Positions 1-64,000 are shown, numbered from the stretch's first letter. The stretch is DNA of 64,000 nt from a virus (IMGVR_UViG_3300050510_000109:1-64000), one strand, 5' to 3'. Made by a program: numbers and translations. Notes: generated from the sequence alone by a model not told the origin.

Positions 1-195
1 CCAACGCTTACAAGTAGTCACCATGGCTGCATGTCTGCCGGACTTCCATATGCAGTATAGCAGACCTGGACAGCCATATTGTCCAGTTATTCTTCCGGAT
101 AATTTAGGCAAATCTCCTGGATCAGGATTTGTTGGTAACAGTTCCTGAACTGTTAGAGTATTGCCTGGTGGCCAATGGTGTTGTAGGGCCATGGG

Positions 196-1449
196 TCACC
201 CCACGAGCAATAGGTTGCGCTTAGCCCTCGTTATCGCAGTATAAAGCCATCGACTATATGATTGTCTTCCCAACCAGTTAGCGAATCCCTTAGGAGGTTC
301 AAATACCACTACCGATTCAAACTCTGATCCCTGTGCAGTGTGGCAGGTGAGTCCATATCCGAAATCCCATTTATCCAGATGTTGTCTTCCCCAAATGGCT
401 TTGTTTTGGCCAAGCTGCTCACGGGAAATCAGTGCTTCGTACTCTCGTTCGTCATCAAGAAACATTTCGACTCGATACGATTCAGCATCTTTTATTTGTA
501 TTGATTCGACAATGCCCATGGTTCCCTTGGGGATTCCCAGTCTGCGAATATACTCACGACAAACTAGGCGCTCCCCGAGGTTTGGTTGGGTTCCCTCTAT
601 TCCTAGATTTGCTCGCCAGATCTGGTTGAGATCGGTGACTGACAACCTCCCGCGATGTTGCGGATTAGTATGGTCAGCGTTGGCGAAGTACGTAATTCCT
701 ACGATGTTAGGGTCGTCGGCATCAAAGTCCAGTTCATCGCTTAGTCGGATTTTGTCCACACCTGGACCATAGTTTCCGTAATCAATATCCAAGCCCTTAC
801 GAGCCTGGTAGGCCAATTTTAGGATTGCTGAATCCTTAGCCTGCCGTTGAATTTCAACTAAGGTGAAGTCTGGATATCGCATAAGCTCGAACTTGCCCAT
901 GATCTTTGAAACTTCGACGTTGTCCTCGATCGCCTCTAGCTGTCCATGGTCGCCAACGAACAAAATTCGTACTCGCTTAGGCAACGAATACAGTAGGTCT
1001 TCGTAAACTTCTCGATTAACCATGGAACTTTCGTCACAGATGATGAGCTTTATTGTGGAGTTTATCATGACCCGTGCATGGAAGTCCAGATAACACCCAC
1101 AAACATTGAAGCCTGATCTGCCGTGACAGATGTTACGGAGAGATTCCTTTAGTGGACAAGCATCACAGTGACGCTCTTCTTTGCGGTAGAAGGTCTTGTG
1201 GATGGTCATAGCGTTTGCTACGATATCGTTTAGACTCAGTCTATTCTGGACTACCAGTGCTGCTTTGTTCGTTGGAGCGGCGTAGATTATTTCTGACGGC
1301 TCCAATCCCAAGTACATATGCACCAGTGGGATAATTGAGCTTTTACCTGTACCGGCCAAACCTCCAAGCTTGAAGACCCTATTTGTGGTTTGGTGGAACC
1401 ACTTATGGATTTGCGTAAGCGCTTCCTCCTGGTCACCTGTAGGAATCAC
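196..1449 (-). CDS. RecD/Dda-like SF1B helicase
   Basis: Walker A GLAGTGKS, DESSMV, GDHGQL, IQRQ, YGLTCHTAQGSEF and LYTAITRA helicase motifs. Confidence 0.85.
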   Translation of the reverse strand: MIPTGDQEEALTQIHKWFHQTTNRVFKLGGLAGTGKSSIIPLVHMYLGLEPSEIIYAAPTNKAALVVQNRLSLNDIVANAMTIHKTFYRKEERHCDACPLKESLRNICHGRSGFNVCGCYLDFHARVMINSTIKLIICDESSMVNREVYEDLLYSLPKRVRILFVGDHGQLEAIEDNVEVSKIMGKFELMRYPDFTLVEIQRQAKDSAILKLAYQARKGLDIDYGNYGPGVDKIRLSDELDFDADDPNIVGITYFANADHTNPQHRGRLSVTDLNQIWRANLGIEGTQPNLGERLVCREYIRRLGIPKGTMGIVESIQIKDAESYRVEMFLDDEREYEALISREQLGQNKAIWGRQHLDKWDFGYGLTCHTAQGSEFESVVVFEPPKGFANWLGRQSYSRWLYTAITRAKRNLLLVG

Positions 1450-2489
1450 GTTAACCTGCCTCGCTTGCCTGTTAGGTAGCGAATGGCTCTGAACTGAGGA
1501 ATCCCAGCTCTAACTAGTAGGGATATTTCAGCCATCAGTGCATTCACTTCAATTTTTATTTCACTGTAGTTTGGTATACTTAATTCACAGACATCTACTT
1601 GACTAGTTTCGTTGGTTGGAATGTTAGCTAAAGCCCAATCGAGGAGGTTATTCCACTCTGCACCTAAGTCACGAGCCCGATTTGGTGCACAGCAAAATAC
1701 CTCTGATACCTCTTCCATGGATTCGACAACCCCGGCATGTCCATTTACCGCTGCGGTCAGCAAGGTAAATATCACGGATATACCAGTATCATGCAGACCA
1801 GAGTCATAGGCCGCGAGGAGCTTTTCCTTGCACATCTCAGTTAGAGTGTTCATGTAAGTGCAAGGTGGGTCTTGATTGAAGGAATCTAGACCGAAGTTAC
1901 TCACCTCTGAGTTAGAGTCGAATATCATTCGGTCTTCCTTCTTAAGCGCGAGCGCCCATGCGTGTGGCAACTCGGCTATGTCATCTATCGATGGTATGTG
2001 GAAGTCCGGAACTAAATCGCCGCCCAGACCATAGTACCACATATATCGGGATTCCGATTCCCTGTTATAGGACGGAAGTACCATCACGTAACGATGGGTG
2101 TGTTGAACTATAGTAATTCCGCCGATGTTACTTCGCCACTTTTTCGACTCAACTGATGCAGGGATTCGATATAGTAACTTACCGCCCTTGCCACCACGGG
2201 AGTCCGAATTCCATGTAACGGGTAGCGGTCCTAGTTCTTCTTCAAGCTTTGCTAGTCTCTCAAGATCTCCCTTGTAAGCATCTATGTCAATCGCTATCAC
2301 GTTGGGTGGGAGCCTTAGGGCGACATTAGATGACTTGTGGGTGATCAGCCATTTTTTTATTCTGTCAATGTCTGCTAGTGGATACCTGCCGGAAGCTTCC
2401 TTAACTGCGAGCAGCTTGCCGATTGCTGGTAGTGGGCTGAATCCAGCCTCATAATATGCTACAGCACTAATCTCATATGGGTTAAACAA
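1446..2489 (-). CDS. Bifunctional DNA primase/polymerase (Prim-Pol) domain protein
   Basis: N-terminal YYEAGFSPLP...NVALRLPPNVIAIDID...HRYVMVLPS pattern typical of Prim-Pol; lies in the replication cluster. Confidence 0.7.
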   Translation of the reverse strand: MFNPYEISAVAYYEAGFSPLPAIGKLLAVKEASGRYPLADIDRIKKWLITHKSSNVALRLPPNVIAIDIDAYKGDLERLAKLEEELGPLPVTWNSDSRGGKGGKLLYRIPASVESKKWRSNIGGITIVQHTHRYVMVLPSYNRESESRYMWYYGLGGDLVPDFHIPSIDDIAELPHAWALALKKEDRMIFDSNSEVSNFGLDSFNQDPPCTYMNTLTEMCKEKLLAAYDSGLHDTGISVIFTLLTAAVNGHAGVVESMEEVSEVFCCAPNRARDLGAEWNNLLDWALANIPTNETSQVDVCELSIPNYSEIKIEVNALMAEISLLVRAGIPQFRAIRYLTGKRGRLT

Positions 2490-2509
2490 CTTTCACCGTG
2501 TCAATGTTA

Positions 2510-2546
2510 TACAACCCAGTAAGGTACTAGACCTTACTGGGTTGTA
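2510..2546. terminator. Perfect 16-bp hairpin, probable terminator
   Basis: TACAACCCAGTAAGGT-ACTAG-ACCTTACTGGGTTGTA between genes. Confidence 0.6.
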
Positions 2547-2561
2547 GGGTTAGCCGATTAA

Positions 2562-3050
2562 TTAGGAAGGAATTGGCAATCCGCCAGTTGCGGACTTCGA
2601 ATCACTCTTGGTAGAGCGGTAGCGCACGTTGAATTCATCAAACTCGCGGGTGGAGCTGTCCTTGCGGCGAGTACCAGCAGCCAGCTTGGTACCCTTGATC
2701 TTCACTAGCTGTCCCAGCCACGGATCGGGATCTGGAGCGCCATTCTCAATCGATGGGAGCTTGATCTCTTTACCATCAATGAATTCTGGGTGAAGCGCTT
2801 CACATAGCTGCTTAATGGAATACAGTGCGCCTGCGTAAAGCATGACTGTAGTTGGAATGGTAGAACCCTTGTACTGACCTTCCTCAACCACGAGGGTGAG
2901 TTTCCAGTATGGGTTGCCGAAGTTGTCGCCAGCCTTGGCCACAGACTTTAGTTCGATATCAGTAATCCTGCAAATATATTCGCCACTCGGAGGATACTCG
3001 AATTCTTTCGACTCTGCCTCTTTGTCCGACATATTAAGCTTAAAACTCAC
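2562..3050 (-). CDS. DUF669-like ssDNA-binding protein
   Basis: PPSGEYICRITDIELK...GNPYWKLTLVVEEGQYKG pattern; directly downstream of the Sak4-like ATPase. Confidence 0.6.
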   Translation of the reverse strand: MSFKLNMSDKEAESKEFEYPPSGEYICRITDIELKSVAKAGDNFGNPYWKLTLVVEEGQYKGSTIPTTVMLYAGALYSIKQLCEALHPEFIDGKEIKLPSIENGAPDPDPWLGQLVKIKGTKLAAGTRRKDSSTREFDEFNVRYRSTKSDSKSATGGLPIPS

Positions 3051-3055
3051 TGAGA

Positions 3056-3790
3056 TCAGCCTTCCTGATTAACGTGCTTGTAAATATCAGCCATAGTAGG
3101 GTTAGCCATAAGCATCGGTAAGAAATTCGATCGGTCTTTGGCTATTGTTCCTGGAGTGTTTCCTGTCTGCAAGATTCTAGTCGGTACCTTATCCACTTCC
3201 TCCATACCCAAATATGTGACGATATCTAGGAATCCACACACTTCGTCAGCAACTTTACCATTAAGCGAAGGCTTCTTTCTGGACATACCAGTTCGCTTAT
3301 CTACATCCACCCGGACAAGTGCTGTGAAAAGTGTATTAACTCCTTCGAGATCCCGAAATGCCCTAACGTATCTGCGGACTTGTTCGATGTTGATGTTCCA
3401 CTCTTTCAATTCAGGAACAACTTGATCGTCTCCACCCTTGCGGGTGAGCATGGTATAGTCCATACCAATTTTTTGCATTTCGGTTATACTATCGATGATG
3501 ATAGTTTTGTAGCCATGATCCGGGGATTGCTTCAGCCTAGCATGAACCTTCTTCAGCTTATCCCAAGTGTCGATACGGACGCATTCAAGTTCAGGGTATA
3601 TGGATCGTAGGGTTAGACTTCCACCTTCGACATCAAGTAGGAGTGCCGGACACAATTCTGGGACATCACATACAGTTCCACAGAACCTAGTCTTTCCAAC
3701 TCCACTCTCACCATAAACCAGAAAATTGAATTTTGGCTCTTTGTCTTTTACCTGATAGATTGGCAAATCAGCAATTTGTTTGACTGACAC
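3056..3790 (-). CDS. AAA_24 / Sak4-like ATPase (recombination)
   Basis: LVYGESGVGKT Walker A, LLLDVEGG, TIIIDSITE Walker B. Confidence 0.75.
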   Translation of the reverse strand: MSVKQIADLPIYQVKDKEPKFNFLVYGESGVGKTRFCGTVCDVPELCPALLLDVEGGSLTLRSIYPELECVRIDTWDKLKKVHARLKQSPDHGYKTIIIDSITEMQKIGMDYTMLTRKGGDDQVVPELKEWNINIEQVRRYVRAFRDLEGVNTLFTALVRVDVDKRTGMSRKKPSLNGKVADEVCGFLDIVTYLGMEEVDKVPTRILQTGNTPGTIAKDRSNFLPMLMANPTMADIYKHVNQEG

Positions 3791-3848
3791 ATTGTCGCCT
3801 TTGTCCGTCGTGTTGTCACAGGTGTCAGTAGCCTATCATGGGCCAGTC

Positions 3849-4175
3849 TCACTGTCCAGGCATGGGTTCATATCGATCGGTACCTATCTTAGTGTACTGT
3901 TCATAAGCCAAAACGCCAGCAAGCATTGCTGAATGCCGTTCCACTTCACCCTTCCAGAAAGAGTATTTGCTAAACACATCTTTCAGGGTTCGTGCCTTGT
4001 CTTTAACATCTGTAATTCTGTCGCCAAGAGTCACTTTGTCAAGTCCAACGTTCTCTGCGTAGATCCTCTCACGTTGCTTAATTGCATCGCTGAGTTGGTT
4101 CCACTCGTCGGACGCGGCAGATGCCTTGTTATATGCTTTAATTAAGTCTCTATATACATCGTGTGGAGTAGTCAT
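3849..4175 (-). CDS. Hypothetical protein
   Basis: ORF overlaps the neighbouring gene end by 4 bp in the operon. Confidence 0.55.
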   Translation of the reverse strand: MTTPHDVYRDLIKAYNKASAASDEWNQLSDAIKQRERIYAENVGLDKVTLGDRITDVKDKARTLKDVFSKYSFWKGEVERHSAMLAGVLAYEQYTKIGTDRYEPMPGQ

Positions 4176-5416
4176 AGTCTGCTCTCAGTAAACATAGATT
4201 CTAGGGTATACTTGTAATCCTCCCCACGGTTTTGTCCATCACACGGAACCCGATACATACAAGAGCTGCAACTGAATCGGGAAGGTTGTGGGTAAACTCG
4301 TGGATTGCCGAGGATATCCTTGGCCTCGTTAATTAGATCGTTCCAGAAGTTTTGAATTTGTATATCAGTCTTGTATATAACGTGGCGCTGGTAGAACTTC
4401 GGTGCCATCTTACCTTGCAAGAATTCCAGGTATTCGTCGTAGCATCCCATGTTATAACCGCGAACGTCTTCGGCCATAATGGTGTTAATGAAAGTTTCGT
4501 ATTCCATGGGAGCATTTCTGTCTGTACTGAAAGCTCTTCCTTTATACTCTCGTTGTAAGCGCTTGGGCTTCTCCGGTACTGCCTTGCGCTGTTCGTGGTA
4601 AATGAAGCCGTCCACGCGCCTGCCAAGCTTGCGAATCGCTACCGGGTAGCCTGCAACCTGGTCGTCCAGTTCTAGGAAGGCAGCTTCGTCGAAATCATCT
4701 AGAATTCTGGCGGTTGTTTTCCAATCCACACAAAGTATCCTGTGGTCGGAGTCTTCGAAAATGGCATCGATTCGTCCACCAAAGGTGACAGGTAAACCAG
4801 CCCATAGTTTCCAGTAGTTGGATTCTGTTGCGCAGAACTGCCGGGCTTTGTCGGGTCCTCGTCCCTTGTTGATGAAGTACTGGTAAGTTTCCTCTTGCCA
4901 TTTGTCATGGTGAGCAATCCCATCGGAAGAAGTTTTCCATCTCACCTTGCAAGCTTCACAACCACAATTGAAGCCCAAGCTTACCTCGAAGGGAATCTCT
5001 ACAGCTAGTGGAGTCAAACCCTGATCAATCTTGGGGCTTATCTTTGTAGTATAATACTTCACCATGTCTATGCCTAGTGACAGGCTGTGTTTGTATCGCT
5101 CAATGACATCATCTTCAGGTCTACCATTAAGCTCAATGTATCTGCTGTATTGGTCCTGAACCGTGTCCTTGAAAGCATCAATTGCGTTGCGCGACTTTGT
5201 CCAGTTATCTTCTGCCCAAGTGTCCGGGTTATAGTAGGTCTCCATGGCAACGTGATAAGCCGTACCAAATTCCAGAGGTGCGGGCGTTACCGTGGGGTGA
5301 TAATTTTGCCGATAAGCCCAGTCCCAACGGCGACGACAGCCACGAAAAGCTCTGCGCTCAGAGGTGTGAATTGAATGGATCAGTCCTTTATCGATGTACT
5401 CCTGAATTTCCATCAT
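4172..5416 (-). CDS. Cas4/RecB-like PD-(D/E)XK exonuclease
   Basis: HTSERRAFRGCRR, GRIDAIF, VDWKT, QVAGY and C-terminal CSSCMYRVPC Fe-S cysteines. Confidence 0.75.
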   Translation of the reverse strand: MMEIQEYIDKGLIHSIHTSERRAFRGCRRRWDWAYRQNYHPTVTPAPLEFGTAYHVAMETYYNPDTWAEDNWTKSRNAIDAFKDTVQDQYSRYIELNGRPEDDVIERYKHSLSLGIDMVKYYTTKISPKIDQGLTPLAVEIPFEVSLGFNCGCEACKVRWKTSSDGIAHHDKWQEETYQYFINKGRGPDKARQFCATESNYWKLWAGLPVTFGGRIDAIFEDSDHRILCVDWKTTARILDDFDEAAFLELDDQVAGYPVAIRKLGRRVDGFIYHEQRKAVPEKPKRLQREYKGRAFSTDRNAPMEYETFINTIMAEDVRGYNMGCYDEYLEFLQGKMAPKFYQRHVIYKTDIQIQNFWNDLINEAKDILGNPRVYPQPSRFSCSSCMYRVPCDGQNRGEDYKYTLESMFTESRL

Positions 5417-5579
5417 CCCTCTTTGTTTGTTTCTTGTATGCTCTACGTGCAGCTCTGTTGCCGTTGGGATCTGGTGCTTGATCTAGGGCTTCATTTTTCA
5501 GAAGCTTACGCCAGTTCGTTGTGTTAAGCAGCTTTGCTCTGGGTGCTGGGTTCACCTGTCGAATCCTCCGGAAGGACAT
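5388..5579 (-). CDS. Small basic hypothetical protein
   Basis: ORF track 5388-5609; trimmed to internal ATG (MSFRRIRQ). Confidence 0.3.
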   Translation of the reverse strand: MSFRRIRQVNPAPRAKLLNTTNWRKLLKNEALDQAPDPNGNRAARRAYKKQTKRDDGNSGVHR

Positions 5580-5814
5580 ATTGAGTTTTGGGAGTTTCGT
5601 TCCAAGCAATGTGCTCTTGCTTGAAGTTCCTGGCTATCCTTGACAGCTCTTGCCAAAGATTGTGCTTGAGGAAGTTCTCAGAGTTAGGTAACTCAATACA
5701 CCAGTGACAATTCATCGTGTGCGAGGTTGGTTGAGAGTGAACCATGCTGGCAAAGGTAGCTATTGCATGAGTCCGAACTACTCGATCAACTGCTTTTATG
5801 TACTCTGCCCACAA
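5524..5814 (-). CDS. Hypothetical protein
   Basis: ORF on the coding strand; start uncertain. Confidence 0.35.
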   Translation of the reverse strand: MWAEYIKAVDRVVRTHAIATFASMVHSQPTSHTMNCHWCIELPNSENFLKHNLWQELSRIARNFKQEHIAWNETPKTQYVLPEDSTGEPSTQSKAA

Positions 5815-5861
5815 AGGTTGTGAGAGCTGGTCGTGTGAATTGTCTATGCTGATCCAAACTA

Positions 5862-6071
5862 TTATAGAAATTTGACTCTCTCCTTAGTTCCATCTTCGTA
5901 TTGGAAGAATAGAGTTGCACCTTCATTTTGAGCTTCTATAAAGTACGCATAGGCTTTGAGAGATTTGGCGACTACATCAGTCTTATTAATTCCTTCGCTC
6001 TCAGCTACTGTACTCAAGGCTATGGCAGCGCTCTTGGTAAGGTTTACTGTGATTCGCTCGCCGTTTTCCAT
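5862..6071 (-). CDS. Ribbon-helix-helix (CopG-like) DNA-binding protein
   Basis: ERITVNLT beta strand followed by two helices (INKTDVVAKSLKAY). Confidence 0.6.
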   Translation of the reverse strand: MENGERITVNLTKSAAIALSTVAESEGINKTDVVAKSLKAYAYFIEAQNEGATLFFQYEDGTKERVKFL

Positions 6072-6206
6072 CTATCACGACCTCGTTGACACTCAGTGCA
6101 GTATATGACGTAATTGTAAGGATCTCTTGCTACTAGTTGATTCTCATATTCCGTAAGAATCTTTATCACTCGACCACAGTCTTGACATTCTAGAATTTTT
6201 GTGAAT

Positions 6207-6419
6207 TCATTCATCGACGTCAACCCAGTGCCACTTCTTTAATGCCGTGAGTGGATACGACCCTAAGTGCTTTCTTGTTGGGTACGAGTTGTAGTTATTA
6301 TCTTCTATGTATTCAAGTTGGTCATAGACCCTGAGTACGCCTTCTTTGACTTCAGTTCTGCGCGCACCTTCTACAACTTCATCCGTCCCATCTATATACC
6401 ATATTTTTAATTTCCTCAT
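6207..6419 (-). CDS. Hypothetical protein
   Basis: ORF immediately downstream of tRNA-Gln. Confidence 0.5.
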   Translation of the reverse strand: MRKLKIWYIDGTDEVVEGARRTEVKEGVLRVYDQLEYIEDNNYNSYPTRKHLGSYPLTALKKWHWVDVDE

Positions 6420-6420
6420 G

Positions 6421-6493
6421 CTGGAGTACTAGGGTTCGAACCTAGAGTCTTCAGATCCAAAATCTGACGTGTTGCCAATTACACCATACTCCA
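6421..6493 (-). tRNA. tRNA-Gln (UUG)
   Basis: Cloverleaf: TGGAGTA/TACTCCA acceptor, TCAGA-TTTTGGA-TCTGA anticodon arm, TTCGAAC T-loop. Confidence 0.9.
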
Positions 6494-6497
6494 TAGT

Positions 6498-6624
6498 GGA
6501 GGCGCCTCTTGAGCCTAGTCGTATCGTTGGAGCCAGGGGCCAGAACGGTCGCAAACCCCAACACACCCCTGCATCAATCAGTTCATCGATTCGGTTATGA
6601 GCCGACAACGATAAAGGCGCCTCC
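6498..6624 (-). ncRNA. Unassigned structured RNA
   Basis: GGAGGCGCCT/AGGCGCCTCC terminal stem, inner TATCGTTG/CAACGATA and CAGGGG/CCCCTG stems; no ORF; 4 nt upstream of the tRNA. Confidence 0.45.
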
Positions 6625-6694
6625 TGCTTAATTGGTGATAAGAACCATCTAACGAGGTCAGCGTCCGATCAGCCCGACACTATGGTTCTTATTC

Positions 6695-6886
6695 TTACCT
6701 GGCTGCCCAGACCAAAAAGAACATAGACAGACCAAATAAGCAGTTAATTACCATCAAAACTGCTAGTAATAACCCGGCCTTGCCATCGTTGGATAGACCG
6801 TTAAACCAGCTTCGGCCAGCACCAAGTGCCTGGCGGAATTTTCCCATCCTCCTGTGGAGTCCCATGGGATACATTGAATTCTTCAA
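6695..6886 (-). CDS. Small membrane protein
   Basis: C-terminal hydrophobic helix; start uncertain. Confidence 0.35.
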   Translation of the reverse strand: MKNSMYPMGLHRRMGKFRQALGAGRSWFNGLSNDGKAGLLLAVLMVINCLFGLSMFFLVWAAR

Positions 6887-7079
6887 AATGTCCTCTGGCC
6901 CCCGGAGTGATCACATGCAAGTGAACATGCATTTCATCATCCAGATCTGAAATATTTCCATCCAGGACATTTTGCTGATCCAACTCTTCGAGTGTACAAG
7001 AAACGATTGCCGCGCGAAGCGCTTGCACGCCTTCCTTGCCGCGATAGTGGACAGTTCTACCTAACGTTGGAACTTTCAC
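6801..7079 (-). CDS. Conserved phage hypothetical protein
   Basis: GTG start after GAAGGAG SD; VPTLGRTVHY...PPGTWCWP; ORF track extends to 7202. Confidence 0.55.
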   Translation of the reverse strand: MKVPTLGRTVHYRGKEGVQALRAAIVSCTLEELDQQNVLDGNISDLDDEMHVHLHVITPGARGHFEEFNVSHGTPQEDGKIPPGTWCWPKLV

Positions 7080-7195
7080 TTCTTCTCCTTCGAAGGCTTC
7101 CAAAATGACTTGGACGGACTTCATTAAATCTTCTAGAAGCTGTCTACTTGCTTCATCTAAGACAGCCTTGAGCTTAATTAACAGGTTGGCTTCTT

Positions 7196-7891
7196 TTACC
7201 ATTTGGTCCGCCTAACCTTGTCGGAGTCGATATCAAACTGCTTGCCATTTTTCCAGGCGCGGAAGGCTCGCAGATCCGCCCCGATATTCTCGCTAGCCTC
7301 GATGTAAGTCTTGTCAATTTCCGACTTTTCCACGACTGGGTGCAAGTGCTCAACGACTACCTGTGGTACATAAGATATTCGCTTAGTTTCGGTACCCAAC
7401 TCCATAATGACATTATCCACATACATGTGTCTGCATGAGGGCAACATCATCCAGTTAAGTTCCTCGACCACTTTAGCAGATGACATCCAGGCTGTACATA
7501 GTCCAGAACCATTGATCATATCATCGCCATAGGCGAAGCCTGGACCATCAAGTTTCTTGATTGCTTCAGCTAATTTCTTGTTCCAGAAACTTGTGTTTAC
7601 TTTGTGGTCGTCTCCCATGGAAACCAGAAATACATCGTCGATGCCATAGCTACTGATAGCTGCCTCGGCTAGGAAATTTGTCCAGCCAGACAGGGTATCT
7701 CTAGGACCACCGAATACTTGTAGGTTTTCGTATTTCAATGGGAGCTTAAAGTAGGAATCGCAGTTCGGATCATCCTGGTCAACCGCAGCCATTACGATTG
7801 TTTCCCCGAATGAATAAGCCGAGATCGAAGTTACCGTCCTAGCTAGCTTCCGGGGTCTTCCCCGAGACGGGATCAGAACTACTGTTTTCAC
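7196..7891 (-). CDS. Glycosyltransferase (GT-A / family 2-like)
   Basis: VVLIPSRGRP start, MGDDH DxD-like motif, AYGDD, HMYVDN, VVEHLH. Confidence 0.75.
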   Translation of the reverse strand: MKTVVLIPSRGRPRKLARTVTSISAYSFGETIVMAAVDQDDPNCDSYFKLPLKYENLQVFGGPRDTLSGWTNFLAEAAISSYGIDDVFLVSMGDDHKVNTSFWNKKLAEAIKKLDGPGFAYGDDMINGSGLCTAWMSSAKVVEELNWMMLPSCRHMYVDNVIMELGTETKRISYVPQVVVEHLHPVVEKSEIDKTYIEASENIGADLRAFRAWKNGKQFDIDSDKVRRTKW

Positions 7892-8096
7892 TCATCGCCT
7901 CATTAAACGCTTTGGCTGCTTGAAATCCCAAACGCATGAATTCCTCTAGCTTACTTTTGCGTGTGGTTAGGGCAGACTCAACTACCCTAAGGATTCCAAG
8001 GATTACTTGCTCTTCGGTTGCATTCTCGATGTTCAATGCATATTCCTCGCGGAACTTTACATCGTCATCAATGAACAGACTAATAGATGTAGTCAT
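7839..8096 (-). CDS. Hypothetical protein
   Basis: ORF in operon. Confidence 0.45.
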   Translation of the reverse strand: MTTSISLFIDDDVKFREEYALNIENATEEQVILGILRVVESALTTRKSKLEEFMRLGFQAAKAFNEAMSENSSSDPVSGKTPEAS

Positions 8097-8220
8097 GAAA
8101 AGATCTTATGTCCTTTGCGATGGAAGGTCTTGAACACCTTTTCGGTATCCATCTTGAACCATTCTTGCAACAGATAAAGAAAGATTGGTGTATCATACAG
8201 CTCAACGCATTTTTTGCAAC

Positions 8221-8406
8221 TCATTCGAATGGCTCCATCATGACACTTCGACTCTTCGACACTGATTGAACTGCTTGTATTTTCTGCATAACCAGAGTAA
8301 CCCGCTTTGCTTGTTCATCATGGCTAAACCTCTTCAGGTATGCTCCATGTCTAATCAAAGCTTCGTCGATAAGGTCGAGTTCTTCCTCAGACAGCTTTGC
8401 CTTCAT
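8221..8406 (-). CDS. Hypothetical protein
   Basis: Internal ATG (MKAKLSEEE) of ORF-track 8221-8721, overlapping the end of the previous gene. Confidence 0.4.
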   Translation of the reverse strand: MKAKLSEEELDLIDEALIRHGAYLKRFSHDEQAKRVTLVMQKIQAVQSVSKSRSVMMEPFE

Positions 8407-8968
8407 CTGCCTTCTCTCCGTGAGTGGGGCAGTGATAGCTGCCACAGGTAATGATTCCGACCCCGACATCAACCTCGCAACAGGGCGAATCACACGAACA
8501 GATTTGTGCTTTCTGTGGTGGAAGGTCATAGCATGACTTGCAAAGTCGATGTCCACAGTCGTCGCAATTTTGATCATCTGCGGCGATGTGACCTTCTTTG
8601 TTAAGTGCAGCGCAAGCGCAACACAAGTTGCATAAAGGCATGCCAAGACGAGCAAACTCCATGTCTTTGCAGATGTAGCAATTATCACGGAAGACCTTTG
8701 GGGTAGTTTTGAAGTCGTCACTTAATAAGTGACGTGCAGGATCGTGTGGGCCAATGCGAGGTGTCCCGTGCCTACTAGTTGTTGCTAACCATTCATCTAT
8801 AAGTTCTGGGAATTCGACTACTTTATCTATATTTCCTTTTTCACCGAACCATGACCCTTTACACCTGCATACATGAGGTACATCTTTGTCGTGTGGGTCT
8901 AATATACAACGGCAGGTAACATACATTCCGTGTGATAATACGTATTCAAGGCATTTTTTATCGCTCAT
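8387..8968 (-). CDS. Cys-rich (zinc-binding) hypothetical protein
   Basis: Many CxC/CxxC pairs; 4-bp overlap with the upstream gene. Confidence 0.5.
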   Translation of the reverse strand: MSDKKCLEYVLSHGMYVTCRCILDPHDKDVPHVCRCKGSWFGEKGNIDKVVEFPELIDEWLATTSRHGTPRIGPHDPARHLLSDDFKTTPKVFRDNCYICKDMEFARLGMPLCNLCCACAALNKEGHIAADDQNCDDCGHRLCKSCYDLPPQKAQICSCDSPCCEVDVGVGIITCGSYHCPTHGEKADEGKAV

Positions 8969-9171
8969 GATATTTTAACCCAAATTCTATCCCTATTTTT
9001 GTGTGGTGCGAGTGTGAGTAAGATATGTGAGAATAACAGTCTTCGCTTGATGCATTTCCATCTAGCTCCACATTCTTCGCACTCTACTACGGTGCCTAAT
9101 GGAGAGTTTCCCATGCACCATAATCCGTTTGTGCAGCTATGGAATTGCTTCTCTTCCGCCACTATTCTCAT
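8965..9171 (-). CDS. Small zinc-finger-like protein
   Basis: HSC...CEECG; 4-bp overlaps at both ends. Confidence 0.45.
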   Translation of the reverse strand: MRIVAEEKQFHSCTNGLWCMGNSPLGTVVECEECGARWKCIKRRLLFSHILLTLAPHKNRDRIWVKIS

Positions 9172-10712
9172 AGCTCACCTAGCAACTTCTTAATTACTTG
9201 CCAGTCAAGTGCGATATCCAGATTTCGGCTTTCGTCCAGCGCATCTTCGGTGACCACATCGATAACGTGGACAGCGTTCTTTTGTCCGATACGATGTGCG
9301 CGGTCAATAGCCTGCTCGTTAAGGGCTTCTGCCCACTCACGATTGAGCAATATCACAGTTGATGAGGCAGTCAAAGTCAAACCCTGACCACCGGCCTTAA
9401 TACTTCCAGCAAATACCTTCAGCTTGCCCGCTTGGAAATCTCTAACCACTTGGTCACGTTCAGCTTTGGGAACCTTGCCAGTGTAAAGCCCACAGCTAAT
9501 TCCTAGTTTTTCGCATCGCTTGGCTAGTAGTTCGGCCATCTGGGCAAATTGACTGAACACGATTACTGGCTCGTCAGTCTCTTGAATCTTGGCAATTGCT
9601 TCGTCAATCTTACAGCTTGGCTCAGACAACTGCACGAATTCGAATGGGTGGCCAGTACACTTCACAATCTTCAGATCTTCACAGGGACTCTCAAAATCAG
9701 GAAGCTCATCATCCTCTTCGATCTCGTAAGCACTAAGCTCATATTCTCGATATAGAGGCAGACACACTTCACAGTTGTTGATGTGTTCCTGTGCGCACTC
9801 AGCGCAGTTTCTGCGCTTCTTTGTAGTCTTGATGATTTCAGCGTAAGCCGAGGCAAACTGCTGAAGCCTGGTGAGCTGAGCGAGGACCACTGGTGCATTG
9901 ATAGGGTCACTCTCGTGCTCACCTACCCAAGCCAGCATATCTTTCTTCATTTGCTGATAAGCCTTGGCCTGCTTGGGATGCATCTTGGATGTTATTGTGC
10001 TGAAGTACTTGTTCGGCAGATCCTTGACAACGTCTTCTTTCTTGACTCGACTGTAGAATCCACCGATAATGCTTTGCAGTTCTTCTTCGTTGTCCACACC
10101 AATTATGGTCCGGTACCCATCGTATTCAACCCACTTGATATACCGCTTGAAGTAGTTCCAATAGCTGGTCCAGTACTTCGGATACAGCCAATTGAGGATC
10201 GACCAAAGGTCATCTGGCTTGTTGAATACAGGTGTTCCGGAGAGTCCAGTTTTATAAAATGCCGATATTTTCTTGACTGCTTTTGTTTGGGAGGATTTTC
10301 TGTCTTGCAAGCTATGTACTTCATCACAAACAACATGAAACCATGGATACCTTGCAACGTCTGGCTCAAGTCTTACGGCTGCGTAATGCATAATGAACAC
10401 ATCGTAACCGACTTCTTGAGCCTTTTGGAATGAGGCATCCATGGCTTCCATAAACGGTCGCCTATTTTTGTTGTTAACAGCTATAACGTTCAGATGTGGC
10501 GCCCACGCTTTGAAGTGTTGAATCCACGACTCAATAACAGCTAAGGGACAGATAATCAGTGTCTTGGCTGGGTTATCAAAATTGGCTCTTCTTTTCTTAT
10601 CCAGTGCAATTGCGGTAACTGTCTTGCCTGTTCCCATGTCATGGGCAATAAGCGCACCACGTTTAGGTTCAAGCTTAGTTGCCGTCTGCTCTTGAAAGTC
10701 AAACAGTTCCAT
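9168..10712 (-). CDS. SNF2-family (SF2) helicase
   Basis: HDMGTGKT, CDEVH, GLSGTP, FSQF, GGQGLTLT, QAIDRAHRIGQ motifs. Confidence 0.9.
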   Translation of the reverse strand: MELFDFQEQTATKLEPKRGALIAHDMGTGKTVTAIALDKKRRANFDNPAKTLIICPLAVIESWIQHFKAWAPHLNVIAVNNKNRRPFMEAMDASFQKAQEVGYDVFIMHYAAVRLEPDVARYPWFHVVCDEVHSLQDRKSSQTKAVKKISAFYKTGLSGTPVFNKPDDLWSILNWLYPKYWTSYWNYFKRYIKWVEYDGYRTIIGVDNEEELQSIIGGFYSRVKKEDVVKDLPNKYFSTITSKMHPKQAKAYQQMKKDMLAWVGEHESDPINAPVVLAQLTRLQQFASAYAEIIKTTKKRRNCAECAQEHINNCEVCLPLYREYELSAYEIEEDDELPDFESPCEDLKIVKCTGHPFEFVQLSEPSCKIDEAIAKIQETDEPVIVFSQFAQMAELLAKRCEKLGISCGLYTGKVPKAERDQVVRDFQAGKLKVFAGSIKAGGQGLTLTASSTVILLNREWAEALNEQAIDRAHRIGQKNAVHVIDVVTEDALDESRNLDIALDWQVIKKLLGEL

Positions 10713-11038
10713 TAGTTATCCAATGATTGTTGGACCAATCTGTCAAGTGATGCCCTCGCTCGATCAATTCTTGCACGAGCTACACCACGATCCTCCGGGA
10801 AGGATTTCTCACGATGCTTCGTTGGCTCTGGCACAGTTCCATCGGGTCGTACCTGAACTATCCAGTCCCTATCGAACTTCTTACAGCGTTGATTAGCACA
10901 TTTGAAGACATGCAGTTTTCCTTGACGCCTGCTCTCCATCGGCCTCACGCCCGCTGGCTGGCCCAGCTCACTACATACAGGGCATCTTCGGGCCTGGTCA
11001 AAGGTTGTGTCACTCATGCGCTTACCCAATCTTTCCAT
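10712..11038 (-). CDS. Zinc-ribbon hypothetical protein
   Basis: CPVC...CANQRC. Confidence 0.5.
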   Translation of the reverse strand: MERLGKRMSDTTFDQARRCPVCSELGQPAGVRPMESRRQGKLHVFKCANQRCKKFDRDWIVQVRPDGTVPEPTKHREKSFPEDRGVARARIDRARASLDRLVQQSLDN

Positions 11039-11226
11039 ATCCTTGTGGCAGCAATCAAAGAATCCTTCATATCTCGATCCTGCGCAAAAGCTTCCACAAG
11101 CTTGACAAATGCATCTATCTCAAGACACATTTGACAATCTATTATTGCATCAGTCCAGCTTTTATCTGACAGGTCTTGACCGCACAACGATTCATTGGGG
11201 TCGTCTTCCCATACCCAATGGTTCAT
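11014..11226 (-). CDS. Hypothetical protein
   Basis: ORF in operon with a 4-bp overlap. Confidence 0.45.
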   Translation of the reverse strand: MNHWVWEDDPNESLCGQDLSDKSWTDAIIDCQMCLEIDAFVKLVEAFAQDRDMKDSLIAATRIWKDWVSA

Positions 11227-11516
11227 TTTGCATCTTCATTTGTGTCAAAGCCAAACTTCTGCCACTTCTCGTACAGACGTTGGCGAGATAGCCCGACCAT
11301 ACGAGCGATTACTACGGTTGATAATAGTGGTCGGCAACGCCACAGGAAAGAAAGCATCCTGCGATCATAGTCCTCTAGTGTTTCTCTGTGAGACTCTTTG
11401 AGAACTTTTCTTCCCTCGACCATTGAGGAGATGACAGACTTTAGCTCCTGTGCATTGCTGCTTAATCTGTCGAAGATCTCTTCTTCTACTCTAGTTTCCT
11501 GGTTGCTGGTTATCAT
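11223..11516 (-). CDS. HTH DNA-binding protein
   Basis: STVVIARMVGLSRQRLYEKW HTH pattern. Confidence 0.55.
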   Translation of the reverse strand: MITSNQETRVEEEIFDRLSSNAQELKSVISSMVEGRKVLKESHRETLEDYDRRMLSFLWRCRPLLSTVVIARMVGLSRQRLYEKWQKFGFDTNEDAK

Positions 11517-11754
11517 GAATTTCCAAAACGTTTAAGACATCGGGACGGTAGAACCGGTGATGCCCGCCTGGCGTCTTGAACGACCTAACCTTACTGAATT
11601 GTAGATTTCCCTCAAGCCAGCGGTTCACCGTTCGAGACTTTACTTTGAACAGGTCTGCTACTTCTTTGGGTGTCATCCATTCATCAGGATTAAAGGCATC
11701 AATTAATGGCACTTTTTCATCGTACAGTTTCTCTTCAAAAGTTGGTGCGCTCAC
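11491..11754 (-). CDS. BldC-like / excisionase (MerR-type HTH_17) DNA-binding protein
   Basis: MTPKEVADLFKVKSRTVNRW...FKTPGGHHRFYRPDVLNVL parallels the BldC pattern LTPAEVATMFRVDPKTVTRW...RTLGGHRRY. Confidence 0.75.
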   Translation of the reverse strand: MSAPTFEEKLYDEKVPLIDAFNPDEWMTPKEVADLFKVKSRTVNRWLEGNLQFSKVRSFKTPGGHHRFYRPDVLNVLEIHDNQQPGN

Positions 11755-11776
11755 TTTTTCTCCTCTTGATAAAAGA

Positions 11777-11904
11777 TAGCAGAAGGTTATTCGCGGCTGC
11801 TAGCTTTAGGGAAAATCGGACAAAAAACCCAAAGCGAGCCGAAGAACAGAAACGTTGGCTGATTTCTGCGTTGCCATGAGCGTGGCAACAGTTCCCTTCT
11901 GCTA
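11777..11904 (-). ncRNA. Structured leader/ncRNA upstream of the BldC-like gene
   Basis: TAGCAGAAGG/CCTTCTGCTA closing stem with three internal hairpins; contains TGTCCGATTT. Confidence 0.4.
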
Positions 11905-11918
11905 CGCCTATAAACAAC

Positions 11919-11950
11919 TTAGGCGTGAGAGCTAATGCCCTCACGCCTAA
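11919..11950 (-). terminator. Probable intrinsic terminator
   Basis: 11-bp stem TTAGGCGTGAG/CTCACGCCTAA followed by GTTGTTT on the minus strand. Confidence 0.5.
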
Positions 11951-11975
11951 GTCTAGCGCGGTCCTTACACTGGTG

Positions 11976-12224
11976 TCAAGCCTCGACCGATTGACGATCG
12001 CCTATGCTGCTTGGGGCTTTGATCACAAATGTCCAGTCTTCCGCAAATGAATTGTCTGGTAAAACCACTTTCGGTTTTGGTTTCTCTTCTACCTTAGGTG
12101 GCTTGTAGGTGAAAGCCTTAACTATAAAGTAGATTGAGAGTACTATGATCCATAGTGGAATCAGAAGTCCACATGTTGCTACTGAGGATATGATTGCCAC
12201 GAAGACCAATTTTCTATCATCCAT
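11976..12224 (-). CDS. Membrane protein
   Basis: N-terminal hydrophobic segment. Confidence 0.5.
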   Translation of the reverse strand: MDDRKLVFVAIISSVATCGLLIPLWIIVLSIYFIVKAFTYKPPKVEEKPKPKVVLPDNSFAEDWTFVIKAPSSIGDRQSVEA

Positions 12225-12240
12225 GGCAAGCTCCTGTATG

Positions 12241-12507
12241 CTAAGGGATTATCTTCCAGGGCCAGTTGCCATGACGCAAGCCGTCCGAGATGGAGTTGCA
12301 CAGCATAATGACTACATCTCGGTTGGTTGCGCCTTCCAGTACCATGTTATTTACCAACTTGGCGCAGAGTCCTTGCTCTTTGTAGCTTGGAGCGTAACTC
12401 TGCAAAACGGCGAGTAGCTTGAGATAATTTTGCCTGTGGTCTCGCTCGGCGTTGATGCTATCAATCATCTGTGACGGTTCCCTTCTTGGGGATTTCAAAG
12501 TTACCAT
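12241..12507 (-). CDS. Hypothetical protein
   Basis: ORF on the coding strand. Confidence 0.45.
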   Translation of the reverse strand: MVTLKSPRREPSQMIDSINAERDHRQNYLKLLAVLQSYAPSYKEQGLCAKLVNNMVLEGATNRDVVIMLCNSISDGLRHGNWPWKIIP

Positions 12508-12751
12508 CTTCAGATTTGAAGACTTCTACATAAGTAGAGTCTTCCGTGAGTGCATAGAACCTCAGACAGTCGCATTGAATAACAGAGTTGGTACCTAAAA
12601 TATATGCCGAATGTTTAACTATAAGTTCCACAGTTGGGAGGCACTGTGTCTCATAGTCATCGTGTCCTATTTTACAAACGGCTCCCATTTTCATCCTTTC
12701 ATTGAAGAAAGGGTACGTGCACCTATGGGCGTATGAACCAGATATTTCCAA
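12461..12751 (-). CDS. Hypothetical protein
   Basis: ORF on the coding strand; start probably internal. Confidence 0.4.
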   Translation of the reverse strand: MEISGSYAHRCTYPFFNERMKMGAVCKIGHDDYETQCLPTVELIVKHSAYILGTNSVIQCDCLRFYALTEDSTYVEVFKSEDGNFEIPKKGTVTDD

Positions 12752-12772
12752 AAGTAAAACGTACCCTTTCAG

Positions 12773-12846
12773 TCTCCAGGATGGGATTCGAACCCATACG
12801 TTTACCCGTTTTAAGTGGGTCTCCTCTGCCGTTGGGATACCTGGAG
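12773..12846 (-). tRNA. tRNA-Leu (UAA), short variable loop
   Basis: CTCCAGG/CCTGGAG acceptor, ACCCA-CTTAAAA-CGGGT anticodon arm, TTCGAAT T-loop. Confidence 0.8.
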
Positions 12847-12953
12847 GAAAGGACCTTGGCCCGCTAATAATCGCACAAAGCCTGTGATCTGTGTAATTCG
12901 ATTACTATCCGGCGCGGGGCAAGGTCCATATTCTAGATCGGGGGATATCGGAA

Positions 12954-13157
12954 CTACCCAAGGCGCCCGATCAAGTCTTGAATTATGAGATATGCAGTTG
13001 GTGGTCCAAATATCCAAGTCACTGCCCACAGAGGGCAGCTACCCTTCTTTTTGTGTACTGTTCTACCTGGCGGAGGGTTTCTGACTCTGTTGTTTCCGCC
13101 ACTTCCTGCCCTGCCTGATCCACGCCCAGATGAACTATAGCGCGGATTGCTTGGCAT
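12954..13157 (-). CDS. Small Gly/Arg-rich membrane protein
   Basis: Internal ATG (MPSNPRY) of ORF-track 12954-13226. Confidence 0.3.
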   Translation of the reverse strand: MPSNPRYSSSGRGSGRAGSGGNNRVRNPPPGRTVHKKKGSCPLWAVTWIFGPPTAYLIIQDLIGRLG

Positions 13158-13174
13158 TTTTGGCAATGTATTCC

Positions 13175-13810
13175 TTAATTTAGTAGTGCAGTATCGAGGA
13201 CTGTATAGGAACCACGAGAGATCCAAACATATCCGTCGTTATTGCTGTCGTCAATCTTGAACATGGTGCTCTTGTCCACGTCGGTGGCGAAGCCAGTCAC
13301 GTGGTTGCTAGCAAAAGCTAGAATTGGATTGTTGTTCTGATCGCAAATCTGAGCAACTCTAGCAGTACCGACGAACTTATCCTTCACGCTGCGCCAAAGG
13401 AAGTTAACCAATGGAACGCCACGATCGTTGTTCTTAATCCGAAGGTTGTAGAACTGCTGTGAATTTGCCATCAGGTTGTCCATGGCACCATCTGTGATGT
13501 AAACCGAAGTGAATCCTACGGTTGAGAAAAGGTTATCTCCACAGGAGACCTTAACCACAGATGAATCTTCGATCTTCTTGCCTTCGGCATCATGCCGATC
13601 ATATTCCGTGTCGCGGGCGAAGTCAAGACTTCTACAACGCGCCTGAAATACGACTTGTCCGTCAGCACCATAATTGTAGAAGGTGCCTGGCGTTGATCCC
13701 AACACCCGCATGATGTCGTCGATTTCCTTCTCGCAAGCACTGGCCATAGTTAGCGGCAAGGCCGAGACAAGAAATGCAGCAAACAAGAGTTTCTTAATGC
13801 CCGTTTTCAT
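13175..13810 (-). CDS. Secreted/lipoprotein-like protein
   Basis: Signal peptide MKTGIKKLLFAAFLVSALPLTMASAC; AGAGG SD. Confidence 0.6.
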   Translation of the reverse strand: MKTGIKKLLFAAFLVSALPLTMASACEKEIDDIMRVLGSTPGTFYNYGADGQVVFQARCRSLDFARDTEYDRHDAEGKKIEDSSVVKVSCGDNLFSTVGFTSVYITDGAMDNLMANSQQFYNLRIKNNDRGVPLVNFLWRSVKDKFVGTARVAQICDQNNNPILAFASNHVTGFATDVDKSTMFKIDDSNNDGYVWISRGSYTVLDTALLN

Positions 13811-13846
13811 TCGTCCTCTTTAGGTTTTATTTCTTGTTTTATTGCG

Positions 13847-13918
13847 TGCCCCCGGCAGGACTCGAACCCGCGTCTATGCGTTAAAAGCGCACAGCTAAAC
13901 CATCTCAGCTACGGAGGC
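13847..13918 (-). tRNA. tRNA-Lys (UUU)
   Basis: GCCTCCG/CGGGGGC acceptor, GTGCG-CTTTTAA-CGCAT anticodon arm. Confidence 0.9.
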
Positions 13919-13928
13919 ATCTATTAAG

Positions 13929-14945
13929 TTATAGTGTCCAGAGGAACTTTGTGTCCTTCAGCAACTTGCGATTGACCGAAGTTGACTGGATGAAGATTGT
14001 GTAATCCGGATTGAAGTTTGCTTTGACTCGGACCTCCACATCCGGTGGCAAGCCAATCAAGTCGCGCGCCTCACGTCCAAGATAAATCTTACCAGTCTTG
14101 TCTTCCATCACAGCGACAAGCTTCTGTGGCTGGATGCTTACTGTGTTAGTGAGTTGGTAGTAGCCACGACCAAGAATGTAGGTCAAGCCGTGATCTTCCA
14201 CAAACTCGCGGATCTGACAATCGTCTTCCACATCAAACAGTCTGTATTGCTTCTTCAGCAGCGGCTTGACACCCATGGCAGTGACAGTTTTCTTGTTCAC
14301 TGCATCAGTGCCGGTGGAGAACAGTTGCCGTGTTCCACGAACGCCCTGTGACCTGCTGGTCATATAGGCATCAGTGGTCCGTCGGATCGTCTCGCCAACC
14401 TCAGTAATTCCAGATTCTGAATTGACATTCCAGACCATGATGTTACCTGGCCTGAAACCCCACTTCTTGGCTTCATGCATAGCTGGAATATCAGGAACGA
14501 AAACTCCTACTGTCCAGTGATCTGGCTGGTTGTTGAGCAAATTAGCCAACTCACTTGGCCGATGCCTGGACATGTTCTCTTGACCATCGGTGAAGATGTA
14601 GGTCAAGAATGAGTGATCTCCATAAATCTCAGGGGTCAATGCAAGATCCTGCTGAGATTTAATGGTTGCATCAATCAGTGCAGTCATGCCACTTGTGCGA
14701 TAAAACTGGGAAATCGACGGGAGTCGCAAAACATCCTTGTCGTATACGACGCACTTGACCGTGTCCGAAAAGACGTAGATTGTGACCCGCGTTTCTTGGT
14801 CTAGTTCTTGCGACCTTCGTGCTAGATGCTTGACTTGATCGTCAACTACCTTGATAACTTCACTAGCCCTATGACGCATCGAGTCGCTTTTGTCGATAAC
14901 AAATACAATGTGATTTACGTAATTAGGGATACTGTCATTCATCAT
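13929..14945 (-). CDS. von Willebrand factor A (vWA) domain protein
   Basis: MIDAS DKSDSM, MTALIDA, IFTDGQEN. Confidence 0.8.
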   Translation of the reverse strand: MMNDSIPNYVNHIVFVIDKSDSMRHRASEVIKVVDDQVKHLARRSQELDQETRVTIYVFSDTVKCVVYDKDVLRLPSISQFYRTSGMTALIDATIKSQQDLALTPEIYGDHSFLTYIFTDGQENMSRHRPSELANLLNNQPDHWTVGVFVPDIPAMHEAKKWGFRPGNIMVWNVNSESGITEVGETIRRTTDAYMTSRSQGVRGTRQLFSTGTDAVNKKTVTAMGVKPLLKKQYRLFDVEDDCQIREFVEDHGLTYILGRGYYQLTNTVSIQPQKLVAVMEDKTGKIYLGREARDLIGLPPDVEVRVKANFNPDYTIFIQSTSVNRKLLKDTKFLWTL

Positions 14946-14970
14946 ATTCCTTAGGGATTATTTCAATGCG

Positions 14971-15043
14971 CACCCTCAGTAGGATTCGAACCTACAACAT
15001 ACGGGGTAGAAACCCGCTGCTCTGTCCATTGAGCTATGAGGGT
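14971..15043 (-). tRNA. tRNA-Arg (UCU)
   Basis: ACCCTCA/TGAGGGT acceptor, GCGGG-TTTCTAC-CCCGT anticodon arm. Confidence 0.9.
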
Positions 15044-15139
15044 TTATGTGTGACCTCAGCCCCTAGTCACTGCGTCCGGCACGATCTTGCACTCTTTCTG
15101 CATGGCTTCCATTGCCCGGATTCACGCCCGCCTGTTATT

Positions 15140-15286
15140 TTACTCGTCGTCTTTTTCCCAGTCCTCCGAGTCATCACCCTCAAAGGTGAAATCGGCGAGA
15201 TCGTCTTCTTCTTCGGGAGTGGGAGTCGTGATGGCACCTTGGTCACCAACGACATTTTCGACAGTGGGGATCGTGTCATCCTGCAT
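15140..15286 (-). CDS. 48-aa highly acidic microprotein (not in the ORF track)
   Basis: AAAGGG SD + ATG; MQDDTIPT...EEEDDLADFTFEGDDSEDWEKDDE; 19/48 D/E. Confidence 0.55.
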   Translation of the reverse strand: MQDDTIPTVENVVGDQGAITTPTPEEEDDLADFTFEGDDSEDWEKDDE

Positions 15287-15316
15287 GGGGTTTCCCTTTC
15301 TAATGGGCTTTTGACG

Positions 15317-15390
15317 TGACCCTAGTAGGACTTGAACCTACGACCTTCGGATTATGAGTCCGCCGCTCTGACCGGCTGAGCTATAGGGTC
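15317..15390 (-). tRNA. tRNA-Met/Ile2 (CAU), elongator type
   Basis: GACCCTA/TAGGGTC acceptor, GCGGA-CTCATAA-TCCGA anticodon arm. Confidence 0.85.
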
Positions 15391-15576
15391 CTATTTAGAT
15401 CCCCAATTAGGATCATAAAAGTACTCGTAATAGGTTGTCAAGGCAGACTCCTCTTGCGGAGGTGGCTTTGTAGGTGGTCCGGCTATCTTGCAACCGCACC
15501 AAGTACAGAAGCCATCTCTATTCGGAACATTATGTTGTCCGAAAGCGCTACCAGCACAAGTCTTCCATACACTCAT
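15391..15576 (-). CDS. Small hypothetical protein
   Basis: CTWCG motif; 4-bp overlap with the upstream gene. Confidence 0.45.
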   Translation of the reverse strand: MSVWKTCAGSAFGQHNVPNRDGFCTWCGCKIAGPPTKPPPQEESALTTYYEYFYDPNWGSK

Positions 15577-15953
15577 CGTGGATATCTACGAGATGGCGTA
15601 GGAGATGGTGCCGAAGGTGAAGGGTGAACATTTCCACTAGGAAGTGGATGTGCTCCTCCACCTCCGCCCCCCACAGTTTCATTGGAAGCTGAAGGAGTTG
15701 GTGTGGGATTCGGCTCTGGTGTAGGTGTTGCCGTTGGTTCAGGCTCTGGAGTGGGAGTCGGCGTCGGCTCATCCACCAGAATCTGGAAACCAAATGGTTG
15801 TTCGTGGACAGTGCTGTTACTAACGACAACGTTAGGAGTTTCATTGGTTGAGTTGTCGCTAACTACAGCAAGTCCACCAGCCGTGAAGGCGCTCGCGCCC
15901 AAAACTGCCAGAGCAGCCACGACAGGTGGACTAAGTACATCTTTGAGCTTCAT
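15573..15953 (-). CDS. Membrane-anchored Pro/Thr-rich protein
   Basis: N-terminal TM helix, PT/PE low-complexity linker; AGGAAG SD. Confidence 0.6.
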   Translation of the reverse strand: MKLKDVLSPPVVAALAVLGASAFTAGGLAVVSDNSTNETPNVVVSNSTVHEQPFGFQILVDEPTPTPTPEPEPTATPTPEPNPTPTPSASNETVGGGGGGAHPLPSGNVHPSPSAPSPTPSRRYPR

Positions 15954-15972
15954 TTCTACTTCCTAAATTTAT

Positions 15973-16050
15973 GATGGAATAGGATGTTCACCCAAGCCGC
16001 ATAACTCGCCGATCCGGAGTTCTCCTCCGACTTCTATTTCCTATTCCATC
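15973..16050 (-). ncRNA. Long-stem structured element downstream of Ro60
   Basis: Perfect 12-bp GATGGAATAGGA/TCCTATTCCATC stem enclosing 54 nt. Confidence 0.35.
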
Positions 16051-16094
16051 CCGGTATATTGACCGCGATCAAATCAATATACCCTCAGTAACGC

Positions 16095-17711
16095 TTAGAT
16101 CTTTCCCTTACTAAACTCAGCAATGAGCTTAGGCAGGTTTGCGTCAGCTCCAACAACATCCAACATGCCCGAGTCGTTCGGGTCGGCAATGGTGAAGTTG
16201 CTCGCAGTTACACCAACCACCACAAGACGAGATGGGATTCCCATTGCCTTGCGGTATTTCTGAAGGGCAACGTGCGGGTGGACCTGACCAGACCACGTTT
16301 CGTTATCGGTGATGACGACGAACGTGTCGATTTCTATGCCTCGACTGTGCGCCCAAGTCATTGGCAACGAGCAGTCTGTAGAACCAAAGTTCTGGTCCTG
16401 TACTTTGCTCATTACCGACATGAGATCCATGTTTGCATGGATTCCCAGATCCTTGAACGTGTGGGCAAAGCCCATGATGTGATGGTAAGGCTCAGTCTTG
16501 GCGATAGCCGTAGCCATAACACCAGAGACCTGAGCTGCCGTCAAATCAAGACCCATGCCAATTGCGCCGGACATGGAACCCGAAACGTCCAACGCCAGCA
16601 GAGTGCGCTTGTTGGTTGGCTCAATGTGCTTGAACGCCAAATGAACCCCGGCATCAAGTGCACTGAGAATTTGTGGTGAGGAGACCCAATCCTTGGCGTT
16701 TCTGGCCCAAGGATTGTTGCGGTCTCGCTGTCCTTCCGTGTGAACAACCAAAGCGTTGAGGTAATTGAGAGGGTGAAGGCGCGTGCGCGCAATCATCTCC
16801 TCGTTCGTCAAGGCATTGGCGTAATCCGTGGCGAACACCAGGGAGTCAAAGGCTTTGAGCCTTGCCAACCGGGTGATGTTTCGCACCAGAGCCTGACCCT
16901 TAAGCTGTCCCGTGTAGAAAAGCTTTTGCCAAACTTCTGGGTTCTTGTGGAACTTGGTCGGCAAAGCCTCCCAAGGCAGTTTGGTGCGCTCCAGGATTTG
17001 AAGAACATCATGGACATTATCGGACTTTTGAACTTCCTCAAATGCTTGGATGACTTCTGGAAGCTGACCAATGTCTCCGTCGTACTTACCAAGAATCCAC
17101 TTGGCCACGTCGTCATAAAGATCCGTGTAGAACTTCGGACGAGACTGACGTAGTGAATCTCGGTGAGTCCAACCTTCACGTTGGCGGTACTTCACTGCCT
17201 GATAAGCAATGTCCTCCGGCGTCTTGTCCTGGTACCAAGAGGCAATTGCCTTGTTGCGCGAGCTTCCCAAGCCTGATCCAGGAGCGAGCGCCTTTAGGAA
17301 GGACTCGAACTGGAAAAGGTGAGTTGCCGTACGAACAATGCGGTTCACTTGCGAACGCGCGTAAACCTTGGCTTCCTCGTTTCCTACAGTCATAACGAAA
17401 GCCAGAACGAAAATGGCTGCATCGTTACGGTAAGAACGACCTTCGTCTGAGATTTGTGCAGCCAAATCGACAACAGCCTTTGGCTGAGTTGCCGTCAAGC
17501 TACGTAGGTTGTCCAGATTTTGCTTGGTCAAGTCCTTCTGGCCGATGTAGTACGTCCCACCCTCGGAACCAAGGATAAGGAATCGTGCCAGCCGATCCAT
17601 GGAAGAGACCTGGAACGAAAAACCTCCGGCAGAGTTAGCGATTTGCAATTGGCTCTCTGGCTCATTCTGTGGAATGTCTCTCGTCGCATGCATTCGTAGG
17701 TAGTTGCTCAC
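16095..17711 (-). CDS. rsr: Ro60 / TROVE-domain RNA-binding protein (TROVE + vWA)
   Basis: NSAGGF, RLARFLILGSEGGTYY, KYRQREGWTHRD, LPWE, LHP, LALDVSGSM, TDCSLPM, VITDNETW, MLDVVG. Confidence 0.93.
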   Translation of the reverse strand: MSNYLRMHATRDIPQNEPESQLQIANSAGGFSFQVSSMDRLARFLILGSEGGTYYIGQKDLTKQNLDNLRSLTATQPKAVVDLAAQISDEGRSYRNDAAIFVLAFVMTVGNEEAKVYARSQVNRIVRTATHLFQFESFLKALAPGSGLGSSRNKAIASWYQDKTPEDIAYQAVKYRQREGWTHRDSLRQSRPKFYTDLYDDVAKWILGKYDGDIGQLPEVIQAFEEVQKSDNVHDVLQILERTKLPWEALPTKFHKNPEVWQKLFYTGQLKGQALVRNITRLARLKAFDSLVFATDYANALTNEEMIARTRLHPLNYLNALVVHTEGQRDRNNPWARNAKDWVSSPQILSALDAGVHLAFKHIEPTNKRTLLALDVSGSMSGAIGMGLDLTAAQVSGVMATAIAKTEPYHHIMGFAHTFKDLGIHANMDLMSVMSKVQDQNFGSTDCSLPMTWAHSRGIEIDTFVVITDNETWSGQVHPHVALQKYRKAMGIPSRLVVVGVTASNFTIADPNDSGMLDVVGADANLPKLIAEFSKGKI

Positions 17712-17722
17712 TTTTTCCTCTT

Positions 17723-17743
17723 TCAGTCACTTTTCAGTAACAA
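17723..17743 (-). promoter_or_regulatory. Putative Ro-binding hairpin abutting the Ro60 SD sequence
   Basis: Minus strand UUGUUAC-UGAAAA-GUGACUGA reproduces the bulged helix of the Y-like RNAs, 2 nt 5' of the GAGG SD. Confidence 0.55.
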
Positions 17744-17748
17744 GGATG

Positions 17749-17833
17749 TGGTAGTTTGATTATAGCCACCAGATTCGGCAAACCCCCATGCCTTACTGGG
17801 CGCTGACGACTTACACTATCCGACAAACTACCA
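17749..17833 (-). ncRNA. Structured element upstream of the Ro60 leader
   Basis: 10-bp TGGTAGTTTG/CAAACTACCA closing stem; no ORF. Confidence 0.3.
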
Positions 17834-17843
17834 AAACGGGTCG

Positions 17844-17916
17844 CTGCCAGGGCAGGAATCGAACCTGCTGCTTCCATACCGTCCTGGACTGCGCAGTCAA
17901 GCAGGACATCCTGGCA
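17844..17916 (-). ncRNA. D-armless tRNA-like RNA A
   Basis: TGCCAGG/CCTGGCA acceptor, GCAGG-TTCGATT-CCTGC T arm, single central GTCCTG/CAGGAC stem. Confidence 0.55.
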
Positions 17917-17936
17917 ATGTTCTTTTAATTTTCGTG

Positions 17937-18020
17937 TGGGAAGAACAGGATTCGAACCTGCGCAAGGGCAACCACATTTCTGTGGATTCGGTACCATCTC
18001 CTCATTATGCCTATCTTCCC
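17937..18020 (-). ncRNA. Atypical tRNA-like RNA B
   Basis: GGGAAGA/TCTTCCC acceptor, GCAGG-TTCGAAT-CCTGT T arm; no canonical D or anticodon arm; CCACA-GAAA-TGTGG hairpin. Confidence 0.5.
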
Positions 18021-18126
18021 TTTGGGTGGGCTTTTTTACCGACTCCAACGGCTAGGTGCCCACTTGAACCTAGTGTTTCCCATTCTTTACTGGGCAAGAT
18101 AGGTGCGACCTATCCTAAACGCATTG

Positions 18127-18203
18127 AGGCTAGTAGGGACTCGAACCCAATTGTTCCTCCAGTATTGCATGACTCTCGCGAAAGTCAACTGGATAACCTA
18201 GCC
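18127..18203 (-). ncRNA. D-armless tRNA-like RNA C
   Basis: GGCTAG/CTAGCC acceptor, GGG-TTCGAGT-CCC T arm, central TCCAGT/ACTGGA plus TGACTTT/AGAGTCA stems. Confidence 0.5.
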
Positions 18204-18330
18204 ATGGTGAGGAATCCTTATTCCCTCATAGGGCACCATGGTTGCACATGGGCCTCGGGAAATGGCCGATCAAACCATCTATATAGCAGATAGGCGCCTA
18301 GCTGCAATTTATATATTTCTGGATTCCCCG

Positions 18331-18403
18331 TGCGCTATGTAGGACTCGAACCCACAACTTCTGCTTGGAAGGCAGACGTGTTACCATTAAACACTAATAA
18401 CGC
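18331..18403 (-). tRNA. tRNA-Gly (UCC)
   Basis: GCGTTAT/ATAGCGC acceptor, TCTGC-CTTCCAA-GCAGA anticodon arm. Confidence 0.9.
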
Positions 18404-18406
18404 TAA

Positions 18407-18479
18407 GTGAGGATGAAGGATTCGAACCTCCTCGCCGGGCCTAATCGGCTTTAACCGTGATGCCTAGGACATCTCCTCA
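18407..18479 (-). ncRNA. D-armless tRNA-like RNA D
   Basis: TGAGGA/TCCTCA acceptor, GGAGG-TTCGAAT-CCTTC T arm, central CCTA/TAGG stem. Confidence 0.45.
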
Positions 18480-18512
18480 ACCCTTACCATCCCAACCTGC
18501 CAGCCAGGAAGT

Positions 18513-19520
18513 TTACTGCATAATCAAGTTGCCGTCAGAGCCGATGATAAGTCGGCATTCCTTGGCAACCTTACAGGCTTCAATAATAGCCTTGGTATTT
18601 TCAATTGTCTTCTGAAGTGCGACCCAACCAGGCGAATTGTACAATGCCTGAAGCTGTCGAGCCGACTCAGCTTCGCCTCTTGCCTTTTCGATCAGGGCAT
18701 TGGCAATACCTTGAGCTTCAGCAAGTTTCGCTGCGGCAAGTTCGAGCTGCTTTTGCTTCTCATTACGCGCCGCACGAATGCCGGGGTCGGCATAGTCAAC
18801 GTCGATAATCAAAAGCTCAAGCGGTGGACAATCTTCCTTTGTTCGGTCGAAGGACGGACCACAGAAGAAGTTACCTCCCGCAGTACGATTAAACTCGACC
18901 GCAAGTTGCTCGCCAATCTTCTTTTGTAGAGTTGCTTGAACGCCATCAGCGTTTGCCACGAGGGCATCTGCCGATGTATCTGAACCGCGAACCACATCAC
19001 GAACAATCGTGCGTAGCGTTGGGGCCAGAATTGCCTCAAGCATGTCCTTCCACCAAGTTTGGGGATTGGCAACGTAATAACGTCGTCCAATCTTTTCCCA
19101 AAAGACCTTGGCTACTCCGCCCTTGTCATCACAGAATGTGTTGAGCTGGAATGCAGTCTTGGTGGCAACCTTGACTTGAATTCCGGACGGCTGGTCCTTT
19201 TCTGGCTTTGCCGAAATGACCGTGACATCGGCCGAATCGGCACCTGGAGTGATGATGAATTTGCCAGGATTTGCTGGGTCTGGCATGTCATCAATCGTCC
19301 AAGTCCGCATGTTCGCGGGCAAGTAATAAACTTGATTGTTCCATTCAGGAGAACCAGTTTCGCCCGGCTTAATGCACTCGCCGAAATGGTCTCCATCGCT
19401 AGGTCCCTGCATGTAGTAAAGACCAACCTCATCAGGGGCTGAAGTCGTACTGCACGCTCCCAGCATTAGCATTACGCCTGCTCCCGCAGTAATCGCGGTT
19501 GCACGGAGGAACTTGTTCAC
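18513..19520 (-). CDS. SPFH / band-7 family lipoprotein
   Basis: Lipobox LGAC, SPFH-like core, C-terminal coiled coil (AEAQGIANALIEKARGEAE). Confidence 0.7.
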   Translation of the reverse strand: MNKFLRATAITAGAGVMLMLGACSTTSAPDEVGLYYMQGPSDGDHFGECIKPGETGSPEWNNQVYYLPANMRTWTIDDMPDPANPGKFIITPGADSADVTVISAKPEKDQPSGIQVKVATKTAFQLNTFCDDKGGVAKVFWEKIGRRYYVANPQTWWKDMLEAILAPTLRTIVRDVVRGSDTSADALVANADGVQATLQKKIGEQLAVEFNRTAGGNFFCGPSFDRTKEDCPPLELLIIDVDYADPGIRAARNEKQKQLELAAAKLAEAQGIANALIEKARGEAESARQLQALYNSPGWVALQKTIENTKAIIEACKVAKECRLIIGSDGNLIMQ

Positions 19521-19666
19521 CTGTAGTCTCCGATTTGTTTTCTTTTCTCGGCTCTGTAATGGTTAATTCGCGCGATCCGCTTACGTGCTCCATTAATCAG
19601 GATCACAGCTACCCATGTACATAGCCCAAGTCCAACAAATCCTGTGGCCACGTAAAGTGCCTTCAT
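19517..19666 (-). CDS. 49-aa membrane protein coupled to the SPFH gene (not in the ORF track)
   Basis: GGAAGG SD, MKALYVATGFVGLGLCTWVAVILING...; 4-bp overlap. Confidence 0.55.
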   Translation of the reverse strand: MKALYVATGFVGLGLCTWVAVILINGARKRIARINHYRAEKRKQIGDYR

Positions 19667-19685
19667 TTTTCCTTCCTTATAGAAG

Positions 19686-19826
19686 GATGCCGAACAAGTT
19701 GGCTACTATCGAAAGTTTTTGTGCTATCCGTTACACCACTGGCCCATGAGCGGGCCAGCCAGGAGTCGAACCTGGACCTTCTAATTAGCAGTTAGATGAT
19801 AATCGATAATAATTCAGTCCGACATC
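19686..19826 (-). ncRNA. yrlA: Y RNA 1, YrlA type
   Basis: GAUGUCG-GACUGA...CUUGUU-CGGCAUC stem; internal T arm CCAGGTTCGACTCCTGG, closed acceptor CTGGCCC/GGGCCAG, D arm. Confidence 0.85.
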
Positions 19827-19827
19827 G

Positions 19828-19904
19828 TGGGATTAGCAGGATTCGAACCTGCACTATGGACTTGGCATGTCCACGCCAGCGTCTACCAATTGCGCCACAA
19901 TCCC
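19828..19904 (-). tRNA. Atypical tRNA (possibly Gly-GCC; anticodon arm ambiguous)
   Basis: GGGATTG/TAATCCC acceptor, Leu-like D arm, canonical T arm; TGGAC-ATGCCAA-GTCCA competes with TGGCG/TGCCA. Confidence 0.5.
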
Positions 19905-19918
19905 ATTTGTATTGCACG

Positions 19919-20018
19919 TAGGAACGACAAGAATCGAACTTGTACCTTCTGGCTTAAGGGGCCAGTGCTCTAAATCCTCGGTTTCGGATATCACTCCACC
20001 TTGTTAAGCTACGTTCCC
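19919..20018 (-). tRNA. tRNA-Lys (CUU) with a 35-nt expanded D-loop
   Basis: GGGAACG/CGTTCCT acceptor, CTGGC-CCCTTAA-GCCAG anticodon arm, ACAAG-TTCGATT-CTTGT T arm. Confidence 0.7.
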
Positions 20019-20155
20019 ATGTTTTTGTGTACCGTATTGGGCCACGTACGGTACCAGACGTGGATACCATCCCCCGGAAGGGGCATCGCCCGTTTTGGTT
20101 TCCCTCATAGAAATCCGCCCAACGGCGAAGCAAGACAAACCCCAAGAGAGAACCG

Positions 20156-20228
20156 CTGGCCCAACAGGACTCGAACCTGTAACCCGTTGATTAACAATCA
20201 ACTGCGCTGCCAATTGCGCCATGAGCCA
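20156..20228 (-). tRNA. tRNA-Asn (GUU)
   Basis: TGGCTCA/TGGGCCA acceptor, GTTGA-TTGTTAA-TCAAC anticodon arm. Confidence 0.9.
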
Positions 20229-20234
20229 TTAATA

Positions 20235-20284
20235 GGGGATCAGCGTTCCCTTTTACGTTGTGGCTAGCCGTTACGCTGATCCCC
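20235..20284. other. 12-bp inverted repeat (terminator or RNA-processing stem)
   Basis: GGGGATCAGCGT/ACGCTGATCCCC. Confidence 0.45.
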
Positions 20285-20307
20285 GATCCTTCCGCGACCG
20301 CAGAAGT

Positions 20308-20694
20308 TTAACCTACGGTATAAGAACCATAGAAATCTATAAACCTTAGACCTTCATGATTCTCACAATCAGCCAGGTCATCTTCAGCCCAGTGATCGTA
20401 AAAGTCATTTTCTTGCCAGTAGTAAAGGTCTGTTTTCCATTGCTTGATTAAGCTCTGACGCTCGTGGCGCCAGTTCATTCTTTCACGACCATCTTCAAAG
20501 TAGAAAGCATATTTCTGACTACAGCACCAGCATTTGTGCTTAGCAAATAATGGCTTCCAAGTCCATTCGTAGAGTTCGTAAAGTCCAGTTTTCATATCGA
20601 ACGCTCTGCGAATGTGTCCAACCATGCGAAACCTACGGTTCAATGGGTCTTTCTCTTGAACCCACCATGGTCGCGTTTTGTCTGTATGAGACAT
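20308..20694 (-). CDS. Hypothetical protein (MSHTDKTRPWW...)
   Basis: AGGAGG SD; sole ORF between tRNA/ncRNA genes. Confidence 0.6.
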   Translation of the reverse strand: MSHTDKTRPWWVQEKDPLNRRFRMVGHIRRAFDMKTGLYELYEWTWKPLFAKHKCWCCSQKYAFYFEDGRERMNWRHERQSLIKQWKTDLYYWQENDFYDHWAEDDLADCENHEGLRFIDFYGSYTVG

Positions 20695-20851
20695 GATAAC
20701 CTCCTGTGCCGGTTAGGTACCGGCTAGACTAGGTTTCTCATGTCTTTCTCCTTTCTACTTTAAGTTTGGCGGGCAGGACTACGACCTACTAAAGCAATTT
20801 ATCCGGAACATCCTAGGTTCGGTCTCGGGTGCTACCCAACCTGCCTCGCTG

Positions 20852-20923
20852 TACCCCCACTAGGATTCGAACCTAGAACCTGATAGTTAAGAGCTACCAG
20901 CTCTACCCTTGAGCTATGGAGGC
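20852..20923 (-). tRNA. tRNA-Lys (CUU)
   Basis: GCCTCCA/TGGGGGT acceptor, GGTAG-CTCTTAA-CTATC anticodon arm. Confidence 0.9.
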
Positions 20924-21173
20924 TTGACCCTAGTATGTAGTATTTTGAAGCTGACGAGTAACTACATACTAGGGGGATCGTACTGTACCACAGACTTCTG
21001 ACTTAGCATTGGAGAGGGTTACTTTATCTAGAATTTTTCGCCCCCCACGCTTTCTCCCGCACTCCGTTAACACTCGACGTTGGAGAGTATAGGGTTGAGC
21101 GTTAGTTATACTTTGGTCATTCCGTCCATCCTGGTCGAGACAATTCACGTCTATGACAAAGTAAAAACTACCG

Positions 21174-21247
21174 TCTGGATAGCAGGATTCGAACCTGCAA
21201 TCGCTAGCTCCCAAAGCTAGTGCCCTACCAAGTTAGGCCATATCCAG
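21174..21247 (-). tRNA. tRNA-Pro (UGG)
   Basis: CTGGATA/TATCCAG acceptor, CTAGC-TTTGGGA-GCTAG anticodon arm. Confidence 0.9.
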
Positions 21248-21251
21248 ATTA

Positions 21252-21334
21252 GATGCTGAACAAGTATTTGCATCGGAGGGATATCTTCATTCATTACAAG
21301 TGAATTGATAACCGATACAATTCAGTCCAGCATC
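21252..21334 (-). ncRNA. Y-like RNA 2 (no tRNA module)
   Basis: GAUGCUG-GACUGAA-UUGUAUCGGUUAUC...CCGAUGCAA-AUA-CUUGUU-CAGCAUC. Confidence 0.8.
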
Positions 21335-21337
21335 GGG

Positions 21338-21405
21338 GTACCTAACAAGTCGCAAATATCGGGTTATTTTGGCTGGAGGATAACCGATATTCTTCAGTCA
21401 GGCAC
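21338..21405 (-). ncRNA. Y-like RNA 3 (minimal, 68 nt)
   Basis: GUGCCU-GACUGAA-GAAUAUCGGUUAUC...CCGAUAUU...CUUGUU-AGGUAC. Confidence 0.8.
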
Positions 21406-21408
21406 TCG

Positions 21409-21480
21409 CCCGAACGACAGGAGTCGAACCTGCATCTTCCGGTTTTGGAGACCGGCGCTTTTCCATTAAGCTACGTTCGA
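21409..21480 (-). tRNA. tRNA-Trp (CCA)
   Basis: TCGAACG/CGTTCGG acceptor, CCGGT-CTCCAAA-ACCGG anticodon arm. Confidence 0.9.
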
Positions 21481-21483
21481 AGG

Positions 21484-21560
21484 CTCCGCAACCTCACATT
21501 TGTGGAAACAACAAACCAGGCGGAGGTAAAGTGACCTTTGGCGCTTGTGAGGTTGCGGAG
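21484..21560 (-). ncRNA. Long-stem structured RNA
   Basis: Perfect 15-bp CTCCGCAACCTCACA/TGTGAGGTTGCGGAG stem enclosing 47 nt, between tRNA-Trp and Y-like RNA 4. Confidence 0.45.
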
Positions 21561-21567
21561 GTTAAAC

Positions 21568-21675
21568 AGCCAAACAAGTTACGACAATTGCTAGATTAAA
21601 CATTAGCTGCGAGCCATGCTTCATCCACTAGTAATTAAACTTTTGCAGTGATAAGCGATCGTCTTCAGTCTGACT
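21568..21675 (-). ncRNA. Y-like RNA 4
   Basis: AGUCA-GACUGAA-GACGAUCGCUUAUC...CUUGUU-UGGCU; overlaps the stop codon of the upstream ORF. Confidence 0.7.
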
Positions 21676-22075
21676 TGCGCTTTGGTCTTTCTCGTTTAAT
21701 TCTGTCTTGCGGGTTGTTCATTGAATCAGTGATCAGTTTTTCTATGTGTTCTGGGAGCCTATCGGGTGGTCCTTGTGTGCGTTCAAGCTCAATTCGTCTT
21801 GCCTCTTCGGTTATTACCTTCATAGCACAAATCTTAGCCTTGTCCAAGGACATCATGCGCAGTGTATATTCTAGTGTCGTCTTGCATATCACTATCGCTT
21901 CCATTGCGCCTGCTGCTGGTCTGTACCAGACTAACTCAGTGCCTACTTCAGAGCTAAAAGCTGAACTTGCTTGAGTATCCATAAGCAGTCGTTGCTGTTG
22001 ATCTGCACTTCGCAATTCAACATCGATCGTTATTGATACAAACCAATTTTTTCTTATATCGTCCCACTTTGTCAA
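21665..22075 (-). CDS. Hypothetical protein embedded in the Y RNA array
   Basis: TTG start after AAGGAG SD; the longer ORF-track version runs through Y RNA 5. Confidence 0.55.
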   Translation of the reverse strand: MTKWDDIRKNWFVSITIDVELRSADQQQRLLMDTQASSAFSSEVGTELVWYRPAAGAMEAIVICKTTLEYTLRMMSLDKAKICAMKVITEEARRIELERTQGPPDRLPEHIEKLITDSMNNPQDRIKRERPKRKSD

Positions 22076-22092
22076 TCTTGCTCTCCTTTTGA

Positions 22093-22231
22093 TACTGCCG
22101 AACAAGTGTAAGCAATCGGTATTTTTGGCGCTCTCCCACTGAGCTACATCCCGAAAATCAGGATGACAGGACTCGAACCTGCGACCTCCCACTCCGAATG
22201 TGATAACCAATTAGCATTCAGTCCGGCAGTA
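22093..22231 (-). ncRNA. yrlA: Y RNA 5, YrlA type
   Basis: UACUGCCG-GACUGAA...GGUUAUC; T arm GCAGGTTCGAGTCCTGT, closed acceptor CATCCTG/CGGGATG, D arm TAGCTCAGTGGGAGAGC; CUUGUU-CGGCAGUA. Confidence 0.85.
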
Positions 22232-22238
22232 CGTATGG

Positions 22239-22316
22239 GTATTGAACAAGTGGCTAGATTCGGCCTGTGGTCGGCATCAAATAGTTGTCGATAACCAAAT
22301 CTATTCAGTCCAATAC
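22239..22316 (-). ncRNA. Y-like RNA 6
   Basis: GUAUUG-GACUGAA-UAGAUUUGGUUAUC...CCGAAUCUA...CUUGUU-CAAUAC. Confidence 0.8.
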
Positions 22317-22328
22317 TTGGAGCTTTTA

Positions 22329-22438
22329 GTGTTGAACAAGCTATCGTAATCGTCCATTGCCCTACCATTAGGCGATATCCGGCGTGCGGATAAAAAGATT
22401 CGAACTTTTAAGATAAACAATTACTATCAGTCCAACAC
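22329..22438 (-). ncRNA. yrlA: Y RNA 7, YrlA type
   Basis: GUGUUG-GACUGA...UUUAUC; T arm AAAAGTTCGAATCTTTT, closed acceptor TATCCG/CGGATA, D arm TCGCCTAATGGTAGGGC; CUUGUU-CAACAC. Confidence 0.8.
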
Positions 22439-22447
22439 CAAGTTGGG

Positions 22448-22549
22448 TGTACCTAACAAGGTGGAGAATTCGGTCTTACTTAATAGACGCTCAATATATC
22501 GAGCTTCCTTCTATCCATCCTGATAACCAAATTCAATCAGTCAGGCACA
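22448..22549 (-). ncRNA. Y-like RNA 8
   Basis: UGUGCCU-GACUGAU-UGAAUUUGGUUAUC...ACCGAAUUC...CUUGUU-AGGUACA. Confidence 0.8.
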
Positions 22550-22557
22550 ACGTTTGG

Positions 22558-22679
22558 ATGTCTAACAAGTTATTAAGATTTCGGGTGGCCTACCTCGTGG
22601 TGGTTAGCTTCGAGGCTAGATTTCGCATGTCTAACGGCCGAGTCTGGTGCGGTAACCGAATTCTAATTCAGTCAGACAT
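22558..22679 (-). ncRNA. Y-like RNA 9
   Basis: AUGUCU-GACUGAA-UUAGAAUUCGGUUACC...CCGAAAUCU...CUUGUU-AGACAU. Confidence 0.75.
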
Positions 22680-22684
22680 TACCA

Positions 22685-22759
22685 GGTGATTGTTGGGGGT
22701 CGAACCCAAACCTCTAGATTCACAGTCTAGTGTGCACGAGCCGGTACACTACAACCACC
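22685..22759 (-). tRNA. tRNA-His (GUG)
   Basis: G-1:C73 pair, GTGGTTG/CAATCAC acceptor, CTAGA-CTGTGAA-TCTAG anticodon arm. Confidence 0.88.
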
Positions 22760-22762
22760 ATG

Positions 22763-22839
22763 AGTTGCAAACAAGTTGACAGGTATCGGTATAGTTCCAT
22801 ACCAATTATAGATAACCGAAACCAATTCAGTCTGCAACT
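22763..22839 (-). ncRNA. Y-like RNA 10
   Basis: AGUUGCA-GACUGAA-UUGGUUUCGGUUAUC...ACCGAUACC...CUUGUU-UGCAACU. Confidence 0.8.
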
Positions 22840-22977
22840 GAGAACCATTTAGCTTCCGCTGTTTAGTTCTCAAGATACATTATTCATTTGCTGCATGGGT
22901 AACCCTTTATGGCTAGGCCCTGGAGAACCACCACGTTCCCACCCATGTATATCAAAGGTAAGATTTCTACCTTCAAG

Positions 22978-23070
22978 AGGGGGTGAGAGGAATCGAACCT
23001 CTCTAGCATACCAAGTTGGGACCGAGATACCGTTTGCGCGCCGCGCGAATATCCTAGACCAACTACCCCC
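22978..23070 (-). ncRNA. D-armless tRNA-like RNA E
   Basis: GGGGGT/ACCCCC acceptor, AGAGG-TTCGATT-CCTCT T arm, central GTTGG/CCAAC stem. Confidence 0.5.
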
Positions 23071-23189
23071 AAAAAACGTCCTAGTAACTGGACGTTCCTA
23101 CGGTATTTCTCCGTGTCGTTTTGTGCTTGAGGTTTTGTACGGCATTCCCTACGTTTTTGTCCTCAAGCCGACCGAAATAACACTGTATT

Positions 23190-23327
23190 AAGCGTACATC
23201 CGGCTTCGAACCGAACACCCAATCGGACAGATAGGGGCTTTACGTGGTGAAGCTTTGTTTCGTGGTCCAGGTTGCCTGTCGCTCATGCTGGGACGTATTT
23301 AGGATCTCCCTAAATCACCATACGCTT
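23190..23327 (-). ncRNA. Enlarged tRNA-like RNA F (138 nt)
   Basis: AAGCGTAT/GTACGCTT acceptor-like stem, TTCGG-TTCGAAG-CCGGA T arm, ATTTAGG/CCTAAAT hairpin. Confidence 0.4.
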
Positions 23328-23336
23328 CACCACTAG

Positions 23337-23407
23337 TGGCAGGCGTCCGATTCGAACGGCGTCTCCGGGTTATGAGCCCGGTATGGGACCTCTCCACCAC
23401 GCCTGCG
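23337..23407 (-). tRNA. tRNA-Met (CAU), initiator-like anticodon stem
   Basis: CCGGG-CTCATAA-CCCGG with three G-C pairs; GCAGGCG/CGCCTGC acceptor; weak T stem. Confidence 0.7.
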
Positions 23408-23557
23408 ACGATTATTTAATTGGCGCTAGCCTAACCCCCACTAGCATATGGACCCTTTGGTGACCACTTAGACGTTTGGGGGGACTATTCTCAATGGGGA
23501 TCTCGGGGAGGGCCATCAACAACAGACCTTACGTCTTAGTCCAATTCCAACCTTTTG

Positions 23558-23971
23558 CTAATTCAGGTGTGCGTTGAGTAGCTTCTCAATGTCCGCATCG
23601 GTGAGCTTAGCTCCGCATTGGCAAGGGGTCAAGTCTTTCGTGCTGACTCCATGCTTGAGTGCATACTGACCAAATTCGAACATGTTTGCGAGAAGCTGTC
23701 CAAGTGTTTGCTCATCAAGGGCAACAGCAAAGCCACCCTCAATTTCATGGAGTCGTTGCATAAGCCCCATGAAGATCTGAGCACATGCTTTCAGCAATGC
23801 AGGAGGGAAATGTTCTACCTCCGAACCATTGACCTGTTCATTGATGAACTGTTGCCAGACTTCGTAAATCTTGTCAACATCTCTATCGAACAGATCTCGC
23901 TGCTCATCAGAGAAATGCATTGGTGTCCTTTTTCGTGCTTCTGGGCGACCCCTCCGGGCCACCTCCAACAT
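23558..23971 (-). CDS. Hypothetical protein
   Basis: ORF on the coding strand; start probably at internal MHFSDEQ. Confidence 0.5.
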   Translation of the reverse strand: MLEVARRGRPEARKRTPMHFSDEQRDLFDRDVDKIYEVWQQFINEQVNGSEVEHFPPALLKACAQIFMGLMQRLHEIEGGFAVALDEQTLGQLLANMFEFGQYALKHGVSTKDLTPCQCGAKLTDADIEKLLNAHLN

Positions 23972-24048
23972 TACATGCTCTTGACGGAGCTGTCAAGTGT
24001 ACTCTGACCTGCTATGATGCATAAATGATCTTGGTCGGCCTCGACCGG

Positions 24049-24363
24049 CTAAGATTGTTTTTCTCCTGCCCACAACAAATGTCCCTCATTTATCATTACA
24101 ACTGGTTCGGGACCATTTCGTCTGGCTTGGATTATTTCAACTATTACATTGGCCAATTCGGTTTCGTTGCTGCACGAACAAATCGCTTCCATTTCCCTTG
24201 GCCAAATATCATGAATGACATATACAGTATCGTATAGTTCATCCATACTAACGGAAACGTCTATCTTTTTTCGATTACGAAATCGTCCAGAGCAGAACTT
24301 TATCTCACCTACTCCGGGTTTGTGTAGTACCTTATGTTTGTGGGTTATTTTGTGTAGCATCAT
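24049..24363 (-). CDS. Hypothetical protein
   Basis: GAGGAG SD. Confidence 0.55.
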   Translation of the reverse strand: MMLHKITHKHKVLHKPGVGEIKFCSGRFRNRKKIDVSVSMDELYDTVYVIHDIWPREMEAICSCSNETELANVIVEIIQARRNGPEPVVMINEGHLLWAGEKQS

Positions 24364-24415
24364 TCTCCTCAGTAAGTTTTAGTGAACGCACACCTGAGTG
24401 TGCGCTCAATGAAAC

Positions 24416-24727
24416 CTACCCACGCTCTAGGATCTTCTTTCGACACAAGATAGCGAAATCTACCGCCGCGTCGCGCACGTCCGCCAACTCGCTCAATGTC
24501 AACAAGTCTAGGTTGTCGGAAGCTTCCGTTTTTCGCGATCTTAACATAGCTTGGAACGCAAGTACGGCTTCGCTTGTAAGACTAATAAGCGAGAGAATTC
24601 TTACGTCGTTTGTGATGAGCTGGACCTCTTGGGTGAGATGATCCATCACCATCATTTGATTCAACTTGCCAGGTCCAGTTTTTTCCATCCCAAGTGTACT
24701 TTCCCTTGTGTGCCCTGACCAAATCAA
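24416..24727 (-). CDS. Hypothetical protein
   Basis: ORF on the coding strand; start uncertain. Confidence 0.4.
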   Translation of the reverse strand: MIWSGHTRESTLGMEKTGPGKLNQMMVMDHLTQEVQLITNDVRILSLISLTSEAVLAFQAMLRSRKTEASDNLDLLTLSELADVRDAAVDFAILCRKKILERG

Positions 24728-24869
24728 TCATGACGATTCCGTCCCAAGTCTGGGAAGCCGTTAGCTTGATTCCGTCTCTTGGTCCACCTATGGCTTTTCC
24801 AGTCACCATGGGTGCATGCGGTCTAGGACGATATGGTGTGAGATCTAGATCTGGGTCGGGCTTTTTCAT
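24582..24869 (-). CDS. Hypothetical protein
   Basis: ORF on the coding strand; overlaps the next ORF. Confidence 0.4.
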   Translation of the reverse strand: MKKPDPDLDLTPYRPRPHAPMVTGKAIGGPRDGIKLTASQTWDGIVMIDLVRAHKGKYTWDGKNWTWQVESNDGDGSSHPRGPAHHKRRKNSLAY

Positions 24870-25291
24870 TTACTAGACTCCGTTGGTTTTGGCTGCTTGC
24901 CTTGTTGTAGGCCACAGCAGGATGGAGACTGACTAGGTTCAGATTTTCCCTTTGTACAGTCTGCCGCCCCCAAAAGAATCGCCACTGCCATAAGTGCGGC
25001 AATGAACGTTGTTACTAGAATTCCTTTTCTCAATTTTATCCAATCGAATAGGTGCCAACCTCGTCATCACGATCCAGCAAGACACTAGCTATCGCCTCGC
25101 CGGTAATCATGAGTCCAACAAAGCTGGTCGGTGCCATGTAGTAATAACGTCCGGTCTCTTCGTCTACAACGCAGAAAGCCAAACCTTCTGACACCAACTC
25201 ATCCAACATTTCTTTTATTGATTGCATACTTTCCCCTAATGTTGAACTTATTGGACATACCTCATTTGAGGTACATCCAATGAACCCAACA

Positions 25292-25498
25292 TTAACTCGT
25301 CTTCCAGTCATCTGGAAGCGTCTTGTAGCGCTTGATCCAACGGTCCAGGGCTTCAAAGCACGCCTGCGCCGCGCCGTAGGCCGAAGCCATGGCGGTATTC
25401 TCGCCGCCAAAGGCGTGAGACTGTGCCTGCTCGAAGTACCTTCTAGTAAGTTCAAGCTGTTCGTTTACCGTATTTTGGATCTTGATTTCATCCAGCAT
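25292..25498 (-). CDS. Hypothetical protein
   Basis: AAGGGTG SD. Confidence 0.5.
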   Translation of the reverse strand: MLDEIKIQNTVNEQLELTRRYFEQAQSHAFGGENTAMASAYGAAQACFEALDRWIKRYKTLPDDWKTS

Positions 25499-25510
25499 GA
25501 TTACACCCTT

Positions 25511-25831
25511 TTAGTTGCTTGGTGCCTTGAACTTCTTGGCAGCTTCGTCTATCGCTCGTCCTACATCGCGGGCGATACGTTCCGCAGCGACAATTTGATC
25601 CACTGCCTCGCCCATTTCCTTGCACAGACTGTCACGAAACTGCATCAGTCCTTGTTCGTCGTTCATTCCTTCAACAAGAGCCGACACCATAGCCATAGCG
25701 CAGGCGTCACACTTGCCTTGGCCAACCTTGTACTTGTGTGCAGTGAAGAACTTGTAAGCGTTAAACCCATCGACCATAGACGCCAGAAGCTGCAACATCT
25801 TGGTCTCACGCTCGACTTGCACGGGGTCCAA
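25511..25831 (-). CDS. Hypothetical protein
   Basis: GGAGAG SD with TTG start; CDAC motif. Confidence 0.5.
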   Translation of the reverse strand: MDPVQVERETKMLQLLASMVDGFNAYKFFTAHKYKVGQGKCDACAMAMVSALVEGMNDEQGLMQFRDSLCKEMGEAVDQIVAAERIARDVGRAIDEAAKKFKAPSN

Positions 25832-25954
25832 TTTTCTCTCCCTGTCAAACGAAAAGGGGCCTGGTCAGCCCCTATTTGTTTTGCGTTTTATCTGGTCCTC
25901 AGCCCGACCAATCTATTACCATTCTAACAGATCAACTTGTAGCCTGCTAGACAT

Positions 25955-26293
25955 TTACTCGATCCTTCCGCTTTCACCTACAGTACATCCGTAAGCAACT
26001 TCCTCGGAAGGATCAAACAGTATTTCCCTATCGCAGTTGTCGCACCATATGCCCACGCTCGGCTTCATCACAGGTATCTGTTCATCATCCGAACACGGAC
26101 AGTAGTGGAAATTACAATCAGTTACGAACCCGTTCATATCCAGGTTCGCCCATTCATGGTCATGCATGTGAAGATTACACACCTCACACGCCCGACCTGT
26201 TGAATCTAACCCGCGTAACTCTTCTTTGTGGAATATCATTTGAGCCACCATTGTGTTGTGGATGTTACGTGGTGTGCACCACAGTATCGGCAA
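25955..26293 (-). CDS. Cys-rich hypothetical protein
   Basis: CEVC, CPC and CDNC motifs. Confidence 0.45.
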   Translation of the reverse strand: MPILWCTPRNIHNTMVAQMIFHKEELRGLDSTGRACEVCNLHMHDHEWANLDMNGFVTDCNFHYCPCSDDEQIPVMKPSVGIWCDNCDREILFDPSEEVAYGCTVGESGRIE

Positions 26294-26494
26294 TGGTAAA
26301 CGTTGGTAAGTTTTGCATTTTTCGCAAGGATCTTATCCGCGACTAGTCTAGTCAGCTTTGTCTTACCGGTCACCTTGCACGTGTTGCTTTTCTTTTTCGG
26401 CATGGATTATATCCCAACGGAACATTGCCATACAATTTAAATTTTAATGAACCTGCACCCTTTAGAGTACAGGTTCAATGAAACCGAAATTGCA

Positions 26495-27268
26495 TTAGCG
26501 CGAACGCCAAGGCGGAAGAGCCTTAGACCGCTTCATCTTGTTGTATGTCTCAACGGCAAGATCAGCGACTGCATTGGCCACATTCTTATTGTAAGCCGTG
26601 TGCACGCCACGCGCCATACCCAGGAACTTGTCTGGACCACCCTCAAAGAGGGCAAGCCGCTCGACAAGAGACTTGTCGTTGATTTCCTCGCCGTAACGGG
26701 TGTACACAAGTCCGATACCCTCAACGAGAGAACCATTGACGGCCGAACTGTTGTGACCCCACGCACGAGTGATGGTGGAAATGGTGCGCTCCACCGCATT
26801 CTGATCACGGTTCCAGATTTTCTCGATCGAGCTTACGGCCGCAAAGCAGCCCTCGCCCGTTCCCGCAACTACCTTCCAACCATGCTGGTTAAGCACAGCG
26901 TTGATGGCGACTGCGGAAGGCTCCTGCTCCTCAATCCTAACGAGGAACTTGGTCAGAGCCTGGAGCTTTGCCGTGTTGTTGTAGAGTCGGAACAGCCGCG
27001 CTTCGTCTTCCTTGGTAAGATCCATGAAGACTCGACAATCGACCTTTGCCTCATCGCCCTCGGCGATACGAACCGTTTCGGTCCTGTGCTGTCCGTCGAT
27101 GATATGGAAGTATCCATTTCCACGATCGGAAACGACAAACGTTCCCAGCGCATCCCGATCGAATTCCGCAGCCATCCTGTTGACTCGACGCCAATCAAGA
27201 CCTCGCTGCAACTTCGCATCAACAATCAGCTTAGAAATCGGAAGCTCTCTTTTAACTGACTTGTGCAT
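26495..27268 (-). CDS. ParB/Srx-fold protein (DUF6551-like)
   Basis: LIVDAKLQRGLD...LGTFVVSDRG...IIDGQHR. Confidence 0.7.
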   Translation of the reverse strand: MHKSVKRELPISKLIVDAKLQRGLDWRRVNRMAAEFDRDALGTFVVSDRGNGYFHIIDGQHRTETVRIAEGDEAKVDCRVFMDLTKEDEARLFRLYNNTAKLQALTKFLVRIEEQEPSAVAINAVLNQHGWKVVAGTGEGCFAAVSSIEKIWNRDQNAVERTISTITRAWGHNSSAVNGSLVEGIGLVYTRYGEEINDKSLVERLALFEGGPDKFLGMARGVHTAYNKNVANAVADLAVETYNKMKRSKALPPWRSR

Positions 27269-28145
27269 TCTTCTTGTCCTTTAGCCTTCTGATGATTTGT
27301 TCGATATTTCGGCGAGTGTCCGACAGGCTCTTGATCCATTGATCCAGTTCGTCGTCCGTTATTTCTGAATTGATTTTTTCAATTCTTTGGAGCAACATTA
27401 CCGTACCAGACATACTCGGCAACCCTCTTTCAAAGGCATACCTTTGCTCTCTGGCTTCGGCACTGGTTGACTTCCTTTTGCTCAACGTTGGTTGAGGCTT
27501 GGTAATTTCCAAAATCTTGTTGTAACTCGTACTTACTATTCCACTAGCGTTCATCTCTGCTAGTGCCTGCTTAGCTACGGCTTGCTGCTTGGGATTAAGA
27601 CTTTCATCGTTGGCAGCTTTAACCACAGCTTTTGCTCTTGCGTAGGTTGTCCGAGATAGCCCAATGGCATCCCCAACAATCTCGTTTGTCCTAGTTGAAT
27701 TTCTGTTTTTAGGCGATTCGTCTGACTCAGTTGACATCGGTCTCACCTGAGACCGATGTTTGTCCAAGTCTGTGCGTGCGCCTTGTCGTCCTTTGGCTTT
27801 CGGTCTTTCTAGCTCTTCCAATGCCAAACCAAGATTGACCAACTCTTCAGGGGTCATCTCTTTGCGTTCGGTATTTTCGTCGCGTTCCGCAGTCAACTTT
27901 GTTGCTGCGGATTCCAGGTCATCTGTTACATAACATGCGATTATCCGCCATCCAAGGTGTTTGCATGCTTCCAAACGACGCTCACCAGCAATGAGTAAAC
28001 CTTCACTGGTCAAGGTAATAGGATTGAGCAAACCAACTTTCGCAATGGATGCAGCCAGACTGGGAATATCTCCCAAATCCTGCCGATGTCTTGGTCCGAC
28101 CTTAATTGAGTCTATCGTCCGTTTGATTAGTCTGCGATCTCTCAT
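27252..28145 (-). CDS. ParB N-terminal domain protein with HTH
   Basis: IKVGPRHRQDLGDI...GLLNPITL...LIAGERRLEA; central IVGDAIGLSRTTYARAK HTH. Confidence 0.8.
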   Translation of the reverse strand: MRDRRLIKRTIDSIKVGPRHRQDLGDIPSLAASIAKVGLLNPITLTSEGLLIAGERRLEACKHLGWRIIACYVTDDLESAATKLTAERDENTERKEMTPEELVNLGLALEELERPKAKGRQGARTDLDKHRSQVRPMSTESDESPKNRNSTRTNEIVGDAIGLSRTTYARAKAVVKAANDESLNPKQQAVAKQALAEMNASGIVSTSYNKILEITKPQPTLSKRKSTSAEAREQRYAFERGLPSMSGTVMLLQRIEKINSEITDDELDQWIKSLSDTRRNIEQIIRRLKDKKNAQVS

Positions 28146-28366
28146 CGATCAGACTTTCTCGGCCCTTCCACACTGTCAATGTGGTTCTGAAGAATCTGTG
28201 CCACCAACTTACTCATGTCGGTGTTCGATTCAGCAGCTTTTACCTTTAGCCAGTGGCGTGTGTTCGCGGGCAAGTTCAGCCCCACACGCACCATGGCTTG
28301 CTGTTCATTGGTGCTCATACCACTAGCGTAGCACACGCACACGCACTCGACAAGTGTGTAGCACAC
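28142..28366 (-). CDS. Ribbon-helix-helix protein
   Basis: VRVGLNLPANTRHWLKVKAAESNTDMSKLVAQIL; probable start at MSTNEQ. Confidence 0.6.
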   Translation of the reverse strand: MCYTLVECVCVCYASGMSTNEQQAMVRVGLNLPANTRHWLKVKAAESNTDMSKLVAQILQNHIDSVEGPRKSDR

Positions 28367-28374
28367 ACGCGTTT

Positions 28375-28404
28375 TGTCCGAATTGCGTGGAATTTTTCCG
28401 ATTT
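28375..28404. promoter_or_regulatory. Three 10-bp direct repeats upstream of the RHH-ParB operon
   Basis: TGTCCGAATT-GCGTGGAATT-TTTCCGATTT; same motif as the 37-41 kb zone. Confidence 0.45.
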
Positions 28405-28416
28405 TGCGATCTTAAT

Positions 28417-28447
28417 AAAAAGGACCACCAAAAAGGTGGTCTTTTTT
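28417..28447. terminator. Bidirectional intrinsic terminator
   Basis: AAAAGGACCACC-AAAAA-GGTGGTCTTTTTT. Confidence 0.7.
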
Positions 28448-28448
28448 G

Positions 28449-28564
28449 TGGGTTAAAAGGGAATCGAACCCAAACTACATATCTGATTGGTTGCCAGACC
28501 TCACAGATACGGTGAGAAATATGAATCGCTGGCACAATTCATACCCACGGTACCATACTAACCC
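28449..28564 (-). ncRNA. Enlarged tRNA-like RNA G (116 nt)
   Basis: GGGTTAG/TTAACCC acceptor, GGG-TTCGATT-CCC T loop, three internal hairpins. Confidence 0.4.
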
Positions 28565-28745
28565 ATGATGCTGGAATCACCCACTATCCAGCGTTCTGCC
28601 ACCATCACCACGCAACAACCAACAGGGTTGATAGTGCCTAAGCTTCAACGTCTCCCACTTGCTCAACGTATGTGGTCTCTCAGTGTTGACTCCACTTAGG
28701 CGCTCAAGCTGATTGCTATTGGCAGTCCCTTTATTCATATATTTT

Positions 28746-28824
28746 AGCGAGTGGCGATTCTTATCGAATCTTTAAACCGTTGACTAGACGGCCCTATCCG
28801 GGAGTCAGCCGGACCACCCTCGCT
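28746..28824 (-). ncRNA. Cloverleaf-like structured element
   Basis: AGCGA..GTGG/CCACTCGCT stem enclosing TCCGG/CCGGA, GGCCGT/ACGGTT and GATTC/GAATC hairpins. Confidence 0.3.
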
Positions 28825-28958
28825 TACGAGCTTTGCTAGAAGCTCAATTGCCCGCTGCCTCCACCGGGTTTTGGTGGACGTTAACGCCACCTTAGACAGA
28901 TTCCACTAGCAAAGCTCTAGACGAAAGGGGCGGTTTCCCGCCCCTGTCATCTGGAACC

Positions 28959-29630
28959 TTACTCGTCGCCGTTCTTCTCGTTCTTCTCGGCGTCGGCAAT
29001 TTCCTTCTTGCCGTCTTCAGTCTCAAGGTACTGGTTGTATGCCTCATCGGCATCGGCCCAAGTAGCTCCGACCTCATTGAGCAGTTCCGTGATTCGTGCA
29101 TAGCGCTTCTTCATCTTCTCAAGTTGCGCCTTGAACTTACCAGCTCGCAGAATGCGGGTTTCACGCCGCTCAGGAGTCATCGAAGCCCCACCACCAGTGC
29201 CACGCTCCGGCCGGGTGTCCCAAGCCTCCAGACCCTCGCTCAGGGGGATAACGACCCCAAGCTTGGTGCCATCGGCAGTGACTGCCTCAAGCGATGGGAG
29301 CGCCCAGCGCTTGCCGCGCGTGGCGGCGTAGACGGCCTGAGTGTCAACCATGTCGTTCTGGCCAGGCGTGCGCCCTTCCTTCATGGCCTGCTCAAGGTTT
29401 CGCTGAGTCAATGCCCAAGCGAAACCACGAACATCGACAAATCCCGTAGGAAGCTTGTCGATCGACTCAACCTCAAGAGTCTTGCGTGGCTCAGTGTTGG
29501 TGTCCGAATTCTCATCAGTCTCAGTGGCAACCACAGTCGCCTGCTTGTCCGATTCGTCTGGAGTTGGCTGCTCGACCTGCTCAGACGGCTTAACCTCAGT
29601 GTCCATCAGGTCGTCAAACATCCCACCCAT
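28959..29630 (-). CDS. Hypothetical protein
   Basis: AGAGGAG SD; followed by a GC hairpin near 28925-28943. Confidence 0.65.
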   Translation of the reverse strand: MGGMFDDLMDTEVKPSEQVEQPTPDESDKQATVVATETDENSDTNTEPRKTLEVESIDKLPTGFVDVRGFAWALTQRNLEQAMKEGRTPGQNDMVDTQAVYAATRGKRWALPSLEAVTADGTKLGVVIPLSEGLEAWDTRPERGTGGGASMTPERRETRILRAGKFKAQLEKMKKRYARITELLNEVGATWADADEAYNQYLETEDGKKEIADAEKNEKNGDE

Positions 29631-30102
29631 GATAACTGTTCTCCTCTTATTGTTTGGGGATTGCTTGCTTGTGACTTAAGCGTATCTCGGTTTCTCCGGA
29701 TCGTCAAGTCGAAACAGCCCATAATCTCAAGATTTTTTCTTGCTCTTATGGGCCGTGTCCACTGGGCGCTTCTGGTCTTCTCCGCGCATGTGCAGATACT
29801 CTCCGTACAACCATATAGGCAAGGTGAAGATGATAGCTAAACCGCAGCTAAGAACGGTAGCGCCCAGCATGCACCAACGGAGCGTGTTGATATTCTTCAT
29901 ATCCTCGATTATCTCTGTAGCCTCCTGACATAACTAGGACTGTGCCCATTATGATCAGGATGGCGGCGAATATCCAGATTAGTACGATTATTATCACTTT
30001 TATGAGCTTGTCGTAGAAGTCCACTATCTTTTTGATCCTCGTTTTTGCCTCAAGACCAACCATAGCTCGGTAAGGTGGCTGGTCTCCATGAGGACTAGTC
30101 GC

Positions 30103-30537
30103 TCACGTAGTATTTGCGCCATCATGGCGCGCAACCGTGCTTCCGTTTCCTTGTCCATTTATCTTCACCATGTACGTCCACAGATGATTGTCAGATTGAA
30201 CAGAAGCCATGATGTCTTCTGGGTCGGTAACGGTATTCATCACGCCCCAATGAGACTGCCATAGCTTGATGAAGTAATCTAGATCTTTCGTTGTCATGAG
30301 TTCTTTCCACCACCAAGCCCTATAGAGCTTTTGTTGGCGTTCCAAGCGCTTGGCATTGCGGTGGTATTTCGTGGCTACAGCCGCGTCACCCTCATGTTTG
30401 TGTCCGTTTATGTGCTTGTGACGTTTGCCTGAACCGGTATTGCAGGTCAGGCAATGCCAAAACCAGTGTCCGTCTTTCTCGTAGTAGTGAGTGACGCATT
30501 CCTCAACAGGAAAATCACTCATCTTTTTCAGCACCAT
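30103..30537 (-). CDS. Hypothetical protein
   Basis: ORF on the coding strand; WHCLTC motif. Confidence 0.5.
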   Translation of the reverse strand: MVLKKMSDFPVEECVTHYYEKDGHWFWHCLTCNTGSGKRHKHINGHKHEGDAAVATKYHRNAKRLERQQKLYRAWWWKELMTTKDLDYFIKLWQSHWGVMNTVTDPEDIMASVQSDNHLWTYMVKINGQGNGSTVARHDGANTT

Positions 30538-30797
30538 CTAAGTCCGCTCCAAACACATTTGACCAATCGGCCAAACTTACAGCTTGGACAAGTAGAGCCG
30601 TCCCTTGCGGTAAAGCCGTGTTGGCCACAATGACCACAGTGGTAACGGACAGGATAACGCTTAGTGCTCATCTTAGCGTCTCCTAACTATTATCTTGTAG
30701 AACGCCTCCTAGATGCGAATCGAACGCACCGCGACGCTACTGCGATCCAATATCTACAGTCGTGCGCCTCGCCAAACCAGCAGGAGTCCCTTCTGAG

Positions 30798-31025
30798 TCA
30801 CCCCTCAGGAGTTATTGCCTCGATATTTTCCGAGTATTGCAAATTTTCATCTCTCACATACGGTAGTTCTTCCATGAAGCTACCGATCTTTTCTGACCTT
30901 TCCATATCACGCTCAAAGGCAATGGCTTGCTCTTTGGTCATGTCTGGATAAGCCTTGCTGCTCAGTGTGCGAGTTATACTAATTGTCTGATTTATCTTAA
31001 TTTGCCAGTCGCGGTTCTCGCTCAT
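30798..31025 (-). CDS. Hypothetical protein
   Basis: TAGGA SD. Confidence 0.5.
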   Translation of the reverse strand: MSENRDWQIKINQTISITRTLSSKAYPDMTKEQAIAFERDMERSEKIGSFMEELPYVRDENLQYSENIEAITPEG

Positions 31026-31034
31026 GTTCCTATC

Positions 31035-31343
31035 CTACACGTAGAATCCAGGATTGTCCACGGCAGTTTTCACCAATGATTGGTGCTGTGCCGTGGTGGT
31101 GGAAAACTTCGTAGTGGGAATAATCCATGTGTCTTTGCTGAGTGCCCACGCAATCGGCGTAGCGTAACTACGGATCACATAAACAGCTTTATCAATGGCG
31201 TGAGCTTCTTTTTTGGGCATACGTCCAAGGTCTACTTTTTCTCCTCGGACGCGCGGCTTACCCGTCAAGCTGCCAACGTTGAATTCAGTCAGGCTGTCAA
31301 TGCCTTTTTGAACCAGCTTCAGTGACTGCTGTCCAAGTGCCAT
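31035..31343 (-). CDS. Conserved phage hypothetical protein
   Basis: YVIRSYATPIAW...FSTTTAQHQ; AAAGGG SD. Confidence 0.6.
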   Translation of the reverse strand: MALGQQSLKLVQKGIDSLTEFNVGSLTGKPRVRGEKVDLGRMPKKEAHAIDKAVYVIRSYATPIAWALSKDTWIIPTTKFSTTTAQHQSLVKTAVDNPGFYV

Positions 31344-31507
31344 GTTAACCCTTTCTTGTGACCAACCAAATCATAATTAAAAAGGTAGCGCATGGGGCAA
31401 TCATTAGTGTCGCCCACACAAACGCCTCTGGCCAATTCATTTTGTTGCTCCTTAATGGTACATGACGACCGACAAGCCTGCAACGGTTTGTCAGCCATCA
31501 TGAAACA

Positions 31508-31801
31508 TTAAACCTCTTCTGGCACCGATCTCAGTTGCCCGATCTTTTCCACCCATAGAGCGGTCAGCTCACGGGCTGTGTGCGAACTGCCAGGACCGGC
31601 CGCAACGTCAAAGCCATACCACATTCCGTTACCGATGTCCAAATCATCTAGACCATAGCCATAGAAGCCGTAAAGCTGCCCCAATAGGCAATCGTGCGGA
31701 TCACCCATATTTAGCGTGTCAAGGTTGATTTCATCGATCCAGTCTGGGTTTGCTTTGTTGAGCTTACGCACGCCGCGCCAGATGAAGAACTTACGTAGCA
31801 T
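31508..31801 (-). CDS. Paralog family member 3 (CxLGQL-G motif)
   Basis: NPDWIDEINLDTL...CLLGQLYG...YGF. Confidence 0.65.
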   Translation of the reverse strand: MLRKFFIWRGVRKLNKANPDWIDEINLDTLNMGDPHDCLLGQLYGFYGYGLDDLDIGNGMWYGFDVAAGPGSSHTARELTALWVEKIGQLRSVPEEV

Positions 31802-32072
31802 TTCGCCTCTTCTCGATTTCGTTTTTCCATGCTTGCTCTAACTCCCCATCGCTCACGGCGATTTGAGAATTGAACCCATAAAAGCACCCTCCACCGAACG
31901 GAATCCGCAATTGGCATAGGCCATTGAAGAAGTCTCCGTACAGTTGCCCGAGAATGCACACGAGGCCATCGGTTATGTCGAGGGTTTCGAGATCTATCTC
32001 ATTTTCCCAGCCTGGCCGGTCGGCATCCAGCAGAGAAATTCCTCTTGTCACACTTTCAACGGTTTTGTCCAT
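31791..32072 (-). CDS. Paralog family member 2 (CxLGQL-G motif)
   Basis: RPGWENEIDLETL...CILGQLYG...YGF. Confidence 0.65.
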   Translation of the reverse strand: MDKTVESVTRGISLLDADRPGWENEIDLETLDITDGLVCILGQLYGDFFNGLCQLRIPFGGGCFYGFNSQIAVSDGELEQAWKNEIEKRRNAT

Positions 32073-32143
32073 TTTATCCGTTCCTCACTTTGCCTGGTGT
32101 TCCCCAATGCTGAGGCCTTTTGTTCCCTCAGCAAAGGGCAAAA

Positions 32144-32431
32144 TCAGGATCGCCGTGCGGTTATTTCCTTGATCCATTCATCACGCAAGTCGGGGTGACT
32201 CGACGCTGAAATTAGATCAGGACAGAAACCCAGATTCACAGCTTGCCCGTGCTGGTTGATAACGTTCATGCCGCGCACAAAGTCTCCAAAGAGTTGGCCA
32301 AGTACGCAGTCAGTTCCGCTGATCAGATCGAGTCTTTCCAGGTCGATCTTAGATTCCCAGCCGGGGTAATAAATGTCCAGGATCTTGCTTCCTCGATCAA
32401 CAGCCTGAGCTGCAAACTGTTGTGATTCCAT
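32144..32431 (-). CDS. Paralog family member 1 (CxLGQL-G motif)
   Basis: YPGWESKIDLERL...CVLGQLFG...LGF. Confidence 0.65.
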   Translation of the reverse strand: MESQQFAAQAVDRGSKILDIYYPGWESKIDLERLDLISGTDCVLGQLFGDFVRGMNVINQHGQAVNLGFCPDLISASSHPDLRDEWIKEITARRS

Positions 32432-32449
32432 TATGCCGACTTTCTTGTT

Positions 32450-32668
32450 TCACTTGGCTGCCATGTAGTATGACACGTCGCCGCGCGCACACATGTAGCA
32501 GGTTATCTTAGGGTTGTTGGCTCGATCCTTCATACAGATACGCTCTTGCGGTTCATAGTGAACAAGGCTCCCTTGATCTTTCAGTTCGAAAGCCTTTACT
32601 CTATCGTAAACGTACCCGATGCTTTCGGTATTCCTCACGAGCCATGCTGGGATCACATGAATTCTCAT
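32450..32668 (-). CDS. Hypothetical protein
   Basis: 4-bp overlap with the upstream gene. Confidence 0.45.
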   Translation of the reverse strand: MRIHVIPAWLVRNTESIGYVYDRVKAFELKDQGSLVHYEPQERICMKDRANNPKITCYMCARGDVSYYMAAK

Positions 32669-32928
32669 GATCCACGTGTCCAGTAGTCATCTGGCAACCA
32701 CTGGAGTTGTACGTTTCGATCCGTTTTCACCAACTCTAGGAACTTCGCTAAGGCATCGACAGTTTCATTGCCGGTTACCTCTTCAAACTTCCACATATCC
32801 AGCGGGCTAGGCCCGTGCGTGCCGATGTACCACTTACCAGGGGATTTCATTTCTTTCATGACTCGACCAACTCTCTTGCGGTTGGTGCCGTTTTGTACAG
32901 GGTAACCCACTTGTATGGGTAACTCCAC
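32665..32928 (-). CDS. Hypothetical protein
   Basis: ORF in operon. Confidence 0.45.
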   Translation of the reverse strand: MELPIQVGYPVQNGTNRKRVGRVMKEMKSPGKWYIGTHGPSPLDMWKFEEVTGNETVDALAKFLELVKTDRNVQLQWLPDDYWTRGS

Positions 32929-33158
32929 AACATCACGTAATTGCCCTGTTCATACAGTCCAGTGAAGCCGGACTCAGGTAGGGGCATTACCTGTGCAGGT
33001 TGGCTCTGCTCTTTTGCGATCTCAATAAGCCGCTTGAGCGCAGCTTTGCGGGTCTTCTCATTGCCGTTAGCGTTGCCTACGGGATAGAGGATATCAAAGA
33101 TTTCTTGAGCTAGCTCACTCCCTACGGCGGTTAGTCGTTTCATGTACATCATTACCAT
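32856..33158 (-). CDS. Hypothetical protein
   Basis: AGAGG SD. Confidence 0.45.
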   Translation of the reverse strand: MVMMYMKRLTAVGSELAQEIFDILYPVGNANGNEKTRKAALKRLIEIAKEQSQPAQVMPLPESGFTGLYEQGNYVMLWSYPYKWVTLYKTAPTARELVES

Positions 33159-33180
33159 TCCTCTAACTAGTTACCAAGAC

Positions 33181-33214
33181 GGTACATATCTACTGAACTC
33201 AGTAGATATGTACC
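33181..33214. other. Perfect 16-bp palindrome/hairpin
   Basis: GGTACATATCTACTGA-AC-TCAGTAGATATGTACC. Confidence 0.55.
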
Positions 33215-33224
33215 ATTTTGATGA

Positions 33225-33443
33225 CTAGTAGTTGGGATGATCCTCGTCTTCGTCATCTTCTTTGCCATTTTCGGACACATGCCACTCAATGTCATCAAAG
33301 ATGCACTCTTGGGCAAAGTCGTCGATAGTGTCCTGTCGTTGCTTTTCGGACATTTCTGCCCATTCCTGGTCGTCTACGTCCAACTCCCAGGTACCACGGT
33401 AGGAGATGTTAGATGACGCTGAGTAGTTGATTAAGATCTTCAT
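33225..33443 (-). CDS. Acidic hypothetical protein
   Basis: GAGAGG SD; D/E-rich. Confidence 0.55.
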   Translation of the reverse strand: MKILINYSASSNISYRGTWELDVDDQEWAEMSEKQRQDTIDDFAQECIFDDIEWHVSENGKEDDEDEDHPNY

Positions 33444-33542
33444 TGCAACCTCTCATCTCACTTTTTCCTAAACGTGCAAGAATGGCCATAAACCTGATTG
33501 TATGTCCGTTTATGTATACGGTTTATGGCCAAACTAACGCAT

Positions 33543-33962
33543 TTAGTTACAGTCTGCCGCGATCTCTTGCAAGGCTTCCGCTACATACTCGTCTGCCTGC
33601 TCATCGGGCAAGCCGCTGAGCCATTGGTAAAGCAGAGAAAGCCCATCGAACAGGGTAGCTTCGCGCTTACCTACCTTGAGTTGACAAAGTAGATGAAACG
33701 CATCCATTGCCGTCTTTGGTGGACTTTCCTCGATGACGATACCGGGAACCAGGATCTTTAGCGGTTCCGGCACGCCTGCGAGCTTTTCCGCGTCCTGCGC
33801 GGTAAGTACAATTACCCTGGCGTTTCGTGGGTAAAGGACGTTTCCGCTTCTGGACTCACGGACCTTAGGCCGGGCCTCATCATATCCGGGAGCTTCGAGA
33901 ACTTCGCCGGTAAGCGTGATTCCCATGCCGTTTGTCCATTCAACCATGTCGCCGGTCTTCAT
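33543..33962 (-). CDS. Hypothetical protein
   Basis: AAGGA SD. Confidence 0.55.
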   Translation of the reverse strand: MKTGDMVEWTNGMGITLTGEVLEAPGYDEARPKVRESRSGNVLYPRNARVIVLTAQDAEKLAGVPEPLKILVPGIVIEESPPKTAMDAFHLLCQLKVGKREATLFDGLSLLYQWLSGLPDEQADEYVAEALQEIAADCN

Positions 33963-34103
33963 ATTCCCGTCCTTTAGAATTCGCCAGTATTGACCACGCC
34001 TCGACCTTTACAGGCTGTACAGGTTGTTTCTTCGTATGTCTTCTTTTTCGGATTCCATGCAGTTACTGTCTTATTGCCTTTACAGTACTGACAAACAACG
34101 TTT

Positions 34104-34499
34104 CTACCCATTTTGTTTCCAATCTTGCGGCAACTCTCCCTTGCTGGCTAGAGAGTCCAACGCCTCGAATCGCTGCACCCATGAGGGCGGCAATTTGTCT
34201 TGCGCTTCTAGCTTGAGAGCGTTTGCGTATGCACGGATCTTACGCAGGATTTCGTCTGGACTTTCGTCGGCAGAGGGTTCCGGTACCCGTTGCAGGTCCA
34301 CAATTCGGCCTGCCTTAGATAGGAACACCTGAACCTCGCCCGTTATTCCCTCGATCCCATACACGAACGATTGATCTGACTGCGTTGTGAACGTGCTGGC
34401 GTTGTCGAATCCTACCTCATATCGGGGATTGCCGTTGACACTGTTCTTAAGCCGATTGAGGCGGGTGATTGTCGCTGTGAACGCGTACCGTTTTGCCAT
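34104..34499 (-). CDS. Hypothetical protein
   Basis: GGGAG SD; NSVNGNPRY motif. Confidence 0.55.
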   Translation of the reverse strand: MAKRYAFTATITRLNRLKNSVNGNPRYEVGFDNASTFTTQSDQSFVYGIEGITGEVQVFLSKAGRIVDLQRVPEPSADESPDEILRKIRAYANALKLEAQDKLPPSWVQRFEALDSLASKGELPQDWKQNG

Positions 34500-34806
34500 T
34501 TTCGATCACTCCCTTGAGATATTTCCGGATAAGCAACCGTTTGTAGTTTTCTAGCTGAATTGCGTCTATTGCGTCACAAAGGGTGATTCCGCCATCTTTA
34601 TCATGGATCTCGACGGATTTCATCTTTGTGTCCAATTCGTCCAGAACTGCTAGGGCAAACCATATGAGAGTACGCTTAGGCACAATCCATTGAAGTTTGC
34701 AGGCAATTCTAGAGAATATCGGGAACTTATACTTTCGTCCCATTTCGTCGCCTTTCTGATGGTTCAAGACGATACACCACTTTTGTGATGCATCATCTAA
34801 AAACAT
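34447..34806 (-). CDS. Hypothetical protein
   Basis: ORF on the coding strand; start probably internal (MGRKYKF). Confidence 0.4.
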   Translation of the reverse strand: MFLDDASQKWCIVLNHQKGDEMGRKYKFPIFSRIACKLQWIVPKRTLIWFALAVLDELDTKMKSVEIHDKDGGITLCDAIDAIQLENYKRLLIRKYLKGVIENGKTVRVHSDNHPPQSA

Positions 34807-35246
34807 CAGGGAATGCGCAGGTGTGCCAGGCTTTCGCTGTTATCGTCCGATTCGTCCTTATACCTGAGGATGCCTACCTGCTCGGCGTGCTCATCACGCC
34901 ACGCGAGTTGTTCGGCCGAATAGCCGTCGAAATACTCGCTGTCTGTGTCGCCATCTTGCAAGGTGAAGAAACCCAGTGCCGTTGCTGCGACGCTGTCAAC
35001 GTCCGACCATTCCGGTGCGGCGATCCTCTCATCAAAAAGGATCTCAGCTTTACTGACCGGCCAGAACATCAATGCACGCCAGAGTTTTTTGTGATCTGAA
35101 TCGTACTCTTGCAAATCCTGAACGACCAGCAAGCCGACCGGACCCTCAAGATACGGCTCTAGCTTGTAGAATTCCGAGTTTTTCACTTTTCCTCCCAATC
35201 GGTACATAAATGTGTACTTTGCGAGAGCTAGATCTGCTTTATCCAT
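34806..35246 (-). CDS. Hypothetical protein
   Basis: TAGGA SD. Confidence 0.55.
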   Translation of the reverse strand: MDKADLALAKYTFMYRLGGKVKNSEFYKLEPYLEGPVGLLVVQDLQEYDSDHKKLWRALMFWPVSKAEILFDERIAAPEWSDVDSVAATALGFFTLQDGDTDSEYFDGYSAEQLAWRDEHAEQVGILRYKDESDDNSESLAHLRIP

Positions 35247-35312
35247 TTTGTCCGTTTCCTAACTAATGTTCCAAGAAGGTGTGTATCAGTGGATACACAC
35301 CAACTAAGCACA

Positions 35313-35519
35313 TTAGTCCGATTTGCGGAATTCCTGAGTCAATTCATCTAAAAGGTTGTCCGGCAGCAATCGCCAGTATGCTTTTGCCAAGTCATCCCAA
35401 TGAATGAGGTTGAACAGCGCGTCTAGCGCTTCGATTGCCCCATCAGTGAATTGAACGGTCACTAGTTCAGGTTGTAGGTCTTGAGAATCCCAGTCGTTTT
35501 CCATGTCTCCATTGTACAT
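35313..35519 (-). CDS. Acidic hypothetical protein
   Basis: ORF in operon. Confidence 0.45.
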   Translation of the reverse strand: MYNGDMENDWDSQDLQPELVTVQFTDGAIEALDALFNLIHWDDLAKAYWRLLPDNLLDELTQEFRKSD

Positions 35520-35525
35520 CGCGTT

Positions 35526-35726
35526 TCAGATACCGCCAAGCTTTTTCACGATGATTTCAATAACGTCTGCGCCTTCCACGTCGAAATCCTGAATGTATGT
35601 GTGGATATGGTATTTACAGGTGTAATCGTCCGTGTTGGTGGTTCCGGCGTCGGCCCAGCGGTCATCTAGTGTGTAAATGACATCGACGTAGTGACTCGCG
35701 GTTCTGTCGCATTTAATGCACTTCAC
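35526..35726 (-). CDS. Small zinc-binding protein
   Basis: CIKC...CKYH; GGGAGGG SD. Confidence 0.55.
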   Translation of the reverse strand: MKCIKCDRTASHYVDVIYTLDDRWADAGTTNTDDYTCKYHIHTYIQDFDVEGADVIEIIVKKLGGI

Positions 35727-36280
35727 AATTTCCCTCCCTTTTGCATTTTCCCAGCCTGCACCCGTATCCTAGGATGCTCGCCACATAGTAAATCAAACAT
35801 AAGTGCAGGTCAAGCCACGATTGGACCGTTCGTAGATTCACCAACATTGATGTTCTAAAACTCGCTGACCTGTGCTGATCCTTTTTCCTCTTTATTATAG
35901 AGCGCGGCTACCTGATAGACGATCATGGGTCGATCAATCGCTTTCGATCCGAAACCGTGGTGTCCTACTCCAGTGTACACCACTGTCACCCCCAATCCAA
36001 AATAAAACTTAAGTTATTTTATTTCATGTAATGTCGGAATATTAACACTTATACGAGGTTAGGGTACCCTGCAAAGACATAGACGGTTACAAGATAATCT
36101 TCTATTCTGGTCAGGGCCGGTCCTTTTTTCCCCACTGAAAGATCAATCCCACTATGTGGACAAAAAGTTAGGGTGACCTTAGTTGAGAGTCGAAACTAAA
36201 TGGTGATCAAGGCGGGCGCCTGCGGCGCGGTCGCGGCGCTGCGCGCCACTCTTATCTAGTTGCTCGTTCCACTTAGGTAT

Positions 36281-36447
36281 AGAGAAAAAGGGATCAGGAT
36301 CTTGACGGGGCGATGAGCTGGTGAAAGGTTGATTGGTGATAGTGGAGGGTATCGATGTGATCTTGGTGAGTTGGCGCTGAGCTGCGGGTATGTGTTTCGG
36401 GTGAAGTTGATCTCTTTTGGTCTATAATACAGAGAAAAAGGGATCAG
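36281..36447. repeat. 17-bp direct repeat, 150 bp apart
   Basis: AGAGAAAAAGGGATCAG at 36281-36297 and 36431-36447. Confidence 0.7.
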
Positions 36448-36537
36448 AGCTGATCAGATGGTGTTAGTGGACTATGTTTGGTAGACTATGTGGGTTTTGG
36501 GTGTGACCAGGGGAGATGTTGCCTCCCCTGATCGGGG

Positions 36538-36999
36538 TTAGTCGATGGTTAATTGTCCGTATTTGGTCAGGATGGCGGCAATCCACATGAGTTGTCGCTC
36601 TCCGTGGGGGGTGACGACGAAAGCCGGGCCGGTGCGGGTCGTGCGGCAGGGCTGGCCCACGTCGGCTTTGCAGCGTCTACAGGGCACCTCTCGCAGGCTG
36701 GCAGCGTGGCGCAGTAGTTCGGCCATGCCTGCCAGGGTTCGGGGCGCTACCGGCGTGCTGGGTGCCTCGGGCGCGGTGGGCTCGATGGCCCACTCGATGG
36801 CGTGCAGGAGTCGATCATGTGTGCCCTGGCGGATCTCGATCATGTTTGAGGCGATCAGTCGATCAAGCGTTTGTTGACCATGGTTGATTCTGATCAAGGC
36901 TTCGCTGCACCAAGGGTGAGAGGAGATGTAGTCCCACGCGGCAAGCATGCGTTTGCCGGGCCGTAGTGGACGCTGAGCGCTGTTGATCTCGTTTTGCAC
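36538..36999 (-). CDS. Zinc-finger domain protein
   Basis: VPCRRCKADVGQPCRTT...H; GAAGG SD; more GC-rich than its neighbours. Confidence 0.55.
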   Translation of the reverse strand: MQNEINSAQRPLRPGKRMLAAWDYISSHPWCSEALIRINHGQQTLDRLIASNMIEIRQGTHDRLLHAIEWAIEPTAPEAPSTPVAPRTLAGMAELLRHAASLREVPCRRCKADVGQPCRTTRTGPAFVVTPHGERQLMWIAAILTKYGQLTID

Positions 37000-37433
37000 A
37001 GTCGTGTCTACCTTCGCTGTTGATATTGGTTAGGGACGCCCTGAGCGGGTACACCCATGTTGACCAGTATACACGCTGTAATACACAAGTGTACACACCC
37101 GCACACACGCCTTGATCAAAAAGCGTTTTGCCTGGCCACCGGAATTTTCGAGTTTTCGCGATCTATGTAAATAGATCTATGCCCTAGATCATAATCATTT
37201 CATGATCATCTGTTCCGGCTGAATCCACGCAATTGCCACAAATCGTGACAAATCCGACAATCCTCACAAATCGGACATTTGCCCTAGATCACCTAATGTC
37301 AGGACAAAATAGGACAAACACCCATACCCCATGACCGATGCTGATCAACTAGGACCAGCCGGTCATGGGGTACAAAATGCTACAAATCCGGACATATACG
37401 TACATACCCGGACATAGACCACCTTACTACGGT

Positions 37434-37685
37434 TTATAGCCTGATCAGCGGATATTGGTTAATATGGATGAATTCGATCGCTATTGCGGAGAATGTCCGA
37501 GTTCTCCCTTCAGAGTCGATACCGTCGAACTGTCCCCAAATGTCCGGTTCGCCCAGAGCTACGCAGTAACGCTCGTTTTGGGTGTCGAAGACCGTTCCGA
37601 GCGTAATGCCTGACTCGTGCTGTTCGGGCTGAATGTCCGGTTTCTCCCGGAATGGCTTCAATGGGTCATAAGGCATGTTCGTCAC
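37434..37685 (-). CDS. Hypothetical protein
   Basis: 4-bp overlap with the upstream ORF. Confidence 0.45.
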   Translation of the reverse strand: MTNMPYDPLKPFREKPDIQPEQHESGITLGTVFDTQNERYCVALGEPDIWGQFDGIDSEGRTRTFSAIAIEFIHINQYPLIRL

Positions 37686-37894
37686 ATCCGGACGTATTGT
37701 CCGTCTTGCCCGATGAATACCCTTTGTCCGTTTCTGTTACGAAACATCTCAAAGAAGCCGGTAAAGTTGGTTCCGGTCGATTTGGAGTGTTTGTCCGTAG
37801 TCGCGGGCATATGGCACGGTAGCGGCCATTTTGTCGGCACACGCTCCTCTTGGGACTTTTGCTCCACATAGCGCATTTCTTCATAGAAGTTCAT
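37682..37894 (-). CDS. Hypothetical protein
   Basis: ORF in the repeat zone. Confidence 0.4.
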   Translation of the reverse strand: MNFYEEMRYVEQKSQEERVPTKWPLPCHMPATTDKHSKSTGTNFTGFFEMFRNRNGQRVFIGQDGQYVRM

Positions 37895-38196
37895 CTATTG
37901 TCCCGTCCGTCCGTTTTGGGATACACGCCCGATATGCGCTATATTGACCTAGATCTATGCACTTATAGACACTCATCTCTGGAATTCGTACGATTAAGCG
38001 ATCTAAATGCATGGATGGATGGATCATTGATCTTATTTCAGTCAATATCCGCATATCGTAGTGTTTGACCGATTTGTCCTACTTGACCCATTTCTGGGTG
38101 GTATGCACTACTATGCGCAGTAAGGTGGCCTATGACTGGGTATGTTCTACTTTGTCAGCATGGGTGGCTTATGCGTGCCATGTCCGGTTTAGGATA

Positions 38197-38499
38197 CTAT
38201 CCGCCAATAAGCAGGTCTCGCACCAATTCGCCGTGTTTGCGCCATCTGACCAGTTTGCTCAGTTCGTCCTGTGTGCCCAGTTCGACGCATCTGACGTAGT
38301 TTAGGGCGAAAGCTTCCACGGTGTCCCATTTGTCATAATGTGCCTGCCATAGGGTGTATGCGTGGTCTAGGACGTAACCTCCCACACTGGGCGAATCCCA
38401 CCGAAATGTGCTGAAACGGTTGGATGTGTCCGACTGTGCGGCTTTGATGAACGTTTGGACGAATTGGACCAGATCGACGCTTTTGTCCGAATTTGTCAT
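38197..38499 (-). CDS. Hypothetical protein
   Basis: 4-bp overlap with the upstream ORF. Confidence 0.45.
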   Translation of the reverse strand: MTNSDKSVDLVQFVQTFIKAAQSDTSNRFSTFRWDSPSVGGYVLDHAYTLWQAHYDKWDTVEAFALNYVRCVELGTQDELSKLVRWRKHGELVRDLLIGG

Positions 38500-38780
38500 G
38501 ATTGGGCCGCCTTGTCGCGCATCGCCTTAATCATCCCAGATGTCAGAACTACGACATCATCCCACGTTCGGGCGCTTTGTCCGTATTCAGCGTTAAATGC
38601 CTTAATTGTCCAACCTTTGCGCGGTTCGAAGGCATATTTACGCATATAGCCGGTAGTGCGCCAATAGTGCAGTCTTGCGATGGCTTGTACGGCTCTGACG
38701 TTTTCCTCACCAGAGATCACGATTGTCTCGTTTGACATGACATGTCCTATCTGTCCGATTTGGATGATATGTGTGGACAT
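38496..38780 (-). CDS. Hypothetical protein
   Basis: ORF in the repeat zone; start uncertain. Confidence 0.45.
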   Translation of the reverse strand: MSTHIIQIGQIGHVMSNETIVISGEENVRAVQAIARLHYWRTTGYMRKYAFEPRKGWTIKAFNAEYGQSARTWDDVVVLTSGMIKAMRDKAAQS

Positions 38781-38885
38781 GGCACGTATGAGCCAACCAT
38801 ACTGATTTGGGTAGATACAGCAGCTTTTATCCGGACATGTCCGCTTTGTTACGCTATTGTCCTAGATGTCCGATTTGTAGCTTAT

Positions 38886-39161
38886 TTACCTTGTTTCGTA
38901 CTTTCGGGCGAGCGCAGCGTCGTGGTGTGCTTGCTCCACAAATGTCCGCTCGTGTCCGTGATCGTGGTCATGTACGTGATTGTCCGGATTGTCCTGTTCT
39001 GCCACGAATTCGCCGAATTGCTCCAGAAAGATGGCGTATGCCCGATGTAGCAGGTCTTGCGCCTCATCGACCAGTTTGACGTGTTCGCCCGCTTTGCGCG
39101 CTAGGAGCAATTTGCGGAACATGTCCAGATCGCGCTCTATGGTCGATGTGTTGTGAGCCAT
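38886..39161 (-). CDS. His-rich hypothetical protein
   Basis: Internal ATG (MAHNTS) of ORF-track 38886-39509; HVHDHDHGH. Confidence 0.35.
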   Translation of the reverse strand: MAHNTSTIERDLDMFRKLLLARKAGEHVKLVDEAQDLLHRAYAIFLEQFGEFVAEQDNPDNHVHDHDHGHERTFVEQAHHDAALARKYETR

Positions 39162-40475
39162 GGCTTGCGCGACAGTTGCGGTATTTTGTCCGGCTCGTAC
39201 TTCCATGATACACATTATGGCTTTTCTCCCTCTATGTCCGATTTTGTAGTACTTTGAACGGACATGTCCAGATAGAAGCTGCTGTGTCCCGATATCCAAC
39301 CATTGCCCGCCATGTCCGGTTTGGTACCTCTCGTCACACTTTGTGGCGAGTTGTCCCCCGTTAAGGGGTTTGTGCCGGAATGGGAGGGTTAGTGTGTCAT
39401 GCCCAACATGAGCAGAATGGGCGATTTCTCCAAAATGACCAAAGCTGCCGCATGTAGGCTGACAAGGGTGAGAATGTGCGTTGCGTGGTGAGTTGCCACC
39501 CTTGCACACCTACGTCCGATTTGGCTGGCTTTGGGGTGATTGCGCGGAGCTTCGTGCTTGCCCATGATTGTCTCCAATGTCCGATTTTGCACTGGTTGGG
39601 TGTATTGTCGGACATGGCGAGTAATGGCTGGATATCAGGGGATATGTCGCAATCGTGGTGCTCTGACCCAACATGCCGTATTTGTGCTAGTTGTCCGATT
39701 CTTCCGGCTTGGGCTTTGTGGCCACCTCTGAGGCAATAATCCCAGAGATCACAAGTGCGGTAATGATGACGATTTCCACGGGATTCTCCTAAATGTCCGA
39801 ATTGTCAGGTATGCACCAAGTATCGTCTTCGACCTGTCTGTACTGTCCGTCCACAAACACGAACAATAGCCCGAATATCAGGATTGTCAGGTTTATGCCT
39901 ACTTGTCCGATTTGTCCTACAACGTGCATTCCGGCCAGATTGTGGACGGTTTGGGCTAGATCGCGTGCAATCCAGCTAGAATCATCCATATTGGACCATA
40001 AATGCGCATATACGTCGGTATGGGGGTTTTGCGCCAGCACGTGCGGTTTAGGTACGTACATGACTTACGCCCCGGTATCAGGTGAGTTGTCCGGAATGTA
40101 GCAGAGTGCGAAGATTGATGCCTTTGGCGTCACTTCGACCCCTATGTGACAACTTTCCGTTCCGAGAACTATGCCCGAATTGTCCGACCCGTTGTAGAAC
40201 GTCACGAAGAATGCCAGTATGACCAGAAGAATCACGATATGCTCCCTTATGTCCGATTATGCCCGTATATACACCCCTATCTAATATTTTGTCCGATTTC
40301 ATGATCGCGGGCTCCGGAATTTTCGGACTTTTGCGATCTATTATACTAAATAGGGGTACCTCAGGTCATTTCCGGACATGTCAGGCCAAAGCACCATGAA
40401 TGCGACATATCCTACCCAGCTACGACATACTAGGACAAAACCCGACATGTACGGACATGTCCGATTTTTCCGAAA

Positions 40476-40712
40476 TTAGACGCTTATGCCCCATGTCAGC
40501 TCAACGTACGCTATAACGGCATCTTCCTCGTTATCGTACGATTTAGCGGATATTTCGGACTCGCCGGAACTGTCCCATTCTACTACGTTAAAGTACTCTT
40601 TGTCCGGCAATTCGTACATTGTCACGGTATTTCCGGACATGTCGTACTTATACGCATCTGCTACGATACGTCCGTGATCGTGCATTTGTCCGACTTTGTG
40701 CTGACTTGTCAT
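40476..40712 (-). CDS. Acidic hypothetical protein
   Basis: AGGGAG SD; YDMSGN...ELPD. Confidence 0.5.
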   Translation of the reverse strand: MTSQHKVGQMHDHGRIVADAYKYDMSGNTVTMYELPDKEYFNVVEWDSSGESEISAKSYDNEEDAVIAYVELTWGISV

Positions 40713-40852
40713 TACTTCTCCCTAAATGTCCGTTTTTGTCCGGACATGTCGAGATTTGTCCCAGTATGTCTAGCCATTTCGTGACAAAGGGTAATTTCTT
40801 GCAACTTATCCTGATGCATCCAGATATGCCGGGATATGTCCGATTTTTCTAC

Positions 40853-41179
40853 TTAAATCCCAACAATTCCGTACGAATCGGAATTATCGGTTATTTTGAG
40901 AATTATCGGCTCATTTCCGACATCTTCCCCATTTTCGTCTACTTCCAGACATTTCAGGACATGGGTGACAATTACGACATCTCCGGGTTTTTCCTGATAT
41001 GTGGTAACTGTCATGATTTCGTACTCTTTGTCCTGATATTGCAGGTAATATCCGATTTGGGGGAGATATCCCAGATTAACCCCTAAGTACGTGTTTTTCC
41101 CGAAATATGCGGGAATTTCCGGCAATTCCTCATTTGAGATGAGATTTCCGGACTTGTCGTACATAGTGTCATATGCCAT
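40853..41179 (-). CDS. Acidic hypothetical protein
   Basis: AAGGGG SD before MAYD; YDKSGN...ELPE. Confidence 0.5.
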   Translation of the reverse strand: MAYDTMYDKSGNLISNEELPEIPAYFGKNTYLGVNLGYLPQIGYYLQYQDKEYEIMTVTTYQEKPGDVVIVTHVLKCLEVDENGEDVGNEPIILKITDNSDSYGIVGI

Positions 41180-41883
41180 GGTATGTCCCCTTATGTCCGT
41201 TTTTATCCTGATTTGTACGGACATACCCCGACATAACCGGATACATCAGGATTTTCCCGTCATTCCACGGAAAATCCGCCTTTGTCCGATTTATCCACTC
41301 TTTAGTTCTCAAAGGACCATTTTGTGCATTTTTCGGACATTTCCTGTATGTCCGTTTTTCCCCTTTTGCCCCCTTTCGCCGCTTCCTACCTATATTATAC
41401 TGCGAGCTAAGTCGACTAAGTCTATCGTACCAAATCCGGACATATCCCCATATAGCGGGACAGGCATATCCGCATATATCCAGATAAATCGGACATATCA
41501 GCCTATACCGGAAGTTGATCTGTGACGTGCGACACACCACTATATCCGGATATAGTGTATATATCCCCATATGTCCGATTTATACCCCCTTACAAGATCA
41601 CCGCGGGGGTGATCTTGACCTATTATCCTCTTATTTCGTATAAATCCTGACAAATCGGACATATCGTATTTAAGCTGAAAAAAGGTAAAAAACTATATTA
41701 AAAATGATAAATCGGAAATGTCGGAATTTGGCGTCTGTCTTTTACATCGAGTTTCGTTTTTATACTTGGTTAAGTTAGTAATCTTAGTAATTTTAGTCGT
41801 TTTTCCTATTAGCGCATTAAGTACCAACATAGTCAACCTAGTACACACTATCCAATTGCCAATTCATCCTTTACACTCATGTC

Positions 41884-42612
41884 ATGACCGATCAAATCCA
41901 ATCTATCCAGCCTAAAGTTCAGATTGCATATATACATGGAGACTTCGTCTCGCACAGCTTTCATCACAGCATTATGGCTCTGTCAAATTCACCCAATGCA
42001 TCTCAGCTATATACCAAAGAACACATCTCAGCTCTCTCCGATGCTATGAGCATTCCGGAATCACGTAATGCCTTGATGAATTACTTCCTGGACGCTACCG
42101 ATGCCACCCACATTTTCTGGATCGACACAGATATGGGCTTTGCCCCCGACACTGTAGAAAAGCTACTGGAGACTGGCAAGGACGTGATCGGAGCTTTGTG
42201 CAAGGGATTGAGCAAATATCAAACAGATGGGTACGGAGGCTATCTCACCAAGGAATTTATTACTGCATACGATTTAACTCAGTACAAAGTTGGCGATTCA
42301 GATGACAGGCAAGATTTCATCGCTTTCACTTTAAAGCAGGACCTAGATCTTGACTCGGGTGAGCTGATATCAGTCGCCGCCACTGGTACGGCCGCTCTGT
42401 TGATCTCACGGGACGCTGCGTACCGTGTGCGCAACTTCTACGGCTCGCGCTTCTTTGAGCGCATCCAGATGCGCGACCCTGACCCCAAAGTTCGACCTCA
42501 CATTATCAGTGAGGACTTGAGTTTCTGTTACCGTCTGGCGACTGTGGGAATCCCAGTGTTCATACATCCTAAAGTGGTTACTACACATGCCAAGACTGTG
42601 TGGCTACAGTGA
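41884..42612 (+). CDS. Glycosyltransferase (GT-A fold)
   Basis: ESRNAL, HIFWIDTDMGF DxD motif, ATGTAALLISR, SEDLSFCYRL. Confidence 0.75.
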   Translation: MTDQIQSIQPKVQIAYIHGDFVSHSFHHSIMALSNSPNASQLYTKEHISALSDAMSIPESRNALMNYFLDATDATHIFWIDTDMGFAPDTVEKLLETGKDVIGALCKGLSKYQTDGYGGYLTKEFITAYDLTQYKVGDSDDRQDFIAFTLKQDLDLDSGELISVAATGTAALLISRDAAYRVRNFYGSRFFERIQMRDPDPKVRPHIISEDLSFCYRLATVGIPVFIHPKVVTTHAKTVWLQ

Positions 42613-42790
42613 AAGACAAACGAGCGGGTGCTTGTTTGCGCGGTCCTTGCAAATTACCTCGGCGTTGTTGGCAGTCCGATATATGTTTCTTGTTTGGTGA
42701 GCGATCAATAGATGAATCCGAAGAGCTAGTGGACCTTTACCCTTGCCCAAGCTGCGGAGCGGCTATGATGAAAGGTAAGCATGTAATGCC

Positions 42791-42994
42791 ATGGGGATTA
42801 GACAACTAACCTACATTTCAGTTTTCGAAATAATAACTTTCATTGCCGTAGACTGGATAACTGGCTGGACCATACTAGCCTTTGTCTGCGCAACTATTAG
42901 TGGGATTTTGGCCTCGAAGGATTGGCGAGATAATGAAAAGAATAACAGTGGATCAGGAACGCGCAATAGTAGTGGAGATAGTAGAATTACCTGA
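42791..42994 (+). CDS. Small membrane protein
   Basis: Two hydrophobic segments. Confidence 0.35.
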   Translation: MGIRQLTYISVFEIITFIAVDWITGWTILAFVCATISGILASKDWRDNEKNNSGSGTRNSSGDSRIT

Positions 42995-43110
42995 TGAGAT
43001 CTGCAACAAATGCAGCGGCTCGCTAATCGATGGCAAGCACTTGATTCCGTGGGATTGTCCGGACAGCAACCCACTAGAAGATATAAAAGAACAATTAAGG
43101 AAAGATAAAG

Positions 43111-43305
43111 ATGCATATCTTAGAGGTTGATTATGCCGGGAGGCATATCTGTAATAAGTTCTGTCGCTGTCCGGTTCACGGATCTGATATGTTGTACTCG
43201 CCCAGCGCAGATTTGCATGCGTGCGTTGACATCACCTGTCGCTACGCTCACGGGTACGAGATCCAAATCGTGGAAGAAATGAAGTCGTGGAAGAACTACA
43301 GGTAA
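43111..43305 (+). CDS. Small Cys/His-rich protein
   Basis: CRCPVHG...CVDITC. Confidence 0.4.
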   Translation: MHILEVDYAGRHICNKFCRCPVHGSDMLYSPSADLHACVDITCRYAHGYEIQIVEEMKSWKNYR

Positions 43306-43309
43306 TGCC

Positions 43310-43612
43310 ATGACCTTTGTGGACAAGCTGCCGTACCATGCAGTAAAGATTGGACCAAAGAATTGGTATTGTCCAGTTCTGGACAACGAAGATAATTGGG
43401 TGGCCATTACGGAATACCACCTGGAAATCACCGGGCGTATCTGTGCTGGGTTCGTGCCGTTTAATATCAAGAGCGAGATATTCACGCCCAGAGCAGCCAA
43501 GTGGAATGTACACAGCTACGACCCACTTACGCTTACTCCGTCGCTGTTGTGCAGGACTTGTGGTTCACATGGTTTTATTACGGAGGGGCGATGGGTGCAG
43601 GCAAGGAACTAG
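43310..43612 (+). CDS. DUF6527-like protein
   Basis: W...PLTLTPSLLCRTCGSHGFITEGRW. Confidence 0.55.
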   Translation: MTFVDKLPYHAVKIGPKNWYCPVLDNEDNWVAITEYHLEITGRICAGFVPFNIKSEIFTPRAAKWNVHSYDPLTLTPSLLCRTCGSHGFITEGRWVQARN

Positions 43613-43752
43613 CAAATGACCACATATTTCATTGGACACCGCACATAGAGATAAGGTTGCCTAAAGATCCAAAGAAGTTGGAAGAGTTAGCTAATTTGAT
43701 CAAGTCTATCCTCGAAGATAATAAACAAGAGTAGGAAGAGATAAGAAAAGAT

Positions 43753-43938
43753 ATGGCATTCTTCAGGGTATTAAGAGAGCAAGATGAGCAAATAGAGTTA
43801 CGGATCGAGTTTGACAGCCGCAAGGAAGCAGCACTGTTGTATTACGAGCTGATTGAGGCGAAATCCGAGTGGTCCCAAGCTGCCAAGACGTTTCTGTTGG
43901 CTATGCAAAGCGCTGCCGAAAGGCCCAAACTTCACTGA
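43753..43938 (+). CDS. Hypothetical protein
   Basis: ORF on the coding strand. Confidence 0.45.
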   Translation: MAFFRVLREQDEQIELRIEFDSRKEAALLYYELIEAKSEWSQAAKTFLLAMQSAAERPKLH

Positions 43939-43959
43939 CAACTCACTGACAACTCACTA
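43933..43959. repeat. 11-bp tandem repeat (about 2.5 copies)
   Basis: CACTGACAACT CACTGACAACT CACTA. Confidence 0.6.
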
Positions 43960-44149
43960 GCACTCGAAACCAGGTGGGCAAATTGAGGAATGAAAATCCG
44001 CTGGACTGCATCAAGTGTTGGGACTGGTACCTGACCCTGCCACTGCATATAGTCTCCAGTGCAGCCTCGGTAGGAATAAGTCGAGACATGAGCACAGCCA
44101 ACGTGTTAAGGGCGTATGTTCGTGATTACCACCAAAAAGGACATCGGGA

Positions 44150-44362
44150 ATGACCAACGACATGCTCTACTTCTACTGCGAGAAGTGCACAGCTCACCAC
44201 CCGATAATTTGTGCCAAGCAGGAAGCAAGAGATCTGGAAATTGCCGAGGCGCAAATTGAACGACTCAATGAAGAAGTGATTAGAGCCTGGCGCGAAGTCA
44301 GAACCCGTGATGAGCGCATCGCCCAACTTGAGGCTATCCTCAGGGATATAGGACGGGATTAG
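44150..44362 (+). CDS. Zinc-ribbon/coiled-coil protein
   Basis: CEKC...HH...C plus coiled coil; directly before terL. Confidence 0.5.
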   Translation: MTNDMLYFYCEKCTAHHPIICAKQEARDLEIAEAQIERLNEEVIRAWREVRTRDERIAQLEAILRDIGRD

Positions 44363-44364
44363 TT

Positions 44365-45789
44365 ATGGAGCGGCAACGGGTAGTCAGCAAGAGTAAGTTT
44401 TTCAATATGATTGGCTACCAACCGCATGCCCGGCAGGTGGAATTCCACAAGAGCAAGGCGCGGTTCAAGGTTGCTGCGTGTGGTCGTCGGGCGGGCAAGA
44501 CTTTTATGACTGCGAAGGACATCGAGCCGTTCCTCTTTGTTCCGGATAAGCGTATTTGGCTTGTCGGCCCGACTTATGTGCTTGGTGAAAAAGAGTTCCG
44601 AGTCATTTGGCAAGACATCATCATGAAGCTGGAGTTCGGTAAAGACCCGGAGGTAAAGAAGGCATATAACCTCAAGCAAGGTGACATGTTCATCGAGTTC
44701 CCGTGGGGAACAAGAGTTGAGGTGAGATCTGCCGAGCGTAAAGAGACTTTGGTTGGTGATGGACTTGACCTGGTGGTGATGTGCGAGGCGGCAAAACACC
44801 AGCGCGAGACGTGGGACCGCATGATTGAGCCTGCGCTGTCCGACAAGCGTGGTGGCGCGATATTTACCAGTACCCCAGAAGGGCAGAATTTCTTTTATGA
44901 TTTGTGGCAGCGTGGTCTGGACGACACTGAGCCGGATTATGAATCCTGGCAGTACCCGAGTTGGGACAACAGTGTAATTTTCCCCGGCGGATTTGAAGAC
45001 TCTGAGATCCAGCGCCTACGCCGCAACATGTCTCGGGATGCATTTGAGCAAGAAATTGCTGCGGACTTCACCAGCTTTACCGGTAAGATCTACAAGGAGT
45101 TCATGGAGCGCACTCATGTGCGTAACCACGAGTACCGGCCAGATTGGCCAAACTTCATGTCGATCGACTTCGGCTTCGTGAACCCGCTGGCTGCAATTGA
45201 ATTCCAAGTGAGCCCACAAGATACTGTCCACGTCTGGCGGGAGTACTACGAGCCACAGTTGACCCTGGACGAGCACATGCAAGCCTGGAGGGAGCGAGAG
45301 AATCCTACAGGTTATAACATTGATTTGATTTTCGGAGATGCCGCTGACCCCGAGGCGATCCAAGATATTTGCATTAAGTTCGGTCCATGTGTAGGCGACC
45401 CGCTGAGCAAGGAAAATTGGCGTGAGGGAATTGATCTGGTCAAAACGTTCCTCAAGAATAGGGGCGGTGGAGTACCAGGGTTCTATGTTGACCCAAGTTG
45501 TCGAAACACCATTCGGGAATTCAACAATTATAAGGCTGCTGAAGGCGGTAAGGACCGAGATCCACGCGAGCAGGCCAAAAAGTGTGAAGACCATGCTATG
45601 GATGCTATTCGATACGGTATTATGCACGTGTTTAAACTCGGCATGCGCGTACGCCTTGCTGATGTTATGGACGAATCCGAATTGAAAACAGGACTTTCGG
45701 ATAGTGGCTTTTTCACGCAAGACATCAGGGATAGATACCCTGCACTGTCCGGTGCCGGATTTGTCACCCTTGATGATGCTAGGTTCTAG
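44365..45789 (+). CDS. terL: Terminase large subunit
   Basis: ACGRRAGKT Walker A, VMCEAA Walker B, FTSTPEG, SIDFGF nuclease, EDHAMDAIRY. Confidence 0.92.
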   Translation: MERQRVVSKSKFFNMIGYQPHARQVEFHKSKARFKVAACGRRAGKTFMTAKDIEPFLFVPDKRIWLVGPTYVLGEKEFRVIWQDIIMKLEFGKDPEVKKAYNLKQGDMFIEFPWGTRVEVRSAERKETLVGDGLDLVVMCEAAKHQRETWDRMIEPALSDKRGGAIFTSTPEGQNFFYDLWQRGLDDTEPDYESWQYPSWDNSVIFPGGFEDSEIQRLRRNMSRDAFEQEIAADFTSFTGKIYKEFMERTHVRNHEYRPDWPNFMSIDFGFVNPLAAIEFQVSPQDTVHVWREYYEPQLTLDEHMQAWRERENPTGYNIDLIFGDAADPEAIQDICIKFGPCVGDPLSKENWREGIDLVKTFLKNRGGGVPGFYVDPSCRNTIREFNNYKAAEGGKDRDPREQAKKCEDHAMDAIRYGIMHVFKLGMRVRLADVMDESELKTGLSDSGFFTQDIRDRYPALSGAGFVTLDDARF

Positions 45790-45801
45790 TTGACAACATA
45801 A

Positions 45802-47346
45802 GTGCCCTTACCGGATAGTATTACCCAAATGCTGGATGGTGAGCGTGCGATGTCGGTTGAGAACATAGACAACCAAGCTGATGCGGTCGCAGCACTCGAA
45901 GAATTCAAAGCTGCACGTGAGGTTGAATTAGCCGAGGTGCTAAGCCGCTATGATGTCGTGCACGCTAACTATGATCCCTATGAGGGATCATTTATTGTAG
46001 TTAGCGATCGGACACAGAAAAACCTCACTGAGACCACTGGCTTTTCCGAGATGGCCAGCCTAGATCCATCGCCTTTTACTGCGTGGACACGTCTGGAAAA
46101 CTCTCCTGAGCTTAGGGATAAACGAGGAATTCGTACCTACTACGACATGGTTCGTAATGATGGTACAGTCAGATCTGCACTGAGAATTGTGAAGACTCCG
46201 GTTCAAGGTGCTGAATGGTACATGGAGCCGTTTAGTGATTCGGCCATTGACCAAAACATAGCTAAGTTTGTCCAAGACACGCTGTTTGACGACATGGAAT
46301 ACCCGTGGTCGTACTTTATTGAAGACAGCCTGCGCAGCTTGGACTATGGCTACTTTGCCTTTGAAAAAGTCTGGTACATAGATCCCAAGACTGGCAAGGT
46401 CAAAATCAACTTGCCGCCACTGCACCCGTTGGACATCCAAGGATGGATTTACGATGGGAAAAACCAGATTACTGGTTTGGCTATGGAGCCGTTGGCAGGA
46501 ACAGATTTTACCAAGCAGATTGTGATCCCGAGGGAAAAGGTTCTGCTCCAGGTCTTTGAGATGGAAGGCGGCGATCTGCGCGGCACATCTTTGCTGCGAA
46601 CCGCCTACAAGCATTGGTATTACAAAGACACCATGTACAAAATCGATGCCATCCAGAAGGAGCGGCACGGAATTGGTGTGCCGATCATCAAATTGCCCAT
46701 GGGCTTCACGCCTAAGGACAAGGATCTGGCCAATGATCTCGGGCGGAATCTGCGAACCAACGAGAAAGCCTACATTACTATCCCATGGAACTGGGAAGTC
46801 ATGTTCGCCAAGCTTGAAGGTCAACCAGTTGATCCCATTCCCTCCATACAGCATCACGACCACAAAATTTATGAGGCAATTCTGGCATCATTTATGGGTA
46901 GTGGTGAGGTGTCAACGGAAAGTCTGGACTCTTTCTACAAATCTACCCGATACATGGCCACGTGTATTGCCACAACAATCAATCGGGACATCATCCGACC
47001 GCTGGTCCAGATGAATTTCTTGAGATTCAATGGCTATCCAAAGCTTTGTGTGCGTCGCATGGGTGAATGGGAAGACACCAGAACCATGACGTTCGCACTA
47101 CGAAACTTGGTGGGCGCCAGAATCCTCACGCCGGATTTGCCGTTGGAGAACATCATTCGTGCCTCCATGAGCTTGCCTCCGCTGGATGAATCCACTGCCA
47201 GAGAGATGCCTTCGCCTAATGCGGGCGGTTTGGCTTCTCCCACAGGCAGTGTCAAGCCGTCTCCGGCAAAGGGTTCACGACAAACTGCCACTCCATATAC
47301 CAATGTACCGGCCAAAAACGCTGGAACGGATAAATCCGGTGGGTAA
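45802..47346 (+). CDS. Portal protein (DUF935 / Mu gp29-like)
   Basis: Follows terL; DGTVRSAL, RGTSLLRTAYKHWYYK, ERHGIGVP. Confidence 0.85.
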   Translation: MPLPDSITQMLDGERAMSVENIDNQADAVAALEEFKAAREVELAEVLSRYDVVHANYDPYEGSFIVVSDRTQKNLTETTGFSEMASLDPSPFTAWTRLENSPELRDKRGIRTYYDMVRNDGTVRSALRIVKTPVQGAEWYMEPFSDSAIDQNIAKFVQDTLFDDMEYPWSYFIEDSLRSLDYGYFAFEKVWYIDPKTGKVKINLPPLHPLDIQGWIYDGKNQITGLAMEPLAGTDFTKQIVIPREKVLLQVFEMEGGDLRGTSLLRTAYKHWYYKDTMYKIDAIQKERHGIGVPIIKLPMGFTPKDKDLANDLGRNLRTNEKAYITIPWNWEVMFAKLEGQPVDPIPSIQHHDHKIYEAILASFMGSGEVSTESLDSFYKSTRYMATCIATTINRDIIRPLVQMNFLRFNGYPKLCVRRMGEWEDTRTMTFALRNLVGARILTPDLPLENIIRASMSLPPLDESTAREMPSPNAGGLASPTGSVKPSPAKGSRQTATPYTNVPAKNAGTDKSGG

Positions 47347-47560
47347 GATGGCAGTCTTCTATGATTCCACCAGGAGAATAGATACCGGTCGGTGGGTAAT
47401 CAAAATGGAGGCAGAAGATTACGCCGGTGAAGTACATAGTCTGCAAGTAGCATTCAAGCGCAAACCAAATCGAGCCGAACGTGATGACGCGATTACCTTG
47501 CTAGAAGACAAACTTCATTTGGCAGTTCAAGTAGCTAACCAAAAACTTCAGGGGTTCTAA
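47347..47560 (+). CDS. Hypothetical protein
   Basis: ATG directly after the portal stop (MAVFYD). Confidence 0.45.
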
Positions 47561-47814
47561 TGCCGACACCAGGACAGAAGGCACTGGCTGCACGTAGGAG
47601 TGACAACGGTGTCAACCTCGCGGAGAAAGGCATGGGATTCGCCAAGGCAGCGGCGTCCGTGTCGAAAAAGCAAGGGGTAACATCAAAGCGAGCACGTGCT
47701 ATTATCGCTGCGGGCGCGCAGAAAGCTTCGGCGAAGGCCAAGAAGGCAAATCCCAACTTGAAAAAGGTTCCTACTAAAGGATCAAAAAAGCAGTCCGGCG
47801 GGACCTATAGATAA
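47560..47814 (+). CDS. Small very basic protein
   Basis: K/A-rich; KAKKANPNLKKV. Confidence 0.6.
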   Translation: MPTPGQKALAARRSDNGVNLAEKGMGFAKAAASVSKKQGVTSKRARAIIAAGAQKASAKAKKANPNLKKVPTKGSKKQSGGTYR

Positions 47815-49151
47815 TGTCTGTTTATAGCCCCTCCGGTTCTGGCGAAGTCCATATCGACAAATCTATCTCGGGAGGCACTGTGCCTTACGAAATACGAATG
47901 GACAACGGCAGGCACTGCGTTTACAAAAAGGGAACCAACACTGAAATCGGCTGCCACGATACTCATGGTCAAGCTTTGGAGCAGATGCAAGCGCTATATG
48001 CCAAGGAAGGAGGCAAAATGAGTGAGAGTCTTAGCTACCTCGTTAACCTTTCCGACGTTAAGTTGGAGAATAATTCGACCTGGATTCATGCTCTCCCATT
48101 TGGCCAATACAAGCACCCAATCTTCGGCGTAATCGATGCAAGTCTACAAAAGATTAATGGGCTTGCTGAGAGTGTTAAGAAGAAGATCCGTGGGATCGAT
48201 CCCAGCATCAATCTCAATCACGACAACAATAGCCCTGATGGTGCAGCGGCTTGGGTGAAAGACTCTCAAGTGCGCTCCGATGGACTTTGGCTCTTTGTCG
48301 AGTTTGTTAAGGATGCGGCCGAGAAGGTTAAAGAGAAGAAGTTCAAGTACTTCTCGATTGAATTTGCTGACGAGTGGGAAGACCCAGAAGGCAACAAGTT
48401 CAAGGACGTAGTTGTGGGCGGAGCACTTACGAACCGTCCCTTCATGAAGAACCTGGTTCCAATCAACTTGGCAGAATCTGTGATAGAGAATGCCTTTGAT
48501 TTGGTTTCGGGAGTTACTGGCAAAGACGTCACTTCCCTTAAGGATGGAAGCGTGGACGATAAGGATCTGCAAAAGATCATTGACGGGGTGGCGACTAAAC
48601 TCACTGAGCAGTTCACGCCCCGCAAGGACGAGAAAGACACCAAGTCTGAGGTGGCAAAGCTGGCTGAAATTGAGGAGTTCCGTCAACTGGCGGAATCTAA
48701 CCCAGTGGCCAAGTCTCTGCTTGCACACTTCGAGCTTCAAGCCAAGGCTATTGCCGATGGCAACAAGCGCATGCGTGAAACTCTGGTGGACTCGCAACTT
48801 GCTGAGTTTGACAATTCCAAGATGGCCCTGACTCCAGCAGCGAAAGATCTGGCTCGGGAAATCATGCTGGGAATGCCGGACGAGATCTCTGACAAGTTCC
48901 TCAAGTTCATGGAGAATGTCCGTACTTCGGCCAACTTTATGGTCGAGCTGGGTGAGCGTTCGGGCGCGGCTGTTCGGCGTGGGCATTCCGTGATTGAGAA
49001 GACTGCGGTGCAGGAGTTCAGTGAGCGGACTAATGAGCTAATGCTCAATGAGAAGATTGACTTCCTCACTGCGGCAGAGAAAGTTGCGGCTCAAGACCCG
49101 GACCTGTACGCACGTTACCGCACGGGCGATGGCGCCCCGGCGAGTAAGTAA
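47814..49151 (+). CDS. Capsid maturation protease / scaffold (Mu I-like) fusion
   Basis: GQYKHP, INLNHD, AAAWV, KFKYFSIEF, GGALTNRPFMKNL, C-terminal coiled-coil scaffold. Confidence 0.8.
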   Translation: MSVYSPSGSGEVHIDKSISGGTVPYEIRMDNGRHCVYKKGTNTEIGCHDTHGQALEQMQALYAKEGGKMSESLSYLVNLSDVKLENNSTWIHALPFGQYKHPIFGVIDASLQKINGLAESVKKKIRGIDPSINLNHDNNSPDGAAAWVKDSQVRSDGLWLFVEFVKDAAEKVKEKKFKYFSIEFADEWEDPEGNKFKDVVVGGALTNRPFMKNLVPINLAESVIENAFDLVSGVTGKDVTSLKDGSVDDKDLQKIIDGVATKLTEQFTPRKDEKDTKSEVAKLAEIEEFRQLAESNPVAKSLLAHFELQAKAIADGNKRMRETLVDSQLAEFDNSKMALTPAAKDLAREIMLGMPDEISDKFLKFMENVRTSANFMVELGERSGAAVRRGHSVIEKTAVQEFSERTNELMLNEKIDFLTAAEKVAAQDPDLYARYRTGDGAPASK

Positions 49152-49165
49152 GGGAGTAATTACAC

Positions 49166-49555
49166 ATGGCTAATTTTGTGCTAGATGTAGGCCGTATTCC
49201 AGATGGTTCTTCGGCGGCAGTGAAATACCGCTTTTGCTCCATCGGGACGGATTCGCAGCACATTGACCTGACGCCAACGCTTGCTCAGCTTTGCCTTGGT
49301 GTTGTCATGGACGACATGGACGCCTCCAAAGTTGTTGAGGGTGGCGTGGTGGATGTGCGGGTGCTGGGAATTGCTCCCGTCATGTTGGGTACCGGTGGCG
49401 CCGCTCCAGGTGACCGTTTGGTTTCTGCCGTTGATGGCAAGGCAATTTTGGGTACTGCTGCGGCCAACTTTGTTGCAGGTATTGCGTTGCAAACGGGTTC
49501 GGCTGGAACGGTTATTGATGTTCTGCTCACGCCTGGTACCAAGTGGGTCAGCTAG
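49166..49555 (+). CDS. Capsid decoration / head fiber protein (DUF2190-like)
   Basis: LGVV...VDVRVLGIAPV...AAPGDRLVSAVDGKA...GIALQ...GTVIDVLL; just before the capsid gene. Confidence 0.7.
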   Translation: MANFVLDVGRIPDGSSAAVKYRFCSIGTDSQHIDLTPTLAQLCLGVVMDDMDASKVVEGGVVDVRVLGIAPVMLGTGGAAPGDRLVSAVDGKAILGTAAANFVAGIALQTGSAGTVIDVLLTPGTKWVS

Positions 49556-49572
49556 TTAAAGAGGAGCTTTAA

Positions 49573-50532
49573 ATGGTCTACAGTCCAAGTGGCTCTGGAG
49601 AAGTGCATGTTGATCAAGTACTTACCCAGATCAGCATTGGCTGGCCAAATAACGGGATGGTCGGCGACCGCCTGTTTCCAGCGCTAAATGTGCAGAAACA
49701 ATCTGACAAGTACTACACCTTTGGTCGTGAAGGTTGGCTTCCAGAGGACGACGTGCGCGCTCCAGGTGCGATTGCCCGTGAGGTTACGGGTGCCACCGTT
49801 TCTACCGATACTTATTTCTGCATTGAGCACGCCTTGCAGATTTACGTTACCGATGAAGAGCGGCGTAACGCTGATTCTCCTCTGGCACCAGACCGAGACG
49901 GCACGGAAATCATCACTTCCAAGATCATGCTTGGGCGTGAACGCATTATCCAAACGATGGTGACCACGGCGGGTAACTACGCTTCTGGTAACACCACTAC
50001 GTTGTCGGGTACTTCGCAGTGGAATGACTACGCAAACTCTGACCCGATTTCGAATCTGCGTACGGGTAAGCGCGCCATTCACTCGAAGATCTTCCTTGAG
50101 CCAAACGTTTTGCTGGTGCCTTACACCACGATGTCGATCCTTGAGGATCACCCAGATTTCCTTGAGCGTATTAAGTACTCCGAGCGAGCGATTTTCTCGC
50201 AGGAGCTGCTTGCTGCGGTTCTGGGCTTCCAATCTGTGATCGTGCCGGGTGCGGGAGTTAACACTGCTCCTTTGGGTCAGACAGAATCTCTGGCTTATCT
50301 GTGGGGCAATGACGTTCTGATGGCCTATGTGCCTTCGCGTCCAGGTTTGAAGATTCCTGCTTTCGGGTACGAGTTCGTGTGGAATGGTCAGGTTGTTGAC
50401 CGGTGGCGCGAGAACCCGCGCAAGAGTGATGTTATTCGGGTTTCGCGTTCCTACGATCACAAGATGACTGCGCTGGATGCTGCTGACAAGCAGATAGCCG
50501 GTTACCTGATCCTGGATGCAACGAACATCTGA
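49573..50532 (+). CDS. Major capsid protein
   Basis: Size and position; DQVLTQISIG, QSDKYY, SGTSQWNDYANSDPI, KIPAFGYEF. Confidence 0.85.
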   Translation: MVYSPSGSGEVHVDQVLTQISIGWPNNGMVGDRLFPALNVQKQSDKYYTFGREGWLPEDDVRAPGAIAREVTGATVSTDTYFCIEHALQIYVTDEERRNADSPLAPDRDGTEIITSKIMLGRERIIQTMVTTAGNYASGNTTTLSGTSQWNDYANSDPISNLRTGKRAIHSKIFLEPNVLLVPYTTMSILEDHPDFLERIKYSERAIFSQELLAAVLGFQSVIVPGAGVNTAPLGQTESLAYLWGNDVLMAYVPSRPGLKIPAFGYEFVWNGQVVDRWRENPRKSDVIRVSRSYDHKMTALDAADKQIAGYLILDATNI

Positions 50533-50546
50533 TCTGAGGAGTCGTA

Positions 50547-50894
50547 ATGGCTAAGCAAGTAGTGGCAACAATGGACATCATGCACGATGGGGAGAAATTC
50601 CCAGCGGGCGAGCCAGTTGACCCGAAGAAGTTTTCTAAGGATCAACTGACCCGTCTTTACGAGCGCGGTGCCGTAAGAATTGAAGAGCCTAAGCAGAAGA
50701 ACGAGCCTGAGCCAACTCTCGAAGATGTAAATCGCGAGCAGGACAAGCAGGATAACGAGCAGGCCAACATAAGCTCTGCTCCTGCTGAGACCCTTGAGCC
50801 TGGTGCCAAGAAAGAGGCAGCGGCTAAGGGAACTGAGGCGCAAGTCAAGGAAACTCGTGGCACGACCGACGCCAAGGGAACTGACAAAAAGTAG
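50547..50894 (+). CDS. Hypothetical virion protein
   Basis: GAGGAG SD; HDGEKFPAGE N-terminus, low-complexity tail. Confidence 0.55.
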   Translation: MAKQVVATMDIMHDGEKFPAGEPVDPKKFSKDQLTRLYERGAVRIEEPKQKNEPEPTLEDVNREQDKQDNEQANISSAPAETLEPGAKKEAAAKGTEAQVKETRGTTDAKGTDKK

Positions 50895-50901
50895 GTAGTC
50901 A

Positions 50902-51354
50902 ATGGCGAGAGTGACGTTAGCTGAGATACAAGGGTGGCTTGATCCGATCAAGCTCACCCTTGCCAGCATTGACACAGAACTTCTTGCTAACTTGGAAGCA
51001 GAGACGCTGGCCAAGATATCTACTGTTTATGACGTAACCACTTGGGTGGATGTAGCAAGTACCCCGAAACTGATCCGAACGGTGATATCCAAGTACTACG
51101 CATCTTGGATTATGGATCGGTTTTACAGCGAGAACCAAGATGAAGGTAGCGACTACGCTAAGCGTCTTTGTGACAATGCAGACAGCGTAGTTGCTTCAAT
51201 TCTCAATAGAACAATTATCATTCCTGAAGTGCCTGAGCCTACAGCATCTGAAGCAGCCAGCTATTACCCCAATGATGCCAGTTCTGCACAAACGCCTACG
51301 ATAGATAATCCTTCTTTGGGTGGGCCTTACTTTAGTTTGGGGAGGTCCTTCTAA
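50902..51354 (+). CDS. Head-to-tail adaptor
   Basis: Position after the capsid gene; helical Mu gp36-like size. Confidence 0.55.
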   Translation: MARVTLAEIQGWLDPIKLTLASIDTELLANLEAETLAKISTVYDVTTWVDVASTPKLIRTVISKYYASWIMDRFYSENQDEGSDYAKRLCDNADSVVASILNRTIIIPEVPEPTASEAASYYPNDASSAQTPTIDNPSLGGPYFSLGRSF

Positions 51355-51896
51355 TGGCGATAAAGGCTGGTACTGGCCCGCGAATTTCAAGCTTTCCACT
51401 AGAGATTGATGTTAGAGCCTTTCAGCTAAATGCGAATCTTCTACGGGACAGTGTGTTTCGTATGGCTCGTCAGTTTGGCGATATGACTGCACCGTTGACT
51501 GATTCTGTGCGCAAAGTAGTTACTCCGTCGATAATTCGTAATATCGCTTCAGGTGGTAGGCCAAAGTGGCAACCACTATCTCAGTCTAGAATAGAAGCTC
51601 GCCTACGCGGGCCAAATCCTAGCCTGAGGATATTGGTAGACACTGAGGCTTTGGCACTTGCAGCGGCATCCCGAGTTATTTGGCGGATTTCACCAACACA
51701 AGCAGACATGGAAGCGCTGGACAACCTTGTTCCATACGCTAAGTTCCACCAAACTGGAACATTCAAAATGCCAGCTCGTCCGTTCGCGTTGTTGCAAAGT
51801 AATGAAGTAGATCAGATAGTTGAGATCTTTGATAAGTGGATTGAGTCGATGACCAACAAGCGCGACTTCTGGCCGTACTTTGATCGGGGCTTCTAA
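51354..51896 (+). CDS. Virion morphogenesis / tail completion protein (Mu gpG-like)
   Basis: GGRPKWQPLS, ILVDT, VPYAKFHQTGT, MPARPF. Confidence 0.75.
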   Translation: MAIKAGTGPRISSFPLEIDVRAFQLNANLLRDSVFRMARQFGDMTAPLTDSVRKVVTPSIIRNIASGGRPKWQPLSQSRIEARLRGPNPSLRILVDTEALALAAASRVIWRISPTQADMEALDNLVPYAKFHQTGTFKMPARPFALLQSNEVDQIVEIFDKWIESMTNKRDFWPYFDRGF

Positions 51897-52348
51897 TGCC
51901 ACATACCGATAAAAGTACCGTAGTGGCGCAATACATCTTTAACTTGATTACAACCAACAAAGTAGCTTTGGGATTGGACAATGTTCTTTATGGTGACCAG
52001 AATGAAATTACTCCAGGCAAGGTAGCGGTAGTAGCTACGGGACGCAAAGACAGAACCCTTGCCCGAGTGGCGTTTCCTGGTGCAGGAACGCTCAACCGAA
52101 TGATTATTTTGGTTACCATATACAACAACACAGTTGGTGGAGAGGCTACAAAGTCGCTCGAAACTGACCAACTAGCTGAAGCTGTGGAACATTTGCTACA
52201 TCAGAATACCACCATGGGCGGCAACATTATTCATGGGTTCGTCGAGACGTTCGATCCAGGGTACAACTTCCGAAGGGGATCAATGTTCCGTGCAACCCAG
52301 CTAGTGTTTGTTGGCCAGACAAAAACCAACCTTACCGACATACCGTAG
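51896..52348 (+). CDS. Tail terminator-like protein
   Basis: Position before the major tail gene. Confidence 0.5.
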   Translation: MPHTDKSTVVAQYIFNLITTNKVALGLDNVLYGDQNEITPGKVAVVATGRKDRTLARVAFPGAGTLNRMIILVTIYNNTVGGEATKSLETDQLAEAVEHLLHQNTTMGGNIIHGFVETFDPGYNFRRGSMFRATQLVFVGQTKTNLTDIP

Positions 52349-52355
52349 GTGGGAT

Positions 52356-52574
52356 ATGCAGTTCTTCGCAGTTATTACTTCGGACCTAACTGGAACCATC
52401 CCAGATTTCGGTAAGGTCCAACCAGATAAGCCGCTGATCATCGACGACTTCAAGATGGTGCGAATAGAAGCGAAGCGTCGTTTGGCTTTTGGAGATATCC
52501 AGTTGCCAGTAGGCGTGAAGTGCACTATGTACATTCTTGAAGATGGCGACGAGCTTGAAATAAAAGGGGCTTAA
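52356..52574 (+). CDS. Hypothetical protein
   Basis: GGTGGG SD before MQFF. Confidence 0.45.
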   Translation: MQFFAVITSDLTGTIPDFGKVQPDKPLIIDDFKMVRIEAKRRLAFGDIQLPVGVKCTMYILEDGDELEIKGA

Positions 52575-52577
52575 GAA

Positions 52578-53843
52578 ATGACCCAACCTGGAATTGGTGG
52601 CGGCGGATTTATGGGTCTTGCCATAGAAATGCTGACGCCACCAGTGATCGCGGGTACTGCTACTGCCGGTGGTGCGCTTACTGCTGGTGCGTACAAGTAC
52701 TACGTTACTGCAACTAATGCCGTGGGAGAATCTACCGTCAGCAATGAGGTAACTGTTACCACTTCTGCCGGTAACCTCACTGCACATATAACTTGGGTTG
52801 CTGTTCCTGGAGCAACTGGATACAAGATTTACCGTACCGCTGCTGCTGGCGCATCCAACTCGGAGCTGCTTCGGGCAACGGTAGGTAACGTGCTTCTGTA
52901 TGACGACATTGCTGTTGGTGTTCCGTCCGGTGCCTTTCCTACCGTCAATACCGCATTGGCATATGGAACATATACTGCACCAACGAAGTTCTTCCCGTTC
53001 AATACCGAATCGCTGAAGTTCGACCAGGCTACCGTGTGGCGTCGGCCTATTCGGCAAAGTGTTGACGTTCTTAGTGGTGTTCCAGGCAACGTTCATATCA
53101 ATGGCGACATTGAAATGGAGGCGATGGAGGATGTGCTCATTTACTTTCTCCTTGCCTCGCGTGTTTCGGCCACAAAGACAGGCACCACTGACAAGGTTTA
53201 TACCTTCGACCCAACGCCAAACGCTACCCCGGCGCTATCGCTCTCGTTGACGGTTGTACGAAACAATGAGGTTTTCGGTTACGTCGGCTGCGTGGTAAGT
53301 TCGTTTACTTTCACACCAAGTGATGGTTTGCTCATGTTCAACGTGAGCATTATCGGTAGTGACGAGACCGAGCAGTCGGCTCCATCGCCGGTTTACACCA
53401 CGACAGAGCCGTTTGGTGCTGGCGAATACCAAGTCAGCATTGCAGCCACGCAGGTATTTGATACCGATACGTTCGAGTTCACTGTCAACGACAATGCTGA
53501 GCCACAGTTCCGGTTGAAGAACACTGGACGTGGTGCACAGTATGTCAAATTTGGTGAGCGGGAATGTACCATCACGATGGAGCGCGATTTCTTCAACCGT
53601 GATGATTACGACGCCTTCAAGTTGCTAACTGCGCAGGCGATTTTCCTTCGCGCGCAACGCTCTGCTACCAACTATGTTCAGATCAATGCGCCGGTCTCAA
53701 TCAAGAACACCTACGAAGTGGGCTTGAGTGGGCAGGGTGATTTGGTTCGGGCATCGATTGAGTACATGAACGTTATTGACAGCAGCGGAAACTCGTACAC
53801 CATCGAGGTCGGTACTCAACAGAATATTCCACAGGTGACGTGA
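52578..53843 (+). CDS. Major tail tube protein with an inserted Fn3/Ig-like domain
   Basis: GIGGGGFMGLAIE...[YKYYVTATNAVGES...WVAVPGATGYKIYR]...GTYTAPTKFFP; tail tube core. Confidence 0.8.
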   Translation: MTQPGIGGGGFMGLAIEMLTPPVIAGTATAGGALTAGAYKYYVTATNAVGESTVSNEVTVTTSAGNLTAHITWVAVPGATGYKIYRTAAAGASNSELLRATVGNVLLYDDIAVGVPSGAFPTVNTALAYGTYTAPTKFFPFNTESLKFDQATVWRRPIRQSVDVLSGVPGNVHINGDIEMEAMEDVLIYFLLASRVSATKTGTTDKVYTFDPTPNATPALSLSLTVVRNNEVFGYVGCVVSSFTFTPSDGLLMFNVSIIGSDETEQSAPSPVYTTTEPFGAGEYQVSIAATQVFDTDTFEFTVNDNAEPQFRLKNTGRGAQYVKFGERECTITMERDFFNRDDYDAFKLLTAQAIFLRAQRSATNYVQINAPVSIKNTYEVGLSGQGDLVRASIEYMNVIDSSGNSYTIEVGTQQNIPQVT

Positions 53844-54364
53844 TGTCTAACAGAAACGCAAAGCTATTCGAGTCTGTCTCGTACCGTAATGCTGCGGGCG
53901 AGACAACTGACGTGGTGGTTACTGCCATTCAGGGTTCAGCTCCATCTAACGCAGGATTTACCGCAACTCCCTCTGCTTCAGGTGGAACCCTGGCCAGTGC
54001 TACGTATTCATACAGAATTTCGCTTGTGGTGAATACGGTGGAGACACCTGCAAGTACAGCAAAGACTGCGGTGGTTACCGGTCCTACCGGCTCGGTTGCC
54101 ATCGACGCCACCGTTATGCTTGCGGCAAATCCACTGGCAACTTCGTGGAAGCTTTTTGGTCGTACTGGAGGTACAGAAGCTCTGATTGCCACTACGGCTA
54201 GGGCAACTCCTACTTTTACCGATACCGGTGCGGTTACCCCGTCAGGTGCGGTAAAAGCTGCTACTGGAGCTATTGCGGCCAAAAACCGTGGGACCAGAGC
54301 AACGCTTACACAGATTCCCAAGGCAACAGCCGCAAAGCAGACAAACGTTTACTACCACGTGTAG
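53840..54364 (+). CDS. Virion accessory protein with a related Fn3/Ig-like domain
   Basis: GGTLASATYSYRIS...SWKLFGRT...TFTDTG resembles the tail tube insertion. Confidence 0.55.
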   Translation: MMSNRNAKLFESVSYRNAAGETTDVVVTAIQGSAPSNAGFTATPSASGGTLASATYSYRISLVVNTVETPASTAKTAVVTGPTGSVAIDATVMLAANPLATSWKLFGRTGGTEALIATTARATPTFTDTGAVTPSGAVKAATGAIAAKNRGTRATLTQIPKATAAKQTNVYYHV

Positions 54365-54371
54365 GTGAGTT

Positions 54372-55124
54372 ATGGTCGCCGAGCGATTGATTGGCAATGC
54401 AACCATAGATCAATCACTCGCCATTGATAATACAAATAGGCAACTAGGTTGGAACTTCAAGACGAGTGCAGCGGGCAAAGTAGTAACACGTGCATTTGTT
54501 AGAATTCCACCCTCAGGTGGTTTTGTAGCTGGATCTTTTTGGCAGTTGTGGAAACGGGCAGCTCCCATCTCAGCATCCACGAGATTACAGAATATAGATA
54601 TCTCTGGGATAACGGGAGCTTCCGGTTCCTGGTCAGTAGTACCAGGAGTTTCCAGTACAGCTCTGTTACAAGATAACTTTTACTTTACCACCATTTTTAT
54701 GCCTCACACGGACCCTGGAGTATATCTATTCAAGAGTGGGTTTGGTAACCCGACAAGCGGGTCATTATCGGGCAACTGTATTTTTAAGAACACTATCGAT
54801 ACCACACCAAACCCTGATACGATCGCTCCGGACGACGAGACATTCGCCAACGGTGCCTTCGCCGTTGACATAGAGATAGACAACGCTGGAGGTTCATCCA
54901 TGGCAGGAGGTTGGCTCCCGAAGGTTGGACGCCACTGTATATATCTGCAACAGAAGACTGTTGGTGGCAATACCCAATATGTCAAACGTCGTCCAGCTAT
55001 AATCACTGCTGTTGCCGGAGTCAATGTCACTGTACGTATAGTCCACTCTGGCGAAACCTACGCAGGAGTTGTCCCTCGGACAGATCCAGATTCCAATTCC
55101 GTTGGAATTTACGTCTCTTACTAG
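54372..55124 (+). CDS. Virion accessory / carbohydrate-binding-like protein
   Basis: LGWNFKT, FYFTT, FAVDIE beta-sandwich pattern (DUF4082-like). Confidence 0.45.
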   Translation: MVAERLIGNATIDQSLAIDNTNRQLGWNFKTSAAGKVVTRAFVRIPPSGGFVAGSFWQLWKRAAPISASTRLQNIDISGITGASGSWSVVPGVSSTALLQDNFYFTTIFMPHTDPGVYLFKSGFGNPTSGSLSGNCIFKNTIDTTPNPDTIAPDDETFANGAFAVDIEIDNAGGSSMAGGWLPKVGRHCIYLQQKTVGGNTQYVKRRPAIITAVAGVNVTVRIVHSGETYAGVVPRTDPDSNSVGIYVSY

Positions 55125-55133
55125 GAGGACGCC

Positions 55134-55289
55134 ATGGACATCCTAGCATTGATTCTAATAATTGGTGCACTCGTGTGCTTCATTGTTGAAACTGTCCGGT
55201 CCGGATTTAGCCTGCTTGCTCTTGGTTTAGCTTGTTTGGCCGGTTATTTTCTTATCATCGCAGTTAATGCGCTTGGCGCTGGAGGTTAG
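55134..55289 (+). CDS. 51-aa two-TM membrane protein (holin-like; not in the ORF track)
   Basis: AGGAGG SD; MDILALILIIGALVCFIVETVRSGFSLLALGLACLAGYFLIIAV. Confidence 0.55.
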   Translation: MDILALILIIGALVCFIVETVRSGFSLLALGLACLAGYFLIIAVNALGAGG

Positions 55290-55296
55290 GTACAAA

Positions 55297-55680
55297 ATGC
55301 CCGTTGCTGTTGTAATCCAAAACACACAAGAATTCAAGCTTAAGTCTTGTCAAGGTGGCGTAGTCGAAATTCGACGGATGACTTTCGGTGAGTCGCTGAT
55401 TCGTAAGGACATGATGGCTTCTGTTGCCATGGAAATGCAGAACAGATCCAAGGGCAACGAGTCCATGAAGATTCAGATGGATCTGTTGCAGGAGAAGACT
55501 ACACTTTGGGAATTCTCGAATCTGGTGATGAAGCACAACCTCACCGATGCCAATGAGAAGCTGCTGGACTTCAAAAACCCAGCGCACGTCAAGGCGTTGG
55601 AGGGTAAGATCGGCGACGAAATTCAGCAATACATCAACGAGCTAAACTCTTTCGAAGAGGATGAAGAGATAAAAAACTAG
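55297..55680 (+). CDS. Tail assembly chaperone G
   Basis: Precedes the tape measure gene; ends in an A AAA AAC slippery heptamer. Confidence 0.8.
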   Translation: MPVAVVIQNTQEFKLKSCQGGVVEIRRMTFGESLIRKDMMASVAMEMQNRSKGNESMKIQMDLLQEKTTLWEFSNLVMKHNLTDANEKLLDFKNPAHVKALEGKIGDEIQQYINELNSFEEDEEIKN

Positions 55681-55898
55681 CTAGGCGGCTCAGAGCTGCC
55701 ATCCTGACAAAAGCCAAAAAAGTTGATATAGATGTTAGCTTGATAATTCAGCTGATAAATGACTGCCAGGAATTTGGTGTAATGCCCAGACCTGGCGGTT
55801 TATTACAGCAAGATGCGTTGTTCATGCATCTGTTCCATGGCGTTCAGGAAGCTAGGGCCACCAGGGCTGAATTGGATAACCCAAAGCCAAAGACGTAA
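55671..55898 (+). CDS. Tail assembly chaperone GT extension (-1 frameshift)
   Basis: -1 frame open from the slippery site to TAA at 55898; MPRPGGLLQQD motif. Confidence 0.7.
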   Translation, partial: KKLARRLRAAILTKAKKVDIDVSLIIQLINDCQEFGVMPRPGGLLQQDALFMHLFHGVQEARATRAELDNPKPKT

Positions 55899-55906
55899 GG
55901 TGCTAA

Positions 55907-58666
55907 ATGGCAATTACCCGTGATCTATGGATTGTGCTTCGGGCTCGCGACGAAGCCAGCAGGATCATACGCTCATTTGGCCAGAACGTTTCCGGAGCAG
56001 CAAATAGTGCTGCCTCTAACATGACTAATTTCGAACGTACCATGCAGAGTCTAGGATTGAGGTTGCAGCAATTTGCTATGACCTCAATGCTAGCCGGTAC
56101 GGCTCTTGCCGGTATGGGCGCGGCAGGAATTGCATTTCTTAAGTCTGCCTCAGATGTTGCCGTGGCGTACGAAAAGCAAGTCCGTGCCACCAAAACTCAG
56201 GTCGATGACATAACAGTAAGTCTGGATGATCTGGCTGCGGTGGGTAGAAGAGTTGCCCGCGAGGTAGAGATTCCGTTCGAGCAGATGCAAGATACTCTGT
56301 TCTTCATCTTCTCTTCTATGAATGTTACCTTAGCTGAGTCCGAACAATTGCTGAAAGGTTTTGCTAAGGAGGCAGTTGCTGGTCAAACCAGCATTGAGAA
56401 CGCTGCTCGATCTAACATTGCCATTATGAACTCATTAGGTCTTACAACCAAAGATCTAGGTAGAATTCAAGATGTGCAGTTTCAAGTAGTTCGTAAAGGT
56501 GTTATTACCTACGAGGAACTTTCCAACGTTATTGGTCGAGCCCTGCCCGCTGCTGCCCGTTCAGGACAGTCGATAGAGACGCTGGGCGCCATGATGGCGT
56601 TCCTTACCCGTAACGGTCTGTCCGCTGCTATGGCGTCGGCTTCTGCCGCGCGAGCGTTGGAATCTTTTGCCCACCCGACGACAGTCAAACGACTTGAGCA
56701 GATTGGTATTACAGTTAGAGATGCCAAGGGCGAATTCTTGCCCTTGCTCGACGTTATGACTCAAATGAACAAAAAGCTGAAAGATATGGCGCAACCTGAG
56801 CGAGCCAAATTCTTCCAGGAATTGTTCAAAGGCGCGGGTGGTACCATCCAGGCCAGGCGTTTTTGGGATACAGCATTTAAGAACTTTGACGATTTCACCG
56901 AGATGATGGGGTTCATGACCAACTCATCTGGTGTGTTCGAAAATGCTTATGAAAACATGGCCAACAGTGTGGCCAACAAGTCTGTATTGCTTGAGAACAA
57001 GTGGATGCTCATCAAGGAAACTCTTGGTCGAGCAGTTATGCCACACTTGCTCAAGCTTATGGATCTGTTGGGTCAGGTGATGGATTGGTTTGATCGCCTT
57101 CCTGAGCCAACAAAGAACATGATTGCACAGTTTATTCTGTGGGGATCAATAATAGCTATTGCTGTTGGTGCACTGATGATTCTTATTGGTGTGTTGGCGT
57201 TCTTTGTTTCTGGTGTCATGCTGGCGGGCGAGGCACTGATAATTATTCTGGCTGCGCTAGTTGGGGTAACTGCGGCAGTCATTGGGCTAGGTGCTGGGTT
57301 CTATTACGCTTGGCAAAGAGCCGAAGAATTCCGAGCGATAATATCTGACGTTGGTCAGATCTTGAAGGATCTGTGGCAAGGCGTAGTTAATGTTGCTCAG
57401 GACATTCAGAAGTCTTTCGATGATAAGGTACGACCAGCACTGGAACACCTGTGGGAAGTAGTTGAAACTAAGGTTTTGCCTGCGGTCAGGGAATTCATTC
57501 GGATGTGGAAGGAAGAGGTATTCCCTAAGCTTCAGGAAGCTGGTCGGATAATCAAGGACATGGTCGTCAAGACCTTTGAGCTTGTTGCTGAAACCATTGA
57601 GAATTACATCATCCCAGCGATAAATAAGCTTACTGAGTGGTGGGAGAAAAACGGCGACACTCTTCGTCCGTTGCTGGCTTACTTCGGTGAGCTGGTCAAG
57701 TGGCTGCTCATTGTTGGCGCAGCGTTGGTCTTGGCACCAATCATTGCCTTCTTCACTGCCATCGCAGCAATAATCATTGCGGTCTACAACTTTATTGAAT
57801 CTCTCAAGACCTTGTGGAGTTGGATCACTACAGCGTTCAATGCGGTGGTCAGTTTCTTCAAGGGAATGATTGACTTCATTGTTAGCTTTGTTACTGGAGT
57901 TTACAATACAGTTGACCAAGCCCTGCGACCACTGACCAACCTGATCAAGGCAGTGTTCGGTTTGATATTTGAAATCATCAGGTTCTTCACCGTTCTGGCC
58001 CGCGAAGTTATCAAGGACTGGATCATTCCATTTGTCAAAGACTTCATCGACGGTTTCATGAAGCTCTACAACATGGTGTCGAAGTTTGTCATGGATATCT
58101 ACACAACCATCAGAGATTTCTTCGCCAAGATATTTGGTGAGGCGGAAAAACAAGGCAAGCCATTCTTCGATGTTATTGCCAAAATTTGGAATGACCTGAA
58201 GCAGTACATCAAGGGCACGATTGATGGCATTGTCAAGCTCTTCGCTGACGCAGGCAAGTGGCTTTTCGAGGCAGGCAAGAACATCATTACCGGTCTGCTC
58301 AACGGTATTACCGAGAAGATTAATGACCTGAAGAAGAAGCTCAAAGAGATAACCGACATGATCCCGAAGATTAAGGGACCAAAGTCTGTTGACCTTCAAC
58401 TTCTGGTCCCAGTTGGTAAGAACATCATGCAGGGATTCATGAACGGTATCGAAAGTCAGATACCAATGATAAAGGCTCAGCTTCAGGGCATAACCGCACA
58501 AATTGGTGGGCTGTCCGTACCAACGCTTACCATGCCAACACCAGCCTTCGCCGGTACTCCGGTACAGCAAAAGAACATCACGCAAAACATAACTGTCAAC
58601 ACGCAAGAAATTAATCCCAGAATTCAAGCCGAGCAATTGGGCTTCGAACTTGGCGATAGGCTATGA
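55907..58666 (+). CDS. Tape measure protein
   Basis: 919 aa; LRARDEAS N-terminus, TP901-like core, Trp/Phe-spaced helical repeats. Confidence 0.92.
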   Translation: MAITRDLWIVLRARDEASRIIRSFGQNVSGAANSAASNMTNFERTMQSLGLRLQQFAMTSMLAGTALAGMGAAGIAFLKSASDVAVAYEKQVRATKTQVDDITVSLDDLAAVGRRVAREVEIPFEQMQDTLFFIFSSMNVTLAESEQLLKGFAKEAVAGQTSIENAARSNIAIMNSLGLTTKDLGRIQDVQFQVVRKGVITYEELSNVIGRALPAAARSGQSIETLGAMMAFLTRNGLSAAMASASAARALESFAHPTTVKRLEQIGITVRDAKGEFLPLLDVMTQMNKKLKDMAQPERAKFFQELFKGAGGTIQARRFWDTAFKNFDDFTEMMGFMTNSSGVFENAYENMANSVANKSVLLENKWMLIKETLGRAVMPHLLKLMDLLGQVMDWFDRLPEPTKNMIAQFILWGSIIAIAVGALMILIGVLAFFVSGVMLAGEALIIILAALVGVTAAVIGLGAGFYYAWQRAEEFRAIISDVGQILKDLWQGVVNVAQDIQKSFDDKVRPALEHLWEVVETKVLPAVREFIRMWKEEVFPKLQEAGRIIKDMVVKTFELVAETIENYIIPAINKLTEWWEKNGDTLRPLLAYFGELVKWLLIVGAALVLAPIIAFFTAIAAIIIAVYNFIESLKTLWSWITTAFNAVVSFFKGMIDFIVSFVTGVYNTVDQALRPLTNLIKAVFGLIFEIIRFFTVLAREVIKDWIIPFVKDFIDGFMKLYNMVSKFVMDIYTTIRDFFAKIFGEAEKQGKPFFDVIAKIWNDLKQYIKGTIDGIVKLFADAGKWLFEAGKNIITGLLNGITEKINDLKKKLKEITDMIPKIKGPKSVDLQLLVPVGKNIMQGFMNGIESQIPMIKAQLQGITAQIGGLSVPTLTMPTPAFAGTPVQQKNITQNITVNTQEINPRIQAEQLGFELGDRL

Positions 58667-59528
58667 GATGCCACTGACTGAGGATCTTACGTTTATGCTT
58701 GGGAGTACTGGAGTTGTATTAAACTCCAGTACCTCGGGTGTGCCATTCATCGATGTCCTGTCGGTTATTGGATTGGATAATGCTCCCTATCGTGAGACCA
58801 GACGAGAGCATGAAGGTACCGATGGTGGCTTCATGGATGCTGAGTTTGAGCGAGGCAGAGACGTACTGATAAATGCAGAGATCTATGCTGATTCAAGTAG
58901 CATGGAAGACTACTTGGATTCGTTGAAAGAGAACTATGCGCCCAGCACATCGGTAATACCCTTCTACTTCAAGGCTCCAGGTGTGGACGAGCGACTTGTC
59001 TATGTGAAGCCGTTAGGGGTAAAGTACGATTGGGAGCAGATCCGTAGAATTGGTCAGGCCAAGGCGCAGTTCAAGATGTTCGCGGAAGATCCCAGGATCT
59101 ATGCAGCAACGGAAACAAGTACTAACATTCCCTTCTCTGCTGGTGCGCTGACTGGTTTTGGATTCAACCTTAGCTTCAACTTTGGTTTCGGTGGTGCAGC
59201 CACTACAGATGGAGCTATCGTCACCAACACAGGCAACAGATCCACTCCAGCAACATTTACCATAACCGGTCCTTGCGATGGACCGTCAATACGAGACGAA
59301 ACCTACGGGCATATATTAGCTTTTAACACGTCCTTGGCTGCGGGTGAGACACTAGTTATTGACACGCAGTTCAAGACAGTAAGACTAAATGGAACTACCA
59401 ACAGGCGTAACACAATGACCAACTTTGATTGGTTCTCGCTGCAACCCGGTGAGACTTTCATACGCTACGGAGCTTCCGTCGGTACTGGAAGTTCGCTAAA
59501 CGTAAGATTCCGTTCGGCTTGGAGATAG
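58650..59528 (+). CDS. Distal tail protein (Dit)
   Basis: Follows the tape measure gene; FAEDPRIY, TNTGN, GETLVIDT, LQPG. Confidence 0.75.
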   Translation: MAIGYEMPLTEDLTFMLGSTGVVLNSSTSGVPFIDVLSVIGLDNAPYRETRREHEGTDGGFMDAEFERGRDVLINAEIYADSSSMEDYLDSLKENYAPSTSVIPFYFKAPGVDERLVYVKPLGVKYDWEQIRRIGQAKAQFKMFAEDPRIYAATETSTNIPFSAGALTGFGFNLSFNFGFGGAATTDGAIVTNTGNRSTPATFTITGPCDGPSIRDETYGHILAFNTSLAAGETLVIDTQFKTVRLNGTTNRRNTMTNFDWFSLQPGETFIRYGASVGTGSSLNVRFRSAWR

Positions 59529-59532
59529 CAGA

Positions 59533-60696
59533 ATGACAATTCAGAACCCGCCTGGCTGGATTCAAGCGCTGAGTACACACACCGCAGCTCAGTTGCGGAC
59601 GTATCTGGCTTCTTTCCAAGCTGGCGGATTTCCCGATAACACTTCCCTTCGTGCCAGGGGTGGGGTTCATCCTACGTTAGGTAACCATTTCTTGGTTGCC
59701 CAAGCTGGCTCGCCAAACATGACGGTAATCGTTTCGTCTGGTGTTTGTTCTATACCTGGATCGGAAAACTCACTGCAAGGTAACTATATTGCAGTTAATG
59801 ATGCTCCAGTAACGCTGTCAATTTCGGCGGCACATGCGTCGCTGGCAAGAATTGACATTGTTGTCGTTAACGTCAGAGATGCACAATACAGTGGCGTAAG
59901 CAATGATGTGCAGCTTCAGGTAATTACTGGTACCCCTGCATCGAGCCCGGCTGTTCCTACTGCTCCAGCTAATTCGATAACTATTGCGCAGATAGCCGTG
60001 GGCGCTGGTGTGACCTCTATCGTTACCGCAAATATCACGGACACCAGAGATTACATGACTGCTACTGGTGGTGTGATGCAGATCCGCAACCTTGCGGCTG
60101 CTCCATCATCGTCCATTATACAAGAAGGCCAGCTTCTTTGGGCGATGGACACCAACACTCTGTATCTGCATGATGGATCTGCCAACAACCAAGTGTATCC
60201 GCACGCAGTAACACAGTTTGTTCGCAAGACTGCTGACGAGACGATAAACAACTCTGCTTCGCAACAAGATGATGACCATCTCACTTTACCAATTGCTGCC
60301 AACACTACCTACACCTTTGAAGTCTATTGTTCGATAAACGTGTTCAGTGCTAACGGTTGGAAAGCTGGGTTCTCATTCCCGTCAAGTCCGACTGAAGTCT
60401 CTTGGATGCAATTTGGACCTTTGGCAAATGGTGATGGTGGTAACTCTTCTGGTTCTCAACAAGCACACTGGACATCTGGTGCTCTGGGACAAACTTCGTC
60501 TCCAGCGTCGTCGGCTGCCAATACCGGTGGTTTGAGTCAGGGTACTGCTTTCGATACATGGCACTGGATAAAAGGTCACATCGTTAATGGAGCTAACGCA
60601 GGCAACTTGCGGCTCCGTTGGGCAATGAATGCTGCTTCGGGAAACAACTTGATTGTGCGAACCAACTCATGGATGGAAGTTAGGAGAATTGGATAA
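59533..60696 (+). CDS. Minor tail / baseplate protein
   Basis: RIDIVVV, PTAPANSITIAQI, ITDTR pattern common in actinophage minor tail proteins. Confidence 0.7.
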   Translation: MTIQNPPGWIQALSTHTAAQLRTYLASFQAGGFPDNTSLRARGGVHPTLGNHFLVAQAGSPNMTVIVSSGVCSIPGSENSLQGNYIAVNDAPVTLSISAAHASLARIDIVVVNVRDAQYSGVSNDVQLQVITGTPASSPAVPTAPANSITIAQIAVGAGVTSIVTANITDTRDYMTATGGVMQIRNLAAAPSSSIIQEGQLLWAMDTNTLYLHDGSANNQVYPHAVTQFVRKTADETINNSASQQDDDHLTLPIAANTTYTFEVYCSINVFSANGWKAGFSFPSSPTEVSWMQFGPLANGDGGNSSGSQQAHWTSGALGQTSSPASSAANTGGLSQGTAFDTWHWIKGHIVNGANAGNLRLRWAMNAASGNNLIVRTNSWMEVRRIG

Positions 60697-60944
60697 TGGC
60701 TAAGCATACTTACGGTTTTGACATGTCTCATGATGAAGAAGATGCTAAGCAAATTGCTGTACAGAAGTGCAAGGCTGATGGATTCCTTCTGCTTGATAGT
60801 GAGTTTGAGGTGGAAGTTGTTCACAGCGAAGAGTTAGACGCAAATAACGAGTTTCACGTAGTGATACGATCTGACCGCGAAGGCCATGTAATGCCAATTC
60901 CAACAGAAGTTGTACCGCTTGAGGCTGAGCCAAAAGATGCCTAA
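60696..60944 (+). CDS. Hypothetical protein
   Basis: Overlapping stop/start in the tail operon. Confidence 0.5.
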   Translation: MAKHTYGFDMSHDEEDAKQIAVQKCKADGFLLLDSEFEVEVVHSEELDANNEFHVVIRSDREGHVMPIPTEVVPLEAEPKDA

Positions 60945-62007
60945 TGTCTCTTATATATTTGGTGACGTTCTCACCGGAGGGATAATTGAGGAGATCTCCC
61001 TCCAAGGTGTGTCAATGACCCGTGGGTTTGGTCAGGGTGAGCTGCGTGGTTCATTTCAGTTAGACCAAACTGGCAAAAACAATAGCGACTTGATGTCCGC
61101 CACAGAAGAGGGCAGAAGCTTCGTCATATGTACCCGCGACACCCAACCAGTATGGGGCGGCATCGTATGGACGAGGACATATCAAAGTCAAGCAAAGGTG
61201 TACGAACTTTACTGCAAGGCTTTTGAGCATTACCCAGAAAATAGGATTATGCTCGAAGACTTCTCTAGCACCAACATAGAACAGCGAGTAATATTTTTGG
61301 ATCTGTGGGCGACAATGATGGCAGATCCAAACAGCCTACAGGTAACTCTGCCTGCAACCCCTGCTACGGTAGTACCAAAGACGCTAGATGTAAAAGGTGT
61401 TGAGTATAAGAAGTTCCGACAGGCGATGGATTCAATCTCCAACGGAGATGATGGGTTTGACTGGACCATCGACATAGCTCTGGTTGGTGGAGTATTCACC
61501 AAAACATTGCGGATTGGTTATCCCACCTTGGGTTCGGTGGAGCCGCAGGTATTGTATTACGATGGTGAAATCACCAACTATTGGAACAATGGCACCATGG
61601 GCGGGCGTGCCACTCATCTTTATGGCGTGGGAGCTGGTGAAGGATCTGCGGGCTTGGTCCAGGAAGTTATCCATACCGATTTAGTAAGTGCTGGATTCCC
61701 AAGATACGATTTAGCACTCAGCTATAAGGACATAACTGACGCTACCATTCTTTCCAGCCTAACTGCACAAGCAGCTAGATTCCGAAAAGCTGGCGTTCCC
61801 ATCTATACAATAGAAGTCAAGGGGGATTTGGAACCTCAGTTTGGTAGCTACGGCCTAGGTGACCGGGTACAAATACACTTCAATGATCCATCACACATTG
61901 GAACAAATTCGGTTTACGAATCCAGAATTGTCGGTTGGGAATACTATCCGCCAAGCGATGACCATGTTGAGTATGCCAGACTTGTGTTTGAAGGTGATTT
62001 CTCATGA
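60937..62007 (+). CDS. Minor tail protein (baseplate hub-like)
   Basis: VWGGIVW, GFDW, RIGYPTLG, YGLGDRV, RIVGW. Confidence 0.7.
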   Translation: MPNVSYIFGDVLTGGIIEEISLQGVSMTRGFGQGELRGSFQLDQTGKNNSDLMSATEEGRSFVICTRDTQPVWGGIVWTRTYQSQAKVYELYCKAFEHYPENRIMLEDFSSTNIEQRVIFLDLWATMMADPNSLQVTLPATPATVVPKTLDVKGVEYKKFRQAMDSISNGDDGFDWTIDIALVGGVFTKTLRIGYPTLGSVEPQVLYYDGEITNYWNNGTMGGRATHLYGVGAGEGSAGLVQEVIHTDLVSAGFPRYDLALSYKDITDATILSSLTAQAARFRKAGVPIYTIEVKGDLEPQFGSYGLGDRVQIHFNDPSHIGTNSVYESRIVGWEYYPPSDDHVEYARLVFEGDFS

Positions 62008-62744
62008 GCGATAGGTATGAATCCAATCCTCTCAGACGCCGTGGTCGTCCGGATATTGTTGAGCACATTAAAGATCTCAGTGAACGACTTGGTACGTCTG
62101 AGGTTGGACTGAGAATTGGTCACACATCGATTGAAGATGGTGACCTGATCGTGCTTAACGGTGACATCAGGGTTGCCGAATCTGATGGAACTACTGTGCT
62201 TCGTATTTTGCATGGAAGCACTCCGGAGATCCGGATGTACCCCTTGGGGGACACGGACACCCACGAAATTGCCATCTTTGGTTTCGACTTCGGAACACCA
62301 CCTGACACCGATCAAGCCATGATGTTCCAGGTGGAACGAATAGCTGATTTCTTCCAAGATGGTGGCAAGCTGTTCTTCACCAGAAAATATGCAATTATGT
62401 CTCACCTGGCTTTTGGTGGAGAAGAGACATATGTGTGGTGTAGTGCAGATGCAGTACTTCCAGAAATTCTTTTGTTCCGAGGAAAGCTTCGGGACTCTTG
62501 GCAATACGATACGCGCCAAACCTTTTATCCTGGTACGTTGACTGCGAGTGCGGGGTTTTCTACTTGGACACATACGTACTTCAGTGCCTTTGCTGACCAA
62601 ATGCTCCCAATTGTTACTGTGGTACAATCCGGTTCGGTGAACACTTGGGGACTAGATGGCTTTTCTACTTCAGCATTCACCGTAAGGTTCGGTAGCACTT
62701 CAGGTAGCAAAGTAGTTAACTTTTGGGTGGTGAGATGTAGCTAA
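62004..62744 (+). CDS. Minor tail protein
   Basis: 4-bp overlap; IKDLSERL coiled segment; position in the tail operon. Confidence 0.55.
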   Translation: MSDRYESNPLRRRGRPDIVEHIKDLSERLGTSEVGLRIGHTSIEDGDLIVLNGDIRVAESDGTTVLRILHGSTPEIRMYPLGDTDTHEIAIFGFDFGTPPDTDQAMMFQVERIADFFQDGGKLFFTRKYAIMSHLAFGGEETYVWCSADAVLPEILLFRGKLRDSWQYDTRQTFYPGTLTASAGFSTWTHTYFSAFADQMLPIVTVVQSGSVNTWGLDGFSTSAFTVRFGSTSGSKVVNFWVVRCS

Positions 62745-63340
62745 TGAGAGATATGAAGGTTATCTGTTCCAGATTCAATGAACAAGTCGATCGAATAGAA
62801 GTTGTCCGTGAGATAACCAACGACGATGGCTCAGTTGAATACAACTGCCTTTCTCTGCCATCCAACCGCCTCGAATGGATATCTGCGGAGTACGGAATCG
62901 ATGATGCAGACGAGTTGGCAGAAATTGCTGTATATGAGTCGTTCATGCCGCCTGCCGACACGTATAAGGATGAAGTTACCGCGCGCAACCAGGTGAGAAC
63001 TGGAGTGACGGTACTTAAAGCCAGACTTGGTCCTACGACTCCGGCCAACAACAAAGTGACACTGAAGTCGCGATTGCAAGCGGCAGGCATTCCCCGAGAA
63101 TTTGTCGATGCAGTTGATGACAATGCAATTGATGTAATAAAAAGACACTCGAACATCGATGCTGGTGCTGTAACGAAAAAGCGGAAATTGATTCGATCGA
63201 AGAGACTGGGCGAAGCTGTATCAGATTACCCATCGCCTTCGGAATCGGTTCCAGGAAAAGATCGTCTGCCAGCACAGGCGGCAAGGTCAATGGTTAAATT
63301 GCCCACTATTCAAATGGCAAAAGGTAAACGAATTGGGTGA
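62744..63340 (+). CDS. Hypothetical protein
   Basis: Overlapping stop/start. Confidence 0.5.
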   Translation: MRDMKVICSRFNEQVDRIEVVREITNDDGSVEYNCLSLPSNRLEWISAEYGIDDADELAEIAVYESFMPPADTYKDEVTARNQVRTGVTVLKARLGPTTPANNKVTLKSRLQAAGIPREFVDAVDDNAIDVIKRHSNIDAGAVTKKRKLIRSKRLGEAVSDYPSPSESVPGKDRLPAQAARSMVKLPTIQMAKGKRIG

Positions 63341-63590
63341 TGTTATGTACGAGGGTATGTGTCTCGGTGGTCCGATGAATGGTGAGTTTGGTCAGTCTAG
63401 GTTTCCAAAGGGATTTCTCCTAGTTGACAAGTCCACCAACCGTTGTTGGCTGTACGACTGGTCTCCAGAGTCTGGAACCTTTGCCGTACGAGACGAAGAA
63501 GCAATGGAAGTTTCAAAGCAAGGACGAATTCGAGCAGCAAACGAATCGGATTATGATGTGGTTGCAGCTCCTTGGGTAGGTGCATTGTGA
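63333..63590 (+). CDS. Hypothetical protein
   Basis: GMCLGGPMNG motif. Confidence 0.5.
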   Translation: MGDVMYEGMCLGGPMNGEFGQSRFPKGFLLVDKSTNRCWLYDWSPESGTFAVRDEEAMEVSKQGRIRAANESDYDVVAAPWVGAL

Positions 63591-64000
63591 GTACAAAGGC
63601 ACATGATGTTACCAAGTATATCGCAGATCAGTGGGAGAGCTACTTTGCCTCAGCAGTTTGTTCGGGCATTGTGGGAGATGCTGCTCACCAGCAAAAGAAC
63701 AGTTACCACAACTCCCTAGAAGACAACCCAGATCAGCATGGATTTAGCAACAGCCGTCCCGATGATGCAGCGCCTCCGGGAACGTGGCCAAGGAATTTGG
63801 CTGCGGCTATTGACATGTCCATGAGTGCAACTGATATGGCTCTGTGTTGTGGTCGGTTGTGGAATGTTTGGAATGACACTTCCGATCCACGTAGAGTTTA
63901 CATTAATGCCTTCAACGGGTGGTTTAACGAACCGAACGTTCCAGCCAAACGGTATGACTTTGTTTCTCAGGCTATATCTGAGACTAGTAGTGACCACAAA
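63587..64000 (+). CDS. Endolysin, N-terminal peptidase domain (partial; not in the ORF track)
   Basis: GTG start, open to the window end: SGIVGDAAH...SYH...AAAIDM...DPRR.Y...DHK, an M15-like zinc peptidase pattern. Confidence 0.65.
   Translation, partial: MSTKAHDVTKYIADQWESYFASAVCSGIVGDAAHQQKNSYHNSLEDNPDQHGFSNSRPDDAAPPGTWPRNLAAAIDMSMSATDMALCCGRLWNVWNDTSDPRRVYINAFNGWFNEPNVPAKRYDFVSQAISETSSDHK

What the first reader, a model, noticed from the sequence alone, without database searches (positions are those of the whole stretch)
37240..41700. 4.4-kb zone coated with ~10-bp-phased TGTCCGAWTT repeats between the divergent genome arms
Seen in sequence: about 53 TGTCCG/CGGACA hexamers by manual count (about 2 expected), in both orientations and also inside ORFs. 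Phasing is helical. In 40681-40780, seven of ten consecutive decamers end in TGTC and the other three in TGTG, TCTC and TTTC. GACA recurs at 40424, 40434, 40444 and 40454. A reverse-strand run of five 9-10-bp units lies at 37241-37280. The perfect palindrome CGGACATGTCCG occurs at 38832 and 40452. Inference: a protein polymerises head-to-tail along this DNA to form a nucleoprotein filament, at what may be the genome end, terminal repeat or origin. Candidates are the BldC-like protein or the ParB-like proteins (a parS/centromere role).
Basis: partly seen in the sequence, partly recalled or inferred. Interest (0 to 1): 0.85.

Follow-up and report, generated by a model that had tools for sequence, protein, structure and literature searches.

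The report
Phage early genes in RNA stalks
The repeat-rich zone is the first 4.5 kb of an uncultured phage's early operon: each small gene is enclosed by its own co-evolving RNA helix built around one shared 8-base box, and extra copies of that box run through the genes in 9-10-base phase, which points to an undescribed way of cutting out and controlling early phage messages.

Summary
There are exactly 53 TGTCCG/CGGACA hexamers in 37272-41661 (about 2 expected), with strong 9-10-base phasing, and both palindromes are present.

The zone is not a genome end, origin or centromere. It is the promoter-proximal part of the leftward early operon of a 72-kb circularly assembled phage. Two signals built from one unit (sense strand AAAWCGGACA) are superimposed.

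1. Seven private inverted-repeat pairs each enclose one cistron or a small group of cistrons.
- In 91 such stems from 15 related contigs, 28 positions are 93% Watson-Crick, with all four pair types at variable positions.
- Sporadic mismatches are G.U 99 times and A.C 20 times on the sense strand.
- A dyad-symmetric C.A/A.C double mismatch sits 7-10 bp from the conserved 8-bp box helix.
- These are therefore RNA leader-trailer stalks. I infer they are RNase III-type processing sites.

2. Generic sense-oriented boxes lie before Shine-Dalgarno sites and inside ORFs in all three frames, in head-to-tail phase (143 sense against 18 antisense). A protein reads them. A BldC-type winged helix on DNA is my first guess and an RNA reader the second.

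The phage's own BldC-like gene is missing from complete relatives that have the densest boxes.

This scan has noted "genes in loops" in other phages before. I found no published description.

The parts
37240..41720 (-). Promoter-proximal segment of the leftward early operon: about 11 small ORFan genes arranged as 7 stalk-bracketed cassettes, with 53 core boxes
   Evidence: None of the 10 ORF products tested has a Pfam hit, and none of the four tested has a PHROG hit.
40808..41252 (-). Cassette I2. 5' arm 41252-41218, 3' arm 40842-40808. Encloses gene 41179-40853 (108 aa). Shine-Dalgarno-proximal box at 41194.
   Evidence: Cognate duplex energy -60.2 kcal/mol. 30 Watson-Crick pairs and 4 G.U pairs on the sense strand.
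40424..40770 (-). Cassette I4. 5' arm 40770-40737, 3' arm 40457-40424. Encloses gene 40712-40476 (78 aa). Shine-Dalgarno-proximal box at 40727. The ten-decamer run 40681-40780 consists of the start of the ORF, the Shine-Dalgarno box and the 5' arm.
   Evidence: The minimum-energy fold of 40420-40775(-) contains the stalk, z = -6.6.
39640..40412 (-). Cassette I3. 5' arm 40412-40377, 3' arm 39675-39640. Encloses genes 40235-40065, 40061-39789 and 39779-39687, plus a promoter-like ATGACC-18-TATAAT at 40369-40340.
39291..39636 (-). Cassette I10. 5' arm 39636-39609, 3' arm 39318-39291. Encloses gene 39565-39389 (58 aa). Shine-Dalgarno-proximal box at 39578.
   Evidence: Fold z = -6.9. 5 compensatory pair changes against the G001 orthologue.
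38814..39288 (-). Cassette I11. 5' arm 39288-39259, 3' arm 38843-38814 (contains the palindrome at 38832). Encloses gene 39215-38886 (109 aa).
38155..38805 (-). Cassette I9. 5' arm 38805-38775, 3' arm 38185-38155. Encloses genes 38738-38496 and 38499-38197. Carries the C.A/A.C double mismatch.
   Evidence: 7 compensatory changes against G001.
37402..38145 (-). Cassette I1. 5' arm 38145-38116, 3' arm 37431-37402. Encloses genes 37894-37682 and 37685-37434.
41253..41883 (.). Divergent control region. It has a TATAATATAG on the minus strand (-10-like hexamer at 41398-41392, conserved in G002). Box copies here point rightward at 41437, 41490 and 41656.
   Evidence: The promoter assignment is an inference.
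37241..37280 (+). Run of four to five 9-10-bp units at the distal edge of the cassette array, antisense to the leftward operon
11491..11754 (-). BldC-family winged-helix protein (87 aa)
   Evidence: NCBIfam HTH_BldC scores 54.8 bits, below the curated cutoff of 77. The best PDB match is BldC 6AMA, E = 3e-6, with R30, K36 and H46 conserved and K26 replaced by R.
11813..11822 (-). The only exact TGTCCGATTT outside the zone, 60 bp upstream of the BldC-like gene. G001 has the same arrangement.
28375..28420 (-). Third copy of a promoter-like element (-10-like sequence, then GATCGCAAAA, then three phased units including AATTCGGACA), upstream of the small-ORF/ParB_N operon. The other copies are at 40310-40352 and 37135-37175.

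Best explanation
The zone is the start of the phage's leftward early operon. It carries two superimposed codes built from one 10-nt unit (sense strand AAAWCGGACA).

Code 1 is shown by covariation.
- Every early cistron, or small group of cistrons, is enclosed by a private 28-30-bp leader-trailer helix formed in the sense RNA.
- The 8 bp next to the loop are the shared box, (C/U)AUGUCCG paired with CGGACAU(G/A).
- Seven to ten bp further out lies a dyad-symmetric double mismatch: C.A, then two Watson-Crick pairs, then A.C.
- The rest of the helix is cassette-specific.
- Arms of neighbouring cassettes abut, with 2-37 nt between them in G000 and overlap in some relatives. There is no room for promoters between most cassettes, so they must be co-transcribed.
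- I infer that a host double-strand-specific RNase of the RNase III type cuts at the double mismatch. The spacing of the two mismatches fits a cut staggered by 2 nt. Cutting would release monocistronic early mRNAs whose 5' and 3' ends stay clamped by the box helix.

Code 2 is shown statistically; its reader is inferred.
- Further generic copies of the unit are almost all in the sense orientation.
- They stand in head-to-tail phase of 9-10 nt.
- They lie 0-5 nt before Shine-Dalgarno sites, inside ORFs in all three frames, and just after promoter-like -10 boxes.
- They show no cassette-specific pairing and no wobble-type substitution pattern, so a protein reads them.
- My first choice is a BldC-type winged-helix protein that oligomerises on the DNA and tunes or shuts off the early operon. 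It would be host-encoded, with a phage paralogue in the G000 subclade.
For: Code 1:
- An inverted-repeat scan finds such pairs essentially only in the zone: 9 of the 11 in G000, none in nine control 6-kb segments at a Watson-Crick-only threshold, and none in G004, which lacks boxes.
- Cognate arm duplexes score -46 to -60 kcal/mol and non-cognate ones -11 to -30.
- In 91 anchored stems from 15 contigs, positions -22 to +5 are 93% Watson-Crick, with 4 pair types at variable positions.
- G.U outnumbers A.C by 99 to 20 on the sense strand (p = 5e-14).
- C.A occurs at -10 in 51 of 91 stems, A.C at -7 in 56 of 91, and both in 45 of 91.
- Homologous G000 and G001 stems differ by 27 two-sided and 16 one-sided pair changes.
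- Whole-cassette folds contain the stalk, z = -6.6 and -6.9.

Code 2:
- In 103 cassettes the ORF bodies hold 143 sense and 18 antisense boxes, with 6.5 expected per orientation.
- The ORF-internal sense boxes in G000 fall in frames 0, 1 and 2 at 2, 10 and 7.
- GACA lags inside ORF bodies are 9 (53), 10 (16), 18-20, 27-29, 36-39 and 45, and about 0 in between.
- 44% of in-phase neighbours are box-like, against 3.5% out of phase.
- 31 gene starts carry a box, then 0-5 nt, then a Shine-Dalgarno site.
- The unit fits the BldC determinants: an AT tract, a C-G pair at position 9, and a TpG step on the other strand.
- A BldC-like gene carries its own upstream box.
- Three phased units follow each of three promoter-like -10 elements.
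Against: - No RNA ends or cleavage data exist, and the host, and therefore its RNase III, is unknown.
- No phage RNase III was found.
- Cassette I3 contains a promoter-like site downstream of its 5' arm. Transcripts starting there would lack that arm.
- For code 2, an 8:1 sense bias is more natural for an RNA reader than for a DNA coat.
- The phage BldC-like gene is absent from complete relatives rich in boxes.
- The BldC consensus is loose enough that its authors call sites unpredictable.
- Genome GC of 42-48% is unusual for hosts known to have BldC (own knowledge).
- Runs in G000 are mostly doublets.
Confidence: 0.55

Rival explanations
1. The generic sense boxes are read on the RNA, not the DNA. 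The reader would be a sequence-specific RNA-binding protein or endoribonuclease. It would recognise CGGACAU next to Shine-Dalgarno sites and along early messages, and would stabilise, coat or (as T4 RegB does at GGAG) inactivate early mRNAs at the switch to later expression. The stalks are as in the best explanation.
For: - The boxes show an 8:1 sense bias confined to the early operon.
- A box lies 0-5 nt 5' of the Shine-Dalgarno site at 31 starts.
- The same box is the keystone of the RNA stalk.
- No clade-specific phage DNA-binding protein co-occurs with the boxes.
- The box is invariant across the clade.
Against: - A 9-10-nt head-to-tail phase with a conserved A-tract is the known signature of winged-helix filaments on DNA. 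To my knowledge no bacterial or phage RNA-binding protein has this signature.
- Boxes pointing the other way lie upstream of the leftward -10 and upstream of the BldC-like gene.
- Three phased units sit just downstream of promoter-like -10 elements.
Confidence: 0.25
2. The whole zone is a DNA-only nucleoprotein filament site (terminus, terminal repeat, origin or parS-like centromere), coated by the phage BldC-like or ParB-like protein.
For: - Enrichment and helical phasing are real.
- The unit resembles the BldC repeat.
- The phage encodes both BldC-like and ParB_N proteins.
Against: - The zone is densely packed with small ORFs, most with Shine-Dalgarno sites, conserved in G001.
- The inverted copies covary as RNA with a sense-strand G.U excess.
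- The BldC-like gene is absent from G002, G008 and G009.
- There is no 16-bp parS-type palindrome.
- The terminal overlap of the assembly lies elsewhere.
Confidence: 0.07
3. The stalks form in RNA but are not cleavage sites. They act as end-clamps or insulators. They would protect each cistron from exonucleases, from Rho or from interference by neighbouring cistrons' translation, or they would time translation through competition between the local hairpin (5'-arm box with the Shine-Dalgarno-proximal box) and the long-range helix.
For: - The stalk evidence is the same as above.
- 69 of 103 cassettes have a sense box within 50 nt after the 5' arm, most often 6 nt after it. That makes a 7-8-bp local hairpin which competes with the stalk.
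Against: - A 28-30-bp near-perfect duplex is a canonical RNase III substrate (own knowledge).
- A conserved dyad-symmetric double mismatch is hard to explain without a dimeric enzyme or protein that reads it.
Confidence: 0.2
4. The inverted repeats are DNA-level cassette ends: terminal inverted repeats of mini-mobile elements, or split palindromic recombination sites as in an integron-like array.
For: - Cassettes are gained, lost and swapped between relatives while stalk halves persist. For example, the G001 stalk at 56828 combines the G000 I2 outer half with an I4-like inner half.
- Arms abut at cassette junctions.
Against: - Sense-strand G.U outnumbers A.C by 99 to 20, and the strand-asymmetric conserved mismatches indicate a single-stranded sense molecule.
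- Arm sequences are private to each cassette.
- No tyrosine integrase was found in five complete genomes.
- There is no conserved core at the outer junctions.
Confidence: 0.04

Closest known systems
RNase III processing stalks of bacterial rRNA operons (leader-trailer helices around 16S and 23S), and RNase III sites between T7 early genes (own knowledge)
   Same: - Sequences flanking a functional RNA pair over hundreds of nucleotides into a duplex longer than 20 bp.
- One helix per unit sits in a polycistronic precursor.
- Internal mismatches occur at a defined place in the helix.
   Different: - Here the enclosed units are protein-coding cistrons, 7-12 in a row.
- The T7 sites are local hairpins between genes, not helices around genes.
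- All stalks share an 8-bp box and a C.A/A.C double mismatch.
- Cleavage is not shown.
BldC of Streptomyces, and related winged-helix filament formers (lambda Xis, RdfS, D29 gp36)
   Same: - The sites are head-to-tail direct repeats of 9-10 bp.
- The unit has an AT tract, then 4 bp, then C-A.
- The phage protein 11491-11754 is the closest match to BldC in the PDB and keeps its contact residues.
   Different: - There are hundreds of units across a 4.5-7 kb operon, instead of 2-4 at a promoter.
- The units show a strong sense bias and sit inside ORFs.
- The protein scores below the NCBIfam cutoff.
- The gene is missing from several box-rich relatives.
- Binding is untested.
Start-associated sequences and start-associated inverted repeats of actinobacteriophages (Cluster K SAS/ESAS; Cluster EG and O 17-18-bp repeats)
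   Same: - A conserved short motif lies immediately upstream of many start codons in one arm of the genome.
- It is conserved between phages whose flanking DNA has diverged.
   Different: - The sequence is different.
- Here the motif is also phased inside ORFs.
- Here it also forms part of long-range, cassette-specific helices, which were not reported for those clusters.
Stoperators of Cluster A mycobacteriophages (L5 gp71 sites; own knowledge)
   Same: Asymmetric sites occur many times, oriented one way relative to transcription.
   Different: - Stoperators are 13 bp, unphased, spread genome-wide in intergenic gaps, and tied to an immunity repressor.
- No tyrosine integrase was found here.
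PeSL modules of T4-type phages (promoter-early stem-loop cassettes; own knowledge)
   Same: Each small early ORFan gene carries a repeated regulatory module, and the cargo genes are shuffled between relatives.
   Different: PeSL is a promoter plus a local stem-loop that is identical between modules. Here the helices are long-range, private to each cassette, and co-vary.

Membership tests
RNase III leader-trailer processing stalk | Duplex of at least about 20 bp formed by sequences flanking the released RNA | tested here: met
   The helices are 28-30 bp and enclose 64-1031 nt (median 288).
RNase III leader-trailer processing stalk | Pairing maintained by selection in the transcribed strand | tested here: met
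   All four Watson-Crick pair types occur at variable positions. There are 27 compensatory changes between G000 and G001. Sense-strand G.U outnumbers A.C by 99 to 20.
RNase III leader-trailer processing stalk | Staggered double-strand cleavage by RNase III | not testable with these tools
   No RNA-end data are available and the host is unknown. No phage RNase III was found.
BldC family (NF033787) transcriptional regulator | Score above the curated family cutoff | tested here: not met
   The score is 54.8 bits against a cutoff of 77. It is still the best-scoring family, E = 6e-15.
BldC family (NF033787) transcriptional regulator | Small MerR-like winged helix without a dimerisation coiled coil, with DNA-contact residues R30, K26, K36 and H46 | tested here: met
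   The protein has 87 aa. In the alignment to 6AMA (E = 3e-6), R30, K36 and H46 are kept and K26 is replaced by R. There is a 4-residue insertion before the wing.
BldC family (NF033787) transcriptional regulator | Cooperative head-to-tail binding to 9-10-bp direct repeats | not testable with these tools
   Only the DNA side was seen: phased units that fit AATT-N4-C-A.
ParB/parS centromere | Palindromic parS sites (about 16 bp) bound by the adjacent ParB | tested here: not met
   The unit is asymmetric. Its palindromes are junctions of stalk arms. The zone lies 9 kb from the ParB_N gene 27252-28145.
Genome terminus / terminal repeat | Zone at the physical ends or duplicated at both ends | tested here: inconclusive
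   The contig closes on itself with a 132-bp overlap at 1/72320, far from the zone. Physical ends cannot be read from an assembly.
Actinophage start-associated sequence (Cluster K type) | Conserved motif directly 5' of many start codons | tested here: met
   8 of 11 starts in G000 and 31 in four genomes carry the motif. The sequence is unrelated to the published SAS, so this is an analogy and not membership.
Integron-like cassette array | Tyrosine integrase and local attC hairpins after each cassette | tested here: not met
   PF00589 gives no hit in five complete genomes. The arms flank the ORF rather than forming a local hairpin.

The most novel reading that the evidence does not exclude
One 10-nt word serves at two levels. 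On the DNA or the nascent RNA, it forms a phased assembly track that runs through the coding sequence of every early gene, for a protein that polymerises directionally. In the RNA, it is the keystone of a standard socket: box helix, double-mismatch cut site and private outer helix. Any early gene can be plugged into that socket and then excised. Together these would be a sequence-encoded timer and processing system for a phage early operon, with no described counterpart.
Probability: 0.2. Interest if true: 0.9.

Novelty: new variant of a known kind. Interest (0 to 1): 0.8.

Why it matters
- If the stalks are processing sites, this clade shows that phages can package each early gene the way bacteria package rRNA. 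The conserved double mismatch predicts the cut position to the nucleotide.
- At least 15 contigs and about 100 cassettes are available here, and this scan has noted similar layouts in unrelated phages.
- That would explain how rapidly exchanged ORFan early genes keep uniform expression. It would also offer a natural plug-in expression socket.
- The phased, sense-biased boxes written over coding sequence in all three frames are a strong unexplained constraint. Finding their reader would reveal a new control point of early phage development.

Tried and rejected
- Megablast of the zone against 50,697 phage records gave no match. The terminase is only 32-34% identical to Arthrobacter and Microbacterium phage terminases.
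- Rfam at E <= 1 gave no family in 36500-42500.
- The phage BldC-like protein as the universal reader was rejected: it is absent from complete genomes G002, G008 and G009.
- A phylogenetic profile for a clade-specific reader gave one real ORF present in all 8 box genomes and absent from G004 (53840-54364). Its Atlas hits, which are weak, point towards a virion-type protein.
- My first G.U test looked null (47 against 44). This was because two conserved A.C positions were included. With them removed the sense-strand bias is clear.
- ORF-internal and Shine-Dalgarno-proximal boxes as alternative cassette-specific partners of the 5' arm were rejected: cognate and non-cognate complementarity beyond the box are equal.
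- A wobble-type substitution spectrum in degenerate phased units was not seen.
- Sigma-70 promoter scan: 13 found against 10.6 expected, so it is uninformative.
- The 10 zone ORF products tested have no Pfam domain, and the four tested have no PHROG hit.
- No WhiB, phage RNase III or tyrosine integrase was found.
- The word-based homologue search for the BldC-like protein returned the window's own protein and two close relatives, so the host could not be inferred.
- Three literature searches found no description of per-gene long-range stalks in phage mRNAs.

Full report
**Context**

- The window is the first 64 kb of a single 72,451-bp contig. The contig's ends overlap by 132 bp, so it is a circular assembly. 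GC is 48%.
- Long ORFs run on the minus strand from about 41.2 kb down to 0.2 kb, continuing from 72.4 to 65.7 kb. They run on the plus strand from 41,884 to 65.7 kb and include terminase at 44365-45789, portal and capsid.
- The terminase is 32-34% identical to those of Arthrobacter and Microbacterium phages. Nothing similar at the DNA level exists among 50,697 phage records.
- The finding therefore lies at the head of the leftward, non-structural arm, next to the divergent control region.

**Observation**

There are 53 hexamers in 37272-41661 (38 TGTCCG on the + strand, 15 CGGACA), against 47 in the other 68 kb and about 2 expected.
- Only the in-zone copies share the extension (a/t)TGTCCG(a/g/t)TTT.
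- The TGTC autocorrelation peaks at 9-10, 19-20, 28-30 and 37-41 and is near zero between the peaks. Simulations give 0.14 per lag.
- The ten decamers at 40681-40780, the four GACA at 40424-40454, both palindromes and the run at 37241-37280 are as described.
- In this genome most phased runs are doublets and the longest has five units.

**What lies in the zone**

- About eleven minus-strand ORFs of 30-109 codons lie here, most with a Shine-Dalgarno site. Eight of them have CGGACA(T) 0-5 nt before it.
- The 10 ORF products tested have no Pfam domain, and the four tested have no PHROG hit. Several are 35-56% identical to ORFs in relative G001.

**Relatives**

- The terminase fetched IMG/VR contigs. 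An alignment-based scan gave 80 more loci.
- The same hexamer is the most enriched word on the coding strand, in the same syntenic position, in G001, G002, G003, G005-G009 and others. It is not enriched in G004.

**Discovery 1: private inverted repeats around each gene**

- The repeat finder showed that the best inverted pairs in the zone each flank one gene or a small gene group, and that their arms abut in the intergenic gaps.
- Cognate arms give duplex energies of -46 to -60 kcal/mol, non-cognate arms -11 to -30.
- A genome-wide scan finds such pairs essentially only in the zones of G000-G003 and G005, and none in G004. Chains of up to 12 occur in further relatives.
- I anchored 91 stems from 15 contigs on the conserved inner end.
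  - Positions -22 to +5 are 93% Watson-Crick, and all four pair types occur at the variable positions.
  - Outside two special positions, non-Watson-Crick cells on the sense strand are G.U 99 times and A.C 20 times (p = 5e-14). The scan itself treated the two strands alike.
  - Position -10 is C.A in 51 of 91 stems and position -7 is A.C in 56 of 91. Both occur together in 45. They flank two pairs that are Watson-Crick in 90 and 88 of 91 stems.
- Homologous G000 and G001 stems differ by 27 two-sided and 16 one-sided pair changes.
- Whole-cassette RNAs fold with the stalk in the minimum-energy structure, z = -6.6 and -6.9.
- A strand-specific wobble excess and a strand-asymmetric conserved mismatch cannot be properties of duplex DNA. 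The helix therefore forms in the sense transcript.
- No Rfam family matches.

**Inference from discovery 1**

- Neighbouring arms are 2-37 nt apart in G000 and overlap in some relatives. Cassettes therefore have no room for their own promoters and must be co-transcribed.
- A 28-30-bp duplex is a classical RNase III substrate (own knowledge).
- The two mismatches are related by a dyad and separated by two pairs. This is the geometry of a cut staggered by 2 nt made by a dimeric enzyme.
- I therefore infer processing into monocistronic mRNAs whose ends stay clamped by the 13-16-bp inner helix. This step is not shown.
- The phages encode no RNase III and no tyrosine integrase. The enzyme would then be the host's, and an integron-like DNA mechanism is unlikely.

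**Discovery 2: generic sense boxes**

- Stalk arms account for 12 of the 53 hexamers in G000 and Shine-Dalgarno-proximal boxes for 8. Of the rest, 20 lie inside ORFs, 19 of them sense, in frames 0, 1 and 2 at 2, 10 and 7.
- In 103 cassettes, ORF bodies hold 143 sense and 18 antisense boxes, with 6.5 expected per orientation. 69 cassettes have a sense box within 50 nt after the 5' arm, most often 6 nt after it.
- These boxes have no cassette-specific complementarity to the 5' arm beyond the box. True 3' arms do.
- GACA inside ORF bodies is fourfold enriched. Its lags are 9 (53), 10 (16), 18-20, 27-29, 36-39 and 45, with almost nothing between. The logo shows neighbouring units on both sides, so the unit is GGACAAAWC repeated head-to-tail.
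- 44% of in-phase neighbours of a box match it at 4 or more of 6 positions, against 3.5% out of phase. Their substitutions show no wobble pattern.
- A protein therefore reads them, rather than base pairing.

**Who reads the boxes?**

- The unit fits the BldC determinants: a four-base AT tract, guanines in the middle, a C-G pair at position 9, and a TpG step on the other strand.
- The 87-aa product of 11491-11754 has BldC as its best match both in the PDB and in NCBIfam, and keeps R30, K36 and H46.
- The only exact 10-mer outside the zone lies 60 bp upstream of that gene in G000, and about 90 bp upstream in G001.
- Three promoter-like elements at 40340, 37163 and 28411 are each followed by three phased units.
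- Against this:
  - The gene is present only in the G000, G001, G006 and G007 subclade. It is absent from complete G002, G008 and G009, which have more boxes.
  - The box is invariant across the clade.
  - No clade-specific phage DNA-binding protein emerged.
  - The BldC consensus is admittedly loose.
  - An 8:1 sense bias fits an RNA reader better.
- I rate a DNA reader of BldC type (host-encoded, with a phage paralogue in one subclade) at about 0.5, an RNA reader at about 0.3, and something else at about 0.2.

**Comparison with what is known**

- The stalks work like rRNA leader-trailer helices. They differ from T7's local inter-genic RNase III hairpins (own knowledge).
- The box before start codons belongs to the loosely defined class of start-associated motifs of actinophages, which have no assigned function.
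- Three literature searches found no description of per-gene long-range stalks in phage messages.
- After I had reached this reading, the scan's own notebook showed that other agents had noted "genes in loops" in at least eight unrelated phages. Those are unchecked AI notes on other DNA and are not evidence here.
- New in this case are the shared box keystone, the conserved double mismatch, and the phased sense boxes inside ORFs.

**Verdict**

- The terminus, origin and parS ideas are not supported.

Noticed in passing
window 40310-40352, 37135-37175, 28380-28420 (minus strand): A promoter-like element occurs three times in G000 and in similar form twice in G006: a -10-like box, then GATCGC(A/G)AAA, then TCCGAAAATTCCGG-like phased units. 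It is absent from the G002 subclade. The copy at 28411 follows a terminator hairpin and precedes the small-ORF/ParB_N operon.
   Followed up: partly
G002 about 79,750-79,900 (locus L013), minus strand: Just downstream of a conserved TATAATATAG lies a non-coding tandem array of more than 12 nine-base units (GGGACATAT-like, with stop codons in the array). This gives G002 a strict 9-nt period (lags 9, 18, 27, 36, 45).
   Followed up: partly
window 26000-37200: Sense-biased boxes continue at lower density for about 10 kb beyond the zone (12 sense, 4 antisense), fading with distance from the operon head. No bias is seen in the distal left arm or the right arm.
   Followed up: partly
window 35876-35903 / 36419-36446: One more long-range inverted pair (24 of 28 Watson-Crick) lies outside the zone. 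It lacks the box and may be a divergent stalk around the next gene.
   Followed up: no
window 53840-54364 (+): This 174-aa protein is conserved in all eight box-bearing genomes and absent from G004. It sits in the structural module in G000 and G001, but is the first rightward gene next to the zone in G002, G003 and G005. Its Atlas hits, which are weak, point to a virion-type protein.
   Followed up: partly
window 16095-17711 and 6420-23406: A Ro60/TROVE protein with a vWA domain (E = 7e-61) and 13 tRNA genes lie in the left arm. Other notes of this scan describe Y-like RNAs here. Ro60 is shared with G001 and G002.
   Followed up: no
G001 56828-57193 against window 40424-41252: The first G001 stalk joins the outer half of the G000 I2 stalk to an I4-like inner half, and encloses the I4 gene orthologue. 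G000 I9 and G001 59750 share the inner half of their stalk but enclose unrelated cargo. Cassettes therefore seem to be exchanged within stalks.
   Followed up: partly
genome 1-132 and 72320-72451: A 132-bp exact overlap of the contig ends indicates a circular assembly. IMG/VR nevertheless lists the record as linear.
   Followed up: yes
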